From contig OZ220741.1 in the NCBI GenBank assembly GCA_965116885.1, positions 3,680,001 through 3,744,000 of the forward strand: a stretch of 64,000 bases of DNA, written 5' to 3'. Every line of letters starts with the position of its first letter. Positions within the stretch are counted from its first letter, which is position 1. Under the pieces are notes generated by a model that was given only the letters and a program-made list of their open reading frames with translations, was not told the origin of the DNA and made no database searches. The DNA comes from Candidatus Latescibacterota bacterium. Lineage in GTDB: Bacteria > Latescibacterota > UBA2968. Of this stretch, positions 1 to 64,000 are shown piece after piece. A program made the position numbers and the translations under genes.

Positions 1-644
1 TCAATTATGTCGTTGTGGGTTTCTCCCATACCAATAATGCCGCCGCTGCACGTATCCAGGCCCGCTTTTTGGATGTTATACAGGGTATCTAATCGGTCTT
101 CGTAGGTATGTGTAGATACAATATGCGGCGTGTGTGCTTTGCTGGTGTTGAGGTTGTGATTGACGCGATCGACACCCGCGTCTTTTAAGCGTTGTGCTTT
201 TTCTCCCGTCAGTAAGCCCAAACAACAACAGATGTCGATATCTACTTCCCGTTTGATCTGGCGCACGACATCTGTAATGGCATTAACTTCATTGTCGGTG
301 GGCGCGCGTCCGCTCGTGACAATGCAGTATCGATACGCACCGTTTTCTTTGGCTTCGCGGGCTGCATCTATCATTTCGCGGGCTGGTCGCAGGGGGTATT
401 TATCAATTGGTGCATTTGAGACAGCCGATTGCGAGCAGTAGGCACAGTCTTCGGGGCACAAGCCACTTTTGGCATTCATCAGCACATGAATGTGTACTTT
501 GCGCCCAAAATAATGATGGCGCACCTGGTATGCCGCGTGCAAAAGCGGTAGAATATCGCGGTCAGACGTTTGAAGAACAGCGTGCATTTCAGCATTTGAC
601 AAGTCGGTTCCAGAGAGGGTTTTTTGGGCATAAGAAGTGTACAT
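1..644 (-). CDS. bioB: Biotin synthase (radical SAM), 3' end runs off the window
   Basis: Not in the ORF track. Manual minus-strand translation from ATG at 644 gives MYTSYAQK...HVLMNAKSGLCPEDCAYCSQS (CxxxCxxC) and LDTCSGGIIGMGET, both BioB motifs. Confidence 0.93.
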   Translation of the reverse strand, partial: MYTSYAQKTLSGTDLSNAEMHAVLQTSDRDILPLLHAAYQVRHHYFGRKVHIHVLMNAKSGLCPEDCAYCSQSAVSNAPIDKYPLRPAREMIDAAREAKENGAYRYCIVTSGRAPTDNEVNAITDVVRQIKREVDIDICCCLGLLTGEKAQRLKDAGVDRVNHNLNTSKAHTPHIVSTHTYEDRLDTLYNIQKAGLDTCSGGIIGMGETHNDII

Positions 645-673
645 AGTATGTCCTGGATGTCTCTTTTTGGTGG

Positions 674-1195
674 TTATCGATAAAATGCAAGGCCGAGGGC
701 TGCGGTTACAACAATGGCCAAAGCGGGATGAAGATTGAGAAAGTTGATGGCTGCAAAAGCAGCGACCGCAATGAGGGCCGTGTGCCAGGAAGTAACAGAT
801 TTGGGACACATTTCCCAGACCACGACGATTAAAAGCCCAACTACTGCCGGACGCACGGCTTTGAGCATGGCCTGTACGAGCGGAGTATCCTTATAGTTCA
901 TAAAAAACAAACCGAGGACCATCATCATGAGCAATGAGGGGAATACCGTGCCAAAGAGCGCGACCACAAGGCCCGGTGTGTCGGCGACCTGGTATCCTAT
1001 ATACGCAGCCATTTTAGTGGCAATGGGACCTGGAAGTGCATAGCCCATCGCAAGAGCGTCTGTAAATTCTTCTATGGTCATCCAATTATTGCGATCGACG
1101 ACTTCTTCTTGAATGAGTGGGATCATCGAAGGACCGCCGCCATAGGCAAAGATGCCGACTTTGGAGAATGAAACAAACAGATCCCATAGCTTCAT
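674..1195 (-). CDS. chrA: Short-chain chromate transporter (CHR family)
   Basis: FSKVGIFAYGGG and ALPGPIATK motifs, hydrophobic. ATG at 1195 has an AGGAG RBS (ORF track starts at 1216). Confidence 0.85.
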   Translation of the reverse strand: MKLWDLFVSFSKVGIFAYGGGPSMIPLIQEEVVDRNNWMTIEEFTDALAMGYALPGPIATKMAAYIGYQVADTPGLVVALFGTVFPSLLMMMVLGLFFMNYKDTPLVQAMLKAVRPAVVGLLIVVVWEMCPKSVTSWHTALIAVAAFAAINFLNLHPALAIVVTAALGLAFYR

Positions 1196-1475
1196 TAAAA
1201 CGCTCCTTGTAAGCATAACAGCTTGTTAAACATCAATGTTATGAATAAAATCGCTTCTTATAGCGAAATGGAAATATATCCATTTCACGCTTATGAGACA
1301 AGGTAAATCACATCGGGAATCGTCAAAATTGCTACCTGATTTTGCATTGGATTTTTTGCTCAGATTTTTTACATTTGAGCACGATTTTGTTGTGCGTCAA
1401 TCTATTTTTCTGTAATTGTGCGGGGAAACGGCGCAATAGAAATGGAATAAGATCTGGTTTAATTTCTATTTATCG

Positions 1476-1504
1476 TTGACAATCCCGGGCCTTTTTCCTA
1501 TTAT
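1476..1504 (+). promoter_or_regulatory. Sigma70-type promoter
   Basis: TTGACA (1476-1481), 17 nt spacer, TATTAT (1499-1504) upstream of the TPR gene. Confidence 0.6.
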
Positions 1505-1535
1505 GCCCGCTCTTTTTTGGCGGCGATTTACTCCC

Positions 1536-2243
1536 ATGTCGGTATTAGAAAAACTCCAAAAAATCTGTGATCAAAATCCGACGTCCATTTTATTTGCACG
1601 TCTGGCAGATGGGTTGTTGCAGCGTGGAGAGGTCGCACGCGCAATTGAGGTTTGCCGCCGCGGATTGCGCTATCGGCCGTCATATACAGCGGGCCATGTG
1701 GTGATGGGCAAGTGCTACCATGCGACCGGGGATTATGAAGAAGCGCGTCTGGCGTTTCAAAGGGTATTGCAATTAGATGACGGTCATCTTATCGCACACT
1801 GGTATATGGGCAAAATCGCTTTGCAATTGGGGCGTGACGACCTCGCGCTCAAATATTTTGAACAGGCTCATGTTCGCGATCCATTTAGTCCCGAACTCAT
1901 AGATCAGATTTTCAAACTCAAAGGCGAGGAGGTTGAAGAGAAGCAGGACAACGGTCCTGAGTCTGGCGGTTCTGAAGTCGTATCTGGAAGCGAGGCATTT
2001 GCTCAGGCGCTTTTAGAAGAAGATGACGAAGACGATTTGGATGCGCTGGTTATGTCTCTTAAACGCGAGCCAAAATCTGGGGAAGAGGCTCCTGTTATAG
2101 CAACGACCACACTGGCCGAGCTATACGCGAGTCAGGGCCTTATTCCGGAGGCCATCGCAGTTTTGGAACAGGTGATTGCCCGCGAACCCGACAATGAGCA
2201 TATTGTTGCCCGCCTGGATGAGTTGCGGAATTTATCGGAATAA
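1536..2243 (+). CDS. Tetratricopeptide repeat protein with acidic linker and C-terminal TPR helix
   Basis: TPR-like helices (FARLADGLL...AIEVC, GKCYHATGDYEEA) and C-terminal TTTLAELYASQG. Start moved to ATG 1536, downstream of the promoter. Confidence 0.8.
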   Translation: MSVLEKLQKICDQNPTSILFARLADGLLQRGEVARAIEVCRRGLRYRPSYTAGHVVMGKCYHATGDYEEARLAFQRVLQLDDGHLIAHWYMGKIALQLGRDDLALKYFEQAHVRDPFSPELIDQIFKLKGEEVEEKQDNGPESGGSEVVSGSEAFAQALLEEDDEDDLDALVMSLKREPKSGEEAPVIATTTLAELYASQGLIPEAIAVLEQVIAREPDNEHIVARLDELRNLSE

Positions 2244-2257
2244 GAGGAACTGAGAGC

Positions 2258-3001
2258 ATGAATCAGTCCGAAAATGAGTATGACGGAATTGCAGAAGCGT
2301 ATAGGGATTCCAAGCAACTCTCATTTCGAAAATATATTGAAGAATATACCTTTTTTCATATACTTGGAGATGTCCGAGGGACAACGGTCCTGGACCTGGC
2401 TTGCGGTGAGGGGTTTTACACGCGCAAGATCAAGCGAGCTGGGGCGGCAGAGGTCACAGGCGTCGATCTTTCCGCAGAAATGATCAAGTTGGCAGAAGAA
2501 GAAGAACACATCCGTCCTCTGGGATGCAAGTACCTGAATCGAGATGTGGCCCGGCTCGATATGGCTGAATCTGTCGATGTCGTAGTGGCGATGTATCTTT
2601 TAAATTATGCGAGGACGAAAGAGGAACTTCTCAATTTTGTCCAGGTGGCTTATAATAGACTGCAACAGAGAGGGCGATTTATCGGATTCAATGACAATGT
2701 TCAGCATGTTCCCAGAGGAACTATTTCCTTCGCCCAATACGGATTTGACAAAGTGTGTACTCCTTCTCCTCAAGAGGGAGATATTATTTTGTATCAAATA
2801 AATAATGAAGATGGTACGCAGTTTGAGTTTAAGAATTATTATCTCAGTCCAGAAACGTATCAGTGGGCTTTTCAGAAAGCTGGTTTTTCCGATTTTCAAT
2901 GGGTGGGTCCGTTTATACATCCATCTCAGCAGCACAACCCTTTTTGGGATGCTTTTATGTCTCGTCCTCCACTCATTGGTTTTTGCGCGTCAAAGCAATA
3001 A
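2258..3001 (+). CDS. Class I SAM-dependent methyltransferase (ToxA-like small-molecule N-methyltransferase)
   Basis: VLDLACGEG motif I, GVDLSAEMI, YLLNYA, AGFSDFQW. Confidence 0.85.
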   Translation: MNQSENEYDGIAEAYRDSKQLSFRKYIEEYTFFHILGDVRGTTVLDLACGEGFYTRKIKRAGAAEVTGVDLSAEMIKLAEEEEHIRPLGCKYLNRDVARLDMAESVDVVVAMYLLNYARTKEELLNFVQVAYNRLQQRGRFIGFNDNVQHVPRGTISFAQYGFDKVCTPSPQEGDIILYQINNEDGTQFEFKNYYLSPETYQWAFQKAGFSDFQWVGPFIHPSQQHNPFWDAFMSRPPLIGFCASKQ

Positions 3002-3046
3002 GTTCATATCCCAGCAGGGATGATCGTTGACAATAAAGGATTGTTT

Positions 3047-3604
3047 ATGGTTTCTACTTCTGATTTTCGCAATGGTATGGTTATTCGCCTGGATGGGCAG
3101 CTTTTTTTTATGACCGAGTTTGAGCATTTTAAGCCCGGCAAAGGTGCTGCGGTCGTGCGCACCAAGCTCAAGAGTGTGAGGTCAGGTGCTGTGATTGACC
3201 GCACATTCCGGTCGGGCGACAAAGTAGATGATGTCCGCCTGGAAAAACGAAAGAGCCAATACTTATATAAACAAGATACATTTTACATTTTTATGGATAC
3301 TCGCACGTACAACCAATACGAAGTGCCCACGGAGATTGTGGGTGATGCACAACAGCTGTTGCAGGAAAATGAGATTGTCGATGTACTGATTGCCGAGGGA
3401 AATGCCCTGGGTGTGGAACTGCCCATTTTTGTGGAATTGAAGGTCGATCAAACCGATCCCGGCTTGCGAGGCGATACGGCCACTGGTGGCACAAAGCCCG
3501 CGCGCGTGGAAACCGGGGCGACAGTGCAGGTTCCACTATTTGTCGAGATTGGCGATGTGTTGAAAATCGATACGCGCACCCAATCTTATGTCGAACGGGT
3601 TTAG
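3047..3604 (+). CDS. efp: Elongation factor P
   Basis: KPGKGAAVVRTKLK, DPGLRGDTATGGTKPA, VPLFVEIGD. Confidence 0.97.
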   Translation: MVSTSDFRNGMVIRLDGQLFFMTEFEHFKPGKGAAVVRTKLKSVRSGAVIDRTFRSGDKVDDVRLEKRKSQYLYKQDTFYIFMDTRTYNQYEVPTEIVGDAQQLLQENEIVDVLIAEGNALGVELPIFVELKVDQTDPGLRGDTATGGTKPARVETGATVQVPLFVEIGDVLKIDTRTQSYVERV

Positions 3605-3613
3605 GAGATTACT

Positions 3614-4093
3614 GTGAAAATTTCCAAGCAGATAATAGCGAGTGCAAAAGAACTCATCGATCTGATTGGTGCCGATGATGTGGAGGAAGTTGAAATTGAG
3701 CGCAAGCTCTTTGGACGCGGACGCATTCGCATTGTGCGCGTCAGCCAACAAGCCCCCATAGTGCAAACGCTGGCCGCACCGCCAGCGTCAGCATCTGCAC
3801 CTGTTGATGTGCCGAAAACCGAAGATGCTATAAGTGAAGACGATGGGCGCTATCACACTTTGCGCTCGCCTATGGTGGGTATGTTTTATCAATCGCCAAA
3901 CCCCGAAGCACCACCTTATGCAACAGAAGGCGATGAGGTGGCGAGAGGGCAGACCCTGTGTATTATTGAAGCCATGAAAATTATGAATGAAATCGAGTGT
4001 GATGTGAATGGTCGGGTAGTGCGCGTACTGGTTGAAAATGCCGCGCCCGTCGAATACAACACACCCCTGTTTTTAATTGATCCGCAAAAGTAG
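3614..4093 (+). CDS. accB: Biotin carboxyl carrier protein of acetyl-CoA carboxylase
   Basis: SPMVGMFY and EAMKIMNEI biotinylation motif, Ala/Pro linker. Confidence 0.95.
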   Translation: MKISKQIIASAKELIDLIGADDVEEVEIERKLFGRGRIRIVRVSQQAPIVQTLAAPPASASAPVDVPKTEDAISEDDGRYHTLRSPMVGMFYQSPNPEAPPYATEGDEVARGQTLCIIEAMKIMNEIECDVNGRVVRVLVENAAPVEYNTPLFLIDPQK

Positions 4094-4191
4094 CCGTGCC
4101 CTTTCGGGGATGCCCGTTCACTGATTGTCGCTTGCCCTCCCCAGGCGAATGAGCAGACCCTATTGACCTTTCCTTTTTTGAGATCATACCC

Positions 4192-5535
4192 TTGTTTGAG
4201 AAAGTTCTCATTGCCGACCGCGGCGAGATTGCCCTGCGTATTATCCGGGCCTGTAAAGAGTTGGGCCTGAAAACCGTTGCGGTTTATTCTGAAGCGGATA
4301 GCAATTCGCTGCATGTCGGTATGGCCGATGAAGATGTTTGTATTGGTCCGCCCCCCGGCGAGCAAAGCTATCGAAATATTCCGCGGATCTTAAGTGCTGC
4401 CGAAGTGACCAATGCCGATGCGATTCATCCGGGCTATGGCCCGCTGGCCGAGAATGCCGAGTTTGCCGAAATTTGCGGCACCTGCGGCATTGTTTTTATT
4501 GGTCCATCTGCAGAATCGATACGCAAGATGGGTGATAAGGCTATCGCGCGAGAGACCATGCAAGGAGCCGGTGTGCCCGTTGCGCCGGGTACGGGGGTTT
4601 TGGATAGCTATGAGGAAGCCCGTGAAGTTGCGCGTGACATTGGATATCCCGTGCGCCTCAAAGCCGTGGCAGGCGGAGGCGGACGAGGGATGCGTACTGT
4701 ATTTTCAGAGGGCGAGTTAGAACGCGCGTGGCAAATGGCACAGGCCGAGGCACAGGCGGCGTTTACATCTGGCGCGCTCTATTTGGAAAAAGAGATTGTG
4801 CAGCCCCGGCATGTGGAGATTCAAGTGTTGGGAGATTTGGCGGGGCGTATTGTGCATTTGGGGGAACGAGAGTGTTCGGTCCAGCGTCGGCATCAAAAGC
4901 TCATTGAAGAGTCGCCTTCACCCGTAGTTGATGACGCTATGCGCCAGCGTATGGGAGAGGCGGCTATCAAAGGTGCGCTCGCGGTTGGATATGCCAGTGC
5001 TGGCACGGTTGAATTTTTGCTCGATGCTTCCGGAGATTTTTATTTTTTAGAAATGAACACGCGCATTCAGGTTGAGCATCCGGTTACAGAGACGGTGGCC
5101 AGTCTCGATCTGGTCAAATGGCAGATCCGTATCGCAGCCGGTGCGTCTCTTCCGCGGTCTCAAGATCTATTTGATTTCAAAGGACATGCTATTGAGTGTC
5201 GAATCAATGCCGAAGATCCCGAGCATAATTTCAGGCCCTCGCCCGGCACTATTACTTCTTTTCATATGCCGGGAGGCCCGGGCATTCGCATTGATTCACA
5301 CGTATATACGGGATATACGGTTCCGCCGCAGTACGATTCCCTTTTGGCCAAGCTCATCGGATATGGGGATACGCGCGACGAGGCAATTGCACGGGTGATA
5401 CGCGCTCTCGAAGAGTTTGTGATCGAAGGCGTGCCAACGACTATTCCCTTTCACCTCCATGCTTTGCAACACGAGGATTTTAGAACGGGACGGGCAACAA
5501 CAGAATTTGTGAACAAGTTGGGCTATGGTGGGTGA
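4192..5535 (+). CDS. accC: Biotin carboxylase
   Basis: [45 protein letters not shown], downstream of accB. Confidence 0.96.
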
Positions 5536-5577
5536 ATCCCATTCTCAGCTATAGGCAAAGGTATAAAGGAGCAGAAA

Positions 5578-5961
5578 ATGTCGGATATTCCAGAAGATTT
5601 ACTTTTTAATAGCGATCACGACTGGGTTCGAATTGAGGGCGATACGGGCACATGCGGGATTACGGATTACGCGCAGGGCGAGTTGGGCGATATTGTATTT
5701 TTAGAATTGCCAGAGCCTGGCGATTTTGTTACTCAGGGGGAATCCTACGGCATAATTGAGGCGGTTAAGACTGTGTCCGATCTCATTGCACCGGTTTCGG
5801 GTGAGGTGGTTGACGTCAATATCCAGTTGACAGATGATGCTGCTCTGGTCAACGACGAGCCTTATGGAGAGGGATGGATGATTCAAGTGCGCCTTTCAGA
5901 TCCTTCAGAGACAGAATTTTTAATGGATGCTCACGCCTATGCAGGTCTGGTTGATGAATAG
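5578..5961 (+). CDS. gcvH: Glycine cleavage system H protein
   Basis: GITDYAQGELGDIVF, IEAVKTVSD lipoyl-Lys motif, PYGEGW. Confidence 0.95.
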   Translation: MSDIPEDLLFNSDHDWVRIEGDTGTCGITDYAQGELGDIVFLELPEPGDFVTQGESYGIIEAVKTVSDLIAPVSGEVVDVNIQLTDDAALVNDEPYGEGWMIQVRLSDPSETEFLMDAHAYAGLVDE

Positions 5962-5976
5962 CCGGGATAGACTACA

Positions 5977-7443
5977 ATGACTCTCCAAAACCTCCTCTCC
6001 CAAATCGTTCTGGGTGAAGATAGCACCCGCCAGTTCAAGGTTGATGTGCGTAATGCCGCATCGTTGGCCTCTGAGATGGCGGCGTTTGCCAATTCCAGTG
6101 GGGGTACGATTTTTATTGGGGTAGGGGATGACGGTACTACACCAGGGCTTGCTATGGCGGATGTATCCCGCATCAACCAACTCATCAGCAATGCCGCGAG
6201 TCAATTGGTGCGTAGTCCTTTGATCGTGCAGACAGAGAATGTGGCATTGGAAAATGGTTGCCTCGTGATTGTGCTGACCGTACCCAGGGGGATTGATAAG
6301 CCCTATTTCGATAAGGACGGGATAATCTGGCTGAAGACCGGGGCAGATAAGCGACGGGTGAACTCGAAAGAAGAACTGCGTCGGCTGTTCCAGATCTCCG
6401 CTCAGTTTTATGCGGATGAATTACCTACCCAGGCGGGCGTTGACAAATTGGATAAATTGCGCTTTCGCGATTTTCTGCGCGAGGTCCATAATCAGGAATA
6501 CCCAGGCTCCTCCGAAGAAATAGTTCGCCTGCTCCAAAACATGAATCTCGCTACCGAGGATGGATATTTGAATCTGGCAGGCGTGCTGATGTTCGCTGAA
6601 CAGCCTGAGTGGGTCACGCCGCAGTTCGTCGTAAAAGCCATTCGCTATCCTGGCAACAAAATTCACGCTACAGACTATGTTGATACTGAGGATTTCGCCG
6701 GACCGTTGCCCAAAATTTTTGATGATACTCTGGCTTTTGTCGTGCGTAACTTACACAAAGTGCAGGCTGGACGCGGTGTAAATGCGCCGGGATTGCCAGA
6801 AGTTCCGATAAGCGTGTTCGAAGAGTTGCTGGTCAATGCGCTGGTGCATCGGGACTATCTGATAAGTGCTCCTATTCGCCTGTTCATTTTCGACAACCGC
6901 ATTGAAATCATAAGTCCCGGTCATTTGCCCAACAACTTGACCGTTGAAAAAATTCTATCCGGCAATTCCAATATCCGCAATCCAATTTTGGTTTCTTATG
7001 TGGCCAAAGGGCTGTTGCCCTATCACGGATTGGGTTCCGGAATCAAGCGTGCCCTGGATGCATGGCCGCAGATTGATTTTGTGGATGACCAGGAGGGCAA
7101 TTTATTTAGCGCAACGGTTCACCGAAAGCCCGTAGAAGAGCTAAGATTGGTGGATGTTTTACCAAAAAGTTCGGAGAAAAGTTCGAAAAAGAGTCGAGAT
7201 TTACCAAAAAGTTCGGAGAAAAGTTCGGAAAAGAGTCGAGATTTACCAAAAAGTTCGGAGAAAACCGATGTCGAGATTTTGACCAGATTCGCGGAAAATC
7301 CCGACATGACGATTTCCAAACTTGCTGGAATACTCGGTGTCACCACGCGCGCTATCGAAAAACAGATTGCCAAGCTACAAGAACAAGGCCGCCTGCGCCG
7401 TGTTGGGCCAGCCAGAGGGGGTCACTGGGAGGTGCTGGATTGA
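5977..7443 (+). CDS. AlbA_2/Schlafen domain + HATPase_c_4 (RecG_C-like) + C-terminal wHTH protein
   Basis: GEDSTRQFK, AAFANSSGGTIFIGV, EELLVNALVHRDY, RIEIISPG, RNPIL, GSGI and C-terminal LRRVGPARGGHWEV. Confidence 0.85.
   Translation: MTLQNLLSQIVLGEDSTRQFKVDVRNAASLASEMAAFANSSGGTIFIGVGDDGTTPGLAMADVSRINQLISNAASQLVRSPLIVQTENVALENGCLVIVLTVPRGIDKPYFDKDGIIWLKTGADKRRVNSKEELRRLFQISAQFYADELPTQAGVDKLDKLRFRDFLREVHNQEYPGSSEEIVRLLQNMNLATEDGYLNLAGVLMFAEQPEWVTPQFVVKAIRYPGNKIHATDYVDTEDFAGPLPKIFDDTLAFVVRNLHKVQAGRGVNAPGLPEVPISVFEELLVNALVHRDYLISAPIRLFIFDNRIEIISPGHLPNNLTVEKILSGNSNIRNPILVSYVAKGLLPYHGLGSGIKRALDAWPQIDFVDDQEGNLFSATVHRKPVEELRLVDVLPKSSEKSSKKSRDLPKSSEKSSEKSRDLPKSSEKTDVEILTRFAENPDMTISKLAGILGVTTRAIEKQIAKLQEQGRLRRVGPARGGHWEVLD
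7159..7264 (+). repeat. In-frame 42-bp tandem repeat (about 2.5 copies, LPKSSEKSSxKSRD)
   Basis: TTACCAAAAAGTTCGGAGAAAAGTTCG(A/G)AAAAGAGTCGAGAT at 7159-7200 and 7201-7242, partial copy 7243-7264. Confidence 0.95.
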
Positions 7444-7518
7444 CACGCATCACCTGCGCATAATTGCCTAAATGCGCCGCGTAAGGCTTTTAGATAAAGA
7501 AATATCGGTGAATAAGGC

Positions 7519-7549
7519 TTGACACCTTGTAGTCAATGCGATATATCAT
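7519..7549 (+). promoter_or_regulatory. Putative sigma70 promoter with overlapping TTGAC-N8-GTCAA palindrome
   Basis: TTGACA at 7519, TATATC/TATCAT at 7542-7549, inverted repeat 7519-7536. Confidence 0.45.
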
Positions 7550-7610
7550 GAGGATTTATGTTAAAGATCAGTAATTAGCCACCTTCCAATCAGGTTTGAG
7601 GTGCTTTATC

Positions 7611-8138
7611 ATGCCCGTGACGATGCCCACAATACTCAATCAGTCTGTATTGGTGCTCAATCAGAGTTACGAACCTCTGCATGTGTGTTCTGTGCGCAGG
7701 GCTATTGTGCTGGTTTTTCGAGGTCGCGCCGAAGTTGTTGAAACGTGCGATTCTCGTATCCATACGGTGAGCGATTCTTTCCCCGTGCCGAGTGTGGTGC
7801 GTCTGGCTATATATGTGCGCGTGCCTCCCAAACCGCTCGCCTTGACCAAGCGCAATATTTTAAAACGCGATGGGTTCCAGTGTCAGTATTGTGGCATTCG
7901 CCGCGGTCCGTTTACCATTGATCACGTTGTGCCGCGGTCTCATAATGGGCGCAATTCATGGGACAATCTGGTGTGCGCCTGTCATCGGTGCAATAACCGC
8001 AAGGGCGACCATACGCCTGCGGAAGCCGGTTTGTCATTATTGCGCAAGCCTCAGTCACCGAATCGGGTGACCTTTATTCGACATCATATCGGGGTGCCAG
8101 ACCGTCGCTGGCGTCCCTATCTTTTTATGGATGATTAA
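7611..8138 (+). CDS. HNH endonuclease (McrA-like family)
   Basis: VLVLNQSYEP, RDGFQCQYCG, TIDHVVPRS, WDNLVCACHRCNNRK. Confidence 0.92.
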   Translation: MPVTMPTILNQSVLVLNQSYEPLHVCSVRRAIVLVFRGRAEVVETCDSRIHTVSDSFPVPSVVRLAIYVRVPPKPLALTKRNILKRDGFQCQYCGIRRGPFTIDHVVPRSHNGRNSWDNLVCACHRCNNRKGDHTPAEAGLSLLRKPQSPNRVTFIRHHIGVPDRRWRPYLFMDD

Positions 8139-8150
8139 AAGCGGGGACTG

Positions 8151-9218
8151 ATGGAAAAAAAACGAATTTTGACAGGTGATCGGCCAACGGGGCGTTTGCA
8201 TCTCGGGCACTATGTCGGGTCTTTGAAAAACCGCGTGGCCCTGCAAGATGATTACGAGTGCTATTTTTTAGTGGCTGACCTGCACATGTTGACCACGCAG
8301 CCCCAAAAAGAATACATCGATGCATTGCGTGAAAATATCTATGAGATGGTGTTGGATTATTTGGCTTTGGGAATAGATCCAAACAAATCAACCATTTATC
8401 TTCAATCAGCTATTCATGCTGTATATGAAATGAATCTGTTTTTTGAGATGCTCGTGACATTGCCCCGCGTGGCGCGGTTGCCCAGTGTGAAAGATATGGC
8501 ACGCGCGGCGAATATGACCGATGAGGCAATTCCATTTGGTCTGATTGGGTATCCCGTACTTCAAAGCGCCGATATTTTGATGCCGCGCGCACACGTTGTG
8601 CCGGTTGGGAAAGACAATGAGGCACACGTTGAAGTGACGCGAGAAATTGCGCGTCGGTTCAACGCGTATTACGGCGATGTATTTCCTATTCCCGAACTCC
8701 TCATGGGCGATGTGCCTACTCTGGTGGGGACCGATGGACAGGCCAAGATGAGCAAAAGTCTCAACAATGCGATTTTTTTGTCTGACGATGAAAAGACGGT
8801 GGAAAAAAAAGTGCGCGGTATGTACACAGATCCCAATCGCGTTCGCGCAGATATTCCGGGCACTGTTGAAGGCAACCCCGTATTTATCTATCACGACGCA
8901 TTTAATCCCAACGTCGATGAGGTTGAAGATCTCAAAACCCGCTACCGTCAGGGCCGTGTGGGCGATGTCGAAGTAAAAGATAAATTGGCTCGCGCGCTCA
9001 ATGTGTTTCTCGATCCTATCCGCCAACGCCGAACACATTTTGCGGCGCAGTCGGGTTATATTGAGCAAGTGATTTACGAAGGTACGCTCAAAACACAAGC
9101 ACTTGCACACGAAACTCTCGTGGCCATGAAAAAGGCGATGGGTTTTACCGGCGTATGGAATCGGATTTCTCGCAAAGCGCGAGATAGAATGAAAAAACAA
9201 GAGAAGGAGGCGCAATGA
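8151..9218 (+). CDS. trpS: Tryptophan-tRNA ligase
   Basis: [13 protein letters not shown] (HIGH), [14 protein letters not shown]. Confidence 0.96.
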
Positions 9219-10018
9219 TTGCATCCAATTTGACAGCTCGGTTCGATCCGGATGCTGCGCCTTATGGCGTGAAGCTCGATTTGTTTGAAGGTCCGCTGGA
9301 TCTGTTGCTCTTTCTCATTCAAAAAAACGAGATTGATATCTATGACATTCCCATCGCCGATATTACGCGGCAATTTTTAGAATACGTCGAGATCATTCAG
9401 CGATTAAACTTAGAGGTTGCCGGCGATTTTGTCGTGATGGCCGCCACATTGATGCGTATCAAATCGCGCATGTTGTTGCCCTCTGATCCAGAGGCTGAGG
9501 AGGAAGAAGGAGATCCGCGCGAGGAATTGGTGCGCCGCTTGTTGGAATATCAGCAATTCAGAGAAGTAGCTGCGTGGATGGACGATCAGCAGACGGAGTA
9601 CCGCGATGTTTTTTATCGAGGTACTTCAATAGACCTGGAAGATATTCGGAAGCAACACGAGGCCGAAGTTGGGGAATTTCGTCCCGTGAGTCTGTTCGAA
9701 TTGCTCCGCGCCTTTAAGCAAGCGATGGATGCTGCACCAAAAGCCGATTTTCACGAGGTGACGCGGGTCGATGTGACTACAGAGGAGCGCGCCGAATACG
9801 TGCTCGATGTACTTGAACGACGGCAGCAGGTTCCATTTAGTGAACTGATAGCCAGTACACATCGGATTGTGGTGGTCGTGACATTTGTCGCGTTGCTGGA
9901 ATTGATGAAAGAGGGAAAAGTTCGCGTTCAACAGGCTGATATCGATGGGGAGCTCTGGGTTTATCGCCGAGATGTTTTAGACACGGCGTCTTTTGAGGAG
10001 ACCACAACCGATGTCTGA
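9215..10018 (+). CDS. scpA: Segregation and condensation protein A
   Basis: [39 protein letters not shown]. Confidence 0.95.
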
Positions 10019-10757
10019 AAGAGATGACGCACGTGTCGCCAATCTGGCTACTGATGAAGAGGCACGCAACAAAGGCGTGGTTGAAGCATTGTTGATTGCA
10101 GCCGATGACCCTCTGGGAGCATCGCGCCTGTCATCGGTTTTGGGACGGGATACTGGCGCAAAAGAAATTCGCGCTTATGTCAATGATCTCAATGAAGAAT
10201 ACGCACAAACTGGTCGCAGTTTCAGGGTTGTCGAAGTCGCGGGGGGCTTTCAGTTGGCTGTACACAGCGAATTTGCGCCCTGGATTCGGCAACTGATGCG
10301 CGAGAAAGTCGCCCCCCGGCTTTCGCAAGCGTCTCTGGAAACCCTCGCTATTCTGGCTTTTAAGCAGCCGATTACCAAAGCCGAGGTTGAGCATATTCGC
10401 GGCGTATCTGTCGATGGCGTTTTGCGGCAATTGATGGAAAAGGGACTGATCCGCATTTCCGGGCGGTCAGACGCACCTGGGCGGCCCTTGTTATACGGAA
10501 CGACACGCGATTTTTTAAAGCATTTTGGCCTCAAGACCCTGTCTGATCTGCCCAGGATTCGCGAGTTGGAAGAGTTGCTCCGAGAAGAGGAGCAACGGGT
10601 GGCCGAAGGCAAAGACAGCTCGTTATCGGGCGTGATCAATACCGATGGGAATAGCGAACAGGATACCCATGACAGAGCGCCTGAACCGGTTTCTGGCCCG
10701 CGCGGGAGTGGCTTCGCGGCGGGCGAGCGACCGGTTGATTCAAACGGGCAGCGTTAA
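10011..10757 (+). CDS. scpB: Segregation and condensation protein B
   Basis: LSQASLETLAILAFKQPITKAEVEHIRGV, GRPLLYGTT, FGLKTLSDLP. Confidence 0.95.
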   Translation: MSERDDARVANLATDEEARNKGVVEALLIAADDPLGASRLSSVLGRDTGAKEIRAYVNDLNEEYAQTGRSFRVVEVAGGFQLAVHSEFAPWIRQLMREKVAPRLSQASLETLAILAFKQPITKAEVEHIRGVSVDGVLRQLMEKGLIRISGRSDAPGRPLLYGTTRDFLKHFGLKTLSDLPRIRELEELLREEEQRVAEGKDSSLSGVINTDGNSEQDTHDRAPEPVSGPRGSGFAAGERPVDSNGQR

Positions 10758-11406
10758 AATAAATGGCGCTGTTGTGACACATCCGGGCACGCGAATAAAC
10801 CCGCGTAGCGATCAGGTATGTGTCAATGGCCGGGCGATCCAATCGGTTGATCGACACACTTATATTTTATTGCACAAACCCCCGGGATATCTGGTATCGG
10901 CGCGCGATCCGCATCATGCCCAAACAATTTACAAATTGTTGCGCGGCATTGATGCTCGGATTTTTCCCGTCGGACGGCTCGATCTGGATACGCGAGGGGT
11001 TTTGTTGTTGATGGACGATGGCGATCTGGCATTTCGATTGACTCATCCGCGGTATGGGGTAAAGAAAGTCTATCGCGCCTGGGTGAGCGGGCATCCCAGC
11101 AATGCGGTATTGAGAGCACTGCGAGAGGGAATAAAGCTCAATGATGGTATTTCTGCTCCTGCACATATTCGGATTATGCGCGCAAGAGGTGGAGATACAG
11201 AATTAGAATTGGTGCTTCACGAGGGGCGCAAAAGACAAGTGAAGCGGATGTGCGAGGCGGCAGGACATCGGGTGCTATCTTTAATACGCACGCATTTTGC
11301 CGGTCTCACAACGCGGCACCTCAAGTTAGGCCAATGGCGGCATCTGACCCAGGCAGAAGTAAAGAGGCTCCGAGAACTGGTCGGGTTGTCCCTGAACAAT
11401 GAGTAA
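10669..11406 (+). CDS. rluB: rRNA pseudouridine synthase (RluB/RsuA family)
   Basis: S4 domain ERLNRFLARAGVASRR, VGRLDLDTRG catalytic Asp, EGRKRQVKRM. Confidence 0.9.
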   Translation: MTERLNRFLARAGVASRRASDRLIQTGSVKINGAVVTHPGTRINPRSDQVCVNGRAIQSVDRHTYILLHKPPGYLVSARDPHHAQTIYKLLRGIDARIFPVGRLDLDTRGVLLLMDDGDLAFRLTHPRYGVKKVYRAWVSGHPSNAVLRALREGIKLNDGISAPAHIRIMRARGGDTELELVLHEGRKRQVKRMCEAAGHRVLSLIRTHFAGLTTRHLKLGQWRHLTQAEVKRLRELVGLSLNNE

Positions 11407-11409
11407 TGT

Positions 11410-12093
11410 ATGCGCGAAAATGGGATTGTCATTGCGATTGATGGCCCGGCAGGTGCTGGCAAGAGCACGACTGCCCGGCTTGTTGCAGAGCAAATGGGAT
11501 ACCTCTATTTGGATACTGGGGCGATGTATCGCGCCGTCGGGCTGGCTGTCCTGCAACAGGGCATTAATCCCGATGATGCCGATGGCGTGACCGCATTGTG
11601 TAGTGCGCTCAATATCGCACTTGAGATGCGAGATGGGCAGTTGCAAACCTTGCTCAATAAAAAAAATATATCCGCTGCAATTCGCTCATCTGAAATTTCG
11701 CAGGCTGCGTCTCGCGTAGCTGTCCATCCAGGGGTGCGCGATGTGCTCGTTGCATTACAGCGGGCCATGGGGAGAGATGGAGGTATTGTTTTAGAAGGTA
11801 GAGATACTGGGACTGCTATTTTTCCAGATGCGGAATTGAAAATTTTTCTCGTTGCCGATCCTGCCGAACGCGCGCGGCGACGACTCAGAGACTTAAAAAA
11901 AAGGGGCGAATCCGCTGTGTTTGAGTCGCTGTTGGACGAAATTCGCATTCGGGATATTCGCGACCGACAAACGCAGTTGCAACGCGGCGCGTGGCCCGCA
12001 CCTGATGCCGTGTGTATAGATACTACAGAATTGTCAATCGCAGAACAAGTGGATCGGATTGTTGCACTTGCCCAACGGCAAAATAGGGCGTGA
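11410..12093 (+). CDS. cmk: Cytidylate kinase
   Basis: IAIDGPAGAGKST, YLDTGAMYRA, EGRDTGTAIFPDAELKIFL. Confidence 0.95.
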   Translation: MRENGIVIAIDGPAGAGKSTTARLVAEQMGYLYLDTGAMYRAVGLAVLQQGINPDDADGVTALCSALNIALEMRDGQLQTLLNKKNISAAIRSSEISQAASRVAVHPGVRDVLVALQRAMGRDGGIVLEGRDTGTAIFPDAELKIFLVADPAERARRRLRDLKKRGESAVFESLLDEIRIRDIRDRQTQLQRGAWPAPDAVCIDTTELSIAEQVDRIVALAQRQNRA

Positions 12094-12758
12094 ATGGTAA
12101 ATGGATGGTATCGATGACATTTTATCGCTTTTTCTGGTGGCTGGCCTACGGGCTGGCCGTTATTTTCTTTCGATTACGGGTCGAAGGTCGGTGTCACATA
12201 CCCCAGTCGGGTGCTTTGATTTTAGCTGCTAACCACTGTTCTTACGTCGATCCCGTTATTATTGGAGTTGCGGCAGGACGCGAACTTTGGTATCTTGCTA
12301 AGGCTGAACTCTTTCCTCTTCCGTTGCTGGGAAAGCTGATTCACAGGTTGCACGCGATGCCCGTAGATCGGAGCCGTGGAGACCGCAGCGCATTTTTGGC
12401 CTGGACAAAAACTTTGCAGGCAGGTAATCCCGTGCTCATTTTTCCAGAAGGCACGCGCAATAAACGTCCCGGTTTTCTGCGTCCCCGAGCAGGGGTTGGC
12501 ATGCTGGTTTATCGCACTCAGGCACCTGTGATACCCGTATATATTTCGGGCACAGTTAATATCTGGAAAACTATGGTTGGGTTGGAGCGGTTGCAGGTGC
12601 GGTTTGGCGAGCCCATTTTTCATTCCTCAAAACAATTGCCCGATAGGCGTCGTGACGCCTACAATTTTATTACTCAGGAAGTGATGCATCATCTCGCTGT
12701 TCTGAAGCGGATGCGGCGGAAAGCCGGCACGGTCGCACCCGCTTCTCACAATAATTAA
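12090..12758 (+). CDS. plsC: 1-acyl-sn-glycerol-3-phosphate acyltransferase
   Basis: NHCSYVD (HxxxxD), IFPEGTR. Confidence 0.9.
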   Translation: MNGKWMVSMTFYRFFWWLAYGLAVIFFRLRVEGRCHIPQSGALILAANHCSYVDPVIIGVAAGRELWYLAKAELFPLPLLGKLIHRLHAMPVDRSRGDRSAFLAWTKTLQAGNPVLIFPEGTRNKRPGFLRPRAGVGMLVYRTQAPVIPVYISGTVNIWKTMVGLERLQVRFGEPIFHSSKQLPDRRRDAYNFITQEVMHHLAVLKRMRRKAGTVAPASHNN

Positions 12759-12850
12759 CAATAAGGTGTCGGTACGGTTTGATCGACGTTGTTCGTCGTT
12801 CTTTTTTTATTATTTTGCGCGATTTTTTAGCGTGAAAGGAATTATTTGGT

Positions 12851-14755
12851 ATGTCCGTTAATACCCTTCCCAAACCCACCCCTGAAGAAGCACTGGCCGC
12901 GCTGGATGAAAGCGAATATAGCGAGGCAGAATTTAATGAAATGATGGAGCTCTACGAAGAGACGTTAGAGACCATTAAGCAGGGCGAGATTGTTATGGGC
13001 ACTGTGAGGTCCATCCACGATGGGATCGTAGTGGTAGATATTGGTTTTAAGTCTGAAGGCGCGATACCCCTCTCTGAGTTTGGCGACCCGCCAGCTATAG
13101 AGGAAGGCGATGAAATCGAGGTTTTTTTAGAGAGTATTGAAGATCAAGAAGGCCAGGTGGTGCTGTCCAAGACCAAAGCTGACTTTATGCGGGTGTGGGA
13201 CCGCATTAAGGATGCGTATGATAGCGATCAGATTGTTGAAGGTCGCTTGATGCGGCGAATCAAGGGTGGCATAGTGGTGGATCTTTTCGGCGTCGATGCT
13301 TTTTTGCCCGGCTCCCAAATTGACATCAAACAGGTCAAAAATTTTGATCAATTTCTCGGCAATGTGTACCCATTTCGCATTATAAAACTCAACAAGAATC
13401 GCCGAAATATTGTCATTTCTCGCCGCGTCGTACTCGAAGAAGAACGTTCCAGGCTGCGCAAACAGATTCTCGCCACACTGGAAGTGGGACAAGTGCGTCA
13501 GGGATCGGTCAAAAATATCACCGATTTTGGCGCGTTTATCGATCTGGGTGGATTAGATGGATTGTTGCATATTACAGATATTGCCTGGGGCCGCGTTGGG
13601 CATCCATCAGAAGTTTTGTCCATTGGTGAAGAAGTAGAAGTCAAGGTGCTCAATTACGATGAAAAACGCGAGCGCATTTCGCTGGGTATGAAGCAATTAC
13701 AAGATCATCCCTGGAAAGATGTTGAGGAAAAATATCCGGTTGATAGCAAGGTGATAGGTAAGGTTGTCAGCATTACGGATTACGGAGCTTTTGTCGAGTT
13801 GGAACAGGGGGTCGAAGGGTTGGTCCACATTTCTGAAATGTCGTGGACGCAGCATATTCGCCATCCTTCCAAGCTGGTCTCCATTAGTGATGAAGTTGAG
13901 GTTATGGTCCTGCGCGTGGATCAGGAAGGTCAGAAAATTTCGTTGGGTCTCAAGCAGGTGCAGCCCGATCCATGGGAAGATCTCGACAACAAATACCCTT
14001 CAGGTACACCTCTTCGAGGCATTGTACGCAATTTGACCAATTTTGGAGCCTTTGTCGAAATCGAAGAGGGAATCGACGGGCTGGTGCATATTTCCGATAT
14101 GTCCTGGACCAAGCGTATTCGCCATCCGAGTGAGGTAATAAAAAAAGGCCAGGAATTGGATATTGTTGTGCTCAATATCGATAAAGAGCGGCGGCGCATC
14201 TCACTGGGGCACAAACAGACTATTGAAAATCCCTGGGCAAAACTGGCCGTTACCTATGCTGTGGGAAATGCCGTAGAAGGTACTATTTCACGTGTTCTCG
14301 AACGCGGGGTGGTCGTTGACCTCGAAGGCCATGTAGAGGGATTTGTGCCAGTCTCTCAACTGGGTATTGATGACCTTCAACGTCCCGATGAATATTTCGA
14401 GGAAGGCGATGAGATGCCGCTGAAAGTCGTGGAGTTTGACGAAGACCAAAAGAAAATTGTATTGAGCGTGCGAGAGCGTTTGCGCGATGCCGATCAAGAT
14501 GAAATAGACGCTTTTCATGCAGCACATCCCCGACGCGAAAGCGCAGAAGATCAAGTAGGGGAAGAAGTGGCAGAAGCTGAGGCCGAGGTAGAAGTGGAAG
14601 CAGAGACAGAGGATAAAGTTGAAGATACTGTGGAAGAGGTAGAGGCTGAAACTGAAGTAGAAGATGCAGTGGAAGCAGAGGCTGAAGCAGAAGTAGAAGC
14701 TGAGGTAGAAGTAGAGGTGGAAGAAGAAAAAGCACAGAGCAGCAAAGAGGAATAA
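12851..14755 (+). CDS. rpsA: 30S ribosomal protein S1 with long acidic C-terminal tail
   Basis: Six S1 domains (VDIGFKSEG, DFGAFIDLGGLDGLLHITD, GLVHISEMSW) followed by an E/A/V-rich tail. Confidence 0.97.
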   Translation: MSVNTLPKPTPEEALAALDESEYSEAEFNEMMELYEETLETIKQGEIVMGTVRSIHDGIVVVDIGFKSEGAIPLSEFGDPPAIEEGDEIEVFLESIEDQEGQVVLSKTKADFMRVWDRIKDAYDSDQIVEGRLMRRIKGGIVVDLFGVDAFLPGSQIDIKQVKNFDQFLGNVYPFRIIKLNKNRRNIVISRRVVLEEERSRLRKQILATLEVGQVRQGSVKNITDFGAFIDLGGLDGLLHITDIAWGRVGHPSEVLSIGEEVEVKVLNYDEKRERISLGMKQLQDHPWKDVEEKYPVDSKVIGKVVSITDYGAFVELEQGVEGLVHISEMSWTQHIRHPSKLVSISDEVEVMVLRVDQEGQKISLGLKQVQPDPWEDLDNKYPSGTPLRGIVRNLTNFGAFVEIEEGIDGLVHISDMSWTKRIRHPSEVIKKGQELDIVVLNIDKERRRISLGHKQTIENPWAKLAVTYAVGNAVEGTISRVLERGVVVDLEGHVEGFVPVSQLGIDDLQRPDEYFEEGDEMPLKVVEFDEDQKKIVLSVRERLRDADQDEIDAFHAAHPRRESAEDQVGEEVAEAEAEVEVEAETEDKVEDTVEEVEAETEVEDAVEAEAEAEVEAEVEVEVEEEKAQSSKEE

Positions 14756-14781
14756 GATAGTTCAGATCTTTCTGGCGGTTG

Positions 14782-14819
14782 CAAAGCGTTGGGGCATATC
14801 GTCTCAACGCTTTGTTTTT
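14782..14819 (+). terminator. Rho-independent terminator after rpsA
   Basis: CAAAGCGTTGGGGC / GTCTCAACGCTTTG stem followed by TTTTT. Confidence 0.7.
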
Positions 14820-14836
14820 GCAAATGGCTGATTTTT

Positions 14837-16192
14837 ATGCGAAATCAAAAGACAGTTGCGTTTTATACACTGGGTTGTAAGCTCAATACCTATGACACAC
14901 AGTGGTATGCCGAGCAGTTTGTGGCGCAGGGTTATCGCGAGGTGCCGTTTGGCGAGTTGGCAGATGTTACTGTGGTCAATACATGCACCGTGACTGGCCA
15001 AGGGGATGCGCAGTCGCGCAAGGCATTGCGCAAAGCGCATCGGATTTCGCCCACAGGCACCGTGGTTGCGGTGGGGTGTTATGCACAAACGGATCCAGAT
15101 GCCCTATCTGCAATGCCCGAAGTCGATCTGGTGGTAGGGACAGCAGAGCGGACGCAACTCCTGGATCTGGTAAATAATACCTGTTCTTTGGGGCGCACAT
15201 TTGTGACGCGCAGTCGCGCGGCAGATTTTCAGGATATGGATATTTACAATTTTGGCGGACGCGCTCGCGCTTTTGTCAAAATTCAGGAAGGTTGCAATGA
15301 GTTTTGCTCGTTTTGCATTATTCCTTTTGCGCGTGGGCGCAGTCGCAGCCGCACGCTTGAGAATACCGTATTGCAGGTCGAAAAATTGGTGGCTGCGGGC
15401 TATCGAGAGGTAGTGCTGACGGGTGTGCATATTGGCGATTATGGCGTGGATTTAGAGGCACGCGACTTGTTGCAGGTGCTGGAGGCTATTGAGCGGATCA
15501 ATGGGTTGGAACGCTTTCGCGTGAGTTCAATTGAAGCGACTTATGTGACCGATGCCATGATCGATTTTTTTGCGTCGAGCCAGAAGTTTTGCAGGCATTT
15601 GCACATTCCATTGCAAAGCGGTGACAATGGCGTGTTGAAGGCGATGCGGCGTCCCTATACGCGGGAGCAGTATATTGCGCTGATTGAAAAACTCGCGGAG
15701 AGGATTCCCGATGTGGGCATTGGCGGCGATGTGATGGTGGGTTTTCCCGGTGAGTCGGATGAGGCATTTTACAATACGCGCGATTTGATTGCCAATCATC
15801 CCATGACGTATTTGCACGTATTTCCGTATTCGCCGCGCGGCAAAACGCCTGCAGCGCGCATGAAGAATCAGGTTGATTCACGGGTGAAAAAGCAACGCGG
15901 TGCAATACTTCGCGCATTGGGGCAGCAAAAGGTGGCGGCATTTCAAGCGCGGTTTGTTGGGCGGACATTGCCCGTGCTTTTTGAAAACCGCCGCAATGGA
16001 CAGCTTTTACAGGGGTTGACCGATAATTATATCCGCGTGGTTGCACCAGCCCCAGATACCGCGTGCGAAGAGATTGTCGATGTGCGCTTGCAGCGGGTTG
16101 AAGACGATGTGGTCGTCGGAGAATTAGCGGGTTATGAGCGCGAAATAGTGCAGCATCACGCGCGAGAATTATTACAGTTGCAAAGTGCATAA
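14837..16192 (+). CDS. mtaB: tRNA t6A37 methylthiotransferase MtaB (radical SAM)
   Basis: TLGCKLN, NTCTVT, GCYAQ, KIQEGCNEFCSFCIIP, HVFPYSPR. Confidence 0.9.
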   Translation: MRNQKTVAFYTLGCKLNTYDTQWYAEQFVAQGYREVPFGELADVTVVNTCTVTGQGDAQSRKALRKAHRISPTGTVVAVGCYAQTDPDALSAMPEVDLVVGTAERTQLLDLVNNTCSLGRTFVTRSRAADFQDMDIYNFGGRARAFVKIQEGCNEFCSFCIIPFARGRSRSRTLENTVLQVEKLVAAGYREVVLTGVHIGDYGVDLEARDLLQVLEAIERINGLERFRVSSIEATYVTDAMIDFFASSQKFCRHLHIPLQSGDNGVLKAMRRPYTREQYIALIEKLAERIPDVGIGGDVMVGFPGESDEAFYNTRDLIANHPMTYLHVFPYSPRGKTPAARMKNQVDSRVKKQRGAILRALGQQKVAAFQARFVGRTLPVLFENRRNGQLLQGLTDNYIRVVAPAPDTACEEIVDVRLQRVEDDVVVGELAGYEREIVQHHARELLQLQSA

Positions 16193-16210
16193 ACAGCGAG
16201 ATCTGGACAG

Positions 16211-16249
16211 AAAAGGCCGATTCCGAAAGGAATTGGTCTTTTTTTTTTT
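16211..16249 (+). terminator. Rho-independent terminator after mtaB
   Basis: AAAAGGCCGATTCC-GAAA-GGAATTGGTCTTTT hairpin plus long T run. Confidence 0.85.
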
Positions 16250-16317
16250 CAAATTCTGAGTATATTCCCGAAGAGAAAGAATTTTTGTGTTTTATTACAA
16301 AATAAAGGAGAGAAATT

Positions 16318-16884
16318 ATGTCTTTTGACACAGGTGCTTATGGCGGTGTTTTTGCGGAATTGATTTCCGAAAAGCGATTGAACCCACTGGATGGCGGCGA
16401 AGAGAATACCGCGGCGAAAAACGCGCTCGACGCGCTGACTGTGGCATCTGCATTTGCTGGGAAAAAAGTAGTGGATGAAGATATGGCACAGGCCTGTATT
16501 TCTGGCATGTGGCTGTATCACAACTTTTTAGATGCGTCTCACACCATCAGCCAGGGCATTCATACGGCGACTGGAAGTTATTGGCACGGCATCATGCATC
16601 GCCGCGAACCCGATTTTTCCAATTCAAAATACTGGTTTGGCAAAGTGGGCAACCACGCCATTTTTGACGATTTGCGCGAGGCGGCAGCTGGCATTGCGGG
16701 TGGTGTTTCCGGTGCGCCAGAGTTTTTGATGACGCAAGCACATTGGGATGCAGGTGCCTATGTTGACCTGTGTGCCGATGCTCTTGAAGGGCGCTCAGCA
16801 CACGACGCGCTTTGCCGCGAGATTCAATTGCGGGAGTGGGAGTTGTTGTTTGATTATTCATATCGAAAAGCGGTAGGGGAATGA
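16318..16884 (+). CDS. Conserved hypothetical protein (YWHGIMHRREPDFSNSKYWF motif)
   Basis: AGGAG RBS, 188 aa ORF with a His/aromatic-rich conserved-looking block. Confidence 0.75.
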   Translation: MSFDTGAYGGVFAELISEKRLNPLDGGEENTAAKNALDALTVASAFAGKKVVDEDMAQACISGMWLYHNFLDASHTISQGIHTATGSYWHGIMHRREPDFSNSKYWFGKVGNHAIFDDLREAAAGIAGGVSGAPEFLMTQAHWDAGAYVDLCADALEGRSAHDALCREIQLREWELLFDYSYRKAVGE

Positions 16885-16905
16885 GAAGCCTTTAGAGGAT
16901 TTGGG

Positions 16906-19548
16906 ATGGCGACACAACTGACACCTGCGATGGAACAGTACGCGCGTTTTAAGGAGCAGCATCCGGATGCGATTTTGCTATTTCGGATGGGCGATTTTTA
17001 CGAGACGTTTTACGATGATGCCGTTGTTGCATCTCAGCTTTTGGGTTTGACATTGACATCGCGTAACAATGGGCGTGCAGATCGCATCCCACTGGCAGGC
17101 GTGCCGCATCACGCGCTGGATACCTATCTCGCAAGGCTTATCAAAGCCGGTAAAAAAGTGGCGATTTGCGAGCAGATGGAGCCGCCGCAAAAGGGTAAAA
17201 AAGTGGTGCGCCGCGAGGTGGTGCAGGTTGTATCGCCGGGAACGGTAATGTCCGATGATTTGCTCGATCAAAAGCGCAATAATTATCTCGTGGGCATTTT
17301 TGTTTCTGACGATCAATTGGGCATGGCAACAGCGGATTTGTCAACGGGAATGTTCAGGGCATCGGAACGCGCGGCAGATGATTTGTGGGAGATATTGGAG
17401 CGCGTGGCTCCCGCAGAGGTGCTGGCGCCCGAGGCGTGGGTCAAAGACAACGAAGCCGAGTTTGAAGCGCGGATGCCGGGTGCTTTGCTCACGCATATAG
17501 AAGATTGGCATTTTGGACAGCATTATGCGTACGATACACTGAAGGAACATTTTAAGGTGGCGTCTCTCAAGGGCTTTGGATGCGATGATCTCACCGTTGG
17601 GATATGCGCCGCAGGTGGCGTGCTGTGTTATTTGCGCGAAAACCAGAAGGGTGCCGTATCCCATATTACGCGATTGGCGCGCGAACACACCGAGTCGGTG
17701 ATGGAATTGGATCTGGTGACACAGCGCAATTTGGAGCTGGTTACAACCATTCAAGAGGGGCGGCGCGAGGGCACGTTGTTTGGGGTTTTAGATCAGACGT
17801 GTACGCCGCAGGGCGCGCGGACACTGCGCACATGGCTATCACAGCCGCTTGTAGATGTCGGTCGCATTGACGCACGCCTGGATGCAGTACAAGAATTTGT
17901 CGAATCTGCGGTGTGTCGGGACGAGGCGCGAGAGGCCCTGCGCGGTGTTGGAGATCTGGAGCGATTGATGTCCCGAATTTGTTGCAATCGGGCCAATCCG
18001 CGAGAGCTTGTGGCGCTCCAGCGGTCCTTGGAAGCAATTGTTCCTCTGCGAGAAGCCCTGCGTGAATTTCGCGCGGATTTGCTGGTGCGGGCGCGCGATC
18101 AGGGCATGCCGGACCTGACAGAACTGATCAATTTGATCGCTCGCACGCTTGAGGACGACCCACCTGCACAGATTAGCGATGGCGGATATATCAGAACGGG
18201 CTATCACAAAGATCTGGATGAATTGCGGGAGATCGCATCGGGTGGGCGCGATTGGGTTGCCAATTTGCAGGCAGAGGAACGCGAGAAAACAGGTATTGCG
18301 TCGTTGAAGGTGGGGTATAACAAGGCATTTGGGTATTATATTGAGGTCACCAAGGCCAATCAGGATAAGGTGCCTGCGTATTTTGTGCGCAAGCAAACAC
18401 TGGTCAATGCCGAGCGGTATATCACGCCTGAGTTGAAGGATTGGGAGGCGAAAATTTTGGGCGCGGATGAGCGGGCCAAAGACCTCGAGCGCGATTTGTT
18501 TGCCGCGTTGCGCGAAAAGGTGGCCGGTTGGGTGGAGCCCGTGCAGCGCACGGCGCTATCCGTGGCCACGGTAGATGTGTTGAGTACGCTGGCAGAGGTG
18601 GCATCGTCCAGTGATTATGTGCGTCCCCAGGTGGATGATAGCGTGCGTATTGATGTGAAAGAAGGGCGACATCCCGCGGTTGAGCAGTTGCTTCCGGGCG
18701 GGAGTTTTGTGCCCAATGATCTGACGATTGATGGCGAGACCGATCAAATTTTACTGATTACTGGCCCAAATATGTCGGGGAAATCGACGATTTTGCGCCA
18801 GACCGGGTTGATTGTGCTTTTGGCGCAGGTCGGCAGTTTTGTGCCGGCGCGCGAGGCGCGTATTGGGGTGGTGGATCGCATTTTTACACGGGTGGGTGCA
18901 TCCGATAATCTGGCGCGGGGCGAGAGTACGTTTTTGGTGGAGATGAATGAGGCGGCGAATATTTTGAATAATGCGACGCCGAAGAGTTTGGTGCTTTTGG
19001 ACGAGATTGGACGCGGGACGAGTACGTTTGATGGGTTGAGCATTGCCTGGGCGATGACGGAGTATTTGCACAATGCCGAACAGATTCAGCCGCGGACGTT
19101 GTTTGCGACGCATTATCACGAGTTGACAGAATTGGAGGATTTGCTGCCGCGGGTGGTGAATTACAGCGTTGCGGTGCGCGAGGCGGGCGATACCATCGCG
19201 TTTTTACACAAGCTGGTGCCGGGTGGATGCGACCACAGCTACGGCATTGAGGTGGCGCGCCTGGCCGGGATGCCGACAGAGATGATTGCGCGAGCAAAAG
19301 AGATTTTGAACCGGCTGGAGCAAAACGATCTGTCAGTGGGGTCAAAACCCCAACCCGATCGCGTGAAGGAGAATGGGCAGATGCCGCTGTTTGCGCCGGT
19401 AGCAGAAGTGAAGGTGGAGCGGGAAGATCACCCGATGCTGTCTGAGTTGCGCGATTTAGACATCGCACATCTCACACCGGTTGAGGCGCTGGTGAAATTG
19501 GATGCGTGGAAGCGGGCGTTGATACAGGAATCACAACATGGCTCTTGA
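16906..19548 (+). CDS. mutS: DNA mismatch repair protein MutS
   Basis: FRMGDFYETF, TGPNMSGKST Walker A, DEIGRGTSTFDG, ATHYHEL. Confidence 0.98.
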   Translation: MATQLTPAMEQYARFKEQHPDAILLFRMGDFYETFYDDAVVASQLLGLTLTSRNNGRADRIPLAGVPHHALDTYLARLIKAGKKVAICEQMEPPQKGKKVVRREVVQVVSPGTVMSDDLLDQKRNNYLVGIFVSDDQLGMATADLSTGMFRASERAADDLWEILERVAPAEVLAPEAWVKDNEAEFEARMPGALLTHIEDWHFGQHYAYDTLKEHFKVASLKGFGCDDLTVGICAAGGVLCYLRENQKGAVSHITRLAREHTESVMELDLVTQRNLELVTTIQEGRREGTLFGVLDQTCTPQGARTLRTWLSQPLVDVGRIDARLDAVQEFVESAVCRDEAREALRGVGDLERLMSRICCNRANPRELVALQRSLEAIVPLREALREFRADLLVRARDQGMPDLTELINLIARTLEDDPPAQISDGGYIRTGYHKDLDELREIASGGRDWVANLQAEEREKTGIASLKVGYNKAFGYYIEVTKANQDKVPAYFVRKQTLVNAERYITPELKDWEAKILGADERAKDLERDLFAALREKVAGWVEPVQRTALSVATVDVLSTLAEVASSSDYVRPQVDDSVRIDVKEGRHPAVEQLLPGGSFVPNDLTIDGETDQILLITGPNMSGKSTILRQTGLIVLLAQVGSFVPAREARIGVVDRIFTRVGASDNLARGESTFLVEMNEAANILNNATPKSLVLLDEIGRGTSTFDGLSIAWAMTEYLHNAEQIQPRTLFATHYHELTELEDLLPRVVNYSVAVREAGDTIAFLHKLVPGGCDHSYGIEVARLAGMPTEMIARAKEILNRLEQNDLSVGSKPQPDRVKENGQMPLFAPVAEVKVEREDHPMLSELRDLDIAHLTPVEALVKLDAWKRALIQESQHGS

Positions 19549-19888
19549 AACGAGAATGACCATACCCGACATGCACAAAAAAATTGAGGAAATGGCACAG
19601 CGTCTGGTTGAACAATTTAACCCAGATAAAATTGTCCTTTTTGGCTCTTATGCCAGAGGTGATGTGGGGATAGATAGCGATGTAGATTTGCTGGTGGTCA
19701 AACCCATTGTTGGCTCTAAGCGCGAAGCACGCATTGCCATGCGAATGGCCGTTAGGGGACTGGGGATCGCAAAAGATATTGTGTTGGCTACCCCCGAAGA
19801 CATAGCAAAATATCAAAATGTAGTTGGCACAGTCATTCGATCCGCGCTGAATGAGGGAAAGGTCTTGTATGAACGCGCCGATTCATAA
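19538..19888 (+). CDS. Minimal nucleotidyltransferase (MNT)
   Basis: LFGSYARGD...SDVDLLVV (GSx10DxD), ends EGKVLYE. Confidence 0.88.
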   Translation: MALETRMTIPDMHKKIEEMAQRLVEQFNPDKIVLFGSYARGDVGIDSDVDLLVVKPIVGSKREARIAMRMAVRGLGIAKDIVLATPEDIAKYQNVVGTVIRSALNEGKVLYERADS

Positions 19889-20252
19889 TAAAGAGGTTGC
19901 AAAACAGATTCTCGATAAGCTCTCCGATGAGAGTTTAGAGGTGGTAATCAGTTTGCTGAGTTCTCTCAAAAACCAGGAGTGTCCCAAACGGACTGATCTG
20001 TTGTCGATCTATCCGTGGGTTCAGTATCTGTCCGATGAGGACTGCGACGAATTTTTCGAGGAACTATTAGATGCTGCAAAGGACAATGGCACAGGTGTTG
20101 ATGAAGTGGTCAACGCCTGGTGGGAGACCGCAGAAATCCTATCTGACCGTGAAACGATGACCGACATTGCTGAATCGGAAAAACATCTCGCAAATGGTGA
20201 GGGGGTTTCTTGGGACAGGGTGAAGCAACGCCTCAATATCAAATCGTTATAG
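19869..20252 (+). CDS. Putative type II antitoxin
   Basis: Acidic 127 aa protein with WETAEILSD...IAESEKHLANGEGVSWDRVK, an antitoxin-like tail, directly upstream of a RelE-like ORF. Confidence 0.6.
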   Translation: MNAPIHNKEVAKQILDKLSDESLEVVISLLSSLKNQECPKRTDLLSIYPWVQYLSDEDCDEFFEELLDAAKDNGTGVDEVVNAWWETAEILSDRETMTDIAESEKHLANGEGVSWDRVKQRLNIKSL

Positions 20253-20404
20253 CACCAAGAGTTGCACGAAATCTCGGGCGATTAGATCGGCGTATGATGG
20301 AACGAGTTTCACGACGGATTGACGCATTAGTCCAGCAACCCTATTTAGGGAAACCCCTGAAAGGTCGGCTCAAAGATAAGCGTTCCCTGCGTGTTGGTGA
20401 TTTT
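20210..20404 (+). pseudogene. Truncated RelE/ParE-family toxin
   Basis: YQIVIAPRVARNLGRL...PYLGKPLKGRLKDKRSLRVGDF, then unrelated sequence. The expected YRIIY strand is missing and there is no good start codon. Confidence 0.7.
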
Positions 20405-20514
20405 CTCGTAAAAAACCTAATCCCATGTGCGGCCCCTAAAATTATAGCTACACTGAGGCCAGCAATAGCACCTGAAATGATACTTTCATAGTTATCAATG
20501 ATTATATCATACAT
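20341..20514 (-). pseudogene. 5' fragment of a membrane-anchored protein gene fused to the antisense of the relE remnant
   Basis: Manual translation MYDIIIDNYESIISGAIAGLSVAIILGAAHGIRFFTRK (one TM helix), then reads into relE antisense. 57 aa, below the ORF track cut-off. Confidence 0.4.
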
Positions 20515-20577
20515 GACAAAACGGAGAAATGGGGCAGACAGGATTACCGATTGATCTGAACAAACTTGTATAAAAAT

Positions 20578-20608
20578 AAAAAGAGGTCGATTTATATCGG
20601 CCTTTTTT
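20578..20608 (-). terminator. Bidirectional-looking rho-independent terminator
   Basis: AAAAAGAGGTCGAT-TTAT-ATCGGCCTTTTTT, just downstream (minus strand) of the displaced phyH 3' copy. Confidence 0.7.
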
Positions 20609-20627
20609 CACTGTGTAAACAGACTGC

Positions 20628-20773
20628 TGACTATTCACTACTGATTCCGTGTTCTTCGAGCCAGGCTTTGAGGGGCACGTCTTCGGGCGCGGGGGAGGTG
20701 TAGCCGCGACCACCGGAGTAGCGACGCCCAGGAGTTGTTTTTGGATGGGCGTGCAGCGGTCGAGGTAGTGTTC
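20628..20773 (-). repeat. Direct repeat copy 1: displaced 3' end of the phyH gene at 21592-22437
   Basis: 146 bp matching 21589-21735 with 6 substitutions and a 1-bp deletion (manual alignment). Confidence 0.95.
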
Positions 20774-21140
20774 AGCTTCCAAGTTCAGCAACATTGCGAA
20801 AACGATGGCGTCCTGTCTCAACAACGACAAATGCTTCTTCGAGTTCTGATTCAGAGTACGTTTCTAAAACGCGTTTCAACTCTCTGTGAACTGCAGATAG
20901 ATTTGTGGGATTAAGCCGCAGATATATGACCCCTGAGCCTGCGCGAAGGACAAACACAAGACGGCCAAAATCTCGATCTCGGGTTACAAGAAGCCTGTCA
21001 TCACTACGCGCAATACGCAACAACTCGCTATCGTCAGTTTGTGCATGTCCCGATTCACCTGCAGTCACAACATCATGTCCAAGGTCTTTGAGAAATTGTC
21101 CTGTAATCGCATAGACATCGTGATCGAGAAATAACCTCAT
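20772..21140 (-). CDS. DUF5615 / Mut7-C-like PIN-domain toxin
   Basis: MRLFLDHDV, GHDV, DDSELL, LVTRDRDFG acidic PIN motifs. Confidence 0.85.
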   Translation of the reverse strand: MRLFLDHDVYAITGQFLKDLGHDVVTAGESGHAQTDDSELLRIARSDDRLLVTRDRDFGRLVFVLRAGSGVIYLRLNPTNLSAVHRELKRVLETYSESELEEAFVVVETGRHRFRNVAELGS

Positions 21141-21382
21141 CTCACCTCTGAAATATGAATATCTTCCACCTGCACTAAGTTAATCGCATAATGGATACAA
21201 GCGCGAATGTCGTCTTCTTGAAGGTCGGGAAAATAATCAGAGCGGATCGTCTTAAACGAGATTCCCTCACGCACCAATTCGAGAATATCAACCACGGGGA
21301 TCCGGGTTCCTGCAACACAAGGCTTACCAAAATGAATTTGGGGATCAACCGCAATCCTGCCTCGATAATTTCCATTTTCCAT
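21137..21382 (-). CDS. DUF433 antitoxin
   Basis: IAVDPQIHFGKPCVAGTRIPV...DIRACIHYA, ATGA overlap with the PIN gene. Confidence 0.9.
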   Translation of the reverse strand: MENGNYRGRIAVDPQIHFGKPCVAGTRIPVVDILELVREGISFKTIRSDYFPDLQEDDIRACIHYAINLVQVEDIHISEVR

Positions 21383-21588
21383 ATCGCTTAGACTCCAATT
21401 TAACGATGCACGATGAATAATATTTCAATAACGGCGCCGAACGCAATCAGCCCGATGTGCCCGGCATTGAGGATGCGTTGCCCATCCAGTTCACTCAGGA
21501 AAGTACCGTATAAAAAGAAAAAAGTCAATTTTCTCGCCAAGGCAGATAGGGGTAGGCGGTAGAGCAGGGATACAGATAAAATTTTTAG

Positions 21589-21735
21589 TGACTATTCACT
21601 ACTGATCCCGTGTTCTTCAAGCCAGGCTTTGAGGGGCGCGTCTTCGGGTGTGGGGGAGGTGTAGCCGCGACCACCGGAGTAGCTGACGCCGAGGAGTTGT
21701 TTTTGGATGGGCGTGCAGCGGTCGAGGTAGTGTTC
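21589..21735 (-). repeat. Direct repeat copy 2: functional 3' end of phyH
   Basis: 147 bp matching 20628-20773. Confidence 0.95.
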
Positions 21736-22437
21736 TACGCGCATGTCGTCGCGTGGGCGAAGCCAGCGGTAGGAGTAGCCGTAGAAGAGTACGCGGCGGG
21801 GTTCCTTCCAGTAGTTGGTACTGGCGGAGTGCCATAAGCGGCGGTCAAAAAATACGGCTGATCCAGGGGGCACGAGCACCGGGATGGCGTCTTTGTGTAG
21901 CGCGTTGCGATCTTCTCCGGGAAATGTGTTTTGCGTTTGGCTTTTGGGAAGGACGTAGAAATTGCCGCGGCCCGGTTGGGTTGTGTCGGTGAGAAAAAAG
22001 CCGATTTTGAGGGAGATCATGGGACGCGGATTCATGTCAAAATCCTGATTGATGCGGCCGCTGTCTTGATGGAAACCGAGACCGGGACCGTCTTTTTCGA
22101 GTGTTTTGTTCGGTTCTGCAGGGGGTGTCACGGTCATGTGGGTGTGGTAGAGCTGGATGTGCCATCCCAGGATGCCCCACACTTTGGGAAATGTTTTGTG
22201 CCAGTCGAGCAAGGGCAAGAAATGGTCGTCTTTACCTATGAAGTCGTAGTGGTTGATGCGCGCTGTGGCACTTTTGCCCATTCGAGCGCGTTCTTCTTTA
22301 TCCACGCGATCTACTGCGACGACGAGATCGCTGACCATGTCGGGCGACAGGGCATCCGGAACGATGAAATAGCCATCCCGTTTGAATTTGCGCGCTTCTT
22401 CTTCTGTCAGACAATAATCGAGACATTTGGGGTGCAT
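21592..22437 (-). CDS. PhyH-family Fe(II)/2-oxoglutarate dioxygenase
   Basis: FKRDGYFIVPDAL, HQD and distal WHS facial triad, RRVLFYGY. Confidence 0.88.
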   Translation of the reverse strand: MHPKCLDYCLTEEEARKFKRDGYFIVPDALSPDMVSDLVVAVDRVDKEERARMGKSATARINHYDFIGKDDHFLPLLDWHKTFPKVWGILGWHIQLYHTHMTVTPPAEPNKTLEKDGPGLGFHQDSGRINQDFDMNPRPMISLKIGFFLTDTTQPGRGNFYVLPKSQTQNTFPGEDRNALHKDAIPVLVPPGSAVFFDRRLWHSASTNYWKEPRRVLFYGYSYRWLRPRDDMRVEHYLDRCTPIQKQLLGVSYSGGRGYTSPTPEDAPLKAWLEEHGISSE

Positions 22438-22453
22438 TGTTTGGCTCCTTATC

Positions 22454-22915
22454 TCAGGTCTTTGTTTTACAACGTCGCGTCAGTACATACCGATCTTCTG
22501 CGGCGCGATAATAACCTTTCACAAAGTTTCTCTCGCTAAATCCCCATTTTTCGTACAGGGAAATAGCACTTTCATTTTCGGGATCTACGGTTAAAAAGCA
22601 GTCCACGCCGATTTGATCGCACTCGGCCAAGACTGCGTCGAACAAAGCGGAACCTATGCCTTTGCCGCGAAAGGGATGATTCACAAATACTTTGTGCAAA
22701 CAATAAAGGCTGTCCGTTCTCGTGGGAAATGCCAGCACAGCACCGATTAGTTTTTCGCGCTCCCACGCACAGAATACCAGTGCATGCTCTGTCCACAATC
22801 GCCAGACGTGTTCGCCATCGGGAATGTACTCAGAATTCCGGTTTTGTGCCCATGCTTCGCGGTCCAATTTTGCGATTTCCAAAAAGTCGCGCGTTTCGGC
22901 ACGCTGAATATGCAT
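22454..22915 (-). CDS. GNAT family acetyltransferase
   Basis: FVNHPFRGKGIGSAL acetyl-CoA motif, LTVDPENESAISLYEKWGF. Confidence 0.9.
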   Translation of the reverse strand: MHIQRAETRDFLEIAKLDREAWAQNRNSEYIPDGEHVWRLWTEHALVFCAWEREKLIGAVLAFPTRTDSLYCLHKVFVNHPFRGKGIGSALFDAVLAECDQIGVDCFLTVDPENESAISLYEKWGFSERNFVKGYYRAAEDRYVLTRRCKTKT

Positions 22916-23020
22916 CTCAAATACTCCTGCGAATAGCGGTTTGTACCTGTGTAGATATGTAGAAATGTTTGATGTGCGTCAAGTTATTTTGTATGTCTTG
23001 GGGGAGATCCTTCAAAGGCA

Positions 23021-23048
23021 TTGACATTCTCACAGCAAGTCCTATCTT
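23021..23048 (+). promoter_or_regulatory. Putative sigma70 promoter
   Basis: TTGACA (23021), 16 nt spacer, TATCTT (23043). Confidence 0.45.
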
Positions 23049-23146
23049 CAGATGCGGTTGGCAACGATAAGTTCATCCACTTTCAGCTTTTGGCCCTTTG
23101 TTTTGCCGACCGATAGCGGCTGAGAGCTACCAATTGGGAGATAAAA

Positions 23147-23908
23147 ATGAAGTTGGGTATTGTCACGTATCAGATCGCCGCGGACTGGGATGTTGCCACG
23201 ATTATCAAAAACTGTGCCGAACTCGGTTATGGCGGTGCCGAATTGCGTACCACGCATGCTCACGGCGTTGAATCAGATCTTTCGGCGGGACAAAGGGAAG
23301 ATATCCGCAAACAATTTGAAGATGGCGGTGTCGAAATCGCGGGTTTGGGCTCGGCATTTGAATACCATTCGGATGATCCCGGCGTTGTGCGCGAAAATAT
23401 TGATGGCACTATTGAATACGCCAAACTCGCCGCCGACCTGGGTTGCCCAGGCGTTAAGGTGCGGCCCAATGGTCTGCAAACCGAGAAGGGCATTTCGGTA
23501 GATCAGACACTCGAACAAATTGGCAAATCCGTGCGCGAATGCGCGATTGCCGCTGATGATCTGGGGGTGCAAATTCGGGTGGAAGTACACGGGCGAGAAA
23601 CGCAAAAACCTGCGTATATGCGCACGATTATGGATTGGGCAGATCACGACAATGCAAAGATATGCTGGAATTCGAATTTGGGCGAAGTAGAAGATGGCTC
23701 TGTCAAAGCCAATTTTGACCTGCTCAAACACAAAATCGGTCTGGTACACATCACCGAATTGTGCAATCCGGCCTATCCATGGCGCGAACTCTTCTCTCTT
23801 CTCAAAGCCGAAGGCTATGCGGGATATACGCTGGCCGAAATCCCCGGTAGCTCAGATGCTGAGCGTCTGCTCCAATATTACAAGGCTTTGTGGGAAGCGT
23901 ATCAGTAG
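23147..23908 (+). CDS. Sugar phosphate isomerase/epimerase (xylose isomerase-like TIM barrel)
   Basis: GYGGAELR, VEVHG, VHITEL, GYAGYTLAE. Confidence 0.82.
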   Translation: MKLGIVTYQIAADWDVATIIKNCAELGYGGAELRTTHAHGVESDLSAGQREDIRKQFEDGGVEIAGLGSAFEYHSDDPGVVRENIDGTIEYAKLAADLGCPGVKVRPNGLQTEKGISVDQTLEQIGKSVRECAIAADDLGVQIRVEVHGRETQKPAYMRTIMDWADHDNAKICWNSNLGEVEDGSVKANFDLLKHKIGLVHITELCNPAYPWRELFSLLKAEGYAGYTLAEIPGSSDAERLLQYYKALWEAYQ

Positions 23909-23927
23909 GTAGGCTCCGTTCCTCTTG

Positions 23928-24611
23928 ATGAGTGTACAAAAAGAAATTTACGCCCTCAAACGCGAACTCGCCGCACGTTATCAACTCGGCGAAGAACACC
24001 ACAATATTTGTGGGCGCAAAATAGGTGTGACGTGTGTTGAAGATGCCGAAGCACTCTTTGACAAAATGCAAATGGCCGATCCCGATAGCATTGAGGTGCA
24101 GGATGAACGCCTGCCGTATTGGGCTACGCTTTGGGATTCTGCGCTTGTTTTGTCCGATGTTCTGCTCGCGGATAATCTGATTGCGTCGGGCGAATCCGTG
24201 CTTGAACTCGGCTGTGGGTTGGGCCTTGTGTCATCTATTGCCTGTCTCAAACGCGCGCGTGTCACTGCTACGGATTACCAGCCCGATGCACTCAAGTTCG
24301 CGCGACTCAACAGTTTGCAAATTGCTGGCGTCGTGCCCAGGACAATGCTCATTGACTGGCGTTCCCCGCCGCAAGAACAACACTATGCCACCTTGTTGGG
24401 CGCAGATCTCGTGTACGAACTGCGCTTTTTCGATCCTCTCATCGCCACATTCGACGCCCTTCTCGCACCGGGAGGGCGCATTTTATTTTCTGAACCCAAT
24501 CGCGTCTTAGGTAGATCTTTTTTTGATCGTCTGCTCAATACGGGCTGGACGTTTTCCACGATAACCGAGCGAGAAGGCGCGACGGTATATGAGATTGTGA
24601 GAAGTGATTAG
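23928..24611 (+). CDS. Family 16 (METTL21-like) SAM-dependent methyltransferase
   Basis: LPYWATLWDSA, VLELGCGLG, DWR, GADLVYE. Confidence 0.85.
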   Translation: MSVQKEIYALKRELAARYQLGEEHHNICGRKIGVTCVEDAEALFDKMQMADPDSIEVQDERLPYWATLWDSALVLSDVLLADNLIASGESVLELGCGLGLVSSIACLKRARVTATDYQPDALKFARLNSLQIAGVVPRTMLIDWRSPPQEQHYATLLGADLVYELRFFDPLIATFDALLAPGGRILFSEPNRVLGRSFFDRLLNTGWTFSTITEREGATVYEIVRSD

Positions 24612-25498
24612 AATATATCCAAATCCGCTGCTTCGATTTCTTTCCGCAATGCTTTCTCTTCTTCCTCATCGAGCGGACGTGTAGGCTTGATGGGGTCGCC
24701 GCACTCGATTCCCTGCCAGCGCAATACGGCGCGTACGCTGCCGTGTCCACTGTATTTTTGACAAATCCGAATCAGTTCATTCACGTCTGCTTGCAATGCG
24801 CGGGCCGTGTCCAAATCGCGCTTGTTCACCGCTTCGTAAATGCCCACAAAATGCGCGGGCATCACGTTGTAAAATGTGCCGATTCCCCCCTGAGCACCTG
24901 CCGCAATGCCCGATAGGGCTACTTCGTCATGTCCGTTAAAAATATGCGGTTTATGCGGCCCATTGAGTACGCGTTCCATTAAGAACAGGTTGAAATTTGT
25001 GAACTTAATGCCCACCACGCCCTCGAGTGCGAGCATCTGGTTGATTTGTTCAAACGAATACTCCTGATGCGTGACCACGGGGATATAATACACAAAGACC
25101 GGCAAATTTGCCGCCGAACTCAGCGCACTGTAATACGCTAGGATGTCTTCAAACCGATATCCCTGGACATAAGGCGGCAAACTCGAAATGCCATCGGCTC
25201 CCGCATCTGCGGCGTGTTTGGCGAGTTCAACGGCATCGCGCTCCGAGGGCGCGCCGACGTGTACTACTACTCGGCCATGTCCTTTTGATGCTTTGACGGC
25301 AATTTCTGTGGCCAACTTGCGCTCGGCCATTGTCATCAAATAGCCTTCGCCCGTGTTGCCTGCCACGTACACGCCGTGTGATCCCTGTTCGTAGATACGC
25401 GCCATGAGTTTTTCATATGCCGAGACGCTAAATGCGCCTGTCCCATCCCTGGGACTGACCAGTGCGGGATACATGCCCTTAAATCCGTCGAGTATCAC
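24608..25498 (-). CDS. DHDPS/N-acetylneuraminate lyase family aldolase
   Basis: GVYVAGNTGE, YYIP, GIKFT Schiff-base Lys, GGIGTFYN. Confidence 0.85.
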   Translation of the reverse strand: MILDGFKGMYPALVSPRDGTGAFSVSAYEKLMARIYEQGSHGVYVAGNTGEGYLMTMAERKLATEIAVKASKGHGRVVVHVGAPSERDAVELAKHAADAGADGISSLPPYVQGYRFEDILAYYSALSSAANLPVFVYYIPVVTHQEYSFEQINQMLALEGVVGIKFTNFNLFLMERVLNGPHKPHIFNGHDEVALSGIAAGAQGGIGTFYNVMPAHFVGIYEAVNKRDLDTARALQADVNELIRICQKYSGHGSVRAVLRWQGIECGDPIKPTRPLDEEEEKALRKEIEAADLDIF

Positions 25499-26502
25499 AG
25501 GGCGCCTCCTGTTTTTTCGTAAAGTGTACGGGATAGTAATTCGATTTCTGTGCGTTCAACCAGTGTCTCTACGAGATGTTGCGGCAAACCCGCTGTGCCG
25601 TGATACAAACCGCTCAGGGTGCCGGCAATGGCTGCAAATGTATCGACATCGCCACCCGTGAGCAGCGCGCGTTCAACTGTGGGGATAAATTCTCCTTCTG
25701 CGCGCAAAAATGCCTCCAAAGCTACGACAATTGTGGCCTGGGCTTCGCTTGGTATGGCGTTTTCTCGCGCAGCTTCGGGCATTTGTACCATGGCCGCCCA
25801 CGCATCTTCCTCGTTCATTGTCAGCAATGTCCGCACCTGTGCGATCAACTCGCCTGTGGATTCGCAAATCGGTCTGGCCGACCACTCGGCTACGTCCAGT
25901 ACCTCATTTCCGTCCAGCGGGCGATGTGTTACCAGATGCCCCACCACATGGGCCATCGCGACCGCAGGTGCAACTGCGCGTGGATCCTGGTGCGTCACAT
26001 GGCTCGCTGCAATAGCATCCTCCAGGATATTTTCACCAGTTGCCCAATTCCACAAGCCCACTGGCGCGATTTTCATGACCGCTCCGTTGGAAGGGTGGTC
26101 TTTCGATGCGGCTTCAGACCAGGGCAGACCCTGATCAAGGCGTTCCAGAGTCTCCTTAAAAGCCCTGCCATACATTTGCAGGAGTCCCTCACGCCACATC
26201 GCCAAAAATCGATTGCTCAGGTCTTCGGGGTCAATCTTTTCACACGCTATAATTGACTCAACCAGGACGAGGGTCTGCTGGGTATCGTCTGTATATTCTC
26301 CCGCTGGTCGGGTCAACACGCCTTCCCGATTGACCCGACCGCGATAGTGGTCTGTCAATCCCTCTACCGCTCTGATCCGATCCCTGTCCCATCCCTCGCA
26401 AAAACAGCCCAGAGTATCGCCTATTGCGCCGCCCAGTAGCGCGCCTACAAACATATCTTCGACCTCGATGTCTTCTATATCGTCGTCCCAGTAATCAGCC
26501 AT
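25495..26502 (-). CDS. ADP-ribosylglycohydrolase family protein
   Basis: GAIGDTLG, YTDDTQ, SNGAVMK, THQDP, GGDVDTFAAIAG. Confidence 0.9.
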   Translation of the reverse strand: MADYWDDDIEDIEVEDMFVGALLGGAIGDTLGCFCEGWDRDRIRAVEGLTDHYRGRVNREGVLTRPAGEYTDDTQQTLVLVESIIACEKIDPEDLSNRFLAMWREGLLQMYGRAFKETLERLDQGLPWSEAASKDHPSNGAVMKIAPVGLWNWATGENILEDAIAASHVTHQDPRAVAPAVAMAHVVGHLVTHRPLDGNEVLDVAEWSARPICESTGELIAQVRTLLTMNEEDAWAAMVQMPEAARENAIPSEAQATIVVALEAFLRAEGEFIPTVERALLTGGDVDTFAAIAGTLSGLYHGTAGLPQHLVETLVERTEIELLSRTLYEKTGGAL

Positions 26503-26546
26503 AATTCAAATCCTCAAGTTTAATCGGTGTAAAAATACAAGGGCCT

Positions 26547-27545
26547 CTACCGCACATCTACGATATTGCGAAATGCCCGAATGTGCTCGGGCGTTGTTCC
26601 GCAACATCCGCCTATCAAGAATCCACCGGCGTCCAACAAGTCTTCGACGTGTTGGGCCATGTCTTCTGGTCCTTGCGAATACGACGCCTGTTTGGTGACT
26701 TTGTCCAGGGTGGGTAAGCCCGCATTGGGATAGGCCATCAAACGCTTGTTTTCAATGCCGCGATCCACAAGCGCTTTTTGCATCTGCACTGTGCCCTCAA
26801 TTGCATAGGGCATGCCCGTGTGATCTGTATTGCGCGTTTCTGCGCCGCAGTTCAGTCCCAGGAGTTGCACGTCGCCGAGTAGATTATCGCCGTTTGAAAA
26901 TTCGCCACTTGCCAAAATGTCCAGTAGGTCGCTGGGTGAAACCCCCCAGTCAGTGCGGTAAATCAATTCACCCGTTTTGCGATCCACTGTGAATTTATAC
27001 GTCATATTCACGGCGATGGGTAAGCCCGTCTGTCGTGCAATGTCAACGGCGATTGCCGCTTCTTTTGCGGAAAACTGCGTTTCTATGACAAAAAAATCGA
27101 CGCCGCCTTTGACCATGGCAGAGATCACGCGCTCGTGGGCCGATCGCACATCTGCATTGGGAATGCCAAAAACCGTGTCGCCGGCATCGGCTTCGATAGC
27201 ACCGGGGGAGGGACCGATAGAACCGCCCACATAAACATCCTTCCCGCTTTCTTCAACGGCTTGCCGCGCGTGTTGGACGGCTAATTCTGTCAAGCGCTCG
27301 GCATCATCTTCATCGGCGTCGGCCATCTCGAGATGCAGGGGGGATACCACAAATGTGTTCGTGCCGATGGCATTTGCACCCGCATCGATATACGCGCGAT
27401 GTACTGCCACCACCTCGGCGGGATGCGATAGATTGGCGATGGAACTGTTTGCCAGATTCACCCCATGTTCAAATAATTGAGACCCAAACCCACCGTCATA
27501 CACCATTGGCTGATCATCTACGAGGCGTTCTGCAAAAGATTTCAT
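26547..27545 (-). CDS. Stand-alone homocysteine S-methyltransferase domain (MetH N-terminal type)
   Basis: DGGFGSQL, HRAYIDAGA...TNTF, GLNCG, YPNAGLP, GGCCGTTPEHI Zn ligands. Confidence 0.9.
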   Translation of the reverse strand: MKSFAERLVDDQPMVYDGGFGSQLFEHGVNLANSSIANLSHPAEVVAVHRAYIDAGANAIGTNTFVVSPLHLEMADADEDDAERLTELAVQHARQAVEESGKDVYVGGSIGPSPGAIEADAGDTVFGIPNADVRSAHERVISAMVKGGVDFFVIETQFSAKEAAIAVDIARQTGLPIAVNMTYKFTVDRKTGELIYRTDWGVSPSDLLDILASGEFSNGDNLLGDVQLLGLNCGAETRNTDHTGMPYAIEGTVQMQKALVDRGIENKRLMAYPNAGLPTLDKVTKQASYSQGPEDMAQHVEDLLDAGGFLIGGCCGTTPEHIRAFRNIVDVR

Positions 27546-29470
27546 ACCGTCATCCTCTTAAACTGACATCCTTCGACAAATACGTCAAAAAAATCTGGCT
27601 TTGTCTCCAGTTCTACATGTTCAATCCGTTTCACAAGGCGTTCTAACCCGTCGCGTCGTTTCCGCGAGAGCAATACTTCTCTCGCGCCCAATATCGCGGC
27701 ATTTCCCACCTTTTCAATGCGCTCTTGTGGCACGGGTGCGAGAAAACCGATGTCAATCGCATTTTGCACATTCACGTAATTGGCAAAACCACCGGATAGA
27801 TAAAGCCGATGGATCTGATCGGGGGCAATGCCAAATTCGCGCATGACGAGTAACTGCCCACAATAATTCGCGGCCTTGGCCTGAGCCAGATTGCTCGCGT
27901 CTTCACGCGACAGCGCAATGCCGTGTTCGGGCACCACGATCATTTCATATTGCTTGCGGTCGGCAAATACGCCCTTTTCTGTCATCAAATCATGCCGCCG
28001 AAGCTCGGCCAACAAGTCAATAAGACCAGAGCCGCACAATCCCTGGGGTGCGCCGCCGCCAATTACGCGGTAATTGAACTGCCCATTTTCCCACGCCATC
28101 GATTCAATTGCCCCATCTTGACCGGGCATGCCACAGGCGATACCGCCGCCTTCAAATGCCGGTCCCGCCGGACAGGATGCCGCCACCAACCTGTCTCGAT
28201 TGCCCACCACGACTTCGGTATTGGTGCCCACATCGACGAGCATGAATATCTCGTCTTGATCACCCATTTCTACGGCGAGCATATCCGCTGCGACATCGCC
28301 GCCCACATGGCTCGCAATAAGGGGCATGCCATATACCCGCGCTTTGGGATTTGCGCGAATGCCCAACCGCCTGCTGCTCTCATAGAGGGCGGTTGTTTTT
28401 CGCTCTCCGGTCAGATATTCGTGTTCTATTTGAGATTTATAGGGTTTTTGCCCGATACTCTGCACATCGAGCCTGAAAAACATATCCCGCATGGTGGCAT
28501 TGCCAGCGACGACAATTTCGTAAATTTCTTGTCGCTCAAAATCCAATTTTTCACATAGCACGAGAATTTCGTGGTTGATCGCATTTACCAGTGCTTTCCA
28601 CAGCTCATTTGGATATTCGCCATCATAGGAAATGCGATACATGATGTCGCTGCCGCCAAAGCGCTGGGGATTTTCATAAGATGTAATCGCAATACTCTCG
28701 CCAGATTCCAGATCTATGAGATCCATCACAACTGTCGTGGTGCCCACATCAATTGCCAGTCCGTAGATGTGGCCACGGAACCGATCGATGTCTTCTCCGT
28801 CGTAAAATATTCGGTCCCCCTTGCGCGTTACCACGGGATCGAGGTCGATTTCTTTTTGCTGGCTCAAGGTCAAAATTTGAGGCGCGCGGCGCAGGGGCGC
28901 AAACTCAACTTCCGCATCCAGATCTACGACTTCGGCCTGACAGGCCAATCGGTAATTGTCTTTTAAGAAGGTTTCAGCCTCTGTTTTGGGACACAGGGCG
29001 TCTTCGCCTTTTGTGATCTCTACCACGCATTCATGGCATATTCCCGACCGGAAACACGACGTTGGAACCTGAACGGCCAGGTCGTCGGCATAATCAAATA
29101 TCGTTTTCCGCGCTTCGAGTTGCTGCACCTTGCCCATGTGTGTAATTGTGCCCGTTCCCTTTTTTCGACGACGGTTTTTTTGTTTTTTGAGTGTGGTCTT
29201 CATCTCACGATAGGCATCTGGCTCTGTTTCCCAGGCGGTGCGATAGTCGAGGTTATCGTTGCTGGCACATTGAAAAAGCGCCCGATTGGGCGCTGGTTTA
29301 CGCTGGAATTTACATCCGAATTTGGCTGTGCATTCGTTGTCCTTGTTTTTGTAGGGACAGCGCATCTGCGCCTGTTCGTCGGCATGCTGGACAATATCTG
29401 AAAAAATTTCAGACATGCGATCCAGCCGCTTTTGATAGGCTTCTCGATCTATTTTTTCACGCTCACTCAT
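27542..29470 (-). CDS. ATP-dependent corrinoid reductive activator (RamA/RACo, ASKHA/DUF4445) with 2Fe-2S domain and extra N-terminal Cys4 region
   Basis: SCFRSGICHEC...RLACQ, AIDVGTTTV, DVGTNTEV, SCPAGPAFEG, GLCGSG, LSGGFA, GNAA. Confidence 0.92.
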   Translation of the reverse strand: MSEREKIDREAYQKRLDRMSEIFSDIVQHADEQAQMRCPYKNKDNECTAKFGCKFQRKPAPNRALFQCASNDNLDYRTAWETEPDAYREMKTTLKKQKNRRRKKGTGTITHMGKVQQLEARKTIFDYADDLAVQVPTSCFRSGICHECVVEITKGEDALCPKTEAETFLKDNYRLACQAEVVDLDAEVEFAPLRRAPQILTLSQQKEIDLDPVVTRKGDRIFYDGEDIDRFRGHIYGLAIDVGTTTVVMDLIDLESGESIAITSYENPQRFGGSDIMYRISYDGEYPNELWKALVNAINHEILVLCEKLDFERQEIYEIVVAGNATMRDMFFRLDVQSIGQKPYKSQIEHEYLTGERKTTALYESSRRLGIRANPKARVYGMPLIASHVGGDVAADMLAVEMGDQDEIFMLVDVGTNTEVVVGNRDRLVAASCPAGPAFEGGGIACGMPGQDGAIESMAWENGQFNYRVIGGGAPQGLCGSGLIDLLAELRRHDLMTEKGVFADRKQYEMIVVPEHGIALSREDASNLAQAKAANYCGQLLVMREFGIAPDQIHRLYLSGGFANYVNVQNAIDIGFLAPVPQERIEKVGNAAILGAREVLLSRKRRDGLERLVKRIEHVELETKPDFFDVFVEGCQFKRMTV

Positions 29471-30224
29471 TCTCCTCCTCCCACTCCTTCAACAATTGTA
29501 CAGCCAGTTCCACGCAGTCCAGGGCGTTTTCGCCGTATCCATCCGCACCCATGTCGTCGGCAAATTCCTGTGTCACGGGGGCACCGCCTACCATGATTTT
29601 TACGTCGTCTCGCAAATCTTCGTCGATAAATGCCTCAATTGTCTTGCCCATATTCGGCATTGTCGTGGTCAACAGTGCCGACATGCCGAGCAAATTGGCT
29701 TCGTGTTCTTCGACGGCATCCATAAATTCGTCTTCGGATGTATCTACGCCGAGGTCGTGGACGACAAACCCGGCGCCGCGCAACATCATGATACACAAAT
29801 TTTTGCCAATATCGTGCAAGTCGCCTTTCACCGTACCCATAATGACCGTGCCTACCGGCTCGACGCCCGAGGCTGACAGGATGGGTTCAATATGCGCCAT
29901 CCCCGCTTTCATTGCCCGAGCACACGCGAGGACTTCGGGTACAAAAATAAAATTCTCTCGAAATTTAATCCCCACAATGCCCATGCCGGCGATCAATCCA
30001 TCGTCCATAATTTCCAGCGCGCCCACGCCTGCATTTAGGGCTTCACGCGTCAATTGATCGACATCGTGATGCGCGCCGTCGATCAATGCGGCGGCTATCG
30101 CCTGCATTTCGGGACTCGCGTTTGCGAACAGGTCGATATTCCGCTGAATTTCATCGGGACGTTCTAAAAATTCTTCTATTTCCTCTATGATAAATTCATT
30201 TTGAATATCGGATAATTCAGCCAT
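29463..30224 (-). CDS. Stand-alone corrinoid (B12-binding) protein
   Basis: Cap domain GMGIVG...FVPEVL, GDLHDIGKNL (DxHxxG), MSALLTTTM, MVGGAPV. Confidence 0.95.
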   Translation of the reverse strand: MAELSDIQNEFIIEEIEEFLERPDEIQRNIDLFANASPEMQAIAAALIDGAHHDVDQLTREALNAGVGALEIMDDGLIAGMGIVGIKFRENFIFVPEVLACARAMKAGMAHIEPILSASGVEPVGTVIMGTVKGDLHDIGKNLCIMMLRGAGFVVHDLGVDTSEDEFMDAVEEHEANLLGMSALLTTTMPNMGKTIEAFIDEDLRDDVKIMVGGAPVTQEFADDMGADGYGENALDCVELAVQLLKEWEEENE

Positions 30225-31269
30225 GAATGCTCACTGCCTCCGCATGCCAATCCACGACTGCTTTTGGGATTTCTTTCAGGTTTTCGATTGATGTTTGCAA
30301 GGGAATCGCACATTCAGGCCCCACCAGATGTACTCCTGCATTCAGGTTTTTATACACTTCTTCTTTTACGGTTTCCGGCTCTTTTGAAAATAGCGTTTCC
30401 GGATTGTTGATATTGCCGACCAGCGAGATTCGCTCTTTCATGATATCAATAGATTCATTTGGATCGTTTTTGGAGTCGTAGTGAAATGCCGCCATGCCCG
30501 TTTGCGCGATGTATTCCATACGATCAACGGTGCGCCCGCAAATATGCAAAATTAGCGGAATGGGTATGCGGTCGGCAAACTCGATGTGCAATTCGCGCAA
30601 ATACCGGTCGTAATAATCGCCGCTGACCAGATCTCCCGTTGCGTGATCGGGCAGGGTCAAGGCGTCGGCGCCTGCTTCAATTTGCGCGACACCGAATTCG
30701 ACGGTTACTTCTTTTAATTTGTCCAGAATTTGCCGCGTGTGATCCGGGTCGTCTAATGATAGGAGCAGAAAATCCTCTACGCCAAAGCAGTGATATGCCA
30801 GGGACCAGGGTCCCATTGTTTTGCCGATAATCGCCACTTCATCTCCGTATTCTTTTCGCAATATGCCAATCGCGTCCAGCACGCATTTTGTATCGGGATG
30901 GGTCAATAAGTTTGACGGGATCTCGATATCATCGACCTTGTGCCAGATCGGTTCTTTCATTTTTACTGTGGGCCAGTTGTCTTTTTGCTCCCATTGAATT
31001 TTGCACCCGAGTGCGGACGATTCTTGAATAATTGTAAATACGGGCATGATCGTGTCAAAACCGAGTTCGGTATAACCCGTTGCCGCCAGACGCGCCATGA
31101 GTTCTGGCTCTCGATTCGCCTGCGGAAATGGCGCATCGACGAGATCCATCAATTCTACGGTTGCAACCGAAGTCGGGTTACAGGTCGGTGTGCGATCCAC
31201 AGGTGCCCGATTGAGTGCGGCCAATACGCGGTCGCGCGGTTTCATTGGTTTTATTGTCTGGTTGTGCAT
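30217..31269 (-). CDS. MtaA/CmuA-family methyltransferase (UroD fold, Zn-binding)
   Basis: PRDRVLAAL, GPWSLA, QIEAGAD, LHICG (HxC), GNIN, GPECAIP. ATG 31269 has an AGGAG RBS. Confidence 0.88.
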   Translation of the reverse strand: MHNQTIKPMKPRDRVLAALNRAPVDRTPTCNPTSVATVELMDLVDAPFPQANREPELMARLAATGYTELGFDTIMPVFTIIQESSALGCKIQWEQKDNWPTVKMKEPIWHKVDDIEIPSNLLTHPDTKCVLDAIGILRKEYGDEVAIIGKTMGPWSLAYHCFGVEDFLLLSLDDPDHTRQILDKLKEVTVEFGVAQIEAGADALTLPDHATGDLVSGDYYDRYLRELHIEFADRIPIPLILHICGRTVDRMEYIAQTGMAAFHYDSKNDPNESIDIMKERISLVGNINNPETLFSKEPETVKEEVYKNLNAGVHLVGPECAIPLQTSIENLKEIPKAVVDWHAEAVSIHG

Positions 31270-31285
31270 ATTGGGACTCCTGTTC

Positions 31286-31915
31286 CTAATTTTGCGCGCT
31301 CGGGGCTGCGAGCACGCCCCGGCTGGCGGCCTGTTCCAATTCTCGCATGACGGATCGCACATTGGGGGCGCGTACGAGGAGAACGCCTATGAGGGGATCG
31401 TGTGTCATGCCGCAATCAAAGCGCACCTGGTCTTCTTCCACTTGTTCCAATTCGCCCAGTTTTGCAAGCCCACCGGCCACCAATCGAATACGCCGGTCTG
31501 CGTCTTTTTCATCTCTGTCAGCCGTGATTTTGTACGCGCCATTAGATTGGGGCGTTGCCGAAATGTGCAATCCCGATTTTTTGTCCAGGATGGTCAACGG
31601 ACGCATAGATACGTCGTCATCCATGCCGAGTTTGCACGCTTCCAGGAATAGCCGCTTCACAGAGAGCAGGTGTGTGGCGCCACACGGAAAGCGCAGCAAT
31701 CCCTCACCTGTGTCTTCCATCCCTCCCAGGACCCGCATCGCATGGTTCACGGAGTCAATACGCACTTGCGCCCCGTCTATCTGGCTATATGTGTGAACGC
31801 GAAAAGTCGTGCCCTGTGCGTTTTCTTGACGGTATAGCCCTATTGTGATGTCGTGAAAATGGACATCCATTGGCACCAATTCTATTCGCCGACCGATATC
31901 TAATATCTGTCCCAT
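31286..31915 (-). CDS. Hypothetical protein with duplicated RFxCGxTH motif
   Basis: 209 aa ORF with RBS, lying directly upstream of and co-oriented with the methyltransferase gene. Confidence 0.8.
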   Translation of the reverse strand: MGQILDIGRRIELVPMDVHFHDITIGLYRQENAQGTTFRVHTYSQIDGAQVRIDSVNHAMRVLGGMEDTGEGLLRFPCGATHLLSVKRLFLEACKLGMDDDVSMRPLTILDKKSGLHISATPQSNGAYKITADRDEKDADRRIRLVAGGLAKLGELEQVEEDQVRFDCGMTHDPLIGVLLVRAPNVRSVMRELEQAASRGVLAAPSAQN

Positions 31916-31929
31916 GAGAATCCTTCCTC

Positions 31930-32793
31930 TTACCTTTTAAGCACATATCGACACACTGCTTTGGCAAAGCCATCGTTTTCAATGTGGTCGGTTTGTAGAA
32001 TATTTTCCCCGGCCACTGCGCGATGGGTTGCTGCATCTGCATTGTGCATCAATACACCGGTTCCGGCTGCGCGCAACATGGGGAGATCATTATTGCCATC
32101 GCCCACCGCCATCACTTCATCGAGGCTGCTGCCAATATGGTTGGCAATCGCTGTGAGTGCCGCGCCTTTGTTCACATCCGGGTGCATGATTTCGATGCGA
32201 CCCGCCACGGCCCATGCCATGTAAATTTGATCGCCAAATATATTTTTTAATTCTTCAACAGTCTCATCGGCATGCCCGGGTTTGGGCAAGAGCATTATTT
32301 TGGGTGGCGCGGCCAATTCTTTCGCGCGTATTTGCTGAGCGAGACCGGCATCGACTTCATAGACCATATTGGTCATTGTGGCTACCGCGCGGCTCATTTT
32401 TGTCATGCGGTCGGTGATATAAACTTCGCAGGGGCCTTCGCTATTCATGTCACAGCGGCAATATACAAAATTCATGAGCCGGTCATCGGCATATTGGATC
32501 AGCGATAAGAATATTTCATCGGGCAAACGCTGTTCGTGCATGAGCTGGCGTGTGCCATTCGTTTTGGGAGCAAAAACCATTGCGCCATTATAACATCCGG
32601 CATAGAGCGCGTCAGCCACGCTGGGATTGCGTACAAACGGGATTTGATTGCGTTCGAAATTGCGCCCACTCATAGACGCTACAGCTACGCCGCGATTCAA
32701 CAATTCGCAAATTGCCGCCATCGAAGCATCCGATGGGGTGTTGTTGTGATTTAAGATCGTTCCATCCAGGTCAAAAGCTACGAGTTTGACCAC
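31930..32793 (-). CDS. Cof-type HAD-IIB hydrolase
   Basis: AFDLDGT, SGR, VNKGAAL, GDGNNDLPML. GTG 32793 has an AGGAG RBS. Confidence 0.88.
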   Translation of the reverse strand: MVKLVAFDLDGTILNHNNTPSDASMAAICELLNRGVAVASMSGRNFERNQIPFVRNPSVADALYAGCYNGAMVFAPKTNGTRQLMHEQRLPDEIFLSLIQYADDRLMNFVYCRCDMNSEGPCEVYITDRMTKMSRAVATMTNMVYEVDAGLAQQIRAKELAAPPKIMLLPKPGHADETVEELKNIFGDQIYMAWAVAGRIEIMHPDVNKGAALTAIANHIGSSLDEVMAVGDGNNDLPMLRAAGTGVLMHNADAATHRAVAGENILQTDHIENDGFAKAVCRYVLKR

Positions 32794-32818
32794 GCGGGTT
32801 CTCCTCATTGGGGTGATT

Positions 32819-33856
32819 TTAATCAACCAAAGGCAACCGAACAGTTCCGCCTCGTTCTGTTGATCGGTGAACTGCCTCGGTGAATTCCATATATTTCATG
32901 CCTTCGTAAAAACTGGTATCGCCCTGAGGCCCACCTTTGATGGCATTGATAAAATCGGCTTCCACAGTCCATTCGGTAGCTTCATTTTCAGGAATGGGAA
33001 TTTGTTGTGGCCGCCTGTCGCCTGTTTTTGCGCCGAGGATTTGCGTTCCCATGTCGTAGATCAATGTGCCTTTGCTGCCATAAGCTTCAACGACGGATTT
33101 TCCACCAAATTGCGCGACGCCCGAAAATAGAAATGCCGCACGCGCGCCATTTTCCATTTTGCCTATGATATGCGCCATATCAGGTGTTTCAACCGGTCCA
33201 GTGCCAGACCCATCGGGTAGTGGTCGCTCTTTTGTAAAAATTTCAGTTTCAGCCGTTATGGTTGACATATAGCCAAATACGCGCGCCACGCGCTCGACGG
33301 TAATGCCCATTCCCAGGATATTCAAGCCCGAATATCGGCGCATTTGCCGCCAGTGCAATGGCTCTTCAGTATCCCAATAGCGCCCGCCCAGGTCGCGGAC
33401 ATAGACGTGGAAAATATCACCCAGATACCCTTCATCTATGAGCCGACGCAAGAAACGCCCGCCTTTCCAGGGGGGGGCTGGACAAATTTGGGTTACGAGA
33501 TTGGATTCTCGACTTCTGGCATACATCAATCGGGCTTCGCGCAAGTTCATCGCCATGCGCGCCTGTACAAAGGTGTGTTTGCCCGCGTCTAAGGACGCGA
33601 GGACAAATTCACAGTGTTTGTACGGCCAGGTGCCGATCATTACCGCGTCGATGTCGTCCCGGTGCAACAGGGCCTGTGGGTCGGTCAGGGCTTCGGCTGA
33701 TAAGCCTTGCTCGGCTATGACCTTTTCACCGCTTTCTATGCTGCGGTTGCATATTGCCACGACTTCGGCATCGTCAATTTTTGCCAATCCCGGAAAATGT
33801 CGGCTCCGAAAAATACCACCCGCACCAATAATGCCAATGCGAATTTTATCTGCCAT
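32819..33856 (-). CDS. Gfo/Idh/MocA family oxidoreductase (paralog 1)
   Basis: IRIGIIGAGG, DIDAVMIGTWP, AGKHTFVQARMA. Confidence 0.9.
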   Translation of the reverse strand: MADKIRIGIIGAGGIFRSRHFPGLAKIDDAEVVAICNRSIESGEKVIAEQGLSAEALTDPQALLHRDDIDAVMIGTWPYKHCEFVLASLDAGKHTFVQARMAMNLREARLMYARSRESNLVTQICPAPPWKGGRFLRRLIDEGYLGDIFHVYVRDLGGRYWDTEEPLHWRQMRRYSGLNILGMGITVERVARVFGYMSTITAETEIFTKERPLPDGSGTGPVETPDMAHIIGKMENGARAAFLFSGVAQFGGKSVVEAYGSKGTLIYDMGTQILGAKTGDRRPQQIPIPENEATEWTVEADFINAIKGGPQGDTSFYEGMKYMEFTEAVHRSTERGGTVRLPLVD

Positions 33857-33955
33857 TTTTTACCTCGCTGTGTTGTCGTTGTTCTTCTCAATATAGAAAC
33901 TGCAGTGCGAATGTATCACAGTTTTTGCCGATTAGCAAATGAATCGGTCACGGCC

Positions 33956-34819
33956 TCAGGCTGTATCGAACTTCCCTGAGTTCTCTATATATCTTTCATA
34001 GGGAACAAGGTTGACGCCACTCCCCCTGTGGATAAAGATCGAACTCTCGCTATATTCGCCATGGCGAAAGATGGGCTCGAATCCATAGGATCCGACTTCG
34101 GCCTGGAGCCGTCTCCAATCCCGATAACACCGCTTTGGAATGTAGGTCCTGCCATTCACAACAATTGTGTCCTCGCACGCTTCGATCCGCTCCCGTTCGG
34201 ACGGGTATTTTTCGAGCGGTTCGTAGTAGTAATCTGTTGACGGATCGTAAAGACAGTCGTTGTCATAGATGTCATAGGTTTGGCCAGTTGATCTGTCGAT
34301 GACTTTCATGTCCGGAGTATGTCGGGAGGACTCGTAAACCGAGGAACTCACGAGATAGTAGCCCTCAGGCTTCAGTCGCGCCTTGACGCTTTCGAAGACA
34401 GATCTGCGCTCTTCTACAAATACGATGTGATTGATGCAGTAGCTGTCGACGATCAAATCGAACTGGTTTCCACTGTGCGGGATCTGGGTTACGTCCATCA
34501 CCTCATACTGAATGGACAAACCTCGAAGGGTAGCTATTTCCCGGGCCGTGTGGATCGCTTCAGGTATCACGTCGTAACCGGTGACCTGGTAACCCCGCTC
34601 GGCGAGAAATAACGCGCCTGGCCCCACACCGGTGCCGAGTTCGAGAGCCGTTGGATTCGGTGTCTCAAACCGGAGCCTCGGCAAGGCCGCTTCGAGAAAG
34701 TTGCGAGATGAAAAGTCGTGGAAGTCCGTGCCTCCATACGTCCTTTTTGCCCAATTCTCCAGACTCATCCGCGTCATGATTTCGTATCGCCGAATATTTT
34801 CACGGAAGTAGTATCTCAT
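33956..34819 (-). CDS. Class I SAM-dependent methyltransferase
   Basis: ALELGTGVG, GYDV, FDLIVDSYCINHI, LKPEG. Confidence 0.82.
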   Translation of the reverse strand: MRYYFRENIRRYEIMTRMSLENWAKRTYGGTDFHDFSSRNFLEAALPRLRFETPNPTALELGTGVGPGALFLAERGYQVTGYDVIPEAIHTAREIATLRGLSIQYEVMDVTQIPHSGNQFDLIVDSYCINHIVFVEERRSVFESVKARLKPEGYYLVSSSVYESSRHTPDMKVIDRSTGQTYDIYDNDCLYDPSTDYYYEPLEKYPSERERIEACEDTIVVNGRTYIPKRCYRDWRRLQAEVGSYGFEPIFRHGEYSESSIFIHRGSGVNLVPYERYIENSGKFDTA

Positions 34820-36130
34820 TTAATCATTCCTGTTTTCGCTTTTCGCCAAACTGGCACAGACCAGTTCTTTATCATTTCGGGCGAACACATGTTTATAGGC
34901 AAACGCAGGATGCGCCCACGTGACACCCCCTCTGCGGTTCAACTGGTCGCGCGTCGGTTCGATCAGTTTCGCGCGGCTGATGATATTCAGCCCGTCCGGC
35001 GAAAGCGTTGTAATCAGGAGTTCGCCGCGCTCATTGAACATCCAGACCTTGTCACCGTTTTTGATAAAATGGATGTTGCTCCAGCGCGCTTTCGGAACCG
35101 CGGTGAGGTCTTCCCAAATCCGATCGCCGTTGCGGGCATCGAGACAGCGGAGTTCCCCATAGCTATCCACACCGTAAATGTAATCGCCGAGTCGGATCGG
35201 GGTTGACATCGTGGAATGGAGCGCGTCTGTGTTCCGCTCATTTTTTCCCTTACGGTGCCAACCGAATTGCATCATCGGCTTATCTGGATTCAGTTTCAGC
35301 AGCAGCGAGCCTTCAAAGAAATCGGTGATAAACAATTCATTTTGATAAAAAACGGGACTTGCGATCCCGATCTCCATGCGAGTCGGTGGAAACGGATGGC
35401 GCCAATGTGTGCTGCCTGTCTGCGGGTTGAGCCCAGCGATATTTCTACCTGTCCAACAGACGAGCACCCGCTCGTCACCCTGTGTAATCACAATTGGAGC
35501 TGAGTAAGATGCGTTGTCTTCAAGGGCTTTCCATTTTTCGGCTCCGGTTTCGCGATCAAAAGCGACAATGCACGCTCCGGGCGTGCCGCCGATTTGTACG
35601 ATGAGGTGTGAACCCTCGACAATCGGCGCGCTCGCAATCCCCCAGGTTGGCATCTCAATATTGTATTCGGTGTTGAGGTCTTTTTTCCACTTCAACGTGC
35701 CGGTTGCAGCATCAAAGCAGTGGAGATGCCCCATCGCCCCCAGGGCGTAAGCGAGTCCGTCATGTATGATAACATTGGCTCGAGGCCCGGCGGTATAGTC
35801 AATGCGGTATTCACACTCGTAGGTGAAGGACCAAATCGATTCCCCTGTTTCCCAGTCGAAACAGTGAACGCGTTCGACCTGTTTCGGTTTCGCGAGACGG
35901 TCAGTAATGTAAACGCGCCCGTCAGCGACGCTCGGGCCGCTATAGCCGCTGCCGATTGGCACTCGCCAACGGATCGGGATCTCCGGTCCGTCAAATGCCT
36001 CCAATATCCCGGTTTCGCTCCAAACACCGTCCCGGTGCGGTCCCCGCCACTGCGGCCATTCATCGGCCAAAACTGAAAATATGGGAAAAAGCACAGCGAG
36101 CAGTATTAGTTTCAATAGGATTCGGTTCAT
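34820..36130 (-). CDS. Secreted PQQ-like beta-propeller protein
   Basis: Signal peptide, WPQWRGP, repeated D..TG...W propeller motifs, WAHPA. Confidence 0.85.
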   Translation of the reverse strand: MNRILLKLILLAVLFPIFSVLADEWPQWRGPHRDGVWSETGILEAFDGPEIPIRWRVPIGSGYSGPSVADGRVYITDRLAKPKQVERVHCFDWETGESIWSFTYECEYRIDYTAGPRANVIIHDGLAYALGAMGHLHCFDAATGTLKWKKDLNTEYNIEMPTWGIASAPIVEGSHLIVQIGGTPGACIVAFDRETGAEKWKALEDNASYSAPIVITQGDERVLVCWTGRNIAGLNPQTGSTHWRHPFPPTRMEIGIASPVFYQNELFITDFFEGSLLLKLNPDKPMMQFGWHRKGKNERNTDALHSTMSTPIRLGDYIYGVDSYGELRCLDARNGDRIWEDLTAVPKARWSNIHFIKNGDKVWMFNERGELLITTLSPDGLNIISRAKLIEPTRDQLNRRGGVTWAHPAFAYKHVFARNDKELVCASLAKSENRND

Positions 36131-36132
36131 GG

Positions 36133-37485
36133 TTAATCATGTCCTTTTTTAAAACGCAAGTTTTTGACCCGGTTTCCAGTCAGCCTGAACCCTGTAACTT
36201 GTCCCGTATCGTCTCGCGTAAAATAAACTTCTGGAAAAAACCACGCATCTCCGACGAAATGATCATCGTTACAGGTTAGCGATATGTCGTCATGGCGTCT
36301 GTGTTGCGCCACAAGCCGGTTCCCTCGCACACCAATGGTATAGGTGGTATCGAGTTCTTCTGTGTAATAAGCGCCTTCGTATTCTGACAACTGCTCAGGT
36401 GATAGGGGGGCGGTCTCGGTGCGTTCAGGGGTTTGCGTATCCGGCTGGGGTGCTTCGGGCGCGAGAACATCCGCGAGATAGAGATCAGCGACCTTTTTTG
36501 CCAGATTAAGCGGGTTAAAGGTGTCCAGATTACACAATATGACAATGCCAAATTTTTGATCCGGAAAACGTATGAGATGGCTGCGAAATCCCCGCCAGGA
36601 TCCGCCGTGCCCGACTGTTTTCTGTGCTCTGTACTCGCCAGTGTCCAATCCAAAGGCGTAGCTGATCTGTTCTCCATTATTGAGAACGCCCCGCTGATGC
36701 ATCTGCTCAATCACTGCCTGTCCGCCTATTCGTGCATCGTCAAAGTTCAGAATCCACTTTGACAGATCTTCTACTGTTGAATAGAGCGAACTCGAACCGA
36801 GAGCGGTTAAGTTGTTCACGGCATTCTTGAACCCATTATCTTTCACGGACAAATAGGAATACGCCCGGTTTTTTACAATCATCTCGTGGTCATCGTGAAA
36901 GTGGGTGCTGGTCATGGCGAGGGGCTTAAAGATGTTGGCGTCCGTCCATTCGCGAAATGAATCTCCCGTTATTTTTTCAACGATTTCTGCCAGCAGATTA
37001 TACCCCGTATTTGAGTATAAAAACGCTGTTCCTGGCTCGAAATTGAGTTCTCTCTGGCGCCTTACCATTTTCAAAATATGCTTAAACGAAATCACGTCAT
37101 CCATCTGTCCGCCAGCGATGACAAGTGCCTGTACCCAATCCCGCAATCCACTCGTGTGATGCACCAGATGTCGAATCGTTATTTTTGTTCCAAAATCCGG
37201 AACATCGGGCAAGTGCATCCGAATATCGTCATCCAGCGAGAGTTTCCCTTCGTGCAACAACGTGGCGATGGCAAAGCCCGCAAATTGCTTGGAGACCGAA
37301 GCAATGTCGAAGATGGTTGTCGGCGCAATCGGGATGTCGTATTCCAGATTCGCCATACCGTATCCGCGTTTGTAGATAATTTCACTGTCTTTGATAACCG
37401 ATAGAGCCGCGCCAGGGGAATCTGGCTTGTCCCATTCCGCGAACACTTGATCAACTTTAGCCTCAAGTGACTCGTTATTTGGCAT
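36133..37485 (-). CDS. Serine hydrolase (beta-lactamase class C / D-aminopeptidase-like)
   Basis: IASVSKQF (SxxK), HHTSGL, YSN, HGG. Confidence 0.88.
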   Translation of the reverse strand: MPNNESLEAKVDQVFAEWDKPDSPGAALSVIKDSEIIYKRGYGMANLEYDIPIAPTTIFDIASVSKQFAGFAIATLLHEGKLSLDDDIRMHLPDVPDFGTKITIRHLVHHTSGLRDWVQALVIAGGQMDDVISFKHILKMVRRQRELNFEPGTAFLYSNTGYNLLAEIVEKITGDSFREWTDANIFKPLAMTSTHFHDDHEMIVKNRAYSYLSVKDNGFKNAVNNLTALGSSSLYSTVEDLSKWILNFDDARIGGQAVIEQMHQRGVLNNGEQISYAFGLDTGEYRAQKTVGHGGSWRGFRSHLIRFPDQKFGIVILCNLDTFNPLNLAKKVADLYLADVLAPEAPQPDTQTPERTETAPLSPEQLSEYEGAYYTEELDTTYTIGVRGNRLVAQHRRHDDISLTCNDDHFVGDAWFFPEVYFTRDDTGQVTGFRLTGNRVKNLRFKKGHD

Positions 37486-37638
37486 TGGTTACCTTCTCTC
37501 GAAGAATTTCTCGCAAAGCCACCCATCAGAAATGCTTTAACGGTTCTCCTGTTCCTGAACCGCGAATGCGGTTGGGTGAAGGCCAAGCTACCGTGTGGCG
37601 TGTTGCTTCAACGGAATGTTAAGAGAGAGACCTGGATT

Positions 37639-38679
37639 TCAACTAATTGGTTTAGGCACGAGCCGTCCATCTTCGATGGTATAGTCTCGAAATACGCTAA
37701 CTGTATTTTCAAGGAATTCATGAAGAAGGCTAATTGCTCTTAATGCATCTCTCTTCATTGATAACTCAGTAATCGGGCTTTTAGGATGTATGTGTTTATT
37801 TCGTATTCTATTTATAGATTCTAAGACCGCGGCTTGTTCTGAAGTTATCAGGCCAAATGATTGAAGTCGTGGGATTTTCTGACCTAGAGTTTCTTCTTGT
37901 ATTATTTGTTCTCTAATTGATTTATCGATTTCATATCTCTCTATGAGGTTGTTACATATTCGGTCCGCTACCGTTGCAGTTGAGGCTATACAAGAAAAAA
38001 AATGACCGTCTATATATGTATTACGTGCCTCAAGTAACAATGGTCGTATTTCATCATCATCATGTATTATCAGTGTTGGTAATCTCAGGTGACGCTTAAC
38101 CTTATCGACCGCAGTGCGTTTTATTTCGTCAATCTGTAATCTCTTAAGCTGTAGTGTAAATGCTCGCTTTTGAGCTGGAGTACCAATATAACTGTTCTTA
38201 AGCAAATCTATATATACTTTGAGAAATCCTTCTTCAGAGGTTAATTGCAATCCTTCATATCCCAACGCTTTTTTTAACAGTTTGAACTGATTGCCATCTT
38301 CTAAAAAACCCAGCTTTCCAAATGCAATATAATAACGTTCATTCTCTCCTTGGCAGATGAAGATATATGGCCTTCCCCAGTACTGCTTATTCAGTTTAAT
38401 ACGTTCAATTCCTCTTATATCAGGATGTCTAATTTCTTCATCCTTTTTTATAGGCCTCGCTGTTTTGATGTTTATAGTCTCTATCATACCACCAGTCTCG
38501 TCGTTCAAATAAATAGTGGGACCTTTTAATGACTTCCATAGCAATAATCCTGAGCGGAGATGTATAGGACCTGCTTGACGAGATGTATCTACTCGCTTTT
38601 GAATCTCAGGAAAGACCCAAGTTCGGATTATACGCTCAAAAAGCAGTTGAGCAGGTGTTTTTTGTCGTTGCGCTGCCAT
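37639..38679 (-). CDS. Hypothetical protein with C-terminal HEPN/DUF4145-like domain
   Basis: AT-rich ORF with C-terminal EARNTYIDGHF...TLGQKI...INRIRNKHIHP (RNxxxH). Confidence 0.7.
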   Translation of the reverse strand: MAAQRQKTPAQLLFERIIRTWVFPEIQKRVDTSRQAGPIHLRSGLLLWKSLKGPTIYLNDETGGMIETINIKTARPIKKDEEIRHPDIRGIERIKLNKQYWGRPYIFICQGENERYYIAFGKLGFLEDGNQFKLLKKALGYEGLQLTSEEGFLKVYIDLLKNSYIGTPAQKRAFTLQLKRLQIDEIKRTAVDKVKRHLRLPTLIIHDDDEIRPLLLEARNTYIDGHFFSCIASTATVADRICNNLIERYEIDKSIREQIIQEETLGQKIPRLQSFGLITSEQAAVLESINRIRNKHIHPKSPITELSMKRDALRAISLLHEFLENTVSVFRDYTIEDGRLVPKPIS

Positions 38680-38689
38680 AAACTCAGTC

Positions 38690-38920
38690 TCAGTTTGCCA
38701 CTACCAGTGCGTCTTTTGCCTTGCAAGGCAGTTCGACGAGGATGAAATAGGATGCGGGATACAAGTAGTCTTCCCACGATTCGTCAATGACTCTCAAATA
38801 TCCCTCTTGCGCTGCTTCTTCGTCGGGCAAAATCTGATATATTTTCCGCTTCTCCAGATCGTCGCAGTCTCTATTTTCGATACACAGCGCGAATTGAGAT
38901 GATGATCGGGTATTTTTCAT
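38690..38920 (-). CDS. Small acidic hypothetical protein (RVIDESxEDYLYP motif)
   Basis: 76 aa ORF with a conserved-looking motif, situated among TA genes. Confidence 0.7.
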   Translation of the reverse strand: MKNTRSSSQFALCIENRDCDDLEKRKIYQILPDEEAAQEGYLRVIDESWEDYLYPASYFILVELPCKAKDALVVAN

Positions 38921-38935
38921 TTTTACCACTCCAGA

Positions 38936-39442
38936 TTAGGGAGGGAATAGTGAGGAAAGAAGCGTGTCATAGATTTTTCGGTTGATGCGTCCTGATCGAA
39001 ATAACTCATTGAGTTTATTATGAGCGTCTGTCTCCGAAATGCTATTCTGCCGAAACGCCGCAATAATTTGTCCTGCAATACCCGAAATCTGTACTCCTGC
39101 AAGTTGGGCAACACGCCGTCCAACAGTTTCCTCAATGAGAAGAGGCAACTGCAGTTCAAGCGCAAGCTGTATCGCTTGTATCTCCCCATCGTGTAACCGT
39201 TCTGCTTCTGGTAGAGCAAGCGGCTGTGACACAGGGCGAATTTCTATCAAGTCAATAATGTTGTGGTGATGTAGGTACTCCTGTGGATTTGCAAATTGTC
39301 CTTCTGCAACTTCGTTAAGCACAGCAGGAGGAATGATCAGTTTATCATATAGACAGCGGATGAAGTCATACCCTTGATTGAGTTTTTCCAATGAAATCAG
39401 TGGCCCAGTATTGCTCACAATATGCCGCACAAGTTCCCTCAT
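38936..39442 (-). CDS. DUF3368-type PIN domain toxin
   Basis: IVSNTGPLI, IPPAVLNEV, LHDGEIQAIQLA. Confidence 0.85.
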   Translation of the reverse strand: MRELVRHIVSNTGPLISLEKLNQGYDFIRCLYDKLIIPPAVLNEVAEGQFANPQEYLHHHNIIDLIEIRPVSQPLALPEAERLHDGEIQAIQLALELQLPLLIEETVGRRVAQLAGVQISGIAGQIIAAFRQNSISETDAHNKLNELFRSGRINRKIYDTLLSSLFPP

Positions 39443-39669
39443 GCGTGCAGTTCTACATCAATGGTCTCTGGCGTATCAACTAAGATGGAAAACCCGAACT
39501 GCGGCAGCAATTCCTCGAACGCACGGCGAGAGATCCCGAGCGCGAGACATGCTTCTTTCTCGGAGAGTTTTCCTACATGGTAGAGTGTTGCAACCAGGAC
39601 TTCTCTGAAATACGTCTGATCGAGGCGAGCAAGCGCAGCCGTATCTGGCAAGTCTAAAGAAATTTTCAT
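39439..39669 (-). CDS. UPF0175-family antitoxin
   Basis: LYHVGKLSEKEACLALGISRRAFEELL HTH, ATGA overlap with the PIN gene. Confidence 0.82.
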   Translation of the reverse strand: MKISLDLPDTAALARLDQTYFREVLVATLYHVGKLSEKEACLALGISRRAFEELLPQFGFSILVDTPETIDVELHA

Positions 39670-39685
39670 ATTGTATGCCCTTTGT

Positions 39686-39874
39686 TTATGAAGTGACCAA
39701 CGCCTTACATGCATGAATATCTTCTCGAGTCAGCGAAGGATATTCTGCGCGGAGATCCTCGGCAGTGTCCCCATTGGCCAACATCCCCAGGATTAGATGC
39801 ACCGGGATACGGGTACCTTTAATACATGCTTGTCCGTGACAAACTCTGGGATCAATGGCAATACGTTCATGCAT
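39686..39874 (-). pseudogene. C-terminally truncated DUF433 protein lacking its partner toxin
   Basis: RIAIDPRVCHGQACIKGTRIPV...LTREDIHAC, then diverges where a YA-containing helix is expected. Confidence 0.65.
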
Positions 39875-39913
39875 TTTTTATCTCACCTAAAAGGACTTTC
39901 ACTTCTTATCTAT

Positions 39914-40705
39914 CTATATCATGCCTGTCACTTGCATCGCGGCTCTGACAATCTCGGAGAGCGCGCATTCGCCGGTGACGCGATCATCGAGTTTCCGGCT
40001 GTAGAGCGCAATCACCATTGTCCCTGCTGGGGATTCGACGAAGCCAATATCATTGATTACACCCCGATTCGAGCCGGTTTTGGAACCCCAGCGATAGGTT
40101 TTGGAGGTCGGCACGTATCGGCCGATGCGGCGACCATTCTGTTGCTGGGTCAAGGTGGAGAGCATGGCCTGACAGGCTGCGGGGGATGCGGCCTGGTCGT
40201 CGAGAATCGTCTTGACGACGGCAGTGTAGTCGTTGGGTGTAGCCCAATTTTCCTGTTCCCCTTTAATCGCGAGGCGTCCGCGCATGGGACGTCCGAGAAT
40301 GGAGGCGGTCATACCGAGTTCTCGCATTGTCGCGTTGATGCGATCCATTCCGGCTGCTTCAATCAATATGTTGGTGGCGGTGTTGTCGCTGATGGACATC
40401 ATCAAGTACAGAAGATCTCCAAACGACAGTTGCAGCCCGGTATGCATGTGTCGCAGCACACCACTGCCGGGAGATTTATCCACAGAGCGGACGATGTATG
40501 TGTCGTCGAGCGCGAGTGTGCCGCGATCAATAGCTCTGTAGATCTCGATCATGATCGGGATTTTAACGGTGCTGGCCGCCGGAAACTGATGATCGCCCCG
40601 TGAGGCCCAACGCTCTCCCTGAGGTGAAATTACACTGACGCCGATCATGCCGGGTGATTCATACTCTTTAACCGCTTGTTCCAGCCTGCTCCAGTCTGTG
40701 GTCAT
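39914..40705 (-). CDS. Class A beta-lactamase-like serine hydrolase (no signal peptide)
   Basis: ASTVK (SxxK), SDN, KTG. Confidence 0.85.
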   Translation of the reverse strand: MTTDWSRLEQAVKEYESPGMIGVSVISPQGERWASRGDHQFPAASTVKIPIMIEIYRAIDRGTLALDDTYIVRSVDKSPGSGVLRHMHTGLQLSFGDLLYLMMSISDNTATNILIEAAGMDRINATMRELGMTASILGRPMRGRLAIKGEQENWATPNDYTAVVKTILDDQAASPAACQAMLSTLTQQQNGRRIGRYVPTSKTYRWGSKTGSNRGVINDIGFVESPAGTMVIALYSRKLDDRVTGECALSEIVRAAMQVTGMI

Positions 40706-40713
40706 GCGGCCTC

Positions 40714-41763
40714 TCAATCAACAATGGGCAAATGGACCGTTGCGCCGCGTTCGACGGAGCGGAATACGGCTTCGGTGAATTCCATGTATTTCACGCCCTG
40801 ATAAAAGGTCGATTCAGCGGGTTTGCCGGTTTTGATCATGTCGATGAAATCTGCCTCAACCGTCCACTCGCGCATGTCGGATGCGGGGACATCCAATTCC
40901 CGCAATGCGCCATCGCTGGATTTTGCACCCAATATACGTTGCTCGTCCAAAACGGGGGAGGTTTCGTAGATGAGTGTACCGTCCGTGCCGTAAATTTCAA
41001 TGCTTTCACCCGGCGCGTGATGCGCGGTGCCGGAGAAGAGATAGACCGCAGTGGCACCGCTTTCCATTTGCGCCAGGATATTTACGGTGTCTGGGCGGTC
41101 AACTGGTCCCATGCCGTCCTCTGTGGAGCGTTCGGTCACATAAGTTTCTGCTTGTGCGGATACGGATTTGGTATAGCCACACCAGCGGTGTACAAATTCT
41201 ACCAGCATGCCCACGCTCATGGTGTTTAATCCGGAGAAGCGACCGATCTGTCGCCAATGTAGCGGCGTACTGGGGTCAATCCCACCGGGCGTCATTGAGC
41301 GGATGACGATGTTGCGAATATCGCCAACATATCCTTCGGCGATCAACCGCTGCACAAACCAGTCGCCCTTTAATGCGTGCGGCGGCTGGCATATCTGGTG
41401 CGCGAGGTCTGATTCCATTGCTGCGGCATACATAATTTTTGCTTCGCGCAAATTCATTGCCATACGCGCCTGGACAAATGCATGCTTGCCCGCATTGAGG
41501 GATTCGAGTACAAACTCGCAGTGTTTGTACGGCCAGGTGCCAATCATCACGGCATCGATGTCATCTCGCGCGATGAGCGCGTGGGGATCGGTCATGAGGT
41601 CGGGATTCAGTCCAAATTCAGCCGCTATTTTGCCGCCACTCTCTTCACTGCGGTTGCATATTGCCACGACCTCGGCATCGTCAATTTGGGCCAATCCCGG
41701 GAAGTGGCGGGTGCGAAAAATACCGCCCGCACCAATAATACCAATGCGAATTTTATCTGCCAT
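40714..41763 (-). CDS. Gfo/Idh/MocA family oxidoreductase (paralog 2)
   Basis: Same N- and C-terminal motifs as 32819-33856. Confidence 0.9.
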   Translation of the reverse strand: MADKIRIGIIGAGGIFRTRHFPGLAQIDDAEVVAICNRSEESGGKIAAEFGLNPDLMTDPHALIARDDIDAVMIGTWPYKHCEFVLESLNAGKHAFVQARMAMNLREAKIMYAAAMESDLAHQICQPPHALKGDWFVQRLIAEGYVGDIRNIVIRSMTPGGIDPSTPLHWRQIGRFSGLNTMSVGMLVEFVHRWCGYTKSVSAQAETYVTERSTEDGMGPVDRPDTVNILAQMESGATAVYLFSGTAHHAPGESIEIYGTDGTLIYETSPVLDEQRILGAKSSDGALRELDVPASDMREWTVEADFIDMIKTGKPAESTFYQGVKYMEFTEAVFRSVERGATVHLPIVD

Positions 41764-41776
41764 TACAGCCTCCATT

Positions 41777-42772
41777 TTACGGCATGGTCAAGTCTTCGTA
41801 ACCCGTCAGGTGATATTCATATCCCAGATAGTCGAGCAAATTGCACAGTGCGCGGAATGCCACACCAAAACCATCAATACCGCTAAAGCCGCCAAATTGT
41901 CCACCGCCCTTTACGTGGGGTTCCAAATCGATAAATACACCCGGCACCCCCAGTTCCTGAAACTGGCGTTGCAGGCGCGGCACGAGGGTCTTAAAATCTC
42001 GCAGGACCATTTCATGTCCGGCATCGCCTTGATCGACGGGGATAAACCGCGTCAGCCCTCGCTTTGTTGCGCTGTCCAGCATTGGCTGATTGGCCGGCGC
42101 GTTAAATCCTTTGATGTGGATCCATCCCAATCCGGGCTTTGTTTTTTTATATTCGGCAAAAACGCTGTCCGGACTGTGTCCCATGCTTTCCATATTGCCC
42201 ACATCCATGATGATACAGGTATTGGGACTGTCGATCTTTTCGTGCAACGCGATCAGTGTTTCGCCGTCTCCACCGATTAAATGCGATTCCACTTCAGAGC
42301 CATAGATTAGCCCCTCGCTTGCACACAGAGCTACAATCTCTGAGAGCTGATCTGCCGCTTGATTCAGATGCGGCCAGGGGTCGGTCCCATGTGGATGGTA
42401 ATAGCTAAATCCGCGGATGAGTTTTGTGTCAAATGCATGGGCGAGTTCGATGGCGCGTTTGACATCTGTCTCCAGATATTCCTTAAACGGCACATAGCGA
42501 TTGTCTGTACCGTCATCCACGTCCAGCAATTTCACTTTTCCAAGCGGGGAACCAATGCTCGATACCGAAATACCAAATTCACCGTGCAATTTTTGGAGTT
42601 GTACAATCTCCTGCGCGGTTAATTCCATTGCGTTCTTTACCCCGTTGCCTACGTCGATAAACCGGATTGTGTAATAAGACAAGCCAAGCGCGCGCATCAT
42701 GGTAAATTGCTCTTCGGCGCGCTTGCTCACCGGTCCTTCGTCGGCAAAACCCGATAAAATCACCTCTGCCAC
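41777..42772 (-). CDS. Sugar phosphate isomerase/epimerase (TIM barrel)
   Basis: LSGFADE, IGSPLGK, IRGFSYY, DVGN, HIKG, LEPH. Confidence 0.82.
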   Translation of the reverse strand: MAEVILSGFADEGPVSKRAEEQFTMMRALGLSYYTIRFIDVGNGVKNAMELTAQEIVQLQKLHGEFGISVSSIGSPLGKVKLLDVDDGTDNRYVPFKEYLETDVKRAIELAHAFDTKLIRGFSYYHPHGTDPWPHLNQAADQLSEIVALCASEGLIYGSEVESHLIGGDGETLIALHEKIDSPNTCIIMDVGNMESMGHSPDSVFAEYKKTKPGLGWIHIKGFNAPANQPMLDSATKRGLTRFIPVDQGDAGHEMVLRDFKTLVPRLQRQFQELGVPGVFIDLEPHVKGGGQFGGFSGIDGFGVAFRALCNLLDYLGYEYHLTGYEDLTMP

Positions 42773-42786
42773 AATAATACTCCTTT

Positions 42787-43245
42787 CTATGAATTAGGCC
42801 AGGTCACTGGAATAAGTCGCAGTGTGCCATTGCCTTGATCGCAACCTGGCGTAATCTCAATTGATTGACTCGTTTTGTAATCCGCCCCCTCCAATACGAC
42901 ACTTGTTGAAAAAGTACACGATCCTCCGGGGGCTATTTCAGCGGGTGTACATATATCTTCGCTTATCCCCAATGGGGTGCCGTTATCACCCAACACACGC
43001 ACGCGCACCTTAAGACCCGTGAGTTCCAAACCCGATTGACTGTCAACCGTGCCCTGAATGTAGATAATATTCACACTTGTAGGCGAACCGGCATCGCCCG
43101 CAGGCGCATTAACAGTTTCACCTCTAATGGAGGTCAGGCTCAAAACGGTTAAATCGTCGGGTATAAAAGTACGCGAGCCGGCAGAATCATCTTTAGAGCA
43201 CGCAAAGAAAAAAAAGATAGATAAAAAACTAATGATGTATTTCAT
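42787..43245 (-). CDS. Putative lipoprotein (FxLYD/Ig-like beta domain)
   Basis: MKYIISFLSIFFFFAC lipobox, beta-rich body, IAPGGSCTF. Confidence 0.6.
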   Translation of the reverse strand: MKYIISFLSIFFFFACSKDDSAGSRTFIPDDLTVLSLTSIRGETVNAPAGDAGSPTSVNIIYIQGTVDSQSGLELTGLKVRVRVLGDNGTPLGISEDICTPAEIAPGGSCTFSTSVVLEGADYKTSQSIEITPGCDQGNGTLRLIPVTWPNS

Positions 43246-43380
43246 CGCAGTGTCCTCTGTTGTGTGATACGGCGCGTTTGACGCAACAATATACACGCCA
43301 AAATCGTATCGGGCAAGGGGGCTATCAGTTGTCAGTCCCAACCACCCAACCCCGGAGGAACGGTGCGGGGTAACTGACCA

Positions 43381-43758
43381 CTAACTGCTTTCCTCAAAAT
43401 CAAACGTCACTGCATCCTGCACACCCGATAGATTCGGACGCGGAGCAAATGCCATTGTCAATGCAATTTCCTGTACCTGTCCTGCCTCAAACCTGGAAAA
43501 CCGATGGGTTGCACGGGAAATTTCTGCCTGGTTTGAACTGCGCAATCTCCAGGTCATGATAAACGGACTGATAATCGGTACCGGTCCCGTATTGACGACA
43601 TCGGCCTGGATATTGACGCCAACAATATCACCCGCCGCATTGTGGATCGGCTCGCGGCGCACGTTGGCAATGGACATAAAATCCGAAAGAAGTTCGTTCT
43701 CGGGCGATATGGGAACGCCGCCACAACCGAGCAAAAGACATACGATGAGCCACCTCAT
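43381..43758 (-). CDS. Putative lipoprotein (Ig/CARDB-like)
   Basis: MRWLIVCLLLGC lipobox, VVNTG, FEAGQ. Confidence 0.6.
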   Translation of the reverse strand: MRWLIVCLLLGCGGVPISPENELLSDFMSIANVRREPIHNAAGDIVGVNIQADVVNTGPVPIISPFIMTWRLRSSNQAEISRATHRFSRFEAGQVQEIALTMAFAPRPNLSGVQDAVTFDFEESS

Positions 43759-43765
43759 GGATTAT

Positions 43766-44545
43766 TTAGCCTCCAAAATACGCCATGCCCACCAGACCGA
43801 TGAGCCAGCAATAATAGGCAAATTGTGCAAAATACCCGCCACTGAGCGAGCTTAGGAGCCATCGAATGGCAAATACCCCGGACACATAAGCTACAACAGC
43901 ACCAATCAGCAGCGGCCACAGCGCGTTCATTTGCGGTGGATGGGCGAGCAAATTGCCAACTTCTAATGCGGTTGCGCCCAAAATAATGGGGATGGATAAT
44001 AAAAAAGAAAATGTTGCAGCTTCGCGACCATCCAGCCCGCGCCACAGGCCCATGCCAATGGTTGAACCCGACCTGGAAATTCCCGGCAATACGGCGGGTG
44101 CCTGTGCAAAGCCGATTAAAATTGCGTCTAAAAATGTAATTTGCACGCGGTCACCCCGCGCAAATCGCGTGCTCCACAAAATACAACCGGTCGCGATTAA
44201 GAATCCGCATACGGCGATTGGGCTGGCAAAAGCCTCTTTGAGCATGTCTTTGAACAAGATTCCCACGGCGCCAGCGGGAATAGAGCCGATGACCAACAGG
44301 TAGATTGTGTGCCAGGATGCGCTATCGCGTCGCAAACATCCGACGAGTAGGTTGCTGATTCGCGTTCGCAAGGCGGTCACTATAGCCAGCAATGTTCCAA
44401 AGTGTACGATTACTTCAAAGGTCACATTACCGGTTTGAATACCCCATGCCGCTTGTCCCAATGCGAGATGTCCCGAACTGCTTACGGGTAAAAATTCGGT
44501 CAGCCCTTGCAATAGGCCCAGGAGCATGGCTTCAAATGGTGTCAA
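43766..44545 (-). CDS. uppP: Undecaprenyl-diphosphate phosphatase
   Basis: QGLTEFLPVSSSGH, PGISRSGST, FSFLLSIP. Confidence 0.95.
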   Translation of the reverse strand: MTPFEAMLLGLLQGLTEFLPVSSSGHLALGQAAWGIQTGNVTFEVIVHFGTLLAIVTALRTRISNLLVGCLRRDSASWHTIYLLVIGSIPAGAVGILFKDMLKEAFASPIAVCGFLIATGCILWSTRFARGDRVQITFLDAILIGFAQAPAVLPGISRSGSTIGMGLWRGLDGREAATFSFLLSIPIILGATALEVGNLLAHPPQMNALWPLLIGAVVAYVSGVFAIRWLLSSLSGGYFAQFAYYCWLIGLVGMAYFGG

Positions 44546-45356
44546 GAGATCCCCTCAGCAATTCTATCACGGGTGCCATAGATGCGTCGTTGCAGATTAC
44601 AATATCGTAAGCGCACAGATATGTAGCACTATTTTCTACGATCGCTTCGTTCAAGAATCCCACGCGGATGACACAGTCAGCATCGGCGTTGTCCACCATC
44701 TGTGCATCTTCTATAGTATCTCCCAAAAGCAGGACGCAGCCTCGTGGGGTGCTTGCATGACGCGCTTTGTTAAAGCTGTGGATTACCGGCTCGCAAAATC
44801 CCGCCACCGCGCCATGTGTATCGAATATCAATTTGTTTGCCGTTACTGTCACATTTGAAGTGAGTAAGGCTCTGATTTTTAAGAATTTTGAAATTGCGTT
44901 GCCAATGCCCGCGGATAAAATTAACAGCGGTATATCTCTGTTAGACAATATGTTAAAGAAATCGATGGCACTATCGCGCAAGCGCATGAATTCTCGTGCG
45001 GCAATGTCTTCTATTATTTCTTTGGTAAGCCCGTATTTCTGCATCATCTCAAGCGCCGCCATCCACCAGTCGTGCATGGCTTTTTGTTTTTTGCGGTGCG
45101 AGATGGTCTGCGATATTTCGAGGGGGCGATACCGCGCGTACAGGCGATCCATTTCAACGCGATATGCGTCTCCCAAATAGGCTCCGTGTGCAATTACCGA
45201 ATAAGATGTCGCATCTTGCCCATCTTCTGTTCGCGCTTTTGTCAATGTGCGATCCCAATCGCTGACCACACACAGTTGTTCTATTTCCGAATAGCGGTTC
45301 AGTTGCGCGATTTTGTCCTGCAGAGCATCCTGATCAGCAATTAATACATGGTCCAT
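44532..45356 (-). CDS. Pyrimidine 5'-nucleotidase (UMPH-1 / cN-III-like HAD)
   Basis: SDWDRTLT, LILSAGIG, IHSFNK, LLGDTIED, VGFLNE, YDIVICND. Confidence 0.82.
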   Translation of the reverse strand: MDHVLIADQDALQDKIAQLNRYSEIEQLCVVSDWDRTLTKARTEDGQDATSYSVIAHGAYLGDAYRVEMDRLYARYRPLEISQTISHRKKQKAMHDWWMAALEMMQKYGLTKEIIEDIAAREFMRLRDSAIDFFNILSNRDIPLLILSAGIGNAISKFLKIRALLTSNVTVTANKLIFDTHGAVAGFCEPVIHSFNKARHASTPRGCVLLLGDTIEDAQMVDNADADCVIRVGFLNEAIVENSATYLCAYDIVICNDASMAPVIELLRGSLDTI

Positions 45357-45358
45357 AG

Positions 45359-46554
45359 CTATTGTTCTATCCGCTCGCTGATTTCACCTGTCTCTCTGTC
45401 TTTCACAATTCGCTTCAGGCGTCCATCGGGCATGCGCTCGGTTTTCAGGGTGACAAACTGTGCGTCTGTTTCGGTCGATGCGGTCTCCTGAGCTATTTCA
45501 CCGCCGCGCCATTCCATTTCTATCGGTTCCCATTGTTTTGTTTTTGCCGATTTGTAACACGCATCTATAATTGCATTGACAACATAGCCATCGTACAGGG
45601 TTTCCATTGGTTCGCGTCCTTCATCCCAGGCGTTGAACATATCCACGAACATGTCCGAATATCCCAGTTCGGCGACTTCGTCGCCTACGGGGAAGAGCCA
45701 TCCCGTATCGCCTTCGGCTTTTTCCGCTACATACCCTCCTTGTCCCACAGCCGTGAACATGTCAAATCCCGTGCGCAACCAGTGGTTGAGCCAGATTGTT
45801 CCTTCTGTGCCTGCGACTTCGTCCCGCAGGTCCATGCCCCCGCGAAATGCCCATCCGACCTCAAATTGTCCCATGGATCCATTTTCAAATTTGATCAATC
45901 CGATTCCGTGATCCTCTGCTTCGACTGGGTGTACGAGTGTGTCAGACCAGCACATCGCTTCGACCGGGCGAATGCCTTTGCCTATGAAGTTGCGAATAAT
46001 TTCGATGCAGTGACATCCCATATCGACAATCGCGCCACCACCTGCTTTATCTATGTCCAGAACCAATCACTGTGGGGACCGGGGTGTGTTTCGCGCGATC
46101 GCACCCACAAGATGCGTCCCAATGCGCCGTTTTTCACGGATTCGAGGGCTTTCAAGGTTTTGGGGGGATATACCAGGTCTTCTAAGTATCCGCCAAATAC
46201 GCCTGCCTTTTCCACTGCATTCAGAATTTGCTGGGCTTCATCAGCGGTGCGGCCGAGAGGTTTGGTACACAATACGGCTTTGCCGGCTTGTGCCGCGAGT
46301 GTTGCGGCTTCGAGATGCAGATCGTTGGGCAATCCGATTACCACGCCATCGGTTTCATCATCTTCAATTGCGGCTTTGAGATCCGTTGTCCATCTGGGTA
46401 TGTCCCATTCTTCCGCAAATGTTCTGGCGCGTTCTTCGGTCCGCGAATACACGACCTGCACGCGATCAATTCCCCGATGTCTGTGCAAGGTCATGGTGTA
46501 AAACATTCCGATCAGTCCGGTTCCCAACATGGTCAATTTATGTCCTTCAGCCAT
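45359..46554 (-). pseudogene. Gfo/Idh/MocA oxidoreductase split by a 1-bp frameshift (or sequencing error)
   Basis: N-half ends [11 protein letters not shown] and C-half begins [16 protein letters not shown]. Adding one G near 46057 restores [11 protein letters not shown]. Confidence 0.85.
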
Positions 46555-46599
46555 TTTAAACTCCTTGTCTTTTTGTATCCTATAGGATACATTTAATAA

Positions 46600-46890
46600 A
46601 TGATAGAAATTCGTCAGACAAATGTTTACATCCAATGGTTCGACAAACTACGTGATCGACAAGCACGAGCACGTATTAATACACGGATTCGGCGTCTTTC
46701 ACTGGGCAACTTTGGCGATGTAAAACCCGTTGGACAGGGTGTCTCGGAGTTGCGAATTACCTATGGTCCAGGCTACCGCGTGTATTTTACTCAGCGAGGA
46801 CAAACACTGGTAATTCTACTTGCAGGTGGTGACAAACGAACACAAGATCAAGATATTAAAACAGCACAAAATTTAGCGCGTAATCTATGA
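46600..46890 (+). CDS. Addiction module killer protein (RelE/HigB-like)
   Basis: [38 protein letters not shown]. Confidence 0.92.
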
Positions 46891-46900
46891 GGAGGTAATC

Positions 46901-47188
46901 ATGGCAAAAACAAAAACATACCCCTGGAATGCCGCGGCCCATCTGAAAACGAAAGCAGATATCGCTGCATATCTCGAAGCCGTGCTTGAGGATGGCGATC
47001 CCAATTTAATCACTGCTGCCTTAGGCGACATTGCCTGTGCCAAAGGTATGACACAAATTGCTCGAGAAACCGGTCTTGGACGCGCAAGCCTCTACAAAGC
47101 ATTGTCACCTGAAGGTAATCCGGGTTTTGCTACGGTGCTCAAGGTTATACACGCATTGGGCTTTCGGTTGCACGCGACCCCTATTTGA
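46901..47188 (+). CDS. Addiction module antidote protein (HTH)
   Basis: AYLEAVLEDGD, GMTQIARETGLGRASLYKALS..GNP. Confidence 0.92.
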   Translation: MAKTKTYPWNAAAHLKTKADIAAYLEAVLEDGDPNLITAALGDIACAKGMTQIARETGLGRASLYKALSPEGNPGFATVLKVIHALGFRLHATPI

Positions 47189-47209
47189 TTACTAAAAAGC
47201 GATCAGTAG

Positions 47210-47767
47210 TTAGCAAAACAGCGTTGGCTGAATCACGCCTTCATGCGTTAAGAGAAATTTTTTCTTCTCCATCCCCCCAGCATATCCCGTTAGATGACCG
47301 GATGCGCCGATTACGCGGTGACACGGTACCACTATTGCCACGGGATTTTTGCCATTGGCCGCGCCCACGGCTTGCGAGGCGTTCGCATTGCCCAATGCAC
47401 AGGCGATGTCGCCATAGGTTCGCGTCTCTCCAAAAGGTATCTCCAGCAAAAATTTCCATACGCGCTTCTGAAAATCCGTTCCACACAAGTCCAGTGGCAA
47501 ATCGAAAACTTTCAGCGTCCCCTTAAAATACATCGCGAGTTGTTCGTCCACCGCATTTATGATTGGATGATTCTCTGTGCGAGGCAAATTTGTCTTCGCC
47601 TGTTCCGTTTGATCACTTTCAAATGCAATCGCATGTACGCCATTATCTGAGGCCAATACGGTCAACGAGCCCAGTGGACTTGCCACGTCTTTCCATACGG
47701 TCTCTCGCGGCAATTGCTTTAACATTTGTAAATATAGCACAGCGACCTCCGTGAAGGTGAGATACAT
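47210..47767 (-). CDS. ogt: Methylated-DNA-protein-cysteine methyltransferase
   Basis: GTDFQKRVW, IPFGETRTY, VPCHRVIG. Start may be 47725. Confidence 0.93.
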   Translation of the reverse strand: MYLTFTEVAVLYLQMLKQLPRETVWKDVASPLGSLTVLASDNGVHAIAFESDQTEQAKTNLPRTENHPIINAVDEQLAMYFKGTLKVFDLPLDLCGTDFQKRVWKFLLEIPFGETRTYGDIACALGNANASQAVGAANGKNPVAIVVPCHRVIGASGHLTGYAGGMEKKKFLLTHEGVIQPTLFC

Positions 47768-47782
47768 CTTACCTTAATTATA

Positions 47783-47824
47783 CAAAAAAACGGGACGTAT
47801 GCTCAAAAGAACATACATCCCGTT
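47783..47824 (-). terminator. Rho-independent terminator (minus strand)
   Basis: AACGGGATGTATG...CATACGTCCCGTTTTTTT on the minus strand. Confidence 0.7.
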
Positions 47825-47849
47825 AAAAGGGGGAGAAAGATGGATTGGT

Positions 47850-47930
47850 TTACTCAATTGGCTTAAGACAGTATCCTACGCCTCGCACTGTGCGGATCTT
47901 TTCCTGTGCTGTGCCCAGTTTTACCTCATC
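47850..47930 (-). pseudogene. 3' remnant of an OmpR/PhoB-family response regulator
   Basis: Manual translation DEVKLGTAQEKIRTVRGVGYCLKPIE*, matching the winged-helix C-terminus KLG...IxTVRGxGY. Confidence 0.7.
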
Positions 47931-47937
47931 TCAATTC

Positions 47938-47966
47938 TTGAATCCCCCCGTATTCCGTGTTATATT
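47938..47966 (+). promoter_or_regulatory. Putative sigma70 promoter (extended -10)
   Basis: TTGAAT, 17 nt spacer, TGn-TATATT upstream of the 48096 gene. Confidence 0.55.
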
Positions 47967-48048
47967 GAGCGATGGTTTTTTGTGCCTTCTGTGCTGTCTA
48001 TGGCTTTTTCGTCTTTTATCCGCTCATTACTCTGACCTGCGGGGTTTT

Positions 48049-48089
48049 ATCCTGTTCATCCTATCATCCTGCTCATCCTGATTCTGACA
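48049..48089 (+). repeat. Short tandem ATCCTG-core repeat
   Basis: ATCCTGTTC ATCCTATC ATCCTGCTC ATCCTGATTCTGACA. Confidence 0.75.
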
Positions 48090-48095
48090 GTTTCC

Positions 48096-50051
48096 ATGGC
48101 CCTTTCATCCGAAATACAAGCTGAAGCATCTCCCGCGCCGGATACGATAACGTTTCGGTCTATTTTGTTGGGGCTGGTGACCATTGCGGTTGCGACGTGG
48201 TATATGAGCTATTTTGCGGGGAATTTGGTCAAGAGCTATTTGCCCGTAGCTGCTTTGATTCCCTTTGTGATGTGGGTGGGGATCAATGTGGGGTTGATTC
48301 ATTTCTCGCCGCGATTCGCGTTGTCCCGCATTGAGTTGCTTACGATTTTTTCGATGATGTGGATTGTCGGCAGTTTGCCAGCGGTGGGGTGGGGGTTTTA
48401 TGCGGTGAGTCTGATTCCGTCGCCCGAGTTTTTCGCATCGCCGGAGAACCGTCTGCGAGATGCGGTCATTCCCTTTTTGCCCAGGTGGTTCTTTTTGGAC
48501 GCCAATATACCCGATGTACGGGCGGTGTACACCGGGCGTCATCGCGGGGATCCCGTGCCGTGGTTGCTGTGGGTGCGGCCTTTTTTCTGGTGGTTTGTCG
48601 GCTGTATCAGCGCGGTGATGGCGGGATTTTTCGGCAGCGTGCTTTTTTTTAAGCAGTGGCAGGAGAAAGAGCGTCTGGTCTTTCCCATGTCCGAGTTTCC
48701 CGTGGCTTTGATCGAGGGCGCAGATGAAGGCCGCGTGCCCGCTGTGTTGCGAGACAAAATTTTCTGGATCGGGTTCTGGTGTGTGGCCGGTGTGATTTGC
48801 TGGAATATTGTGGGCTATTTTCAACTGAATATGCCGCGGATCACGATTTTTGATCACTATCTCACCAAAGCCGTGGATTTGGGACCGTATTTTCCTGCGT
48901 ATTATTTGCGCGTGCAACCGCTGATTATGGGTTTGGCATATCTTTGTCCGGCTGATATTTTGTTCAGTGTGTGGTTTTACAATGTGATCAATATTTTTAA
49001 GGTGGGGCTGCTGAACCGAACGGGCTTTACGGTGGGATTAGAGGGACAGCCCGCCAAGGCTGGCGAGATAGCGATGCTCGAGATGCACGGTGCGCTGGCG
49101 TGTCTGGTGCTGTGGTCGGTGTGGGTTGCGCGGAAGCACTTAAAGGAGACGGTGCAAAAGGCGTTGAACCGTTCCCGCGCCGTTGATGACGGTGTGCCCG
49201 TTACGTATCGCACGGCATGGGTTGGGCTGGGGTTGGCAACGGTTGGTGTCGGCGGCTGGATGATGTCTTCGGGGGTGGGGTTCTGGGCGATGGCGGGGCA
49301 ACTCATTCTGATGTTTATGTGTTATTTTGGCATTGCGAAATACGCGGCTGCAACCGGATTTACCTATCTCAATCCCGCTGGTGGTAAGGGCGTAGCGCTG
49401 ATTCACTCTGTAATTGGTACGTCGAGACTTTCGCCCACGTCGCAGTCGATGCTGATTTTGTTCAATCGCAATGTGTTTTTGGGAGCCTCAATCCGAACGA
49501 CCTGTCTGGCTGCTATTCCGCATATTTTTCGCATGTTTGGCAATTCGCTACGCCGGCATCCGTGGATATGGGGGATGGTGCCGCTGGCGTATTTGGTCGG
49601 GTATATGAGTGCGGGTGGTTTTTATTTGTTTCGGTGTTATGACGAAGGTGGGTTGAATGGGCTGCTGGTGTCGTGGCCTATGGATTCACTCATTTCGCGG
49701 GTGCCCTATATTGAGGGCAGTAAAATATCGGTTTTTGATACGCAAAAGCTCGGTGTGTGGTTGTTTGGTTTTGCAGAAGCAGGTGTTTTGACTTATTTGC
49801 GTTCGCAGTTTGCATGGTGGCCTTTCCATCCGGTCGCCATTGCGTTTCCGCCCGGGCGATATGCGTTTTGTTTGTTGCTCGTGTGGCTGGTGAAGGTGGC
49901 TGTGTTGCGATTTGGGGGCGTGCAGCTTTACAGGCGGTCGCTGCCGTTCTGGTATGGCGCGATTGTCGGGTATTTGTTTGGCATTGCGCTGTCGAGTGTT
50001 GTGGATGCGATCTGGTTTCCAGATGGCGGACATTTTGTTCACGGTTGGTAA
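48096..50051 (+). CDS. Polytopic membrane protein, DUF6785/DUF6784 (OPT-like putative transporter)
   Basis: Many TM segments, QWQEKERLVFP, WWPFHPV, LRFGGVQLYRR motifs. Confidence 0.75.
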   Translation: MALSSEIQAEASPAPDTITFRSILLGLVTIAVATWYMSYFAGNLVKSYLPVAALIPFVMWVGINVGLIHFSPRFALSRIELLTIFSMMWIVGSLPAVGWGFYAVSLIPSPEFFASPENRLRDAVIPFLPRWFFLDANIPDVRAVYTGRHRGDPVPWLLWVRPFFWWFVGCISAVMAGFFGSVLFFKQWQEKERLVFPMSEFPVALIEGADEGRVPAVLRDKIFWIGFWCVAGVICWNIVGYFQLNMPRITIFDHYLTKAVDLGPYFPAYYLRVQPLIMGLAYLCPADILFSVWFYNVINIFKVGLLNRTGFTVGLEGQPAKAGEIAMLEMHGALACLVLWSVWVARKHLKETVQKALNRSRAVDDGVPVTYRTAWVGLGLATVGVGGWMMSSGVGFWAMAGQLILMFMCYFGIAKYAAATGFTYLNPAGGKGVALIHSVIGTSRLSPTSQSMLILFNRNVFLGASIRTTCLAAIPHIFRMFGNSLRRHPWIWGMVPLAYLVGYMSAGGFYLFRCYDEGGLNGLLVSWPMDSLISRVPYIEGSKISVFDTQKLGVWLFGFAEAGVLTYLRSQFAWWPFHPVAIAFPPGRYAFCLLLVWLVKVAVLRFGGVQLYRRSLPFWYGAIVGYLFGIALSSVVDAIWFPDGGHFVHGW

Positions 50052-50052
50052 T

Positions 50053-50098
50053 AGGAATTAAGAATTAAGAATTAGGAATGATCTCAATTTTTAATTCT
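50053..50098 (+). repeat. Heptamer tandem repeat (A(A/G)GAATT x4) followed by a partial inverted copy
   Basis: AGGAATT AAGAATT AAGAATT AGGAATG ... AATTTTTAATTCT. Confidence 0.8.
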
Positions 50099-50115
50099 CT
50101 TTTGGGGGTGTGATT

Positions 50116-52332
50116 ATGTCTGATGCAGAAGTAAAAAAGTTATATGGGAGTGCGACAGTGAGTCCGTCGGAAGATGTGGTGGCCGGGTCCTGTGGCACCT
50201 GGACGCTGACTTATACGGCGGGGGAAAAAGGAATTGCGAGGGGTGGGACGATTCGTATTTATACGGATGCGGATTCGGACCGCGCAACGCCTCAGATGGA
50301 TGATCCTGCAGGGGCAGATTATTTGACGGTTGACGCGCCGAGAGAAGCGCGTGTTGGTGCGCTGGTGCAGAGTATGATGTCGATTTTGCTGACTGTAAAT
50401 GGGCGCGCTTTGGCAGCGGGTGAGGAGGTCTCGGTGACTTATGGCGATACAACGGGTGGGGGACCGGGGTTTCGGTCGCAGACCTTTGCCGAGGCGCAGC
50501 ACTTTTTCTGGGTGGCTGTCGATGCGGGAGATGGCGAGGTTGAGATATTGCCCAATCCGCCGTCTTTGTGCATTGTGGGGGGCGAGGCTGTGAAGCTGGT
50601 GATCAATGCGCCGTCTATTGTCGAGTCTGGCAAACCGTTTCGCATTCAGGTCAAGGCCGAAGATGCATGGGGGAATTCTGCGGTTTCTTATCGCGGGGAT
50701 GTGGCGCTCAACGGCAATGATGTGCGCGTGCCGCAAACTGTAAGTTTTGGCGATGCAGATGGGGGCGTGCGGTGGATGGATGAGTGTGTGGTAGAGCGCG
50801 GGGGAGTTCACCGTATCGATGCGGAAGATGGTACACTGGTCGCGCAGAGCAATCCGATTGCGTGCCGCAATGCAGCACCGCAATTCGCGTTGTATTGGGG
50901 GGACTCACACGGCGGTCAGGTGGCTATGGCGGAGAAGATTCCCGATTTTTTCAGGTACGCGCGAGATGTTGCAGCGATTCACTTTGCGGGGTATCAGCGC
51001 AATGATCACGTTTTGAGCAAAAGCGATTGGGTGTTGCAACAAGAGACAGAACGCGCGTATAATCAGCCTGGGCAATTTGTCGCTTTGCCGGGCTTTGAGT
51101 GGTCGGCACAAACCACGCGGGGCGGGCATCACAACGTGTATTTTCGGCGGCACGATCAGCCGATTCGTCGATCTGGACATGAGGGTTTGGCTGACAAGTC
51201 GGACGAAGATACGGATTTGAGGCATATTACAGAGGTCTATGAAGCGTATCGCGGGACGGATACGGTAATTACGGCTCATGTGGGTGGCGAGCATTCCGAT
51301 TTGCAATACCACGATCCCTATCTGGAACCCGCTGTGGAAGTGACATCGGATCACGGGACATTTGAGTGGATTTTGCAGGAGACACTTGAGCGCGATTATC
51401 GCATGGGATTTTTTGGCGGGAGCGATAGCCACAACGGGCGACCGGGCGGCGATACGCCGGGTTTTCAACACCGCCGTTATGCCAAGGCGGGATTGGCTGC
51501 GGTTTATGCGCCCGAGTTGACGATTGAGAGTGTTCTGGATGCGTACAAAGCGAGGCGGATTTACGCGACGACAGGTGCGCGAATTTTGTTGCATACTTCG
51601 TGCGAAGACCATTTGATGGGGGAGGAGTTCACAACGGGAAATACACCGCATATCTCGGCTTTTGTGGCGGGTACTGCGCCGTATGAATCTGTGGAATTGT
51701 TCCGCGGATTGGAACGGATTTATAGCCATCCGATTGAAGGAAAAAAAGACCGCACTCGCGTGCGTATTTTGTGGGAGGGCGCGAGTCGCAAGAGCAGTTA
51801 TTCCGGGGTGATCTGGGAGGGGACCCTGAGGGTGTCGGGGCGTGCGATTAATGGTGTTGAAAAGATTCGGTTTGACAGCCCGCGCTCTCGCGTTTTTGAT
51901 GTGACCGATGAGGGGGTGCGCTGGTACTCTGTGGCGTGTGGGTATCGCAGTGGTATTATTCTCGATCTGCCGGGCGATGGCGACGTGGATATCGAATGCG
52001 TGGTGAATACTTCGGTTATTACTGGGCCCTTGTTCGGCGATCAGGGTATTAAGCCGCCGAGGCGCATGTCTTATGCGCCGGCTGAAAAGGTCGGATTTCA
52101 CGTTGGGGCAAGTGATCTGGAAAATGGTCCGGTGACAATGGAACTCGGGCCATTGAATCGGCGCGTGACAATTGACTACGCGCCCGAGGCACAGGCTGCG
52201 GGTGAAGTATCGTTCGATTTTACCGATGAAAACGCAAAGCCGGGCATCAATCCGTATTATGTTCGCGTGGTGCAAACCGATATGGAGATGGCCTGGAGCA
52301 GTCCAATTTTTGTGGATTATGCCGTGGATTAA
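50116..52332 (+). CDS. DUF3604-type PHP-like metallohydrolase with Ig-like flanking domains
   Basis: YWGDSHG, GFEWS...GHHNV, GGSDSHNGRPG, YATTGARI, AWSSPIF. Confidence 0.78.
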   Translation: MSDAEVKKLYGSATVSPSEDVVAGSCGTWTLTYTAGEKGIARGGTIRIYTDADSDRATPQMDDPAGADYLTVDAPREARVGALVQSMMSILLTVNGRALAAGEEVSVTYGDTTGGGPGFRSQTFAEAQHFFWVAVDAGDGEVEILPNPPSLCIVGGEAVKLVINAPSIVESGKPFRIQVKAEDAWGNSAVSYRGDVALNGNDVRVPQTVSFGDADGGVRWMDECVVERGGVHRIDAEDGTLVAQSNPIACRNAAPQFALYWGDSHGGQVAMAEKIPDFFRYARDVAAIHFAGYQRNDHVLSKSDWVLQQETERAYNQPGQFVALPGFEWSAQTTRGGHHNVYFRRHDQPIRRSGHEGLADKSDEDTDLRHITEVYEAYRGTDTVITAHVGGEHSDLQYHDPYLEPAVEVTSDHGTFEWILQETLERDYRMGFFGGSDSHNGRPGGDTPGFQHRRYAKAGLAAVYAPELTIESVLDAYKARRIYATTGARILLHTSCEDHLMGEEFTTGNTPHISAFVAGTAPYESVELFRGLERIYSHPIEGKKDRTRVRILWEGASRKSSYSGVIWEGTLRVSGRAINGVEKIRFDSPRSRVFDVTDEGVRWYSVACGYRSGIILDLPGDGDVDIECVVNTSVITGPLFGDQGIKPPRRMSYAPAEKVGFHVGASDLENGPVTMELGPLNRRVTIDYAPEAQAAGEVSFDFTDENAKPGINPYYVRVVQTDMEMAWSSPIFVDYAVD

Positions 52333-52343
52333 GGAGGATTAAA

Positions 52344-53138
52344 ATGGATGTGACGCGCGTTTCGGCGTGTAGTTTTCCGCTTCGGGAAAAGGATCTGGAT
52401 TATACTTTCAAGGTGATTTCCGAAGCGGGGTTTGACAAAATTGATCTGGTGGGGCGTATGCCGCACTTTTCGGTGACGGACCCCGATTACGATATGGACG
52501 AACTGCGTCGGGTATGCGATAAGTACGGCGTGGCGTTGGCAAATATCGGGTCGTACTGCGGTCGAGATTTTATTGCCGCTTCGGAGGATGATAGGCAGGC
52601 GGCAATGGATGAGATGAAAAAGACGCTGGATGTGGGGAAGGCGTTTGGTTCAAAGTCCATTCGCATTATGCCGGGTGATGGCAAACGCGCTTCGATTGAT
52701 ACGATAGTACCCTATTTTCAGAAATCTGCGGAATACGCCGAGAAATTGGGTATTTACATGGGGATTGAAAATCACGGTACTGAAATTTCTGGCAATCCAG
52801 AGGCTTGTCAGGAGATTTGTGAGAAGGTCGATTCAGAGTATTTTGGGATTTTGTACGAGCCGTGCAATTTGATGGCTGCTGGTGCAGATTATAAGTCCGC
52901 TTTTGATGTGTTTAAGGATTATATCGTGCATGTGCATATCAAGGATGGTGATTACAACTCGGAAGGGAAGTGGGAGCGTTGCATGCTCGGTGACGGTATT
53001 ATCGATTATCACTGGGTGTGGGATCAGGTGGAAGCACTGGGCTACGATCGGGATTACGCACTGGAGTTTGAGGTGGGCGATATCGAACCCGTTGAGACGG
53101 GGTACCGGAAGTGGTATGAGACGTGGGAGAAGGCGTAG
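52344..53138 (+). CDS. Sugar phosphate isomerase/epimerase (TIM barrel)
   Basis: IENHG, EPCN, HVHIKDG, LEFE. Confidence 0.85.
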   Translation: MDVTRVSACSFPLREKDLDYTFKVISEAGFDKIDLVGRMPHFSVTDPDYDMDELRRVCDKYGVALANIGSYCGRDFIAASEDDRQAAMDEMKKTLDVGKAFGSKSIRIMPGDGKRASIDTIVPYFQKSAEYAEKLGIYMGIENHGTEISGNPEACQEICEKVDSEYFGILYEPCNLMAAGADYKSAFDVFKDYIVHVHIKDGDYNSEGKWERCMLGDGIIDYHWVWDQVEALGYDRDYALEFEVGDIEPVETGYRKWYETWEKA

Positions 53139-53180
53139 GAAGTTTGAAGTCGGAAGTGTAAAGGGAGAAGTGTGAAGCAT
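53139..53180 (+). repeat. Heptamer tandem repeat (GAAGTnn, 6 degenerate units)
   Basis: GAAGTTT GAAGTCG GAAGTGT AAAGGGA GAAGTGT GAAGCAT immediately after the stop codon. Confidence 0.7.
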
Positions 53181-53266
53181 TACGCCGTAGGAGCGGTATC
53201 TTTGCCGCGACTGCTACGACGAAGAGTGAAGGGGTCGGTGGGGGCTGAGGCTGTTCGCTGGCTGCC

Positions 53267-53941
53267 TCACAATAGCTCAATTGCCACGTTGAGGCTGGGG
53301 AGTATGTGGTCGGCAGTGTCGTGATTTTGATGTGCGGTAAAGAAATTGGGTACGGCGAAGACGGTCATGCCAGCGGCTTTTCCAGATTGTACGCCAGCCT
53401 CGCTGTCTTCAAATACGACACAGGTTTCGGGTGGGACATTGAGTTTTGCTGCGGTTTTGAGGTAGATTTCCGGGTCGGGTTTGGTGCGGGTGACGTCGCT
53501 GCCCGAAAAAATAGCGCCAAAGATGTCGTGGAGTGCGCTGGCATTTACGTGGGGCAAGACGCCGTTTTGGAGCGTAGCGCGCATGCGCTGACGCGGTGTA
53601 GATGATGCAATGCCGAGTTTGTAGTGTTTGTTTTGAAGGTGCGATAGCAGGTCGAGAAAGCCAGGCATGAGGTCAATTTGATCGGGATCTGATATTGCGG
53701 TTTCAAAGCGGGTCATCCACGATTCGTGAAAGTCTTCGGGACGGATCGACAAGTCGTATTGTTTGACGGCGTCTGCGCTGTTGTTTTCCACGGGATGTCC
53801 AACGCAGCGCACATAACCTTCGCGCGGTATGTCAATTCCCAGTTCGTTGAGTGTCTGGTTATAGGTGTTGTAATAAATATTTTCCGTATCGACAATCAGG
53901 CCGTCCATATCAAATATGACGGCCTGGTATGGTTTCTGCAT
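53267..53941 (-). CDS. HAD-IA phosphatase (beta-PGM-like)
   Basis: IFDMDGLIVDTE, IASST, KPDPEIY, FEDSEAG. Confidence 0.9.
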   Translation of the reverse strand: MQKPYQAVIFDMDGLIVDTENIYYNTYNQTLNELGIDIPREGYVRCVGHPVENNSADAVKQYDLSIRPEDFHESWMTRFETAISDPDQIDLMPGFLDLLSHLQNKHYKLGIASSTPRQRMRATLQNGVLPHVNASALHDIFGAIFSGSDVTRTKPDPEIYLKTAAKLNVPPETCVVFEDSEAGVQSGKAAGMTVFAVPNFFTAHQNHDTADHILPSLNVAIELL

Positions 53942-53957
53942 TTATTTTTTTCTCCGA

Positions 53958-55883
53958 TCAATATTCAATGGGTTCTCGCGCGACGACGCGCTGGGCGGTT
54001 GCTGCGATTGCTTCGGGTGAGATGCCCGCTTCGTCGCGCAGCGCGCCCTGTGAGCCGTGTTGGAAAAAGCGATCGGGAATGCCCAGGGTGTGTACGCGCT
54101 GGCCTTCTCGCATCTGGTCGCTCAAATAACGCGCAACGCCCGATCCGAATCCGCCTTCAATGGTATTTTCTTCAACGGTGATCAGCACCTGATAGCGGTC
54201 GGCGAGATCGTCGAGCATTTCCAGGTCCATGGGTTTGACAAATCGGCAATTGATCACTGCGGCAGAAATGCCGTCTTTCAGGAGTTTTTTCCGCGCCTGG
54301 CAGGCGTGATCTACCATTGTGCCCACTGCGAGGAATACCAGATCCTCACCATCGGCCAATGCTTCCCAGGAACCGATTTTCAAGACTTCGGGTTCGCGTC
54401 CTGTAAGCGGGGTATGCACGTTGCCGCGGGGATACCGAATGGCAAATGGGTTATCGACTTGCTGCACCGCCGTGTATAACAAATCGCGCAATTCGTCGCC
54501 GTCTTTTGGCGCGGTTACAATCATATTGGGTACGCAGGTTAAATAGGACAGGTCAAAATCGCCGTGATGCGTGGGGCCATCTGCACCCACTAATCCGGCG
54601 CGGTCCATGCAGAAAATCACCGGTGCCGATTGCAGGGCGACATCGTGGATGATCTGGTCGTAAGCCCGTTGCAAAAATGTGGAATAAATCGCTGCGACGG
54701 GGCGCATGCCCTCGAGTGCCATTCCGGTTGAAAATGTCACGGCGTGCTGTTCGGCAATGCCCACATCAAAAAAGCGGTCGGGATGTGCTTCGGAAAAAAT
54801 GTCCAGGCTCGTGCCTTCGGACATTGCGGCTGTCACGCCTACAATGCGGCTGTCATTATTGGCAAGCTCGATCATTGCCTCGCCAAAAACCGTCTGATAT
54901 TTGGGCAGCGGGGTTTTGGGTGATGGCGGGCTGATCGAATGATATTTTATCGAAGCGGCACTATACGGGTCTTCCTCATCTTCTTGAATTGCGCCCTTGC
55001 CCTTAATGGTGTGTACGTGTAAGAGCACAGGCCCCTTCAGATCCCGCACATTTTTCAGGGTTTTTACCATCTCTTCCAGATTGTTGCCGTCCAGAGGTCC
55101 CAGGTACAAAAATCCCAGTTCTTCAAAAAGAATGCCCGGTACCAGCAGGCCCTTTAATCCCTCTTCGAACCCACTCAGTGCGCGTCGCAGATTTTCGCCT
55201 ACGACGGGAATGCGCCCGGCCAAATTCCAGACTTCTCTTTTGATTTTTTTGTAAAGCGGATCATTTGTAATGCGATCTCTAACGCGATTGTAAATCGGAT
55301 CGGTGATAATGCGCGTCAAATAATGCGAAATAGCACCGACATTGGGCGAGATTGACATGCGATTGTCATTGAGAATGACGAGCAGGTCGCGATTGGATGC
55401 ACCGGCATTGTTCAATCCTTCAAGCGCGATCCCACTCGTTATGGCGCCATCGCCAATAACGGCGACTACTTTGTGTTTTTCGCCCATCAAATCGCGCTGT
55501 GCCGCAAATCCCAGTGCTGCGGAGATCGACGTGCCCGCATGTCCTACGGCAAATGTGTCGTACGGACTCTCTGATCGCATCGGGAACCCACTGATGCCGC
55601 CCGGCTGGCGAATGGTTTTGAGTGCTTCGCGTCGCCCGGTAAGCACTTTGTGCCCGTACGCCTGATGCCCCACATCCCACACAATTTTGTCCTGAGGCGT
55701 GTTGTATAGATGGTGCAAAGCCACCGTCAATTCCGCCGCTCCCAGGCTGGAACCAAAATGTCCACCAATCTCTGTCACCACGTCAATGATATATTGCCGC
55801 AATTCCGCACAGACCTGGTGCAATTCTTCTATTGATAGGGACTTTAAGTCGTCAGGTGAATTGATTGTTTCGAGAAGGGACAT
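53958..55883 (-). CDS. dxs: 1-deoxy-D-xylulose-5-phosphate synthase
   Basis: GGHFGSSLG, WDVGHQAY, GDGA...NDN, IAEQHAV, DRAGLVGADGPTH. Confidence 0.98.
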   Translation of the reverse strand: MSLLETINSPDDLKSLSIEELHQVCAELRQYIIDVVTEIGGHFGSSLGAAELTVALHHLYNTPQDKIVWDVGHQAYGHKVLTGRREALKTIRQPGGISGFPMRSESPYDTFAVGHAGTSISAALGFAAQRDLMGEKHKVVAVIGDGAITSGIALEGLNNAGASNRDLLVILNDNRMSISPNVGAISHYLTRIITDPIYNRVRDRITNDPLYKKIKREVWNLAGRIPVVGENLRRALSGFEEGLKGLLVPGILFEELGFLYLGPLDGNNLEEMVKTLKNVRDLKGPVLLHVHTIKGKGAIQEDEEDPYSAASIKYHSISPPSPKTPLPKYQTVFGEAMIELANNDSRIVGVTAAMSEGTSLDIFSEAHPDRFFDVGIAEQHAVTFSTGMALEGMRPVAAIYSTFLQRAYDQIIHDVALQSAPVIFCMDRAGLVGADGPTHHGDFDLSYLTCVPNMIVTAPKDGDELRDLLYTAVQQVDNPFAIRYPRGNVHTPLTGREPEVLKIGSWEALADGEDLVFLAVGTMVDHACQARKKLLKDGISAAVINCRFVKPMDLEMLDDLADRYQVLITVEENTIEGGFGSGVARYLSDQMREGQRVHTLGIPDRFFQHGSQGALRDEAGISPEAIAATAQRVVAREPIEY

Positions 55884-55987
55884 GATGTCTCTCCTTGTGA
55901 CAGGGTCAGAAATGCTGTCCGCAACATATGTTTAATATAAGCAACACCTGAAAAATCACAAAGTTCTAAAAAAGAAACGATAAATAC

Positions 55988-56025
55988 AAAATCGGGCATG
56001 CCGAGTTAGTCGATATGCCCGATTT
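55988..56025 (-). terminator. Hairpin terminator after the SDR gene
   Basis: AAATCGGGCAT...ATGCCCGATTT inverted repeat. Confidence 0.65.
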
Positions 56026-56039
56026 CATTGTGCAAGAGC

Positions 56040-56819
56040 TCAAAAATCCGTGGGTCTTCCCTGCGCGCCGTCAACGGGAATGGACGCGCCGTTGATCCAA
56101 CTCGCGCGGTCAGATGATAGAAATACGACGACATCGGCGACTTCGAAGTCCGTGCCGAGTCGCTGTGCGGGAAATTCGCGCGTGCGGAATATTTCGTATT
56201 CTTCCGGTGTTTCGTTTTGGAATCGCTCCCAACCGCCACCGGGAAAAAGGAGCGAGCCAGGGCAGACTGTGTTGACGCGGATGTTGTGGGCTGCCAATTC
56301 CCACGCGAGTGCGCCCGCGAGAAATATTTCACCCGCTTTGGTTGCGCCGTATTGCGCGCCCCGGTTTGCGGGTTTCCAGCCCGAGATAGAAGAGATAGTG
56401 ACAATACTGCCGCCATTTCTTTTTTTCATGTGGAGAACAGCCACACGGCTGGCGCGAACCGCGTGAAAAAGGTTGAGGTCAAAGGTTTGCTGCCAGTCGG
56501 CGTCTGTGGAGGTGAGCAGTTCGCGCGATCCCGCTGTCCCGCCCACATTGTTGACGAGGATATCGACGCCGCCGAGTCTATCTGCGGCTGCATTGACAAA
56601 TCGCTCGGTTTCGCCGGGTTCGGCTACATCGAGCGCGAGTCCAAATGCCTCGACGTCGTGTGCGCGAATTTCTTCGAGAGTTTTGTCTATGCCCGCTTGC
56701 CCGCGCGCGCACAAGGCAATGTTGCAACCTTCTGCGGCAAATCGCAATGCGGTTGCGCGACCAATGCCGCGACTGCCCCCGGTGATGAGGGCGACTTTAT
56801 CGGTGAGATTGAGGTCCAT
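56040..56819 (-). CDS. Short-chain dehydrogenase/reductase
   Basis: TGGSRGIG, NNVGG, YGATK, IRVNTVCPG. Confidence 0.92.
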   Translation of the reverse strand: MDLNLTDKVALITGGSRGIGRATALRFAAEGCNIALCARGQAGIDKTLEEIRAHDVEAFGLALDVAEPGETERFVNAAADRLGGVDILVNNVGGTAGSRELLTSTDADWQQTFDLNLFHAVRASRVAVLHMKKRNGGSIVTISSISGWKPANRGAQYGATKAGEIFLAGALAWELAAHNIRVNTVCPGSLLFPGGGWERFQNETPEEYEIFRTREFPAQRLGTDFEVADVVVFLSSDRASWINGASIPVDGAQGRPTDF

Positions 56820-56822
56820 GAT

Positions 56823-57992
56823 TTAATCCTGTTCAACCTTCGGTGGATGGGCGAAGTCGTGATACCGCTCGCGGATATTGCCATCGGTGGCGTCGCCTTT
56901 GTGAAAATAATAGCGATAAATACCGACGAGCGACTCGCCCTGCGAGAGTGTGTGATGACCCCGGCGGCTTTCATCGCCATAAAAATACGAGTGTCCAAAA
57001 GGATTGGCTGTCATCAACCCATAATTGCGCACATGCCAGTGCGTGGGGTGCCGGAAGCTGTCGGGGTGATCCATGATGGCAACGCCTGTTATATTGCCAT
57101 TTACTGGACCTGAGTAATGACACCACGGCGCGCGTTTTCCCCAGGTTTCGTCTTCATCAATGCCGCCAATGCCGTTCTCGATTTTCCCGCCCAGGTCGCG
57201 CTTGACCTCCATTGTCTCTTCCACGCGGATAGACGCCAGGCCGCCTTCTTTTGTGTCGCCGAATAACACATCCATATTTCGGGCGGTGAGCGTGAGGTGC
57301 AAATCCATGATTCGCACGGAAGATGGCGTGTTGTACACAACCCACTCTGCACGCTGATCCAAAATCTCGCGATTTCTGCCCGGAGGTCCTGTCCAACCAT
57401 CCATGCCGACCCAGTCGCTATTCGATACAATCCGCCCCAGGACAGGTCCGCTTTCGAGCAATTCAAAGTCTCGATGCAAAATCCGCCCGTGCGATTCGCC
57501 TTCTGACCAGTTGTCCGCTCCGTTCACTTCTCCGTGTGCAATCCAGATTGAGCGATGGTGATGGTGATCCATTTCTCGTCCGTCTGCCGGCGTGGCCAAC
57601 CGCCGCGTTACCGGGTCGCCATAAGGTCCGATGACGGGATACAAAAGTGGTCGTGCGAGTTCTGTGCCATGACAATAGGTCGTAAAATGCTGGCCGCCAA
57701 TCGAGACAGATACTTCATTTTTACCTTGTGTGACTTCTACATTGTGCCCGGAGTCCGCTGGTTCTTTTCCCAGTGTGAGTTCGTACTCTGCGGTTTGGCC
57801 CGCTCCGAGATTATCGACAATGAAATTGACCTGCAAACCATCGCTCACGGGCGTTACCTGACAGGGAACTTCGCTATCTCCCGCGCTCAGGGTTGCTGTT
57901 GTCGCGCTTTCTGTTGTTTCGACCACCGTCGAAACCGGACAGTTGATCCGATTGTGAGGGCCTGCGTGAACGGTTAGTTTTACTGTTGCCAT
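56823..57992 (-). CDS. DUF6807 (PF14100 'PmoA'-named) putative carbohydrate-processing protein
   Basis: RPLLYPV, DHHHHRSIW, FGDTKEGG, WGKRAPW, WHVRNYGLMTANPF. ATG 57992 has a GGAGG RBS. Confidence 0.75.
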   Translation of the reverse strand: MATVKLTVHAGPHNRINCPVSTVVETTESATTATLSAGDSEVPCQVTPVSDGLQVNFIVDNLGAGQTAEYELTLGKEPADSGHNVEVTQGKNEVSVSIGGQHFTTYCHGTELARPLLYPVIGPYGDPVTRRLATPADGREMDHHHHRSIWIAHGEVNGADNWSEGESHGRILHRDFELLESGPVLGRIVSNSDWVGMDGWTGPPGRNREILDQRAEWVVYNTPSSVRIMDLHLTLTARNMDVLFGDTKEGGLASIRVEETMEVKRDLGGKIENGIGGIDEDETWGKRAPWCHYSGPVNGNITGVAIMDHPDSFRHPTHWHVRNYGLMTANPFGHSYFYGDESRRGHHTLSQGESLVGIYRYYFHKGDATDGNIRERYHDFAHPPKVEQD

Positions 57993-58081
57993 TTTATCCT
58001 CCGTAATAGTGATATAAGAACATATGTCGTGTATGAGGTTACGAAATCCATTGCCAAAGTCAAGCCTTTCGCACAAAGCCG

Positions 58082-58110
58082 TTGACATCCCCCATGGGGG
58101 CAATTATCAT
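58082..58110 (+). promoter_or_regulatory. Sigma70-type promoter
   Basis: TTGACA, 17 nt spacer containing palindrome CCCCCATGGGGG, TATCAT. Confidence 0.65.
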
Positions 58111-58153
58111 AGGGCCGAAAAATTGTCATTATTTATTTTATCTGGAGATTAAT

Positions 58154-59080
58154 ATGTCCATTCTCGTTACCGGAGGCTCTGGCTTTGTCGGTTCCTGGGT
58201 CGCCAAACTCCTCGCCGAAGAGGGCGAAGACGTCATCGCTTTTGACATGTTTGAACGGCGCGACGATTTTTTGTCCCATGTGTCGGATCGCATCACGTTT
58301 GTTGAAGGCAATATTCTGGGCTTCGCACATATTAATGAGATTGTGCGCAATAACCCGGACCTCACGGGTATTGTTCACACGGCCGCGCTTTTGGGGGGAG
58401 ATGTGCGCGACAATCCCCATTTTGCGACACAGGTCAATGTGGGAGGAACACACAATATCCTCGAAGTTGCGCGACAGGTCGGCGGGCTGAAGGTGGTATA
58501 TGTATCCAGCGGCGCGGTTTATGGCAAGCAAGACGGACCGCTGACGGAAGACACGCCCATGATTCCCAGTGATCCCTATGGCGCGACCAAGGCTATGTCG
58601 GAACATCTCTGCCACCAGTATTATGCGACTTATGGCGTCGATGTTCTGTGTGCCCGTCTCTTTTTTTTATATGGTCCTCCCAATGCCCCTGGCCCGGATG
58701 CGGGCTTTAATACGCGCATTTTTGCCGGGCTGAGTGGGCAGGATGTAAGCCTGCCCAAAGGCCGCGAGCAAAAGGCCGATTGGACTTATATCGAAGATGC
58801 CGCGCGGGGTGTTTTGCTCATGCTCAGGGCGACAGATGTGGCCAGTCGATCTTTTAATATTGCGACGGGCACGTACAATCCCATTGACGAAATTATCGAA
58901 GTCGTGCGGCGGCATTCGCCGGGCAATCCCCGGTATGAAGTTGGCCCGGGCGTCAACCTCGAACGCGGCGCGCCACTCGATATTACCCTTGCCCGAGAGC
59001 AACTCGGTTACGAACCCAAATACGATCTCGAATCCGGCGTGCGGACTTACCGCGCCTGGTTTGATCAACGGGGTGTGTAA
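58154..59080 (+). CDS. NAD-dependent epimerase/dehydratase
   Basis: TGGSGFVG, HTAA, SSGAVYG, YGATK. Confidence 0.9.
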   Translation: MSILVTGGSGFVGSWVAKLLAEEGEDVIAFDMFERRDDFLSHVSDRITFVEGNILGFAHINEIVRNNPDLTGIVHTAALLGGDVRDNPHFATQVNVGGTHNILEVARQVGGLKVVYVSSGAVYGKQDGPLTEDTPMIPSDPYGATKAMSEHLCHQYYATYGVDVLCARLFFLYGPPNAPGPDAGFNTRIFAGLSGQDVSLPKGREQKADWTYIEDAARGVLLMLRATDVASRSFNIATGTYNPIDEIIEVVRRHSPGNPRYEVGPGVNLERGAPLDITLAREQLGYEPKYDLESGVRTYRAWFDQRGV

Positions 59081-59096
59081 ATAACAGGAGAAGACA

Positions 59097-60035
59097 ATGT
59101 CAAACAAAACGCTTCGTTACTTAGACGATGGCAGTATTGAGCTGTTTGAAAGGGAAGTGTCCGATCCCGGAGAGAACGAAGTTCAAATTGAAGGTGGCGC
59201 GTGTGGGATATGTTCCTGGGATGTGGTTACGGCTAAACTCGGCAATCAGATGCATCCCATGGCACCGCCGGGACACGAAGGCGTTGGTTATGTCGCCAAA
59301 ATAGGTGCTGGTGTCACGGATTTCAAAGAGGGCGACCGGGTCGCTGGGGGTGGTTTTGCCAATGTCCGCAACTTATCCACGCAGCGCGTTTTCAAAATTC
59401 CGGAATCCGATTTGCCAGATGAATACTGGATTGTTGAGCCTGTGTCCTGTGCCGTTACGGGTATTGACCATTGCCAGATTCAGCCGGGCAATCGCATTAT
59501 GTTAGTCGGCTGTGGATTTATGGGCTTGTTGATTCTGCAGGGACTTCTGCGCTATCCGCTCGACGATTTGATCGTTCTGGATATTGTTCAGAGTCGTCTG
59601 GATTTGGCACAACAACTCGGCGTTGGGGAGGTGTATAACACTGCTGAGGCTGATCTTACTGATCTATCGCAGGAACTCAAGAGCAGAGAGATTGACGTGG
59701 TTGTCGATACCTCTGGTAGTCAGGCCGGTCTGGATCTATCTACCGACATTGTAAAACGCGGCGGGCGCATCAATCTTTTTGGCTGGCTCAAAGGTCAGAC
59801 CGCCTCTTTTGACCCCACAAAGTGGCATTTGGGGGGATTTACCGTTGTCAATTCCGCGCCGGCTTCAAAATTGCGAGATACTTTTGAACCTGCGATTCGC
59901 CTGATTCACAAAGGTATTATTGATCTCAAACCGCTGGTGACACATACGGCAACGCTCGAAGATTATCCGGATTTGATGGTGCAAATTTTGGCGGGTGATG
60001 AAAGCTATATCAAAGGGGTTGTGACGCTGAAATAG
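59097..60035 (+). CDS. Zinc-binding (MDR) dehydrogenase
   Basis: GICSWD, GHE, EPVSC, GCGFMG. Confidence 0.88.
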   Translation: MSNKTLRYLDDGSIELFEREVSDPGENEVQIEGGACGICSWDVVTAKLGNQMHPMAPPGHEGVGYVAKIGAGVTDFKEGDRVAGGGFANVRNLSTQRVFKIPESDLPDEYWIVEPVSCAVTGIDHCQIQPGNRIMLVGCGFMGLLILQGLLRYPLDDLIVLDIVQSRLDLAQQLGVGEVYNTAEADLTDLSQELKSREIDVVVDTSGSQAGLDLSTDIVKRGGRINLFGWLKGQTASFDPTKWHLGGFTVVNSAPASKLRDTFEPAIRLIHKGIIDLKPLVTHTATLEDYPDLMVQILAGDESYIKGVVTLK

Positions 60036-60053
60036 AATATGGGATGAGAGATT

Positions 60054-61679
60054 ATGAATGCATCGGGTGAAACGCTGTACAATGGGATTGTGTTGCCAGA
60101 GGTCTGGCCCCCTCGCGATGTGGATGAAGGCGGCACGGCACCTGTTCCCGTCCCCTATTTGGACGATCCGCCAGAGGTGATTTGCATCGATCTGGGCAGG
60201 CAGTTGTTTGTAGATGATTTTTTGATTGCCTCTACTTCTCTAACAAGGGTTTTTGGCGAGGCAAAAATCCACGAGGCGAGTCCCGTCCTGAGTCCCGAGA
60301 CGGATGAGGAGATGGACAATGGGTATTGTCCGATGGCTGCGCCGTTTAATGACGGTGCGTGGTACGATTCCGAAGATGGGTTGTTTAAGCTGTGGTACAT
60401 GCCGGGCTGGTTTCACAGTACGGCGCTGGCAACGAGTCGGGATGGCATCCACTGGGAGCGTCCGGATTTCGATGTTGTGCGCGGTACAAATCTCGTATGG
60501 CCCAATCGGGATGGATACGATAGAGATGGGTGTCTGGTGTGGCTGGACCACGAGGCGGAAAGCTCTGAAAAACGTTTTAAGATGTTTCAGTATTATCGGT
60601 ATGACACAGAGGGAAACGCGACTGCTTCTGAGGGCTGGTTGCACACTTCTCCCGATGGGATTCACTGGTCTGATCCTGTTGTGACAACACCCGTGGGCGA
60701 TAATACGTCATTTTTTTACAATCCATTTCGCAAAAAGTGGTGTATGAGCATTCGGCGGCAGAGTGCCAATTTGCGCGCGCGATTTTATCGGGAGTGCGAT
60801 GATTTTTTGCCTGTGTGGGATCAGGAGCAAGATGAGGTTCTCTGGCAGCGCATTGACAGTCTCGCTTTACCCGATTCCGAACTTCCCGATCACCGGGTCG
60901 CACTTTACGATGTGAATGCAACGCCTTATGAGAGTTTGATGCTGGGGCTGTTCGCAATTTTTCGTGGGCCTGAAAATGATATTTGTGCAGAGAGAGGCGT
61001 GCCCAAAACAATGGATTTGGAATTGGGATATAGCCGCGATGGGTTTCATTTTAGCCGCCCAAACCGCACGCCTTTTCTCGCGTCGTCGCGCCGCATTGGC
61101 GATTGGAATCGGGCGTATTTGCATGCTGTGGGCGGTGTTTGTCTGGTGGTGGGGGATGAAGTATGGATTTATTTTACGGGCTTTTCCGGTCAGTCGCCAA
61201 AGCTCGGCAAGACAGATGTGGGAGCGTTTGGGCGAAGTCGGCGCGTGATGTATGCGGGCGCGAGTACGGGATTGGCAACGATTCGGAGAGATGGTTTTGC
61301 ATCTATGGACGCAGGTGCCAGTGGCGGTGTGCTGACTACGCGACCTGTGGTTTTTAAGGGGCATCGGTTATTTGTGAATGTGGAGGTGCCGAGGGGGGAA
61401 TTGCGGGGGGAAGTGCTGGAAGAAAATGGGCGACCAATCGAAGGTTTAACTGCGGATCAGTGTATGCCGCTTTGTGTGGATCGCACCTGTTGCGAGGTTT
61501 TGTGGACTTCCGGCAAAAATTTATCTTCGATTGCTGGGCGTCCCGTGGTGTTCAGGTTTTATTTGCGGTCGGGGCGATTATTTTCGTTTTGGGTTACGGA
61601 TGATCCCAATGGGGCGAGTTCTGGATACCTGGGGGCCGGTGGTCCCGGTTGTACAAAGGGCCGGGATTTGCCCGGGTGA
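60054..61679 (+). CDS. Five-bladed beta-propeller glycoside hydrolase-like protein (GH32/43-like)
   Basis: RQLFVDD, Asp-boxes SRDGIHW, SPDGIHW, SRDGFHF, RRDGFASM. Confidence 0.72.
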   Translation: MNASGETLYNGIVLPEVWPPRDVDEGGTAPVPVPYLDDPPEVICIDLGRQLFVDDFLIASTSLTRVFGEAKIHEASPVLSPETDEEMDNGYCPMAAPFNDGAWYDSEDGLFKLWYMPGWFHSTALATSRDGIHWERPDFDVVRGTNLVWPNRDGYDRDGCLVWLDHEAESSEKRFKMFQYYRYDTEGNATASEGWLHTSPDGIHWSDPVVTTPVGDNTSFFYNPFRKKWCMSIRRQSANLRARFYRECDDFLPVWDQEQDEVLWQRIDSLALPDSELPDHRVALYDVNATPYESLMLGLFAIFRGPENDICAERGVPKTMDLELGYSRDGFHFSRPNRTPFLASSRRIGDWNRAYLHAVGGVCLVVGDEVWIYFTGFSGQSPKLGKTDVGAFGRSRRVMYAGASTGLATIRRDGFASMDAGASGGVLTTRPVVFKGHRLFVNVEVPRGELRGEVLEENGRPIEGLTADQCMPLCVDRTCCEVLWTSGKNLSSIAGRPVVFRFYLRSGRLFSFWVTDDPNGASSGYLGAGGPGCTKGRDLPG

Positions 61680-61682
61680 TGA

Positions 61683-62408
61683 TCAGGTGGGTTTTGTCCA
61701 GTAGGCTTCGAGTTTGTCCTGGGGATCAAAGCCGAGTATTGTGCGTGCGCGCGTGTTTGGGAAGCGATTGTGCGGCAGGTCTGTGGTGACATAGAAGACT
61801 TCAAAGCGCGATGGAAGTGTTTGAAGATCGACTTCTATGGCGCACTTAACGGCTTGTGCGGCATCTCTGGCCGATATGCTGAGGGTGCTGTCGTCGGTAT
61901 TGTGTGGATCGGCGGTGGGGTTTCGAAAGCGCGAGAAGATGAGCGAGAGGACGTGTAGCGGATGGTGTTCGCTGAAGAGTCGGCAGATTTCGAGGCCGAG
62001 ACCTTTGCTCATCGCATAGAGTTCCGTGCCGGGTTGTGGGGGGATTTTTTCAGAAATGGTATGGTCGTAATCGAGGTAGGAAGGGCCGACGAGTGAAAAG
62101 CGAGGTCCCGTGTTGATAAAGCGTTTCATGCCACAGGCAACTGCGGCGCGGAGTGCGTTGTGCGTTCCCATTGTGTTCACGCCAAAAGCAATTTTGCGAT
62201 GGGTGCGCTGAACAGAGCAGTTGATGATGACGTCCATGCCCTCGGCAGCGGACATGACCTGGGCGAAATCGGATACATCGACCTGCCGCGTGTCGTGCGG
62301 TGTATCAATGGGCATGAGGTCGGTGACGCGAAGTTGATGGTGGTCTTCGAGGGCTTTGACGACATAAGGACCGAGAAAACCATTGCCACCGAGGATGAGG
62401 ATGTTCAT
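61683..62408 (-). CDS. NAD(P)-dependent oxidoreductase/epimerase (uronate dehydrogenase-like)
   Basis: ILGGNGFLG, VNTMGT, YAMSK. Confidence 0.82.
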   Translation of the reverse strand: MNILILGGNGFLGPYVVKALEDHHQLRVTDLMPIDTPHDTRQVDVSDFAQVMSAAEGMDVIINCSVQRTHRKIAFGVNTMGTHNALRAAVACGMKRFINTGPRFSLVGPSYLDYDHTISEKIPPQPGTELYAMSKGLGLEICRLFSEHHPLHVLSLIFSRFRNPTADPHNTDDSTLSISARDAAQAVKCAIEVDLQTLPSRFEVFYVTTDLPHNRFPNTRARTILGFDPQDKLEAYWTKPT

Positions 62409-62412
62409 GGGA

Positions 62413-63219
62413 TTATTGGGTGACGCGCGGGCGATTTGTGCGGTAGGGCGGTTCGAGCAGGGCGCGTTGTGTGGGTGTGAATTCGTCGAGCGCGTTTTCC
62501 ACATCTGGTGGCAAATACCGCGCTGAATAGGTCAGGGTGCCGGGCGAGTATTTGTAGAGAATGGATCTGCGTTGATGGTCGGCTGTCCAGGGGAGCGTGC
62601 CATGTGCCAGTGCTTCTGTGAAGATGATGGCCGACCCCGCCTTTGCCGGGACTTGCTTTACGACACCCATGTCCCGATCTACACGTGCGACATCTCGGGG
62701 TGTTTTGTAGTTGGATTTGTGGCTGCCGGGAATGCAGGCAAACCCGCCTTCGCCGGGGTTGCAATCGGTGAGTACCCAAGAGACTACGGTGAGACCACAG
62801 CGCATGCGTCCATTGTGAAATTGATAAAAGTGCGTCAGGTCGTCAGCCGTGCCTCCGCCATGGATGACATGGCCCTCGGCTCCTTTTTCCATGACGATGC
62901 CGTAGAGGTGGTCGAGGCGACAGTCTTCGCGCAGCAATTCTGCGAGGTAGGGCACGATGTTTGGATGGGCGAGTAAATCGCGGAAGGGCTGACACCAGGG
63001 TTTGGGCCAGGTGAGCATGCCGCCCAGATCGGTGCGCCCGTGTTTGCCCTTGAGTGTTTTGGACTCGCCGGAGAGGGATTGCTCTGGCGGGCGAATGCGC
63101 ATCCTGTCGGGGTTGTTGTCAATGGCTTTGTTACACGCGGCAATTTCGTCGGGTGTTAAAGCGTTTTCGACGACGAGGTAGCCGTTGAGGTCAAAGAAGA
63201 ATTTTTCGTGTTCGTCCAT
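62413..63219 (-). CDS. PhyH-family Fe(II)/2-oxoglutarate oxygenase, HGG variant
   Basis: FDLNGYLVVENAL, IPGSHK, AHGTLPW, RRSILYKY. Confidence 0.85.
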   Translation of the reverse strand: MDEHEKFFFDLNGYLVVENALTPDEIAACNKAIDNNPDRMRIRPPEQSLSGESKTLKGKHGRTDLGGMLTWPKPWCQPFRDLLAHPNIVPYLAELLREDCRLDHLYGIVMEKGAEGHVIHGGGTADDLTHFYQFHNGRMRCGLTVVSWVLTDCNPGEGGFACIPGSHKSNYKTPRDVARVDRDMGVVKQVPAKAGSAIIFTEALAHGTLPWTADHQRRSILYKYSPGTLTYSARYLPPDVENALDEFTPTQRALLEPPYRTNRPRVTQ

Positions 63220-63255
63220 GTTCGGGAGTCCTATTTGGTTTGGTGAGAAGGTCCC

Positions 63256-63456
63256 TTAATTGTCATCACCCTCATCCCGTCTCATCCGATAGCGACCAAT
63301 CCGCCGTATCAAAATCCACACGAGTCCAATGAGTGCGATATATTGCACCATATCCCAGATCCAGCCCTGCCAGCCCAGGATGCCCGGCCAGAGTGCTCCG
63401 ATGCACATGATGATAAATGCGTCTTCTAAAATCAACCACAGTGGTCGCTCATTCAT
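63256..63456 (-). CDS. Small two-TM membrane protein
   Basis: 66 aa, two hydrophobic segments, overlaps the stop of the upstream gene. Confidence 0.65.
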   Translation of the reverse strand: MNERPLWLILEDAFIIMCIGALWPGILGWQGWIWDMVQYIALIGLVWILIRRIGRYRMRRDEGDDN

Positions 63457-64000
63457 TTTTGTATCCCAATGATATTTTCACTTCTGACTGTGCATCGTTG
63501 AGGTAAGAATAAACGCGATAATTGCGATACACGAGTTTTACATAATTGCGGGTTTCTTTGTAGGGAATGCGCTCTATAAATTCATCGACGTCTTGTTTTG
63601 TGAGGCGTTTCGCCCATCGCTTCGCAGCATCCAGACCCGCATTATAAGCCGATAGTGCCAAACTAAGTTGCCTGTGCTTATCTTTTCGAAATGCCCTCAT
63701 GTGGTCGGAGAGATGTTGTCCGCCCAATAAAATTGACGTGTGGGGATCGTGGAGGTCTTCGGTTGAAAAATTTTTGAGCTTGACAAGTCGGGCCATGTCC
63801 CGTCCCGTTTGCGGCATCACTTGCATCAGCCCACGTGCGCCCGCGCGAGATACAGCGGTTGTATTAAACGCGCTTTCCTGTCGCATGATGGCGATCATGA
63901 GATTGGGATCCAGATTCATTTTTCGCGCTACCTGGTTGATCTCGCCCCAATAATACGTCGGGTACAATCGACGGAATGAGGCCCGCGTCATGGATATCCC
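63449..64000 (-). CDS. Soluble lytic transglycosylase (SLT domain), 5' end outside the window
   Basis: IMRQES, GARGLMQVMP, AYNAG, IPYKETRNYVK. Frame stays open to the window edge. Confidence 0.92.
   Translation of the reverse strand, partial: GISMTRASFRRLYPTYYWGEINQVARKMNLDPNLMIAIMRQESAFNTTAVSRAGARGLMQVMPQTGRDMARLVKLKNFSTEDLHDPHTSILLGGQHLSDHMRAFRKDKHRQLSLALSAYNAGLDAAKRWAKRLTKQDVDEFIERIPYKETRNYVKLVYRNYRVYSYLNDAQSEVKISLGYKNE

Follow-up and report, generated by a model that had tools for sequence, protein, structure and literature searches.

A five-gene corrinoid operon

The window, a stretch of 64,000 nucleotides from an uncultured marine bacterium, carries five co-oriented genes between positions 26547 and 31915 of its minus strand, as delineated by ORF calling (Table 1). 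The coordinates bear out the arrangement described by an earlier sequence-only reading, in which the last four genes overlap by 8 bp (30217-30224), 8 bp (29463-29470) and 4 bp (27542-27545), and start/stop overlaps of this kind are consistent with co-translation. The longest ORF of gene 2 spans 30217-31362 (381 aa); given that an AGGAG precedes the ATG at 31269 and that the homologues begin at the same point, this ATG is most likely the true start, which leaves a 16-nt gap after gene 1. A Shine-Dalgarno-like AGGAAGGA likewise lies ahead of the ATG of gene 1, which encodes the protein that we term unk209. The stop of the HAD-IIB phosphatase gene falls 14 nt ahead of this start, and this gene and the GFO/IDH/MocA oxidoreductase gene may be co-transcribed with the five-gene operon, though we found no tie of either to a methyl relay.

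Table 1. Coordinates of the five-gene operon and of other genes of interest in the window
Feature	Coordinates	Strand	Length	Basis
Gene 1, unk209, no known family	31286-31915	-	209 aa	
Gene 2, MtaA/CmuA-family (UroD-fold) Zn corrinoid methyltransferase	30217-31269	-	350 aa	
Gene 3, stand-alone corrinoid (cobalamin-binding) protein	29463-30224	-	253 aa	
Gene 4, RACo/RamA-type ATP-dependent reductive activase	27542-29470	-	642 aa	
Gene 5, stand-alone Zn homocysteine S-methyltransferase	26547-27545	-	332 aa	
HAD-IIB (Cof-type) phosphatase, directly upstream of unk209	31930-32826	-		Pfam, NCBIfam
GFO/IDH/MocA oxidoreductase, upstream of the HAD-IIB gene	32819-33856	-		Pfam, NCBIfam
PhyH dioxygenase	21592-22437			
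PhyH dioxygenase	62413-63219			

To survey the remaining gene content, 68 non-overlapping window ORFs of at least 90 aa were picked by a custom script and scanned against Pfam and NCBIfam. No Pterin_bind, MTHFR, Met_synt_B12, MttB, MtaB or MetE was detected among them, and tblastn searches of the window with the pterin-binding methyltransferase and MTHFR proteins of related loci gave no match. These scans agree with the earlier observation that the window has no pterin-binding, SAM reactivation or MttB/MtaB-type gene, and the two PhyH genes fit the earlier remark that the same bacterium encodes O2-dependent dioxygenases.

Conserved features of the proteins and their neighbourhoods

The domains and motifs previously assigned to the five genes from sequence alone were recovered by Pfam, NCBIfam and residue conservation. 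The gene 2 product matches URO-D (E 4.8e-65) and scores above the cut-offs of TIGR01463, the MtaA/CmuA family model (257.2 bits against 235.4), and of PRK06252 (266.1 bits against 244), while missing the equivalog cut-offs for MtaA (241.5 against 400) and MtbA (203.1 against 600). Its best PDB match is the methylcobalamin:CoM methyltransferase 4ay7 (E 3.8e-50), with which it shares an identical LHICG and whose PGCGI cysteine aligns with C320. The residues H242 and C244 of the H-x-C motif are retained in 79/79 sequences each and C320 in 78/79. No other protein in the set is as well conserved as this MtaA-like enzyme, whose mean column identity reaches 87% across 28 sequences carrying the labels of several phyla.

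The corrinoid protein combines the B12-binding_2 and B12-binding domains of Pfam, and its top NCBIfam models, all below their cut-offs, are MtgC-type and methyltransferase cognate corrinoid proteins. Its D135-x-H137-x-x-G140 motif is present in 64/64 sequences, as are the GDLHDIGK, MSALL and VGGA segments. The activase contains Fer2, Raco_middle and RACo_C_ter domains, and is typified by a [2Fe-2S] ferredoxin domain with an N-terminal extension bearing four cysteines; it scores 311.5 bits with the AcsV model and 127 bits with that of RamA, both below cut-off. The Fer2 cysteines are conserved in 62/62 sequences and C38, C47, C53 and C68 in 47/62. The gene 5 product belongs to the S-methyl_trans family (PF02574, E 5.1e-52) and is a homologue of the N-terminal module of MetH; its best PDB match is Thermotoga MetH (1q7m, E 4.2e-24). 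C233 is found in 44/44 sequences, C314 and C315 in 43/44 each, and D17-G-G in 43-44 of 44; among the NCBIfam models those of the YitJ and Thermotoga MetH type score above the BHMT-like model.

In contrast to these proteins of recognizable family, unk209 has no Pfam or NCBIfam match, and neither do 27 members of its family at E-values up to 10; its homologues number 980, and it occurs in 378 species genomes. It consists of a tandem duplication of an α/β unit with an F-x-C-G-x-x-H motif in each copy, and alignment of its halves with hhalign (probability 95.3%, E 2e-8, 55 columns) shows that the CGxxH repeat noted earlier is a true internal duplication. Its mean column identity is 58%; C78, H82, C168 and H172 are each present in 81/81 sequences, and the N- and C-terminal tails (the latter R199-G-x-L-x-A-P-S-x-Q208) are invariant. 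Its AF2 model has a pLDDT of 81.2 and a pTM of 0.80, and no matching PDB fold was retrieved at E ≤ 0.001.

We then compared 80 related loci, counting genes within the flanks examined. The MtaA-like gene follows unk209 in 78 of them, and the corrinoid protein, activase and homocysteine enzyme are encoded in 63, 61 and 43, respectively, with all five genes lying within the flanks in 43. Wherever a corrinoid gene is present (63/63 loci), the MtaA-like gene directly precedes it on the same strand within ~1 kb. Thirty of the 80 loci have the five genes with no pterin-binding methyltransferase or MTHFR gene found in their flanks, which reach only 3.8-6.2 kb downstream (30 bp in L026). They display two gene orders, 18 being of the window type and 12 of the order HcyMT-PF13769-unk209-MtaA-like-corrinoid-activase. 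Within these flanks, conservation of the set without a pterin-binding gene is upheld. In 29/80 loci MTHFR and/or a methyl-THF:corrinoid methyltransferase is encoded beside or among these genes (MTHFR in 28/80), and 15/80 have only unk209 and the MtaA-like gene with no corrinoid gene nearby. Upstream of unk209, 29/80 loci have the GFO-HAD pair, and all of these hold the full core genes except L029, where the locus ends after the MtaA-like gene; a GntR gene separates the pair from unk209 in at least one of them (L024). A divergent GntR/FCD regulator, seen in 28/80 loci, suggests control by a small carboxylate, by analogy with catabolic operons.

A candidate methyl-transfer hub and rival readings

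From the gene content, the motifs and the conservation of the cluster we infer the activities that follow, and also which way the MtaA-like enzyme moves the methyl, a class of donor and a role for unk209. On balance, we lean towards the five genes encoding a cobalamin methyl-transfer hub, in which the MtaA-like enzyme and unk209 load the corrinoid protein and the homocysteine enzyme makes methionine. The corrinoid protein would carry the methyl on its cobalt, and the activase would reduce inactive Co(II) to Co(I) at the expense of ATP, its [2Fe-2S] domain supplying the electron. The Zn homocysteine S-methyltransferase, the presumed exit, would pass the methyl of methyl-Co(III) to homocysteine, these three proteins together forming a split MetH module. 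The gene content is in keeping with the relay ending on homocysteine that was originally proposed, and the Fer2, Raco_middle and RACo_C_ter domains with a RACo/RamA-type reactivation that would stand in for the SAM-dependent domain of MetH. The MtaA/CmuA-type enzyme, with unk209 as its presumed partner, would most likely load the corrinoid from a non-folate donor, a methylated S/Se compound (methylmercaptopropionate, dimethylsulfide or methanethiol) ranking ahead of a methyl halide, and this ahead of an O-methyl compound.

That the operon is complete in itself and occurs in two gene orders, as if built twice, fits a set of entry enzyme, carrier, activase and exit enzyme. The lack of any SAM or cobalamin riboswitch in the window and seven loci also favors the hub, while the 15 loci without a corrinoid gene count against it. 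In the characterised bacterial systems described in PMC13222342 and PMC10418091, the entry step falls to the UroD-fold enzyme that accompanies a corrinoid protein, an activase and a folate methyltransferase. The folate-independent route inferred by the sequence-only reading agrees with the 30 loci in whose flanks no pterin-binding methyltransferase or MTHFR gene was found but not with the 29 that carry them, and it is doubtful that the system as such is independent of folate.

Given that the methyl-THF route in those 29 loci needs no MtaA-like enzyme to yield methionine, this enzyme might just as well act as a second exit. The corrinoid would then be loaded from methyl-THF by a pterin-binding methyltransferase, whose gene lies inside the operon in relatives and would lie at another site in the window organism, and the methyl would leave either to homocysteine or, via the MtaA-like enzyme and unk209, to a thiol or selenol, for detoxification or synthesis of S-methyl compounds. 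The closest characterised relatives, methanogen MtaA and MtbA, are indeed methylcobamide:CoM methyltransferases, exit enzymes that methylate a thiol, which counts against an entry role, and the thiol-activating Zn motif is conserved. Selenide and sulfide are also methylated in vitro by a bacterial MtaA-like enzyme with methylcobalamin as the donor, although the authors of that work take demethylation as the physiological direction (PMC10418091). We consider this arrangement unlikely, since no other entry enzyme was found in the flanks of the 30 five-gene loci with their two independent gene orders, and the window showed no acceptor pathway of the coenzyme M type.

Less probable still is an ordinary split methionine synthase served by a methyl-THF methyltransferase encoded elsewhere, with the MtaA-like enzyme and unk209 being unrelated or accessory (cofactor handling or regulation). 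A split MetH with a RamA-like activase was described in 2018, and in that report an unexplained accessory protein, DUF1638, likewise accompanies the activase (PMC5764234); the 15 loci where unk209 and the MtaA-like gene stand away from any corrinoid gene also fit such a role. Against this, the MtaA-like enzyme retains all of its catalytic residues, is better conserved than unk209, scores above the MtaA/CmuA family cut-off and is encoded directly before the corrinoid gene wherever there is one.

A reverse relay, in which the PF02574 enzyme would move a methyl from methionine or another S-methyl donor through the corrinoid and the MtaA-like enzyme to an acceptor, is very improbable: methyl transfer between corrinoids and thioethers can in principle run both ways and MtsA-type enzymes use dimethylsulfide, but to our knowledge all characterised PF02574 enzymes methylate homocysteine, and in relatives this gene adjoins those for MTHFR and the methyl-THF methyltransferase, a methionine-synthase-like setting. 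In its favor, MtgD has been proposed to be bidirectional (PMC12478193).

Relation to characterised corrinoid systems

The coenzyme M methyltransferases MtaA and MtbA of methanogens resemble the gene 2 product in the best PDB match, the LHICG and second cysteine, and TIGR01463 membership. MtsA and MtpA are further soluble enzymes of this kind in methanogens. Unlike in these systems, the window host is bacterial, shows no trace within the window of coenzyme M metabolism, and pairs the enzyme with a homocysteine methyltransferase and the 209-aa protein.

The type 1 mlp clusters, as presented in PMC10418091, similarly combine an MtaA-like UroD-fold enzyme, a corrinoid protein and a bacterial activase of the Ram/RACE kind with no folate methyltransferase, and are proposed to demethylate methyl-S/Se compounds and recycle the methyl into methionine. 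They are described as having at least two Mlp paralogues (Mlp2, Mlp3) and are reported only from obligate anaerobes, whereas the window, with a single UroD-fold gene, encodes a homocysteine methyltransferase explicitly as well as unk209, amidst genes for O2-dependent dioxygenases. In CmuAB of aerobes and CdmBCA of an acetogen, a UroD-superfamily entry enzyme passes the methyl via a corrinoid carrier to a folate methyltransferase, and the aerobic chloromethane systems are accompanied by MTHFR (PMC13222342), as are 28/80 of the related loci here. CmuA falls in the family named by TIGR01463, as does gene 2. According to the same account, the methyltransferase and corrinoid domains of CmuA are fused rather than encoded separately, CdmB lacks the Zn site and belongs to an O-demethylase branch, and neither system is described with a homocysteine methyltransferase or unk209 (PMC13222342).

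The closest parallel to the proposed hub is MtgBCDE of marine Proteobacteria, reported from Ruegeria pomeroyi and Phaeobacter inhibens as a split methionine synthase with a corrinoid protein that receives methyl groups from a substrate-specific methyltransferase as well (PMC12478193, PNAS 2025), with a glycine betaine methyltransferase added (PMC12478193; PMC5764234). As shown by genetics in both genera, methionine is made by stand-alone PF02574, corrinoid and RamA-like proteins, and the same corrinoid protein also accepts methyl from the substrate-specific enzyme (PMC5764234; PMC12478193). As far as these descriptions go, both systems have a separate corrinoid protein, a separate PF02574 enzyme and a RamA/RACo-like activase replacing the SAM domain, and the single corrinoid protein, which in MtgBCDE serves both methionine synthesis and a substrate-specific methyltransferase, would in our reading do the same here. 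Genes for a pterin-binding methyltransferase and for a metF2-like MTHFR are also present in relatives of the window cluster, and the hosts of both occupy oxic marine settings. The window set thus matches the logic of MtgBCDE, and the earlier view of the relay as a new principle does not stand.

The differences from MtgBCDE as published lie in the substrate-specific enzyme, of the UroD-fold MtaA/CmuA family rather than the MttB family (pfam06253), in a homocysteine enzyme nearer the YitJ/Thermotoga MetH type than the BHMT-like model, and in the 209-aa partner, the lack of a pterin subunit in the window and the different host phyla. DUF1638 turned up neither in the window nor among the scanned ORFs of 18 loci (7 whole, 11 in part). 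The methyl-THF:corrinoid methyltransferase and MTHFR in the operons of many relatives suggest that, like MtgBCDE, the hub is as a rule linked to the folate C1 pool, with only the five genes kept together in the window lineage. What is new is the use of a predicted MtaA-like rather than MttB-like additional enzyme, its pairing with unk209, a conserved and previously undescribed protein presumed to be its partner, and the occurrence of such a candidate hub in hosts labelled Latescibacterota, Poribacteria and Gemmatimonadota.

The five-gene cluster, its conservation and its surroundings

The sequence-only reading had described five co-oriented genes in a window without a pterin-binding gene, and this observation was borne out by the ORFs and their domain matches (see table), with the gene overlaps of 8, 8 and 4 bp confirmed from the ORF coordinates. 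The likely start of the second gene, which encodes an MtaA-like enzyme, is an ATG preceded by AGGAG, at which its homologues also begin. A simple script of our own picked 68 non-overlapping window ORFs of at least 90 aa, among which no pterin-binding, MTHFR, MetH-activation, MttB, MtaB or MetE protein was detected. Furthermore, tblastn with the pterin methyltransferase (pterin MT, i.e. methyl-THF:corrinoid methyltransferase), MTHFR, PF13769, GntR regulator and PhyH dioxygenase proteins of related loci returned no match in the window. An Rfam gathering search found no riboswitches in the window or in seven related loci. Between 24000 and 38000 we counted 16 promoter-like sites, against a shuffle expectation of 14.9, and 29 terminator-like sites, against 16.2, with none of the latter at the operon ends.

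Coordinates of the cluster genes and of other features in the window and in related loci (L handles)
Feature	Sequence	Coordinates	Strand	Content
Five-gene operon	window	26547-31915	minus	five co-oriented ORFs
unk209, gene 1	window	31286-31915	minus	209 aa; no Pfam or NCBIfam family match
MtaA-like gene, gene 2	window	longest ORF start 31362; likely ATG 31269	minus	UroD fold, TIGR01463
Corrinoid protein, gene 3	window		minus	cobalamin cap and Rossmann domains, PF02607 and PF02310
Activase, gene 4	window		minus	[2Fe-2S] ferredoxin domain, RACo middle and ASKHA domains
Activase N-terminal extension	window	29170-29470		residues 1-100; C38, C47, C53, C68
Homocysteine S-methyltransferase, gene 5	window		minus	PF02574
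Class I SAM methyltransferase	window	33956-34819
Propeller and beta-lactamase-family genes	window	34820-37485		PQQ_2; PF00144 type; upstream of unk209
ORF run	window	37639-43341		eight successive called ORFs, no Pfam match at E <= 1e-8
Likely toxin-antitoxin or addiction modules	window	19538-21140 and 46600-47188		nucleotidyltransferase (Polbeta/NTP_transf_2), DUF5615, HI1420-downstream-type antidote protein
Ogt-type gene	window	47210-47767		O6-methylguanine DNA methyltransferase
DUF6785/DUF6784, DUF3604 and TIM barrel genes	window	48096-53138		TIM barrel xylose-isomerase-like; G-over-C skew 0.21-0.27
Selfish-looking insert	L013	10518-11876		DNA methylase (N6_N4_Mtase)
Selfish-looking insert	L016	10524-11639		DNA methylase (N6_N4_Mtase)
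Selfish-looking insert	L030	12221-12631		HNH endonuclease
Second UroD-fold gene	L039	14557-15813	minus	418 aa; divergent, MtaA/CmuA-like
PF13769 gene (example)	L046	15748-16026		'Virulence_fact', ~90 aa

Conservation of the cluster far exceeds what chance would give. In a single scan of 185,579 species genomes, 423 stretches were matched; a relative is encoded in 378 of these, and the 80 best serve here as related loci. All 80 come from MAGs, whose labels can be imprecise: 35 Latescibacterota/Latescibacteria, 33 Poribacteria, four Gemmatimonadota/Gemmatimonadetes, one Opitutales and seven unclassified. The window is nearest to Latescibacterota-labelled chromosomes, with unk209 90–98% identical in L001–L012 and an identical twelve-gene order in L001. 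Genes were counted by tblastn with the window proteins, accepting matches that span at least half of the query, in loci some of which end early at contig ends or at the 10-kb flank. On this basis, unk209 is followed by the MtaA-like gene in 78 of the 80 loci, the two loci without it (L059 and L074) being from one genome; the corrinoid protein is found in 63, the activase in 61, the homocysteine enzyme in 43, and all five genes together in 43. Selfish-looking inserts interrupt the operon of some relatives. In L013 and L016 they separate unk209 from the MtaA-like gene, and in L030 the MtaA-like gene from the corrinoid gene; comparable gaps of ~1 kb occur in the operons of L015, L037, L051, L077 and L078.

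Elsewhere in the window, the paired PQQ_2 beta-propeller and beta-lactamase-family genes have counterparts upstream of unk209 in the Poribacteria-labelled L031, L041 and L059 (beta-lactamase-family proteins of PF13354 type, one or two copies). These loci have unk209 and the MtaA-like gene only, and their propellers are 25–27% identical to that of the window. The pairing may be due to chance or reflect an association that recurs. The class I SAM methyltransferase has a homologue only in L001 among the 80 loci, and its best NCBIfam match, the corrinoid protein-associated CpaM, scores 45.1 bits, far short of the required 180. Given the lower G+C there (0.44–0.47 at 36–40 kb against ~0.51 elsewhere in the window), the run of ORFs devoid of Pfam matches may be an island.

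Sequence features of the encoded proteins

The MtaA-like enzyme scores 257.2 bits with the MtaA/CmuA family model TIGR01463 (cut-off 235.4) and 266.1 with PRK06252 (cut-off 244), passing both thresholds, and matches Pfam URO-D with an E-value of 4.8e-65. It misses the equivalog cut-offs of MtaA proper and MtbA (NF040654, 241.5 bits against 400; NF041608, 203.1 against 600). Among solved structures, the methylcobalamin:coenzyme M methyltransferase 4ay7 is its closest match (E 3.8e-50); H242-I-C244 aligns identically with the LHICG motif of 4ay7, and C320 aligns with the second conserved cysteine, in PGCGI. These H-x-C ... C residues, presumably the Zn ligands, are kept in 79/79 (H242), 79/79 (C244) and 78/79 (C320) of the MtaA-like sequences. 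Constraint on the enzyme is striking, with a mean column identity of 87% over 28 sequences, compared to 58% for unk209.

The corrinoid protein retains the D-x-H-x-x-G, S-x-L and G-G motifs in 64/64 sequences and falls narrowly under the TIGR02370 cut-off (191.3 against 215.3). In the activase, Fer2, Raco_middle and RACo_C_ter each score above the Pfam cut-off, and the NCBIfam cut-offs are not reached (AcsV, 311.5 against 800; RamA, 127 against 500). This protein has an N-terminal extension of ~100 aa with four cysteines. Of the 62 homologues aligned, 47 retain these cysteines and 15 are tblastn matches that do not reach the extension; gene calls are shorter in L024 (541 aa) and L039 (556 aa). 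The four-cysteine segment, N-terminal to the [2Fe-2S] domain, may form an additional site for a metal or Fe-S cluster. The homocysteine enzyme matches PF02574 at 177.9 bits (cut-off 22) and reaches none of the equivalog cut-offs of YitJ, BHMT, MmuM or MetH; among solved structures it is closest to the Thermotoga MetH fragment 1q7m. Its predicted Zn triad, Cys ... Cys-Cys, is nearly invariant, with C233 in 44/44 sequences and C314 and C315 in 43/44 each. In the more distant loci, identity to the window is ~63–70% for the activase and ~55–63% for the homocysteine enzyme.

The first gene product, unk209, defines a real, conserved family. Of 1434 candidates in a word-indexed search, 980 were homologues at E <= 0.001; the best 120 of these homologues are 205–260 aa long, 54–96% identical and cover 98–100% of the query. 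A profile search against 1.84 billion representatives gave 272 matches at E <= 0.001, 199 at 1e-10 and 83 at 1e-30, nearly all of ~210 aa or fragments. Homology between the N- and C-terminal halves of unk209 is detected by hhalign (95.3%, E 2e-8, 55 columns), with F-P-C-G-x-x-H aligned over F-x-C-G-x-x-H. C78, H82, C168 and H172 are each present in 81/81 sequences, as is most of a C-terminal tail of the form R-G-x-L-x-A-P-S-x-Q. In distant members (24–34% identity) the tail is divergent, and the first Cys/His pair and the second Cys are missing in two of the 18 aligned sequences of the distant set, the window protein being counted among the 18. An AF2 model (pLDDT 81.2, pTM 0.80) has a confident core, with residues 1–20 and 199–209 below 50; that the tails are invariant yet predicted to be disordered suggests that they might dock onto a partner.

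Foldseek searches of the PDB with this model gave no match at E <= 0.001; the best match, to tandem BMC-domain shell proteins (E 0.028, TM 0.22), was not significant, nor were the RNA polymerase subunit L/Rpb11-type chains also among the top matches. Pfam searches at E up to 10 with 27 family members gave only scattered single matches, DUF1638 not being among them, and the ESM Atlas returned no usable match for unk209 or its homologue P0063. Two longer homologues, P0121 (509 aa) and P0205 (345 aa, with a URO-D fragment), were not counted as fusions because they look like spurious extension or frameshifted read-through in high-GC DNA.

The unk209 gene adjoins the MtaA-like gene more consistently (78 of 80 loci) than it does the corrinoid or activase gene, and the unk209–MtaA-like pair persists in 15 loci that lack the rest of the set. 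Accordingly, we read unk209 as a partner of the MtaA-like enzyme. A complex prediction with alignments for both proteins (ipSAE 0.02 and 0.02, mark 0.32) speaks neither for nor against binding. Perhaps unk209 binds metal and serves as a subunit for specificity or activation, or carries a thiol or selenol product.

Folate genes in related loci and comparison with known systems

A folate-independent route had been proposed from the window sequence. This is not established, as folate genes stand beside the system in 29 of the 80 loci, while a self-complete set without them occurs in 30. The latter loci hold the five genes with no pterin-MT or MTHFR gene in the flanks examined, which extend 3.8–6.2 kb downstream of the cluster (30 bp in L026), and within these flanks the five-gene set is indeed conserved without a pterin-binding gene. 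Eighteen of them have the window order, and 12 are arranged as homocysteine methyltransferase (HcyMT)-PF13769-unk209-MtaA-like-corrinoid-activase. A further 13 loci combine the five genes with a pterin MT, 12 of them also with MTHFR, and 16 combine the MtaA-like, corrinoid and activase genes with MTHFR, nine also with a pterin gene. The remainder comprise 15 loci with unk209 and the MtaA-like gene only, four incomplete sets and two with unk209 alone. By tblastn, the 80 loci include 22 with a pterin MT, 28 with MTHFR, 34 with PF13769, 28 with the GntR regulator and 14 with a PhyH dioxygenase. The small PF13769 protein adjoins a homocysteine or pterin methyltransferase in its 34 loci.

Pfam searches of seven whole loci placed a pterin-binding protein after the activase in L024, L046 and L030, joined in L030, again after the activase, by an MTHFR fused to an MTHFR C-terminal domain. 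The PF13769 protein, an Ldh_2 dehydrogenase and a divergent upstream GntR/FCD regulator were encountered as well. The nearest NCBIfam of the pterin protein is methyltetrahydrofolate:corrinoid/iron-sulfur protein methyltransferase (202–212 bits against a cut-off of 259). The pterin MT of locus L060 has 3339 homologues at E <= 1e-20, the best 120 of which are 65–100% identical; seven of these were tentatively matched to sources of unk209 homologues, and none was traced to a locus of the window type or of the HcyMT-first order, a weak indication given that a divergent orthologue would fall outside the best 120.

In single-chain MetH, the Hcy, pterin, B12 and SAM-activation domains form one polypeptide, whereas the window has its domains on separate proteins and no MetH pterin or activation domain; its hub proteins score 104.6–131.5 against the MetH cut-off of 1010.85 (TIGR02082). 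Like split MetH and MtgBCDE, the split methionine synthase and glycine betaine system of marine Proteobacteria, the window encodes the corrinoid protein, the PF02574 protein and the RamA-like activase separately. In Phaeobacter, genetic work showed that methionine is formed by PF02574, pterin-binding and corrinoid subunits that are individual proteins, along with a RamA-like protein and DUF1638 (PMC5764234). In Ruegeria, MtgC (corrinoid) and MtgD (pterin) are required for methionine synthesis as well as for growth on glycine betaine, which the MttB-family MtgB demethylates, with MetF2 oxidizing the resulting methyl-THF (PMC12478193). In contrast to MtgBCDE, no MttB-family (pfam06253) enzyme or DUF1638 was found in the 68 window ORFs or in the ORFs of 18 related loci (seven scanned whole, 11 in part). 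The pterin subunit of split MetH and MtgBCDE was not found within the 64-kb window; 22 of the 80 related loci have a pterin MT. Type 1 mlp clusters of anaerobes contain Mlp2 and Mlp3, at least two UroD-fold paralogues, with a corrinoid protein and activase, whereas the window has only one UroD-fold gene. Among the seven loci scanned whole, a second was found only in the Opitutales-labelled L039, where a gene scoring below the family cut-offs directly follows the activase, adjoined by DUF5069 and amidohydrolase genes. A full-text literature search, with subscription journals outside its coverage, found no paper on this cluster or the 209-aa family.

Probable role of the MtaA-like enzyme and candidate methyl donors

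It is sound to read the cluster as a relay that passes methyl groups over a corrinoid to homocysteine. The claim that its principle is novel does not hold, since that principle is already known from MtgBCDE and split MetH. What is new here is the MtaA-type enzyme in the hub role, the undescribed partner family and the host lineages. The window cluster would follow the logic of MtgBCDE, with the UroD-fold MtaA-like enzyme and unk209 taking the place of MtgB. In the bacterial UroD-fold systems considered, namely O-demethylases, CmuA, CdmB, MecC/E and the proposed Mlp systems, the UroD-fold protein is the entry enzyme (PMC13222342, PMC10418091). With this precedent, and with pterin-free loci in two independent gene orders, entry is the more likely role of the MtaA-like enzyme, at somewhat better than even odds. 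Exit, the direction taken by the methanogen enzymes, we regard as unlikely.

For an MtaA-like entry enzyme we infer three classes of donor. The conserved thiol-type Zn site favors methyl-sulfur or methyl-selenium compounds, and the FCD-type regulator would fit a carboxylate donor such as methylmercaptopropionate. Methyl halides fit the kinship with CmuA and the MTHFR neighbor, and O-methyl compounds fit the sugar-metabolism neighborhood; the best NCBIfam match of the regulator is a sub-threshold one to NanR. A fuller proposal, which we offer as possible though doubtful, is that a new methyl-donor:corrinoid methyltransferase is built from two subunits, the MtaA-like enzyme and unk209, the latter binding metal and conferring specificity or activation, and that in the window lineage the five genes make methionine directly from homocysteine and an abundant marine or sponge-derived methyl compound, without folate or SAM, in bacteria living with oxygen.

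We found no literature description of corrinoid methyltransferase systems in Poribacteria-, Latescibacterota- or Gemmatimonadota-labelled hosts. Should the MtaA-like enzyme charge the corrinoid with methyl groups from an environmental donor, the cluster would represent a second, independent marine route from methyl scavenging to methionine, the first being that from glycine betaine via MtgB. In that case, a function could also be assigned to a conserved family with neither a Pfam entry nor a structural relative, and cobalamin would be required more widely in these communities.
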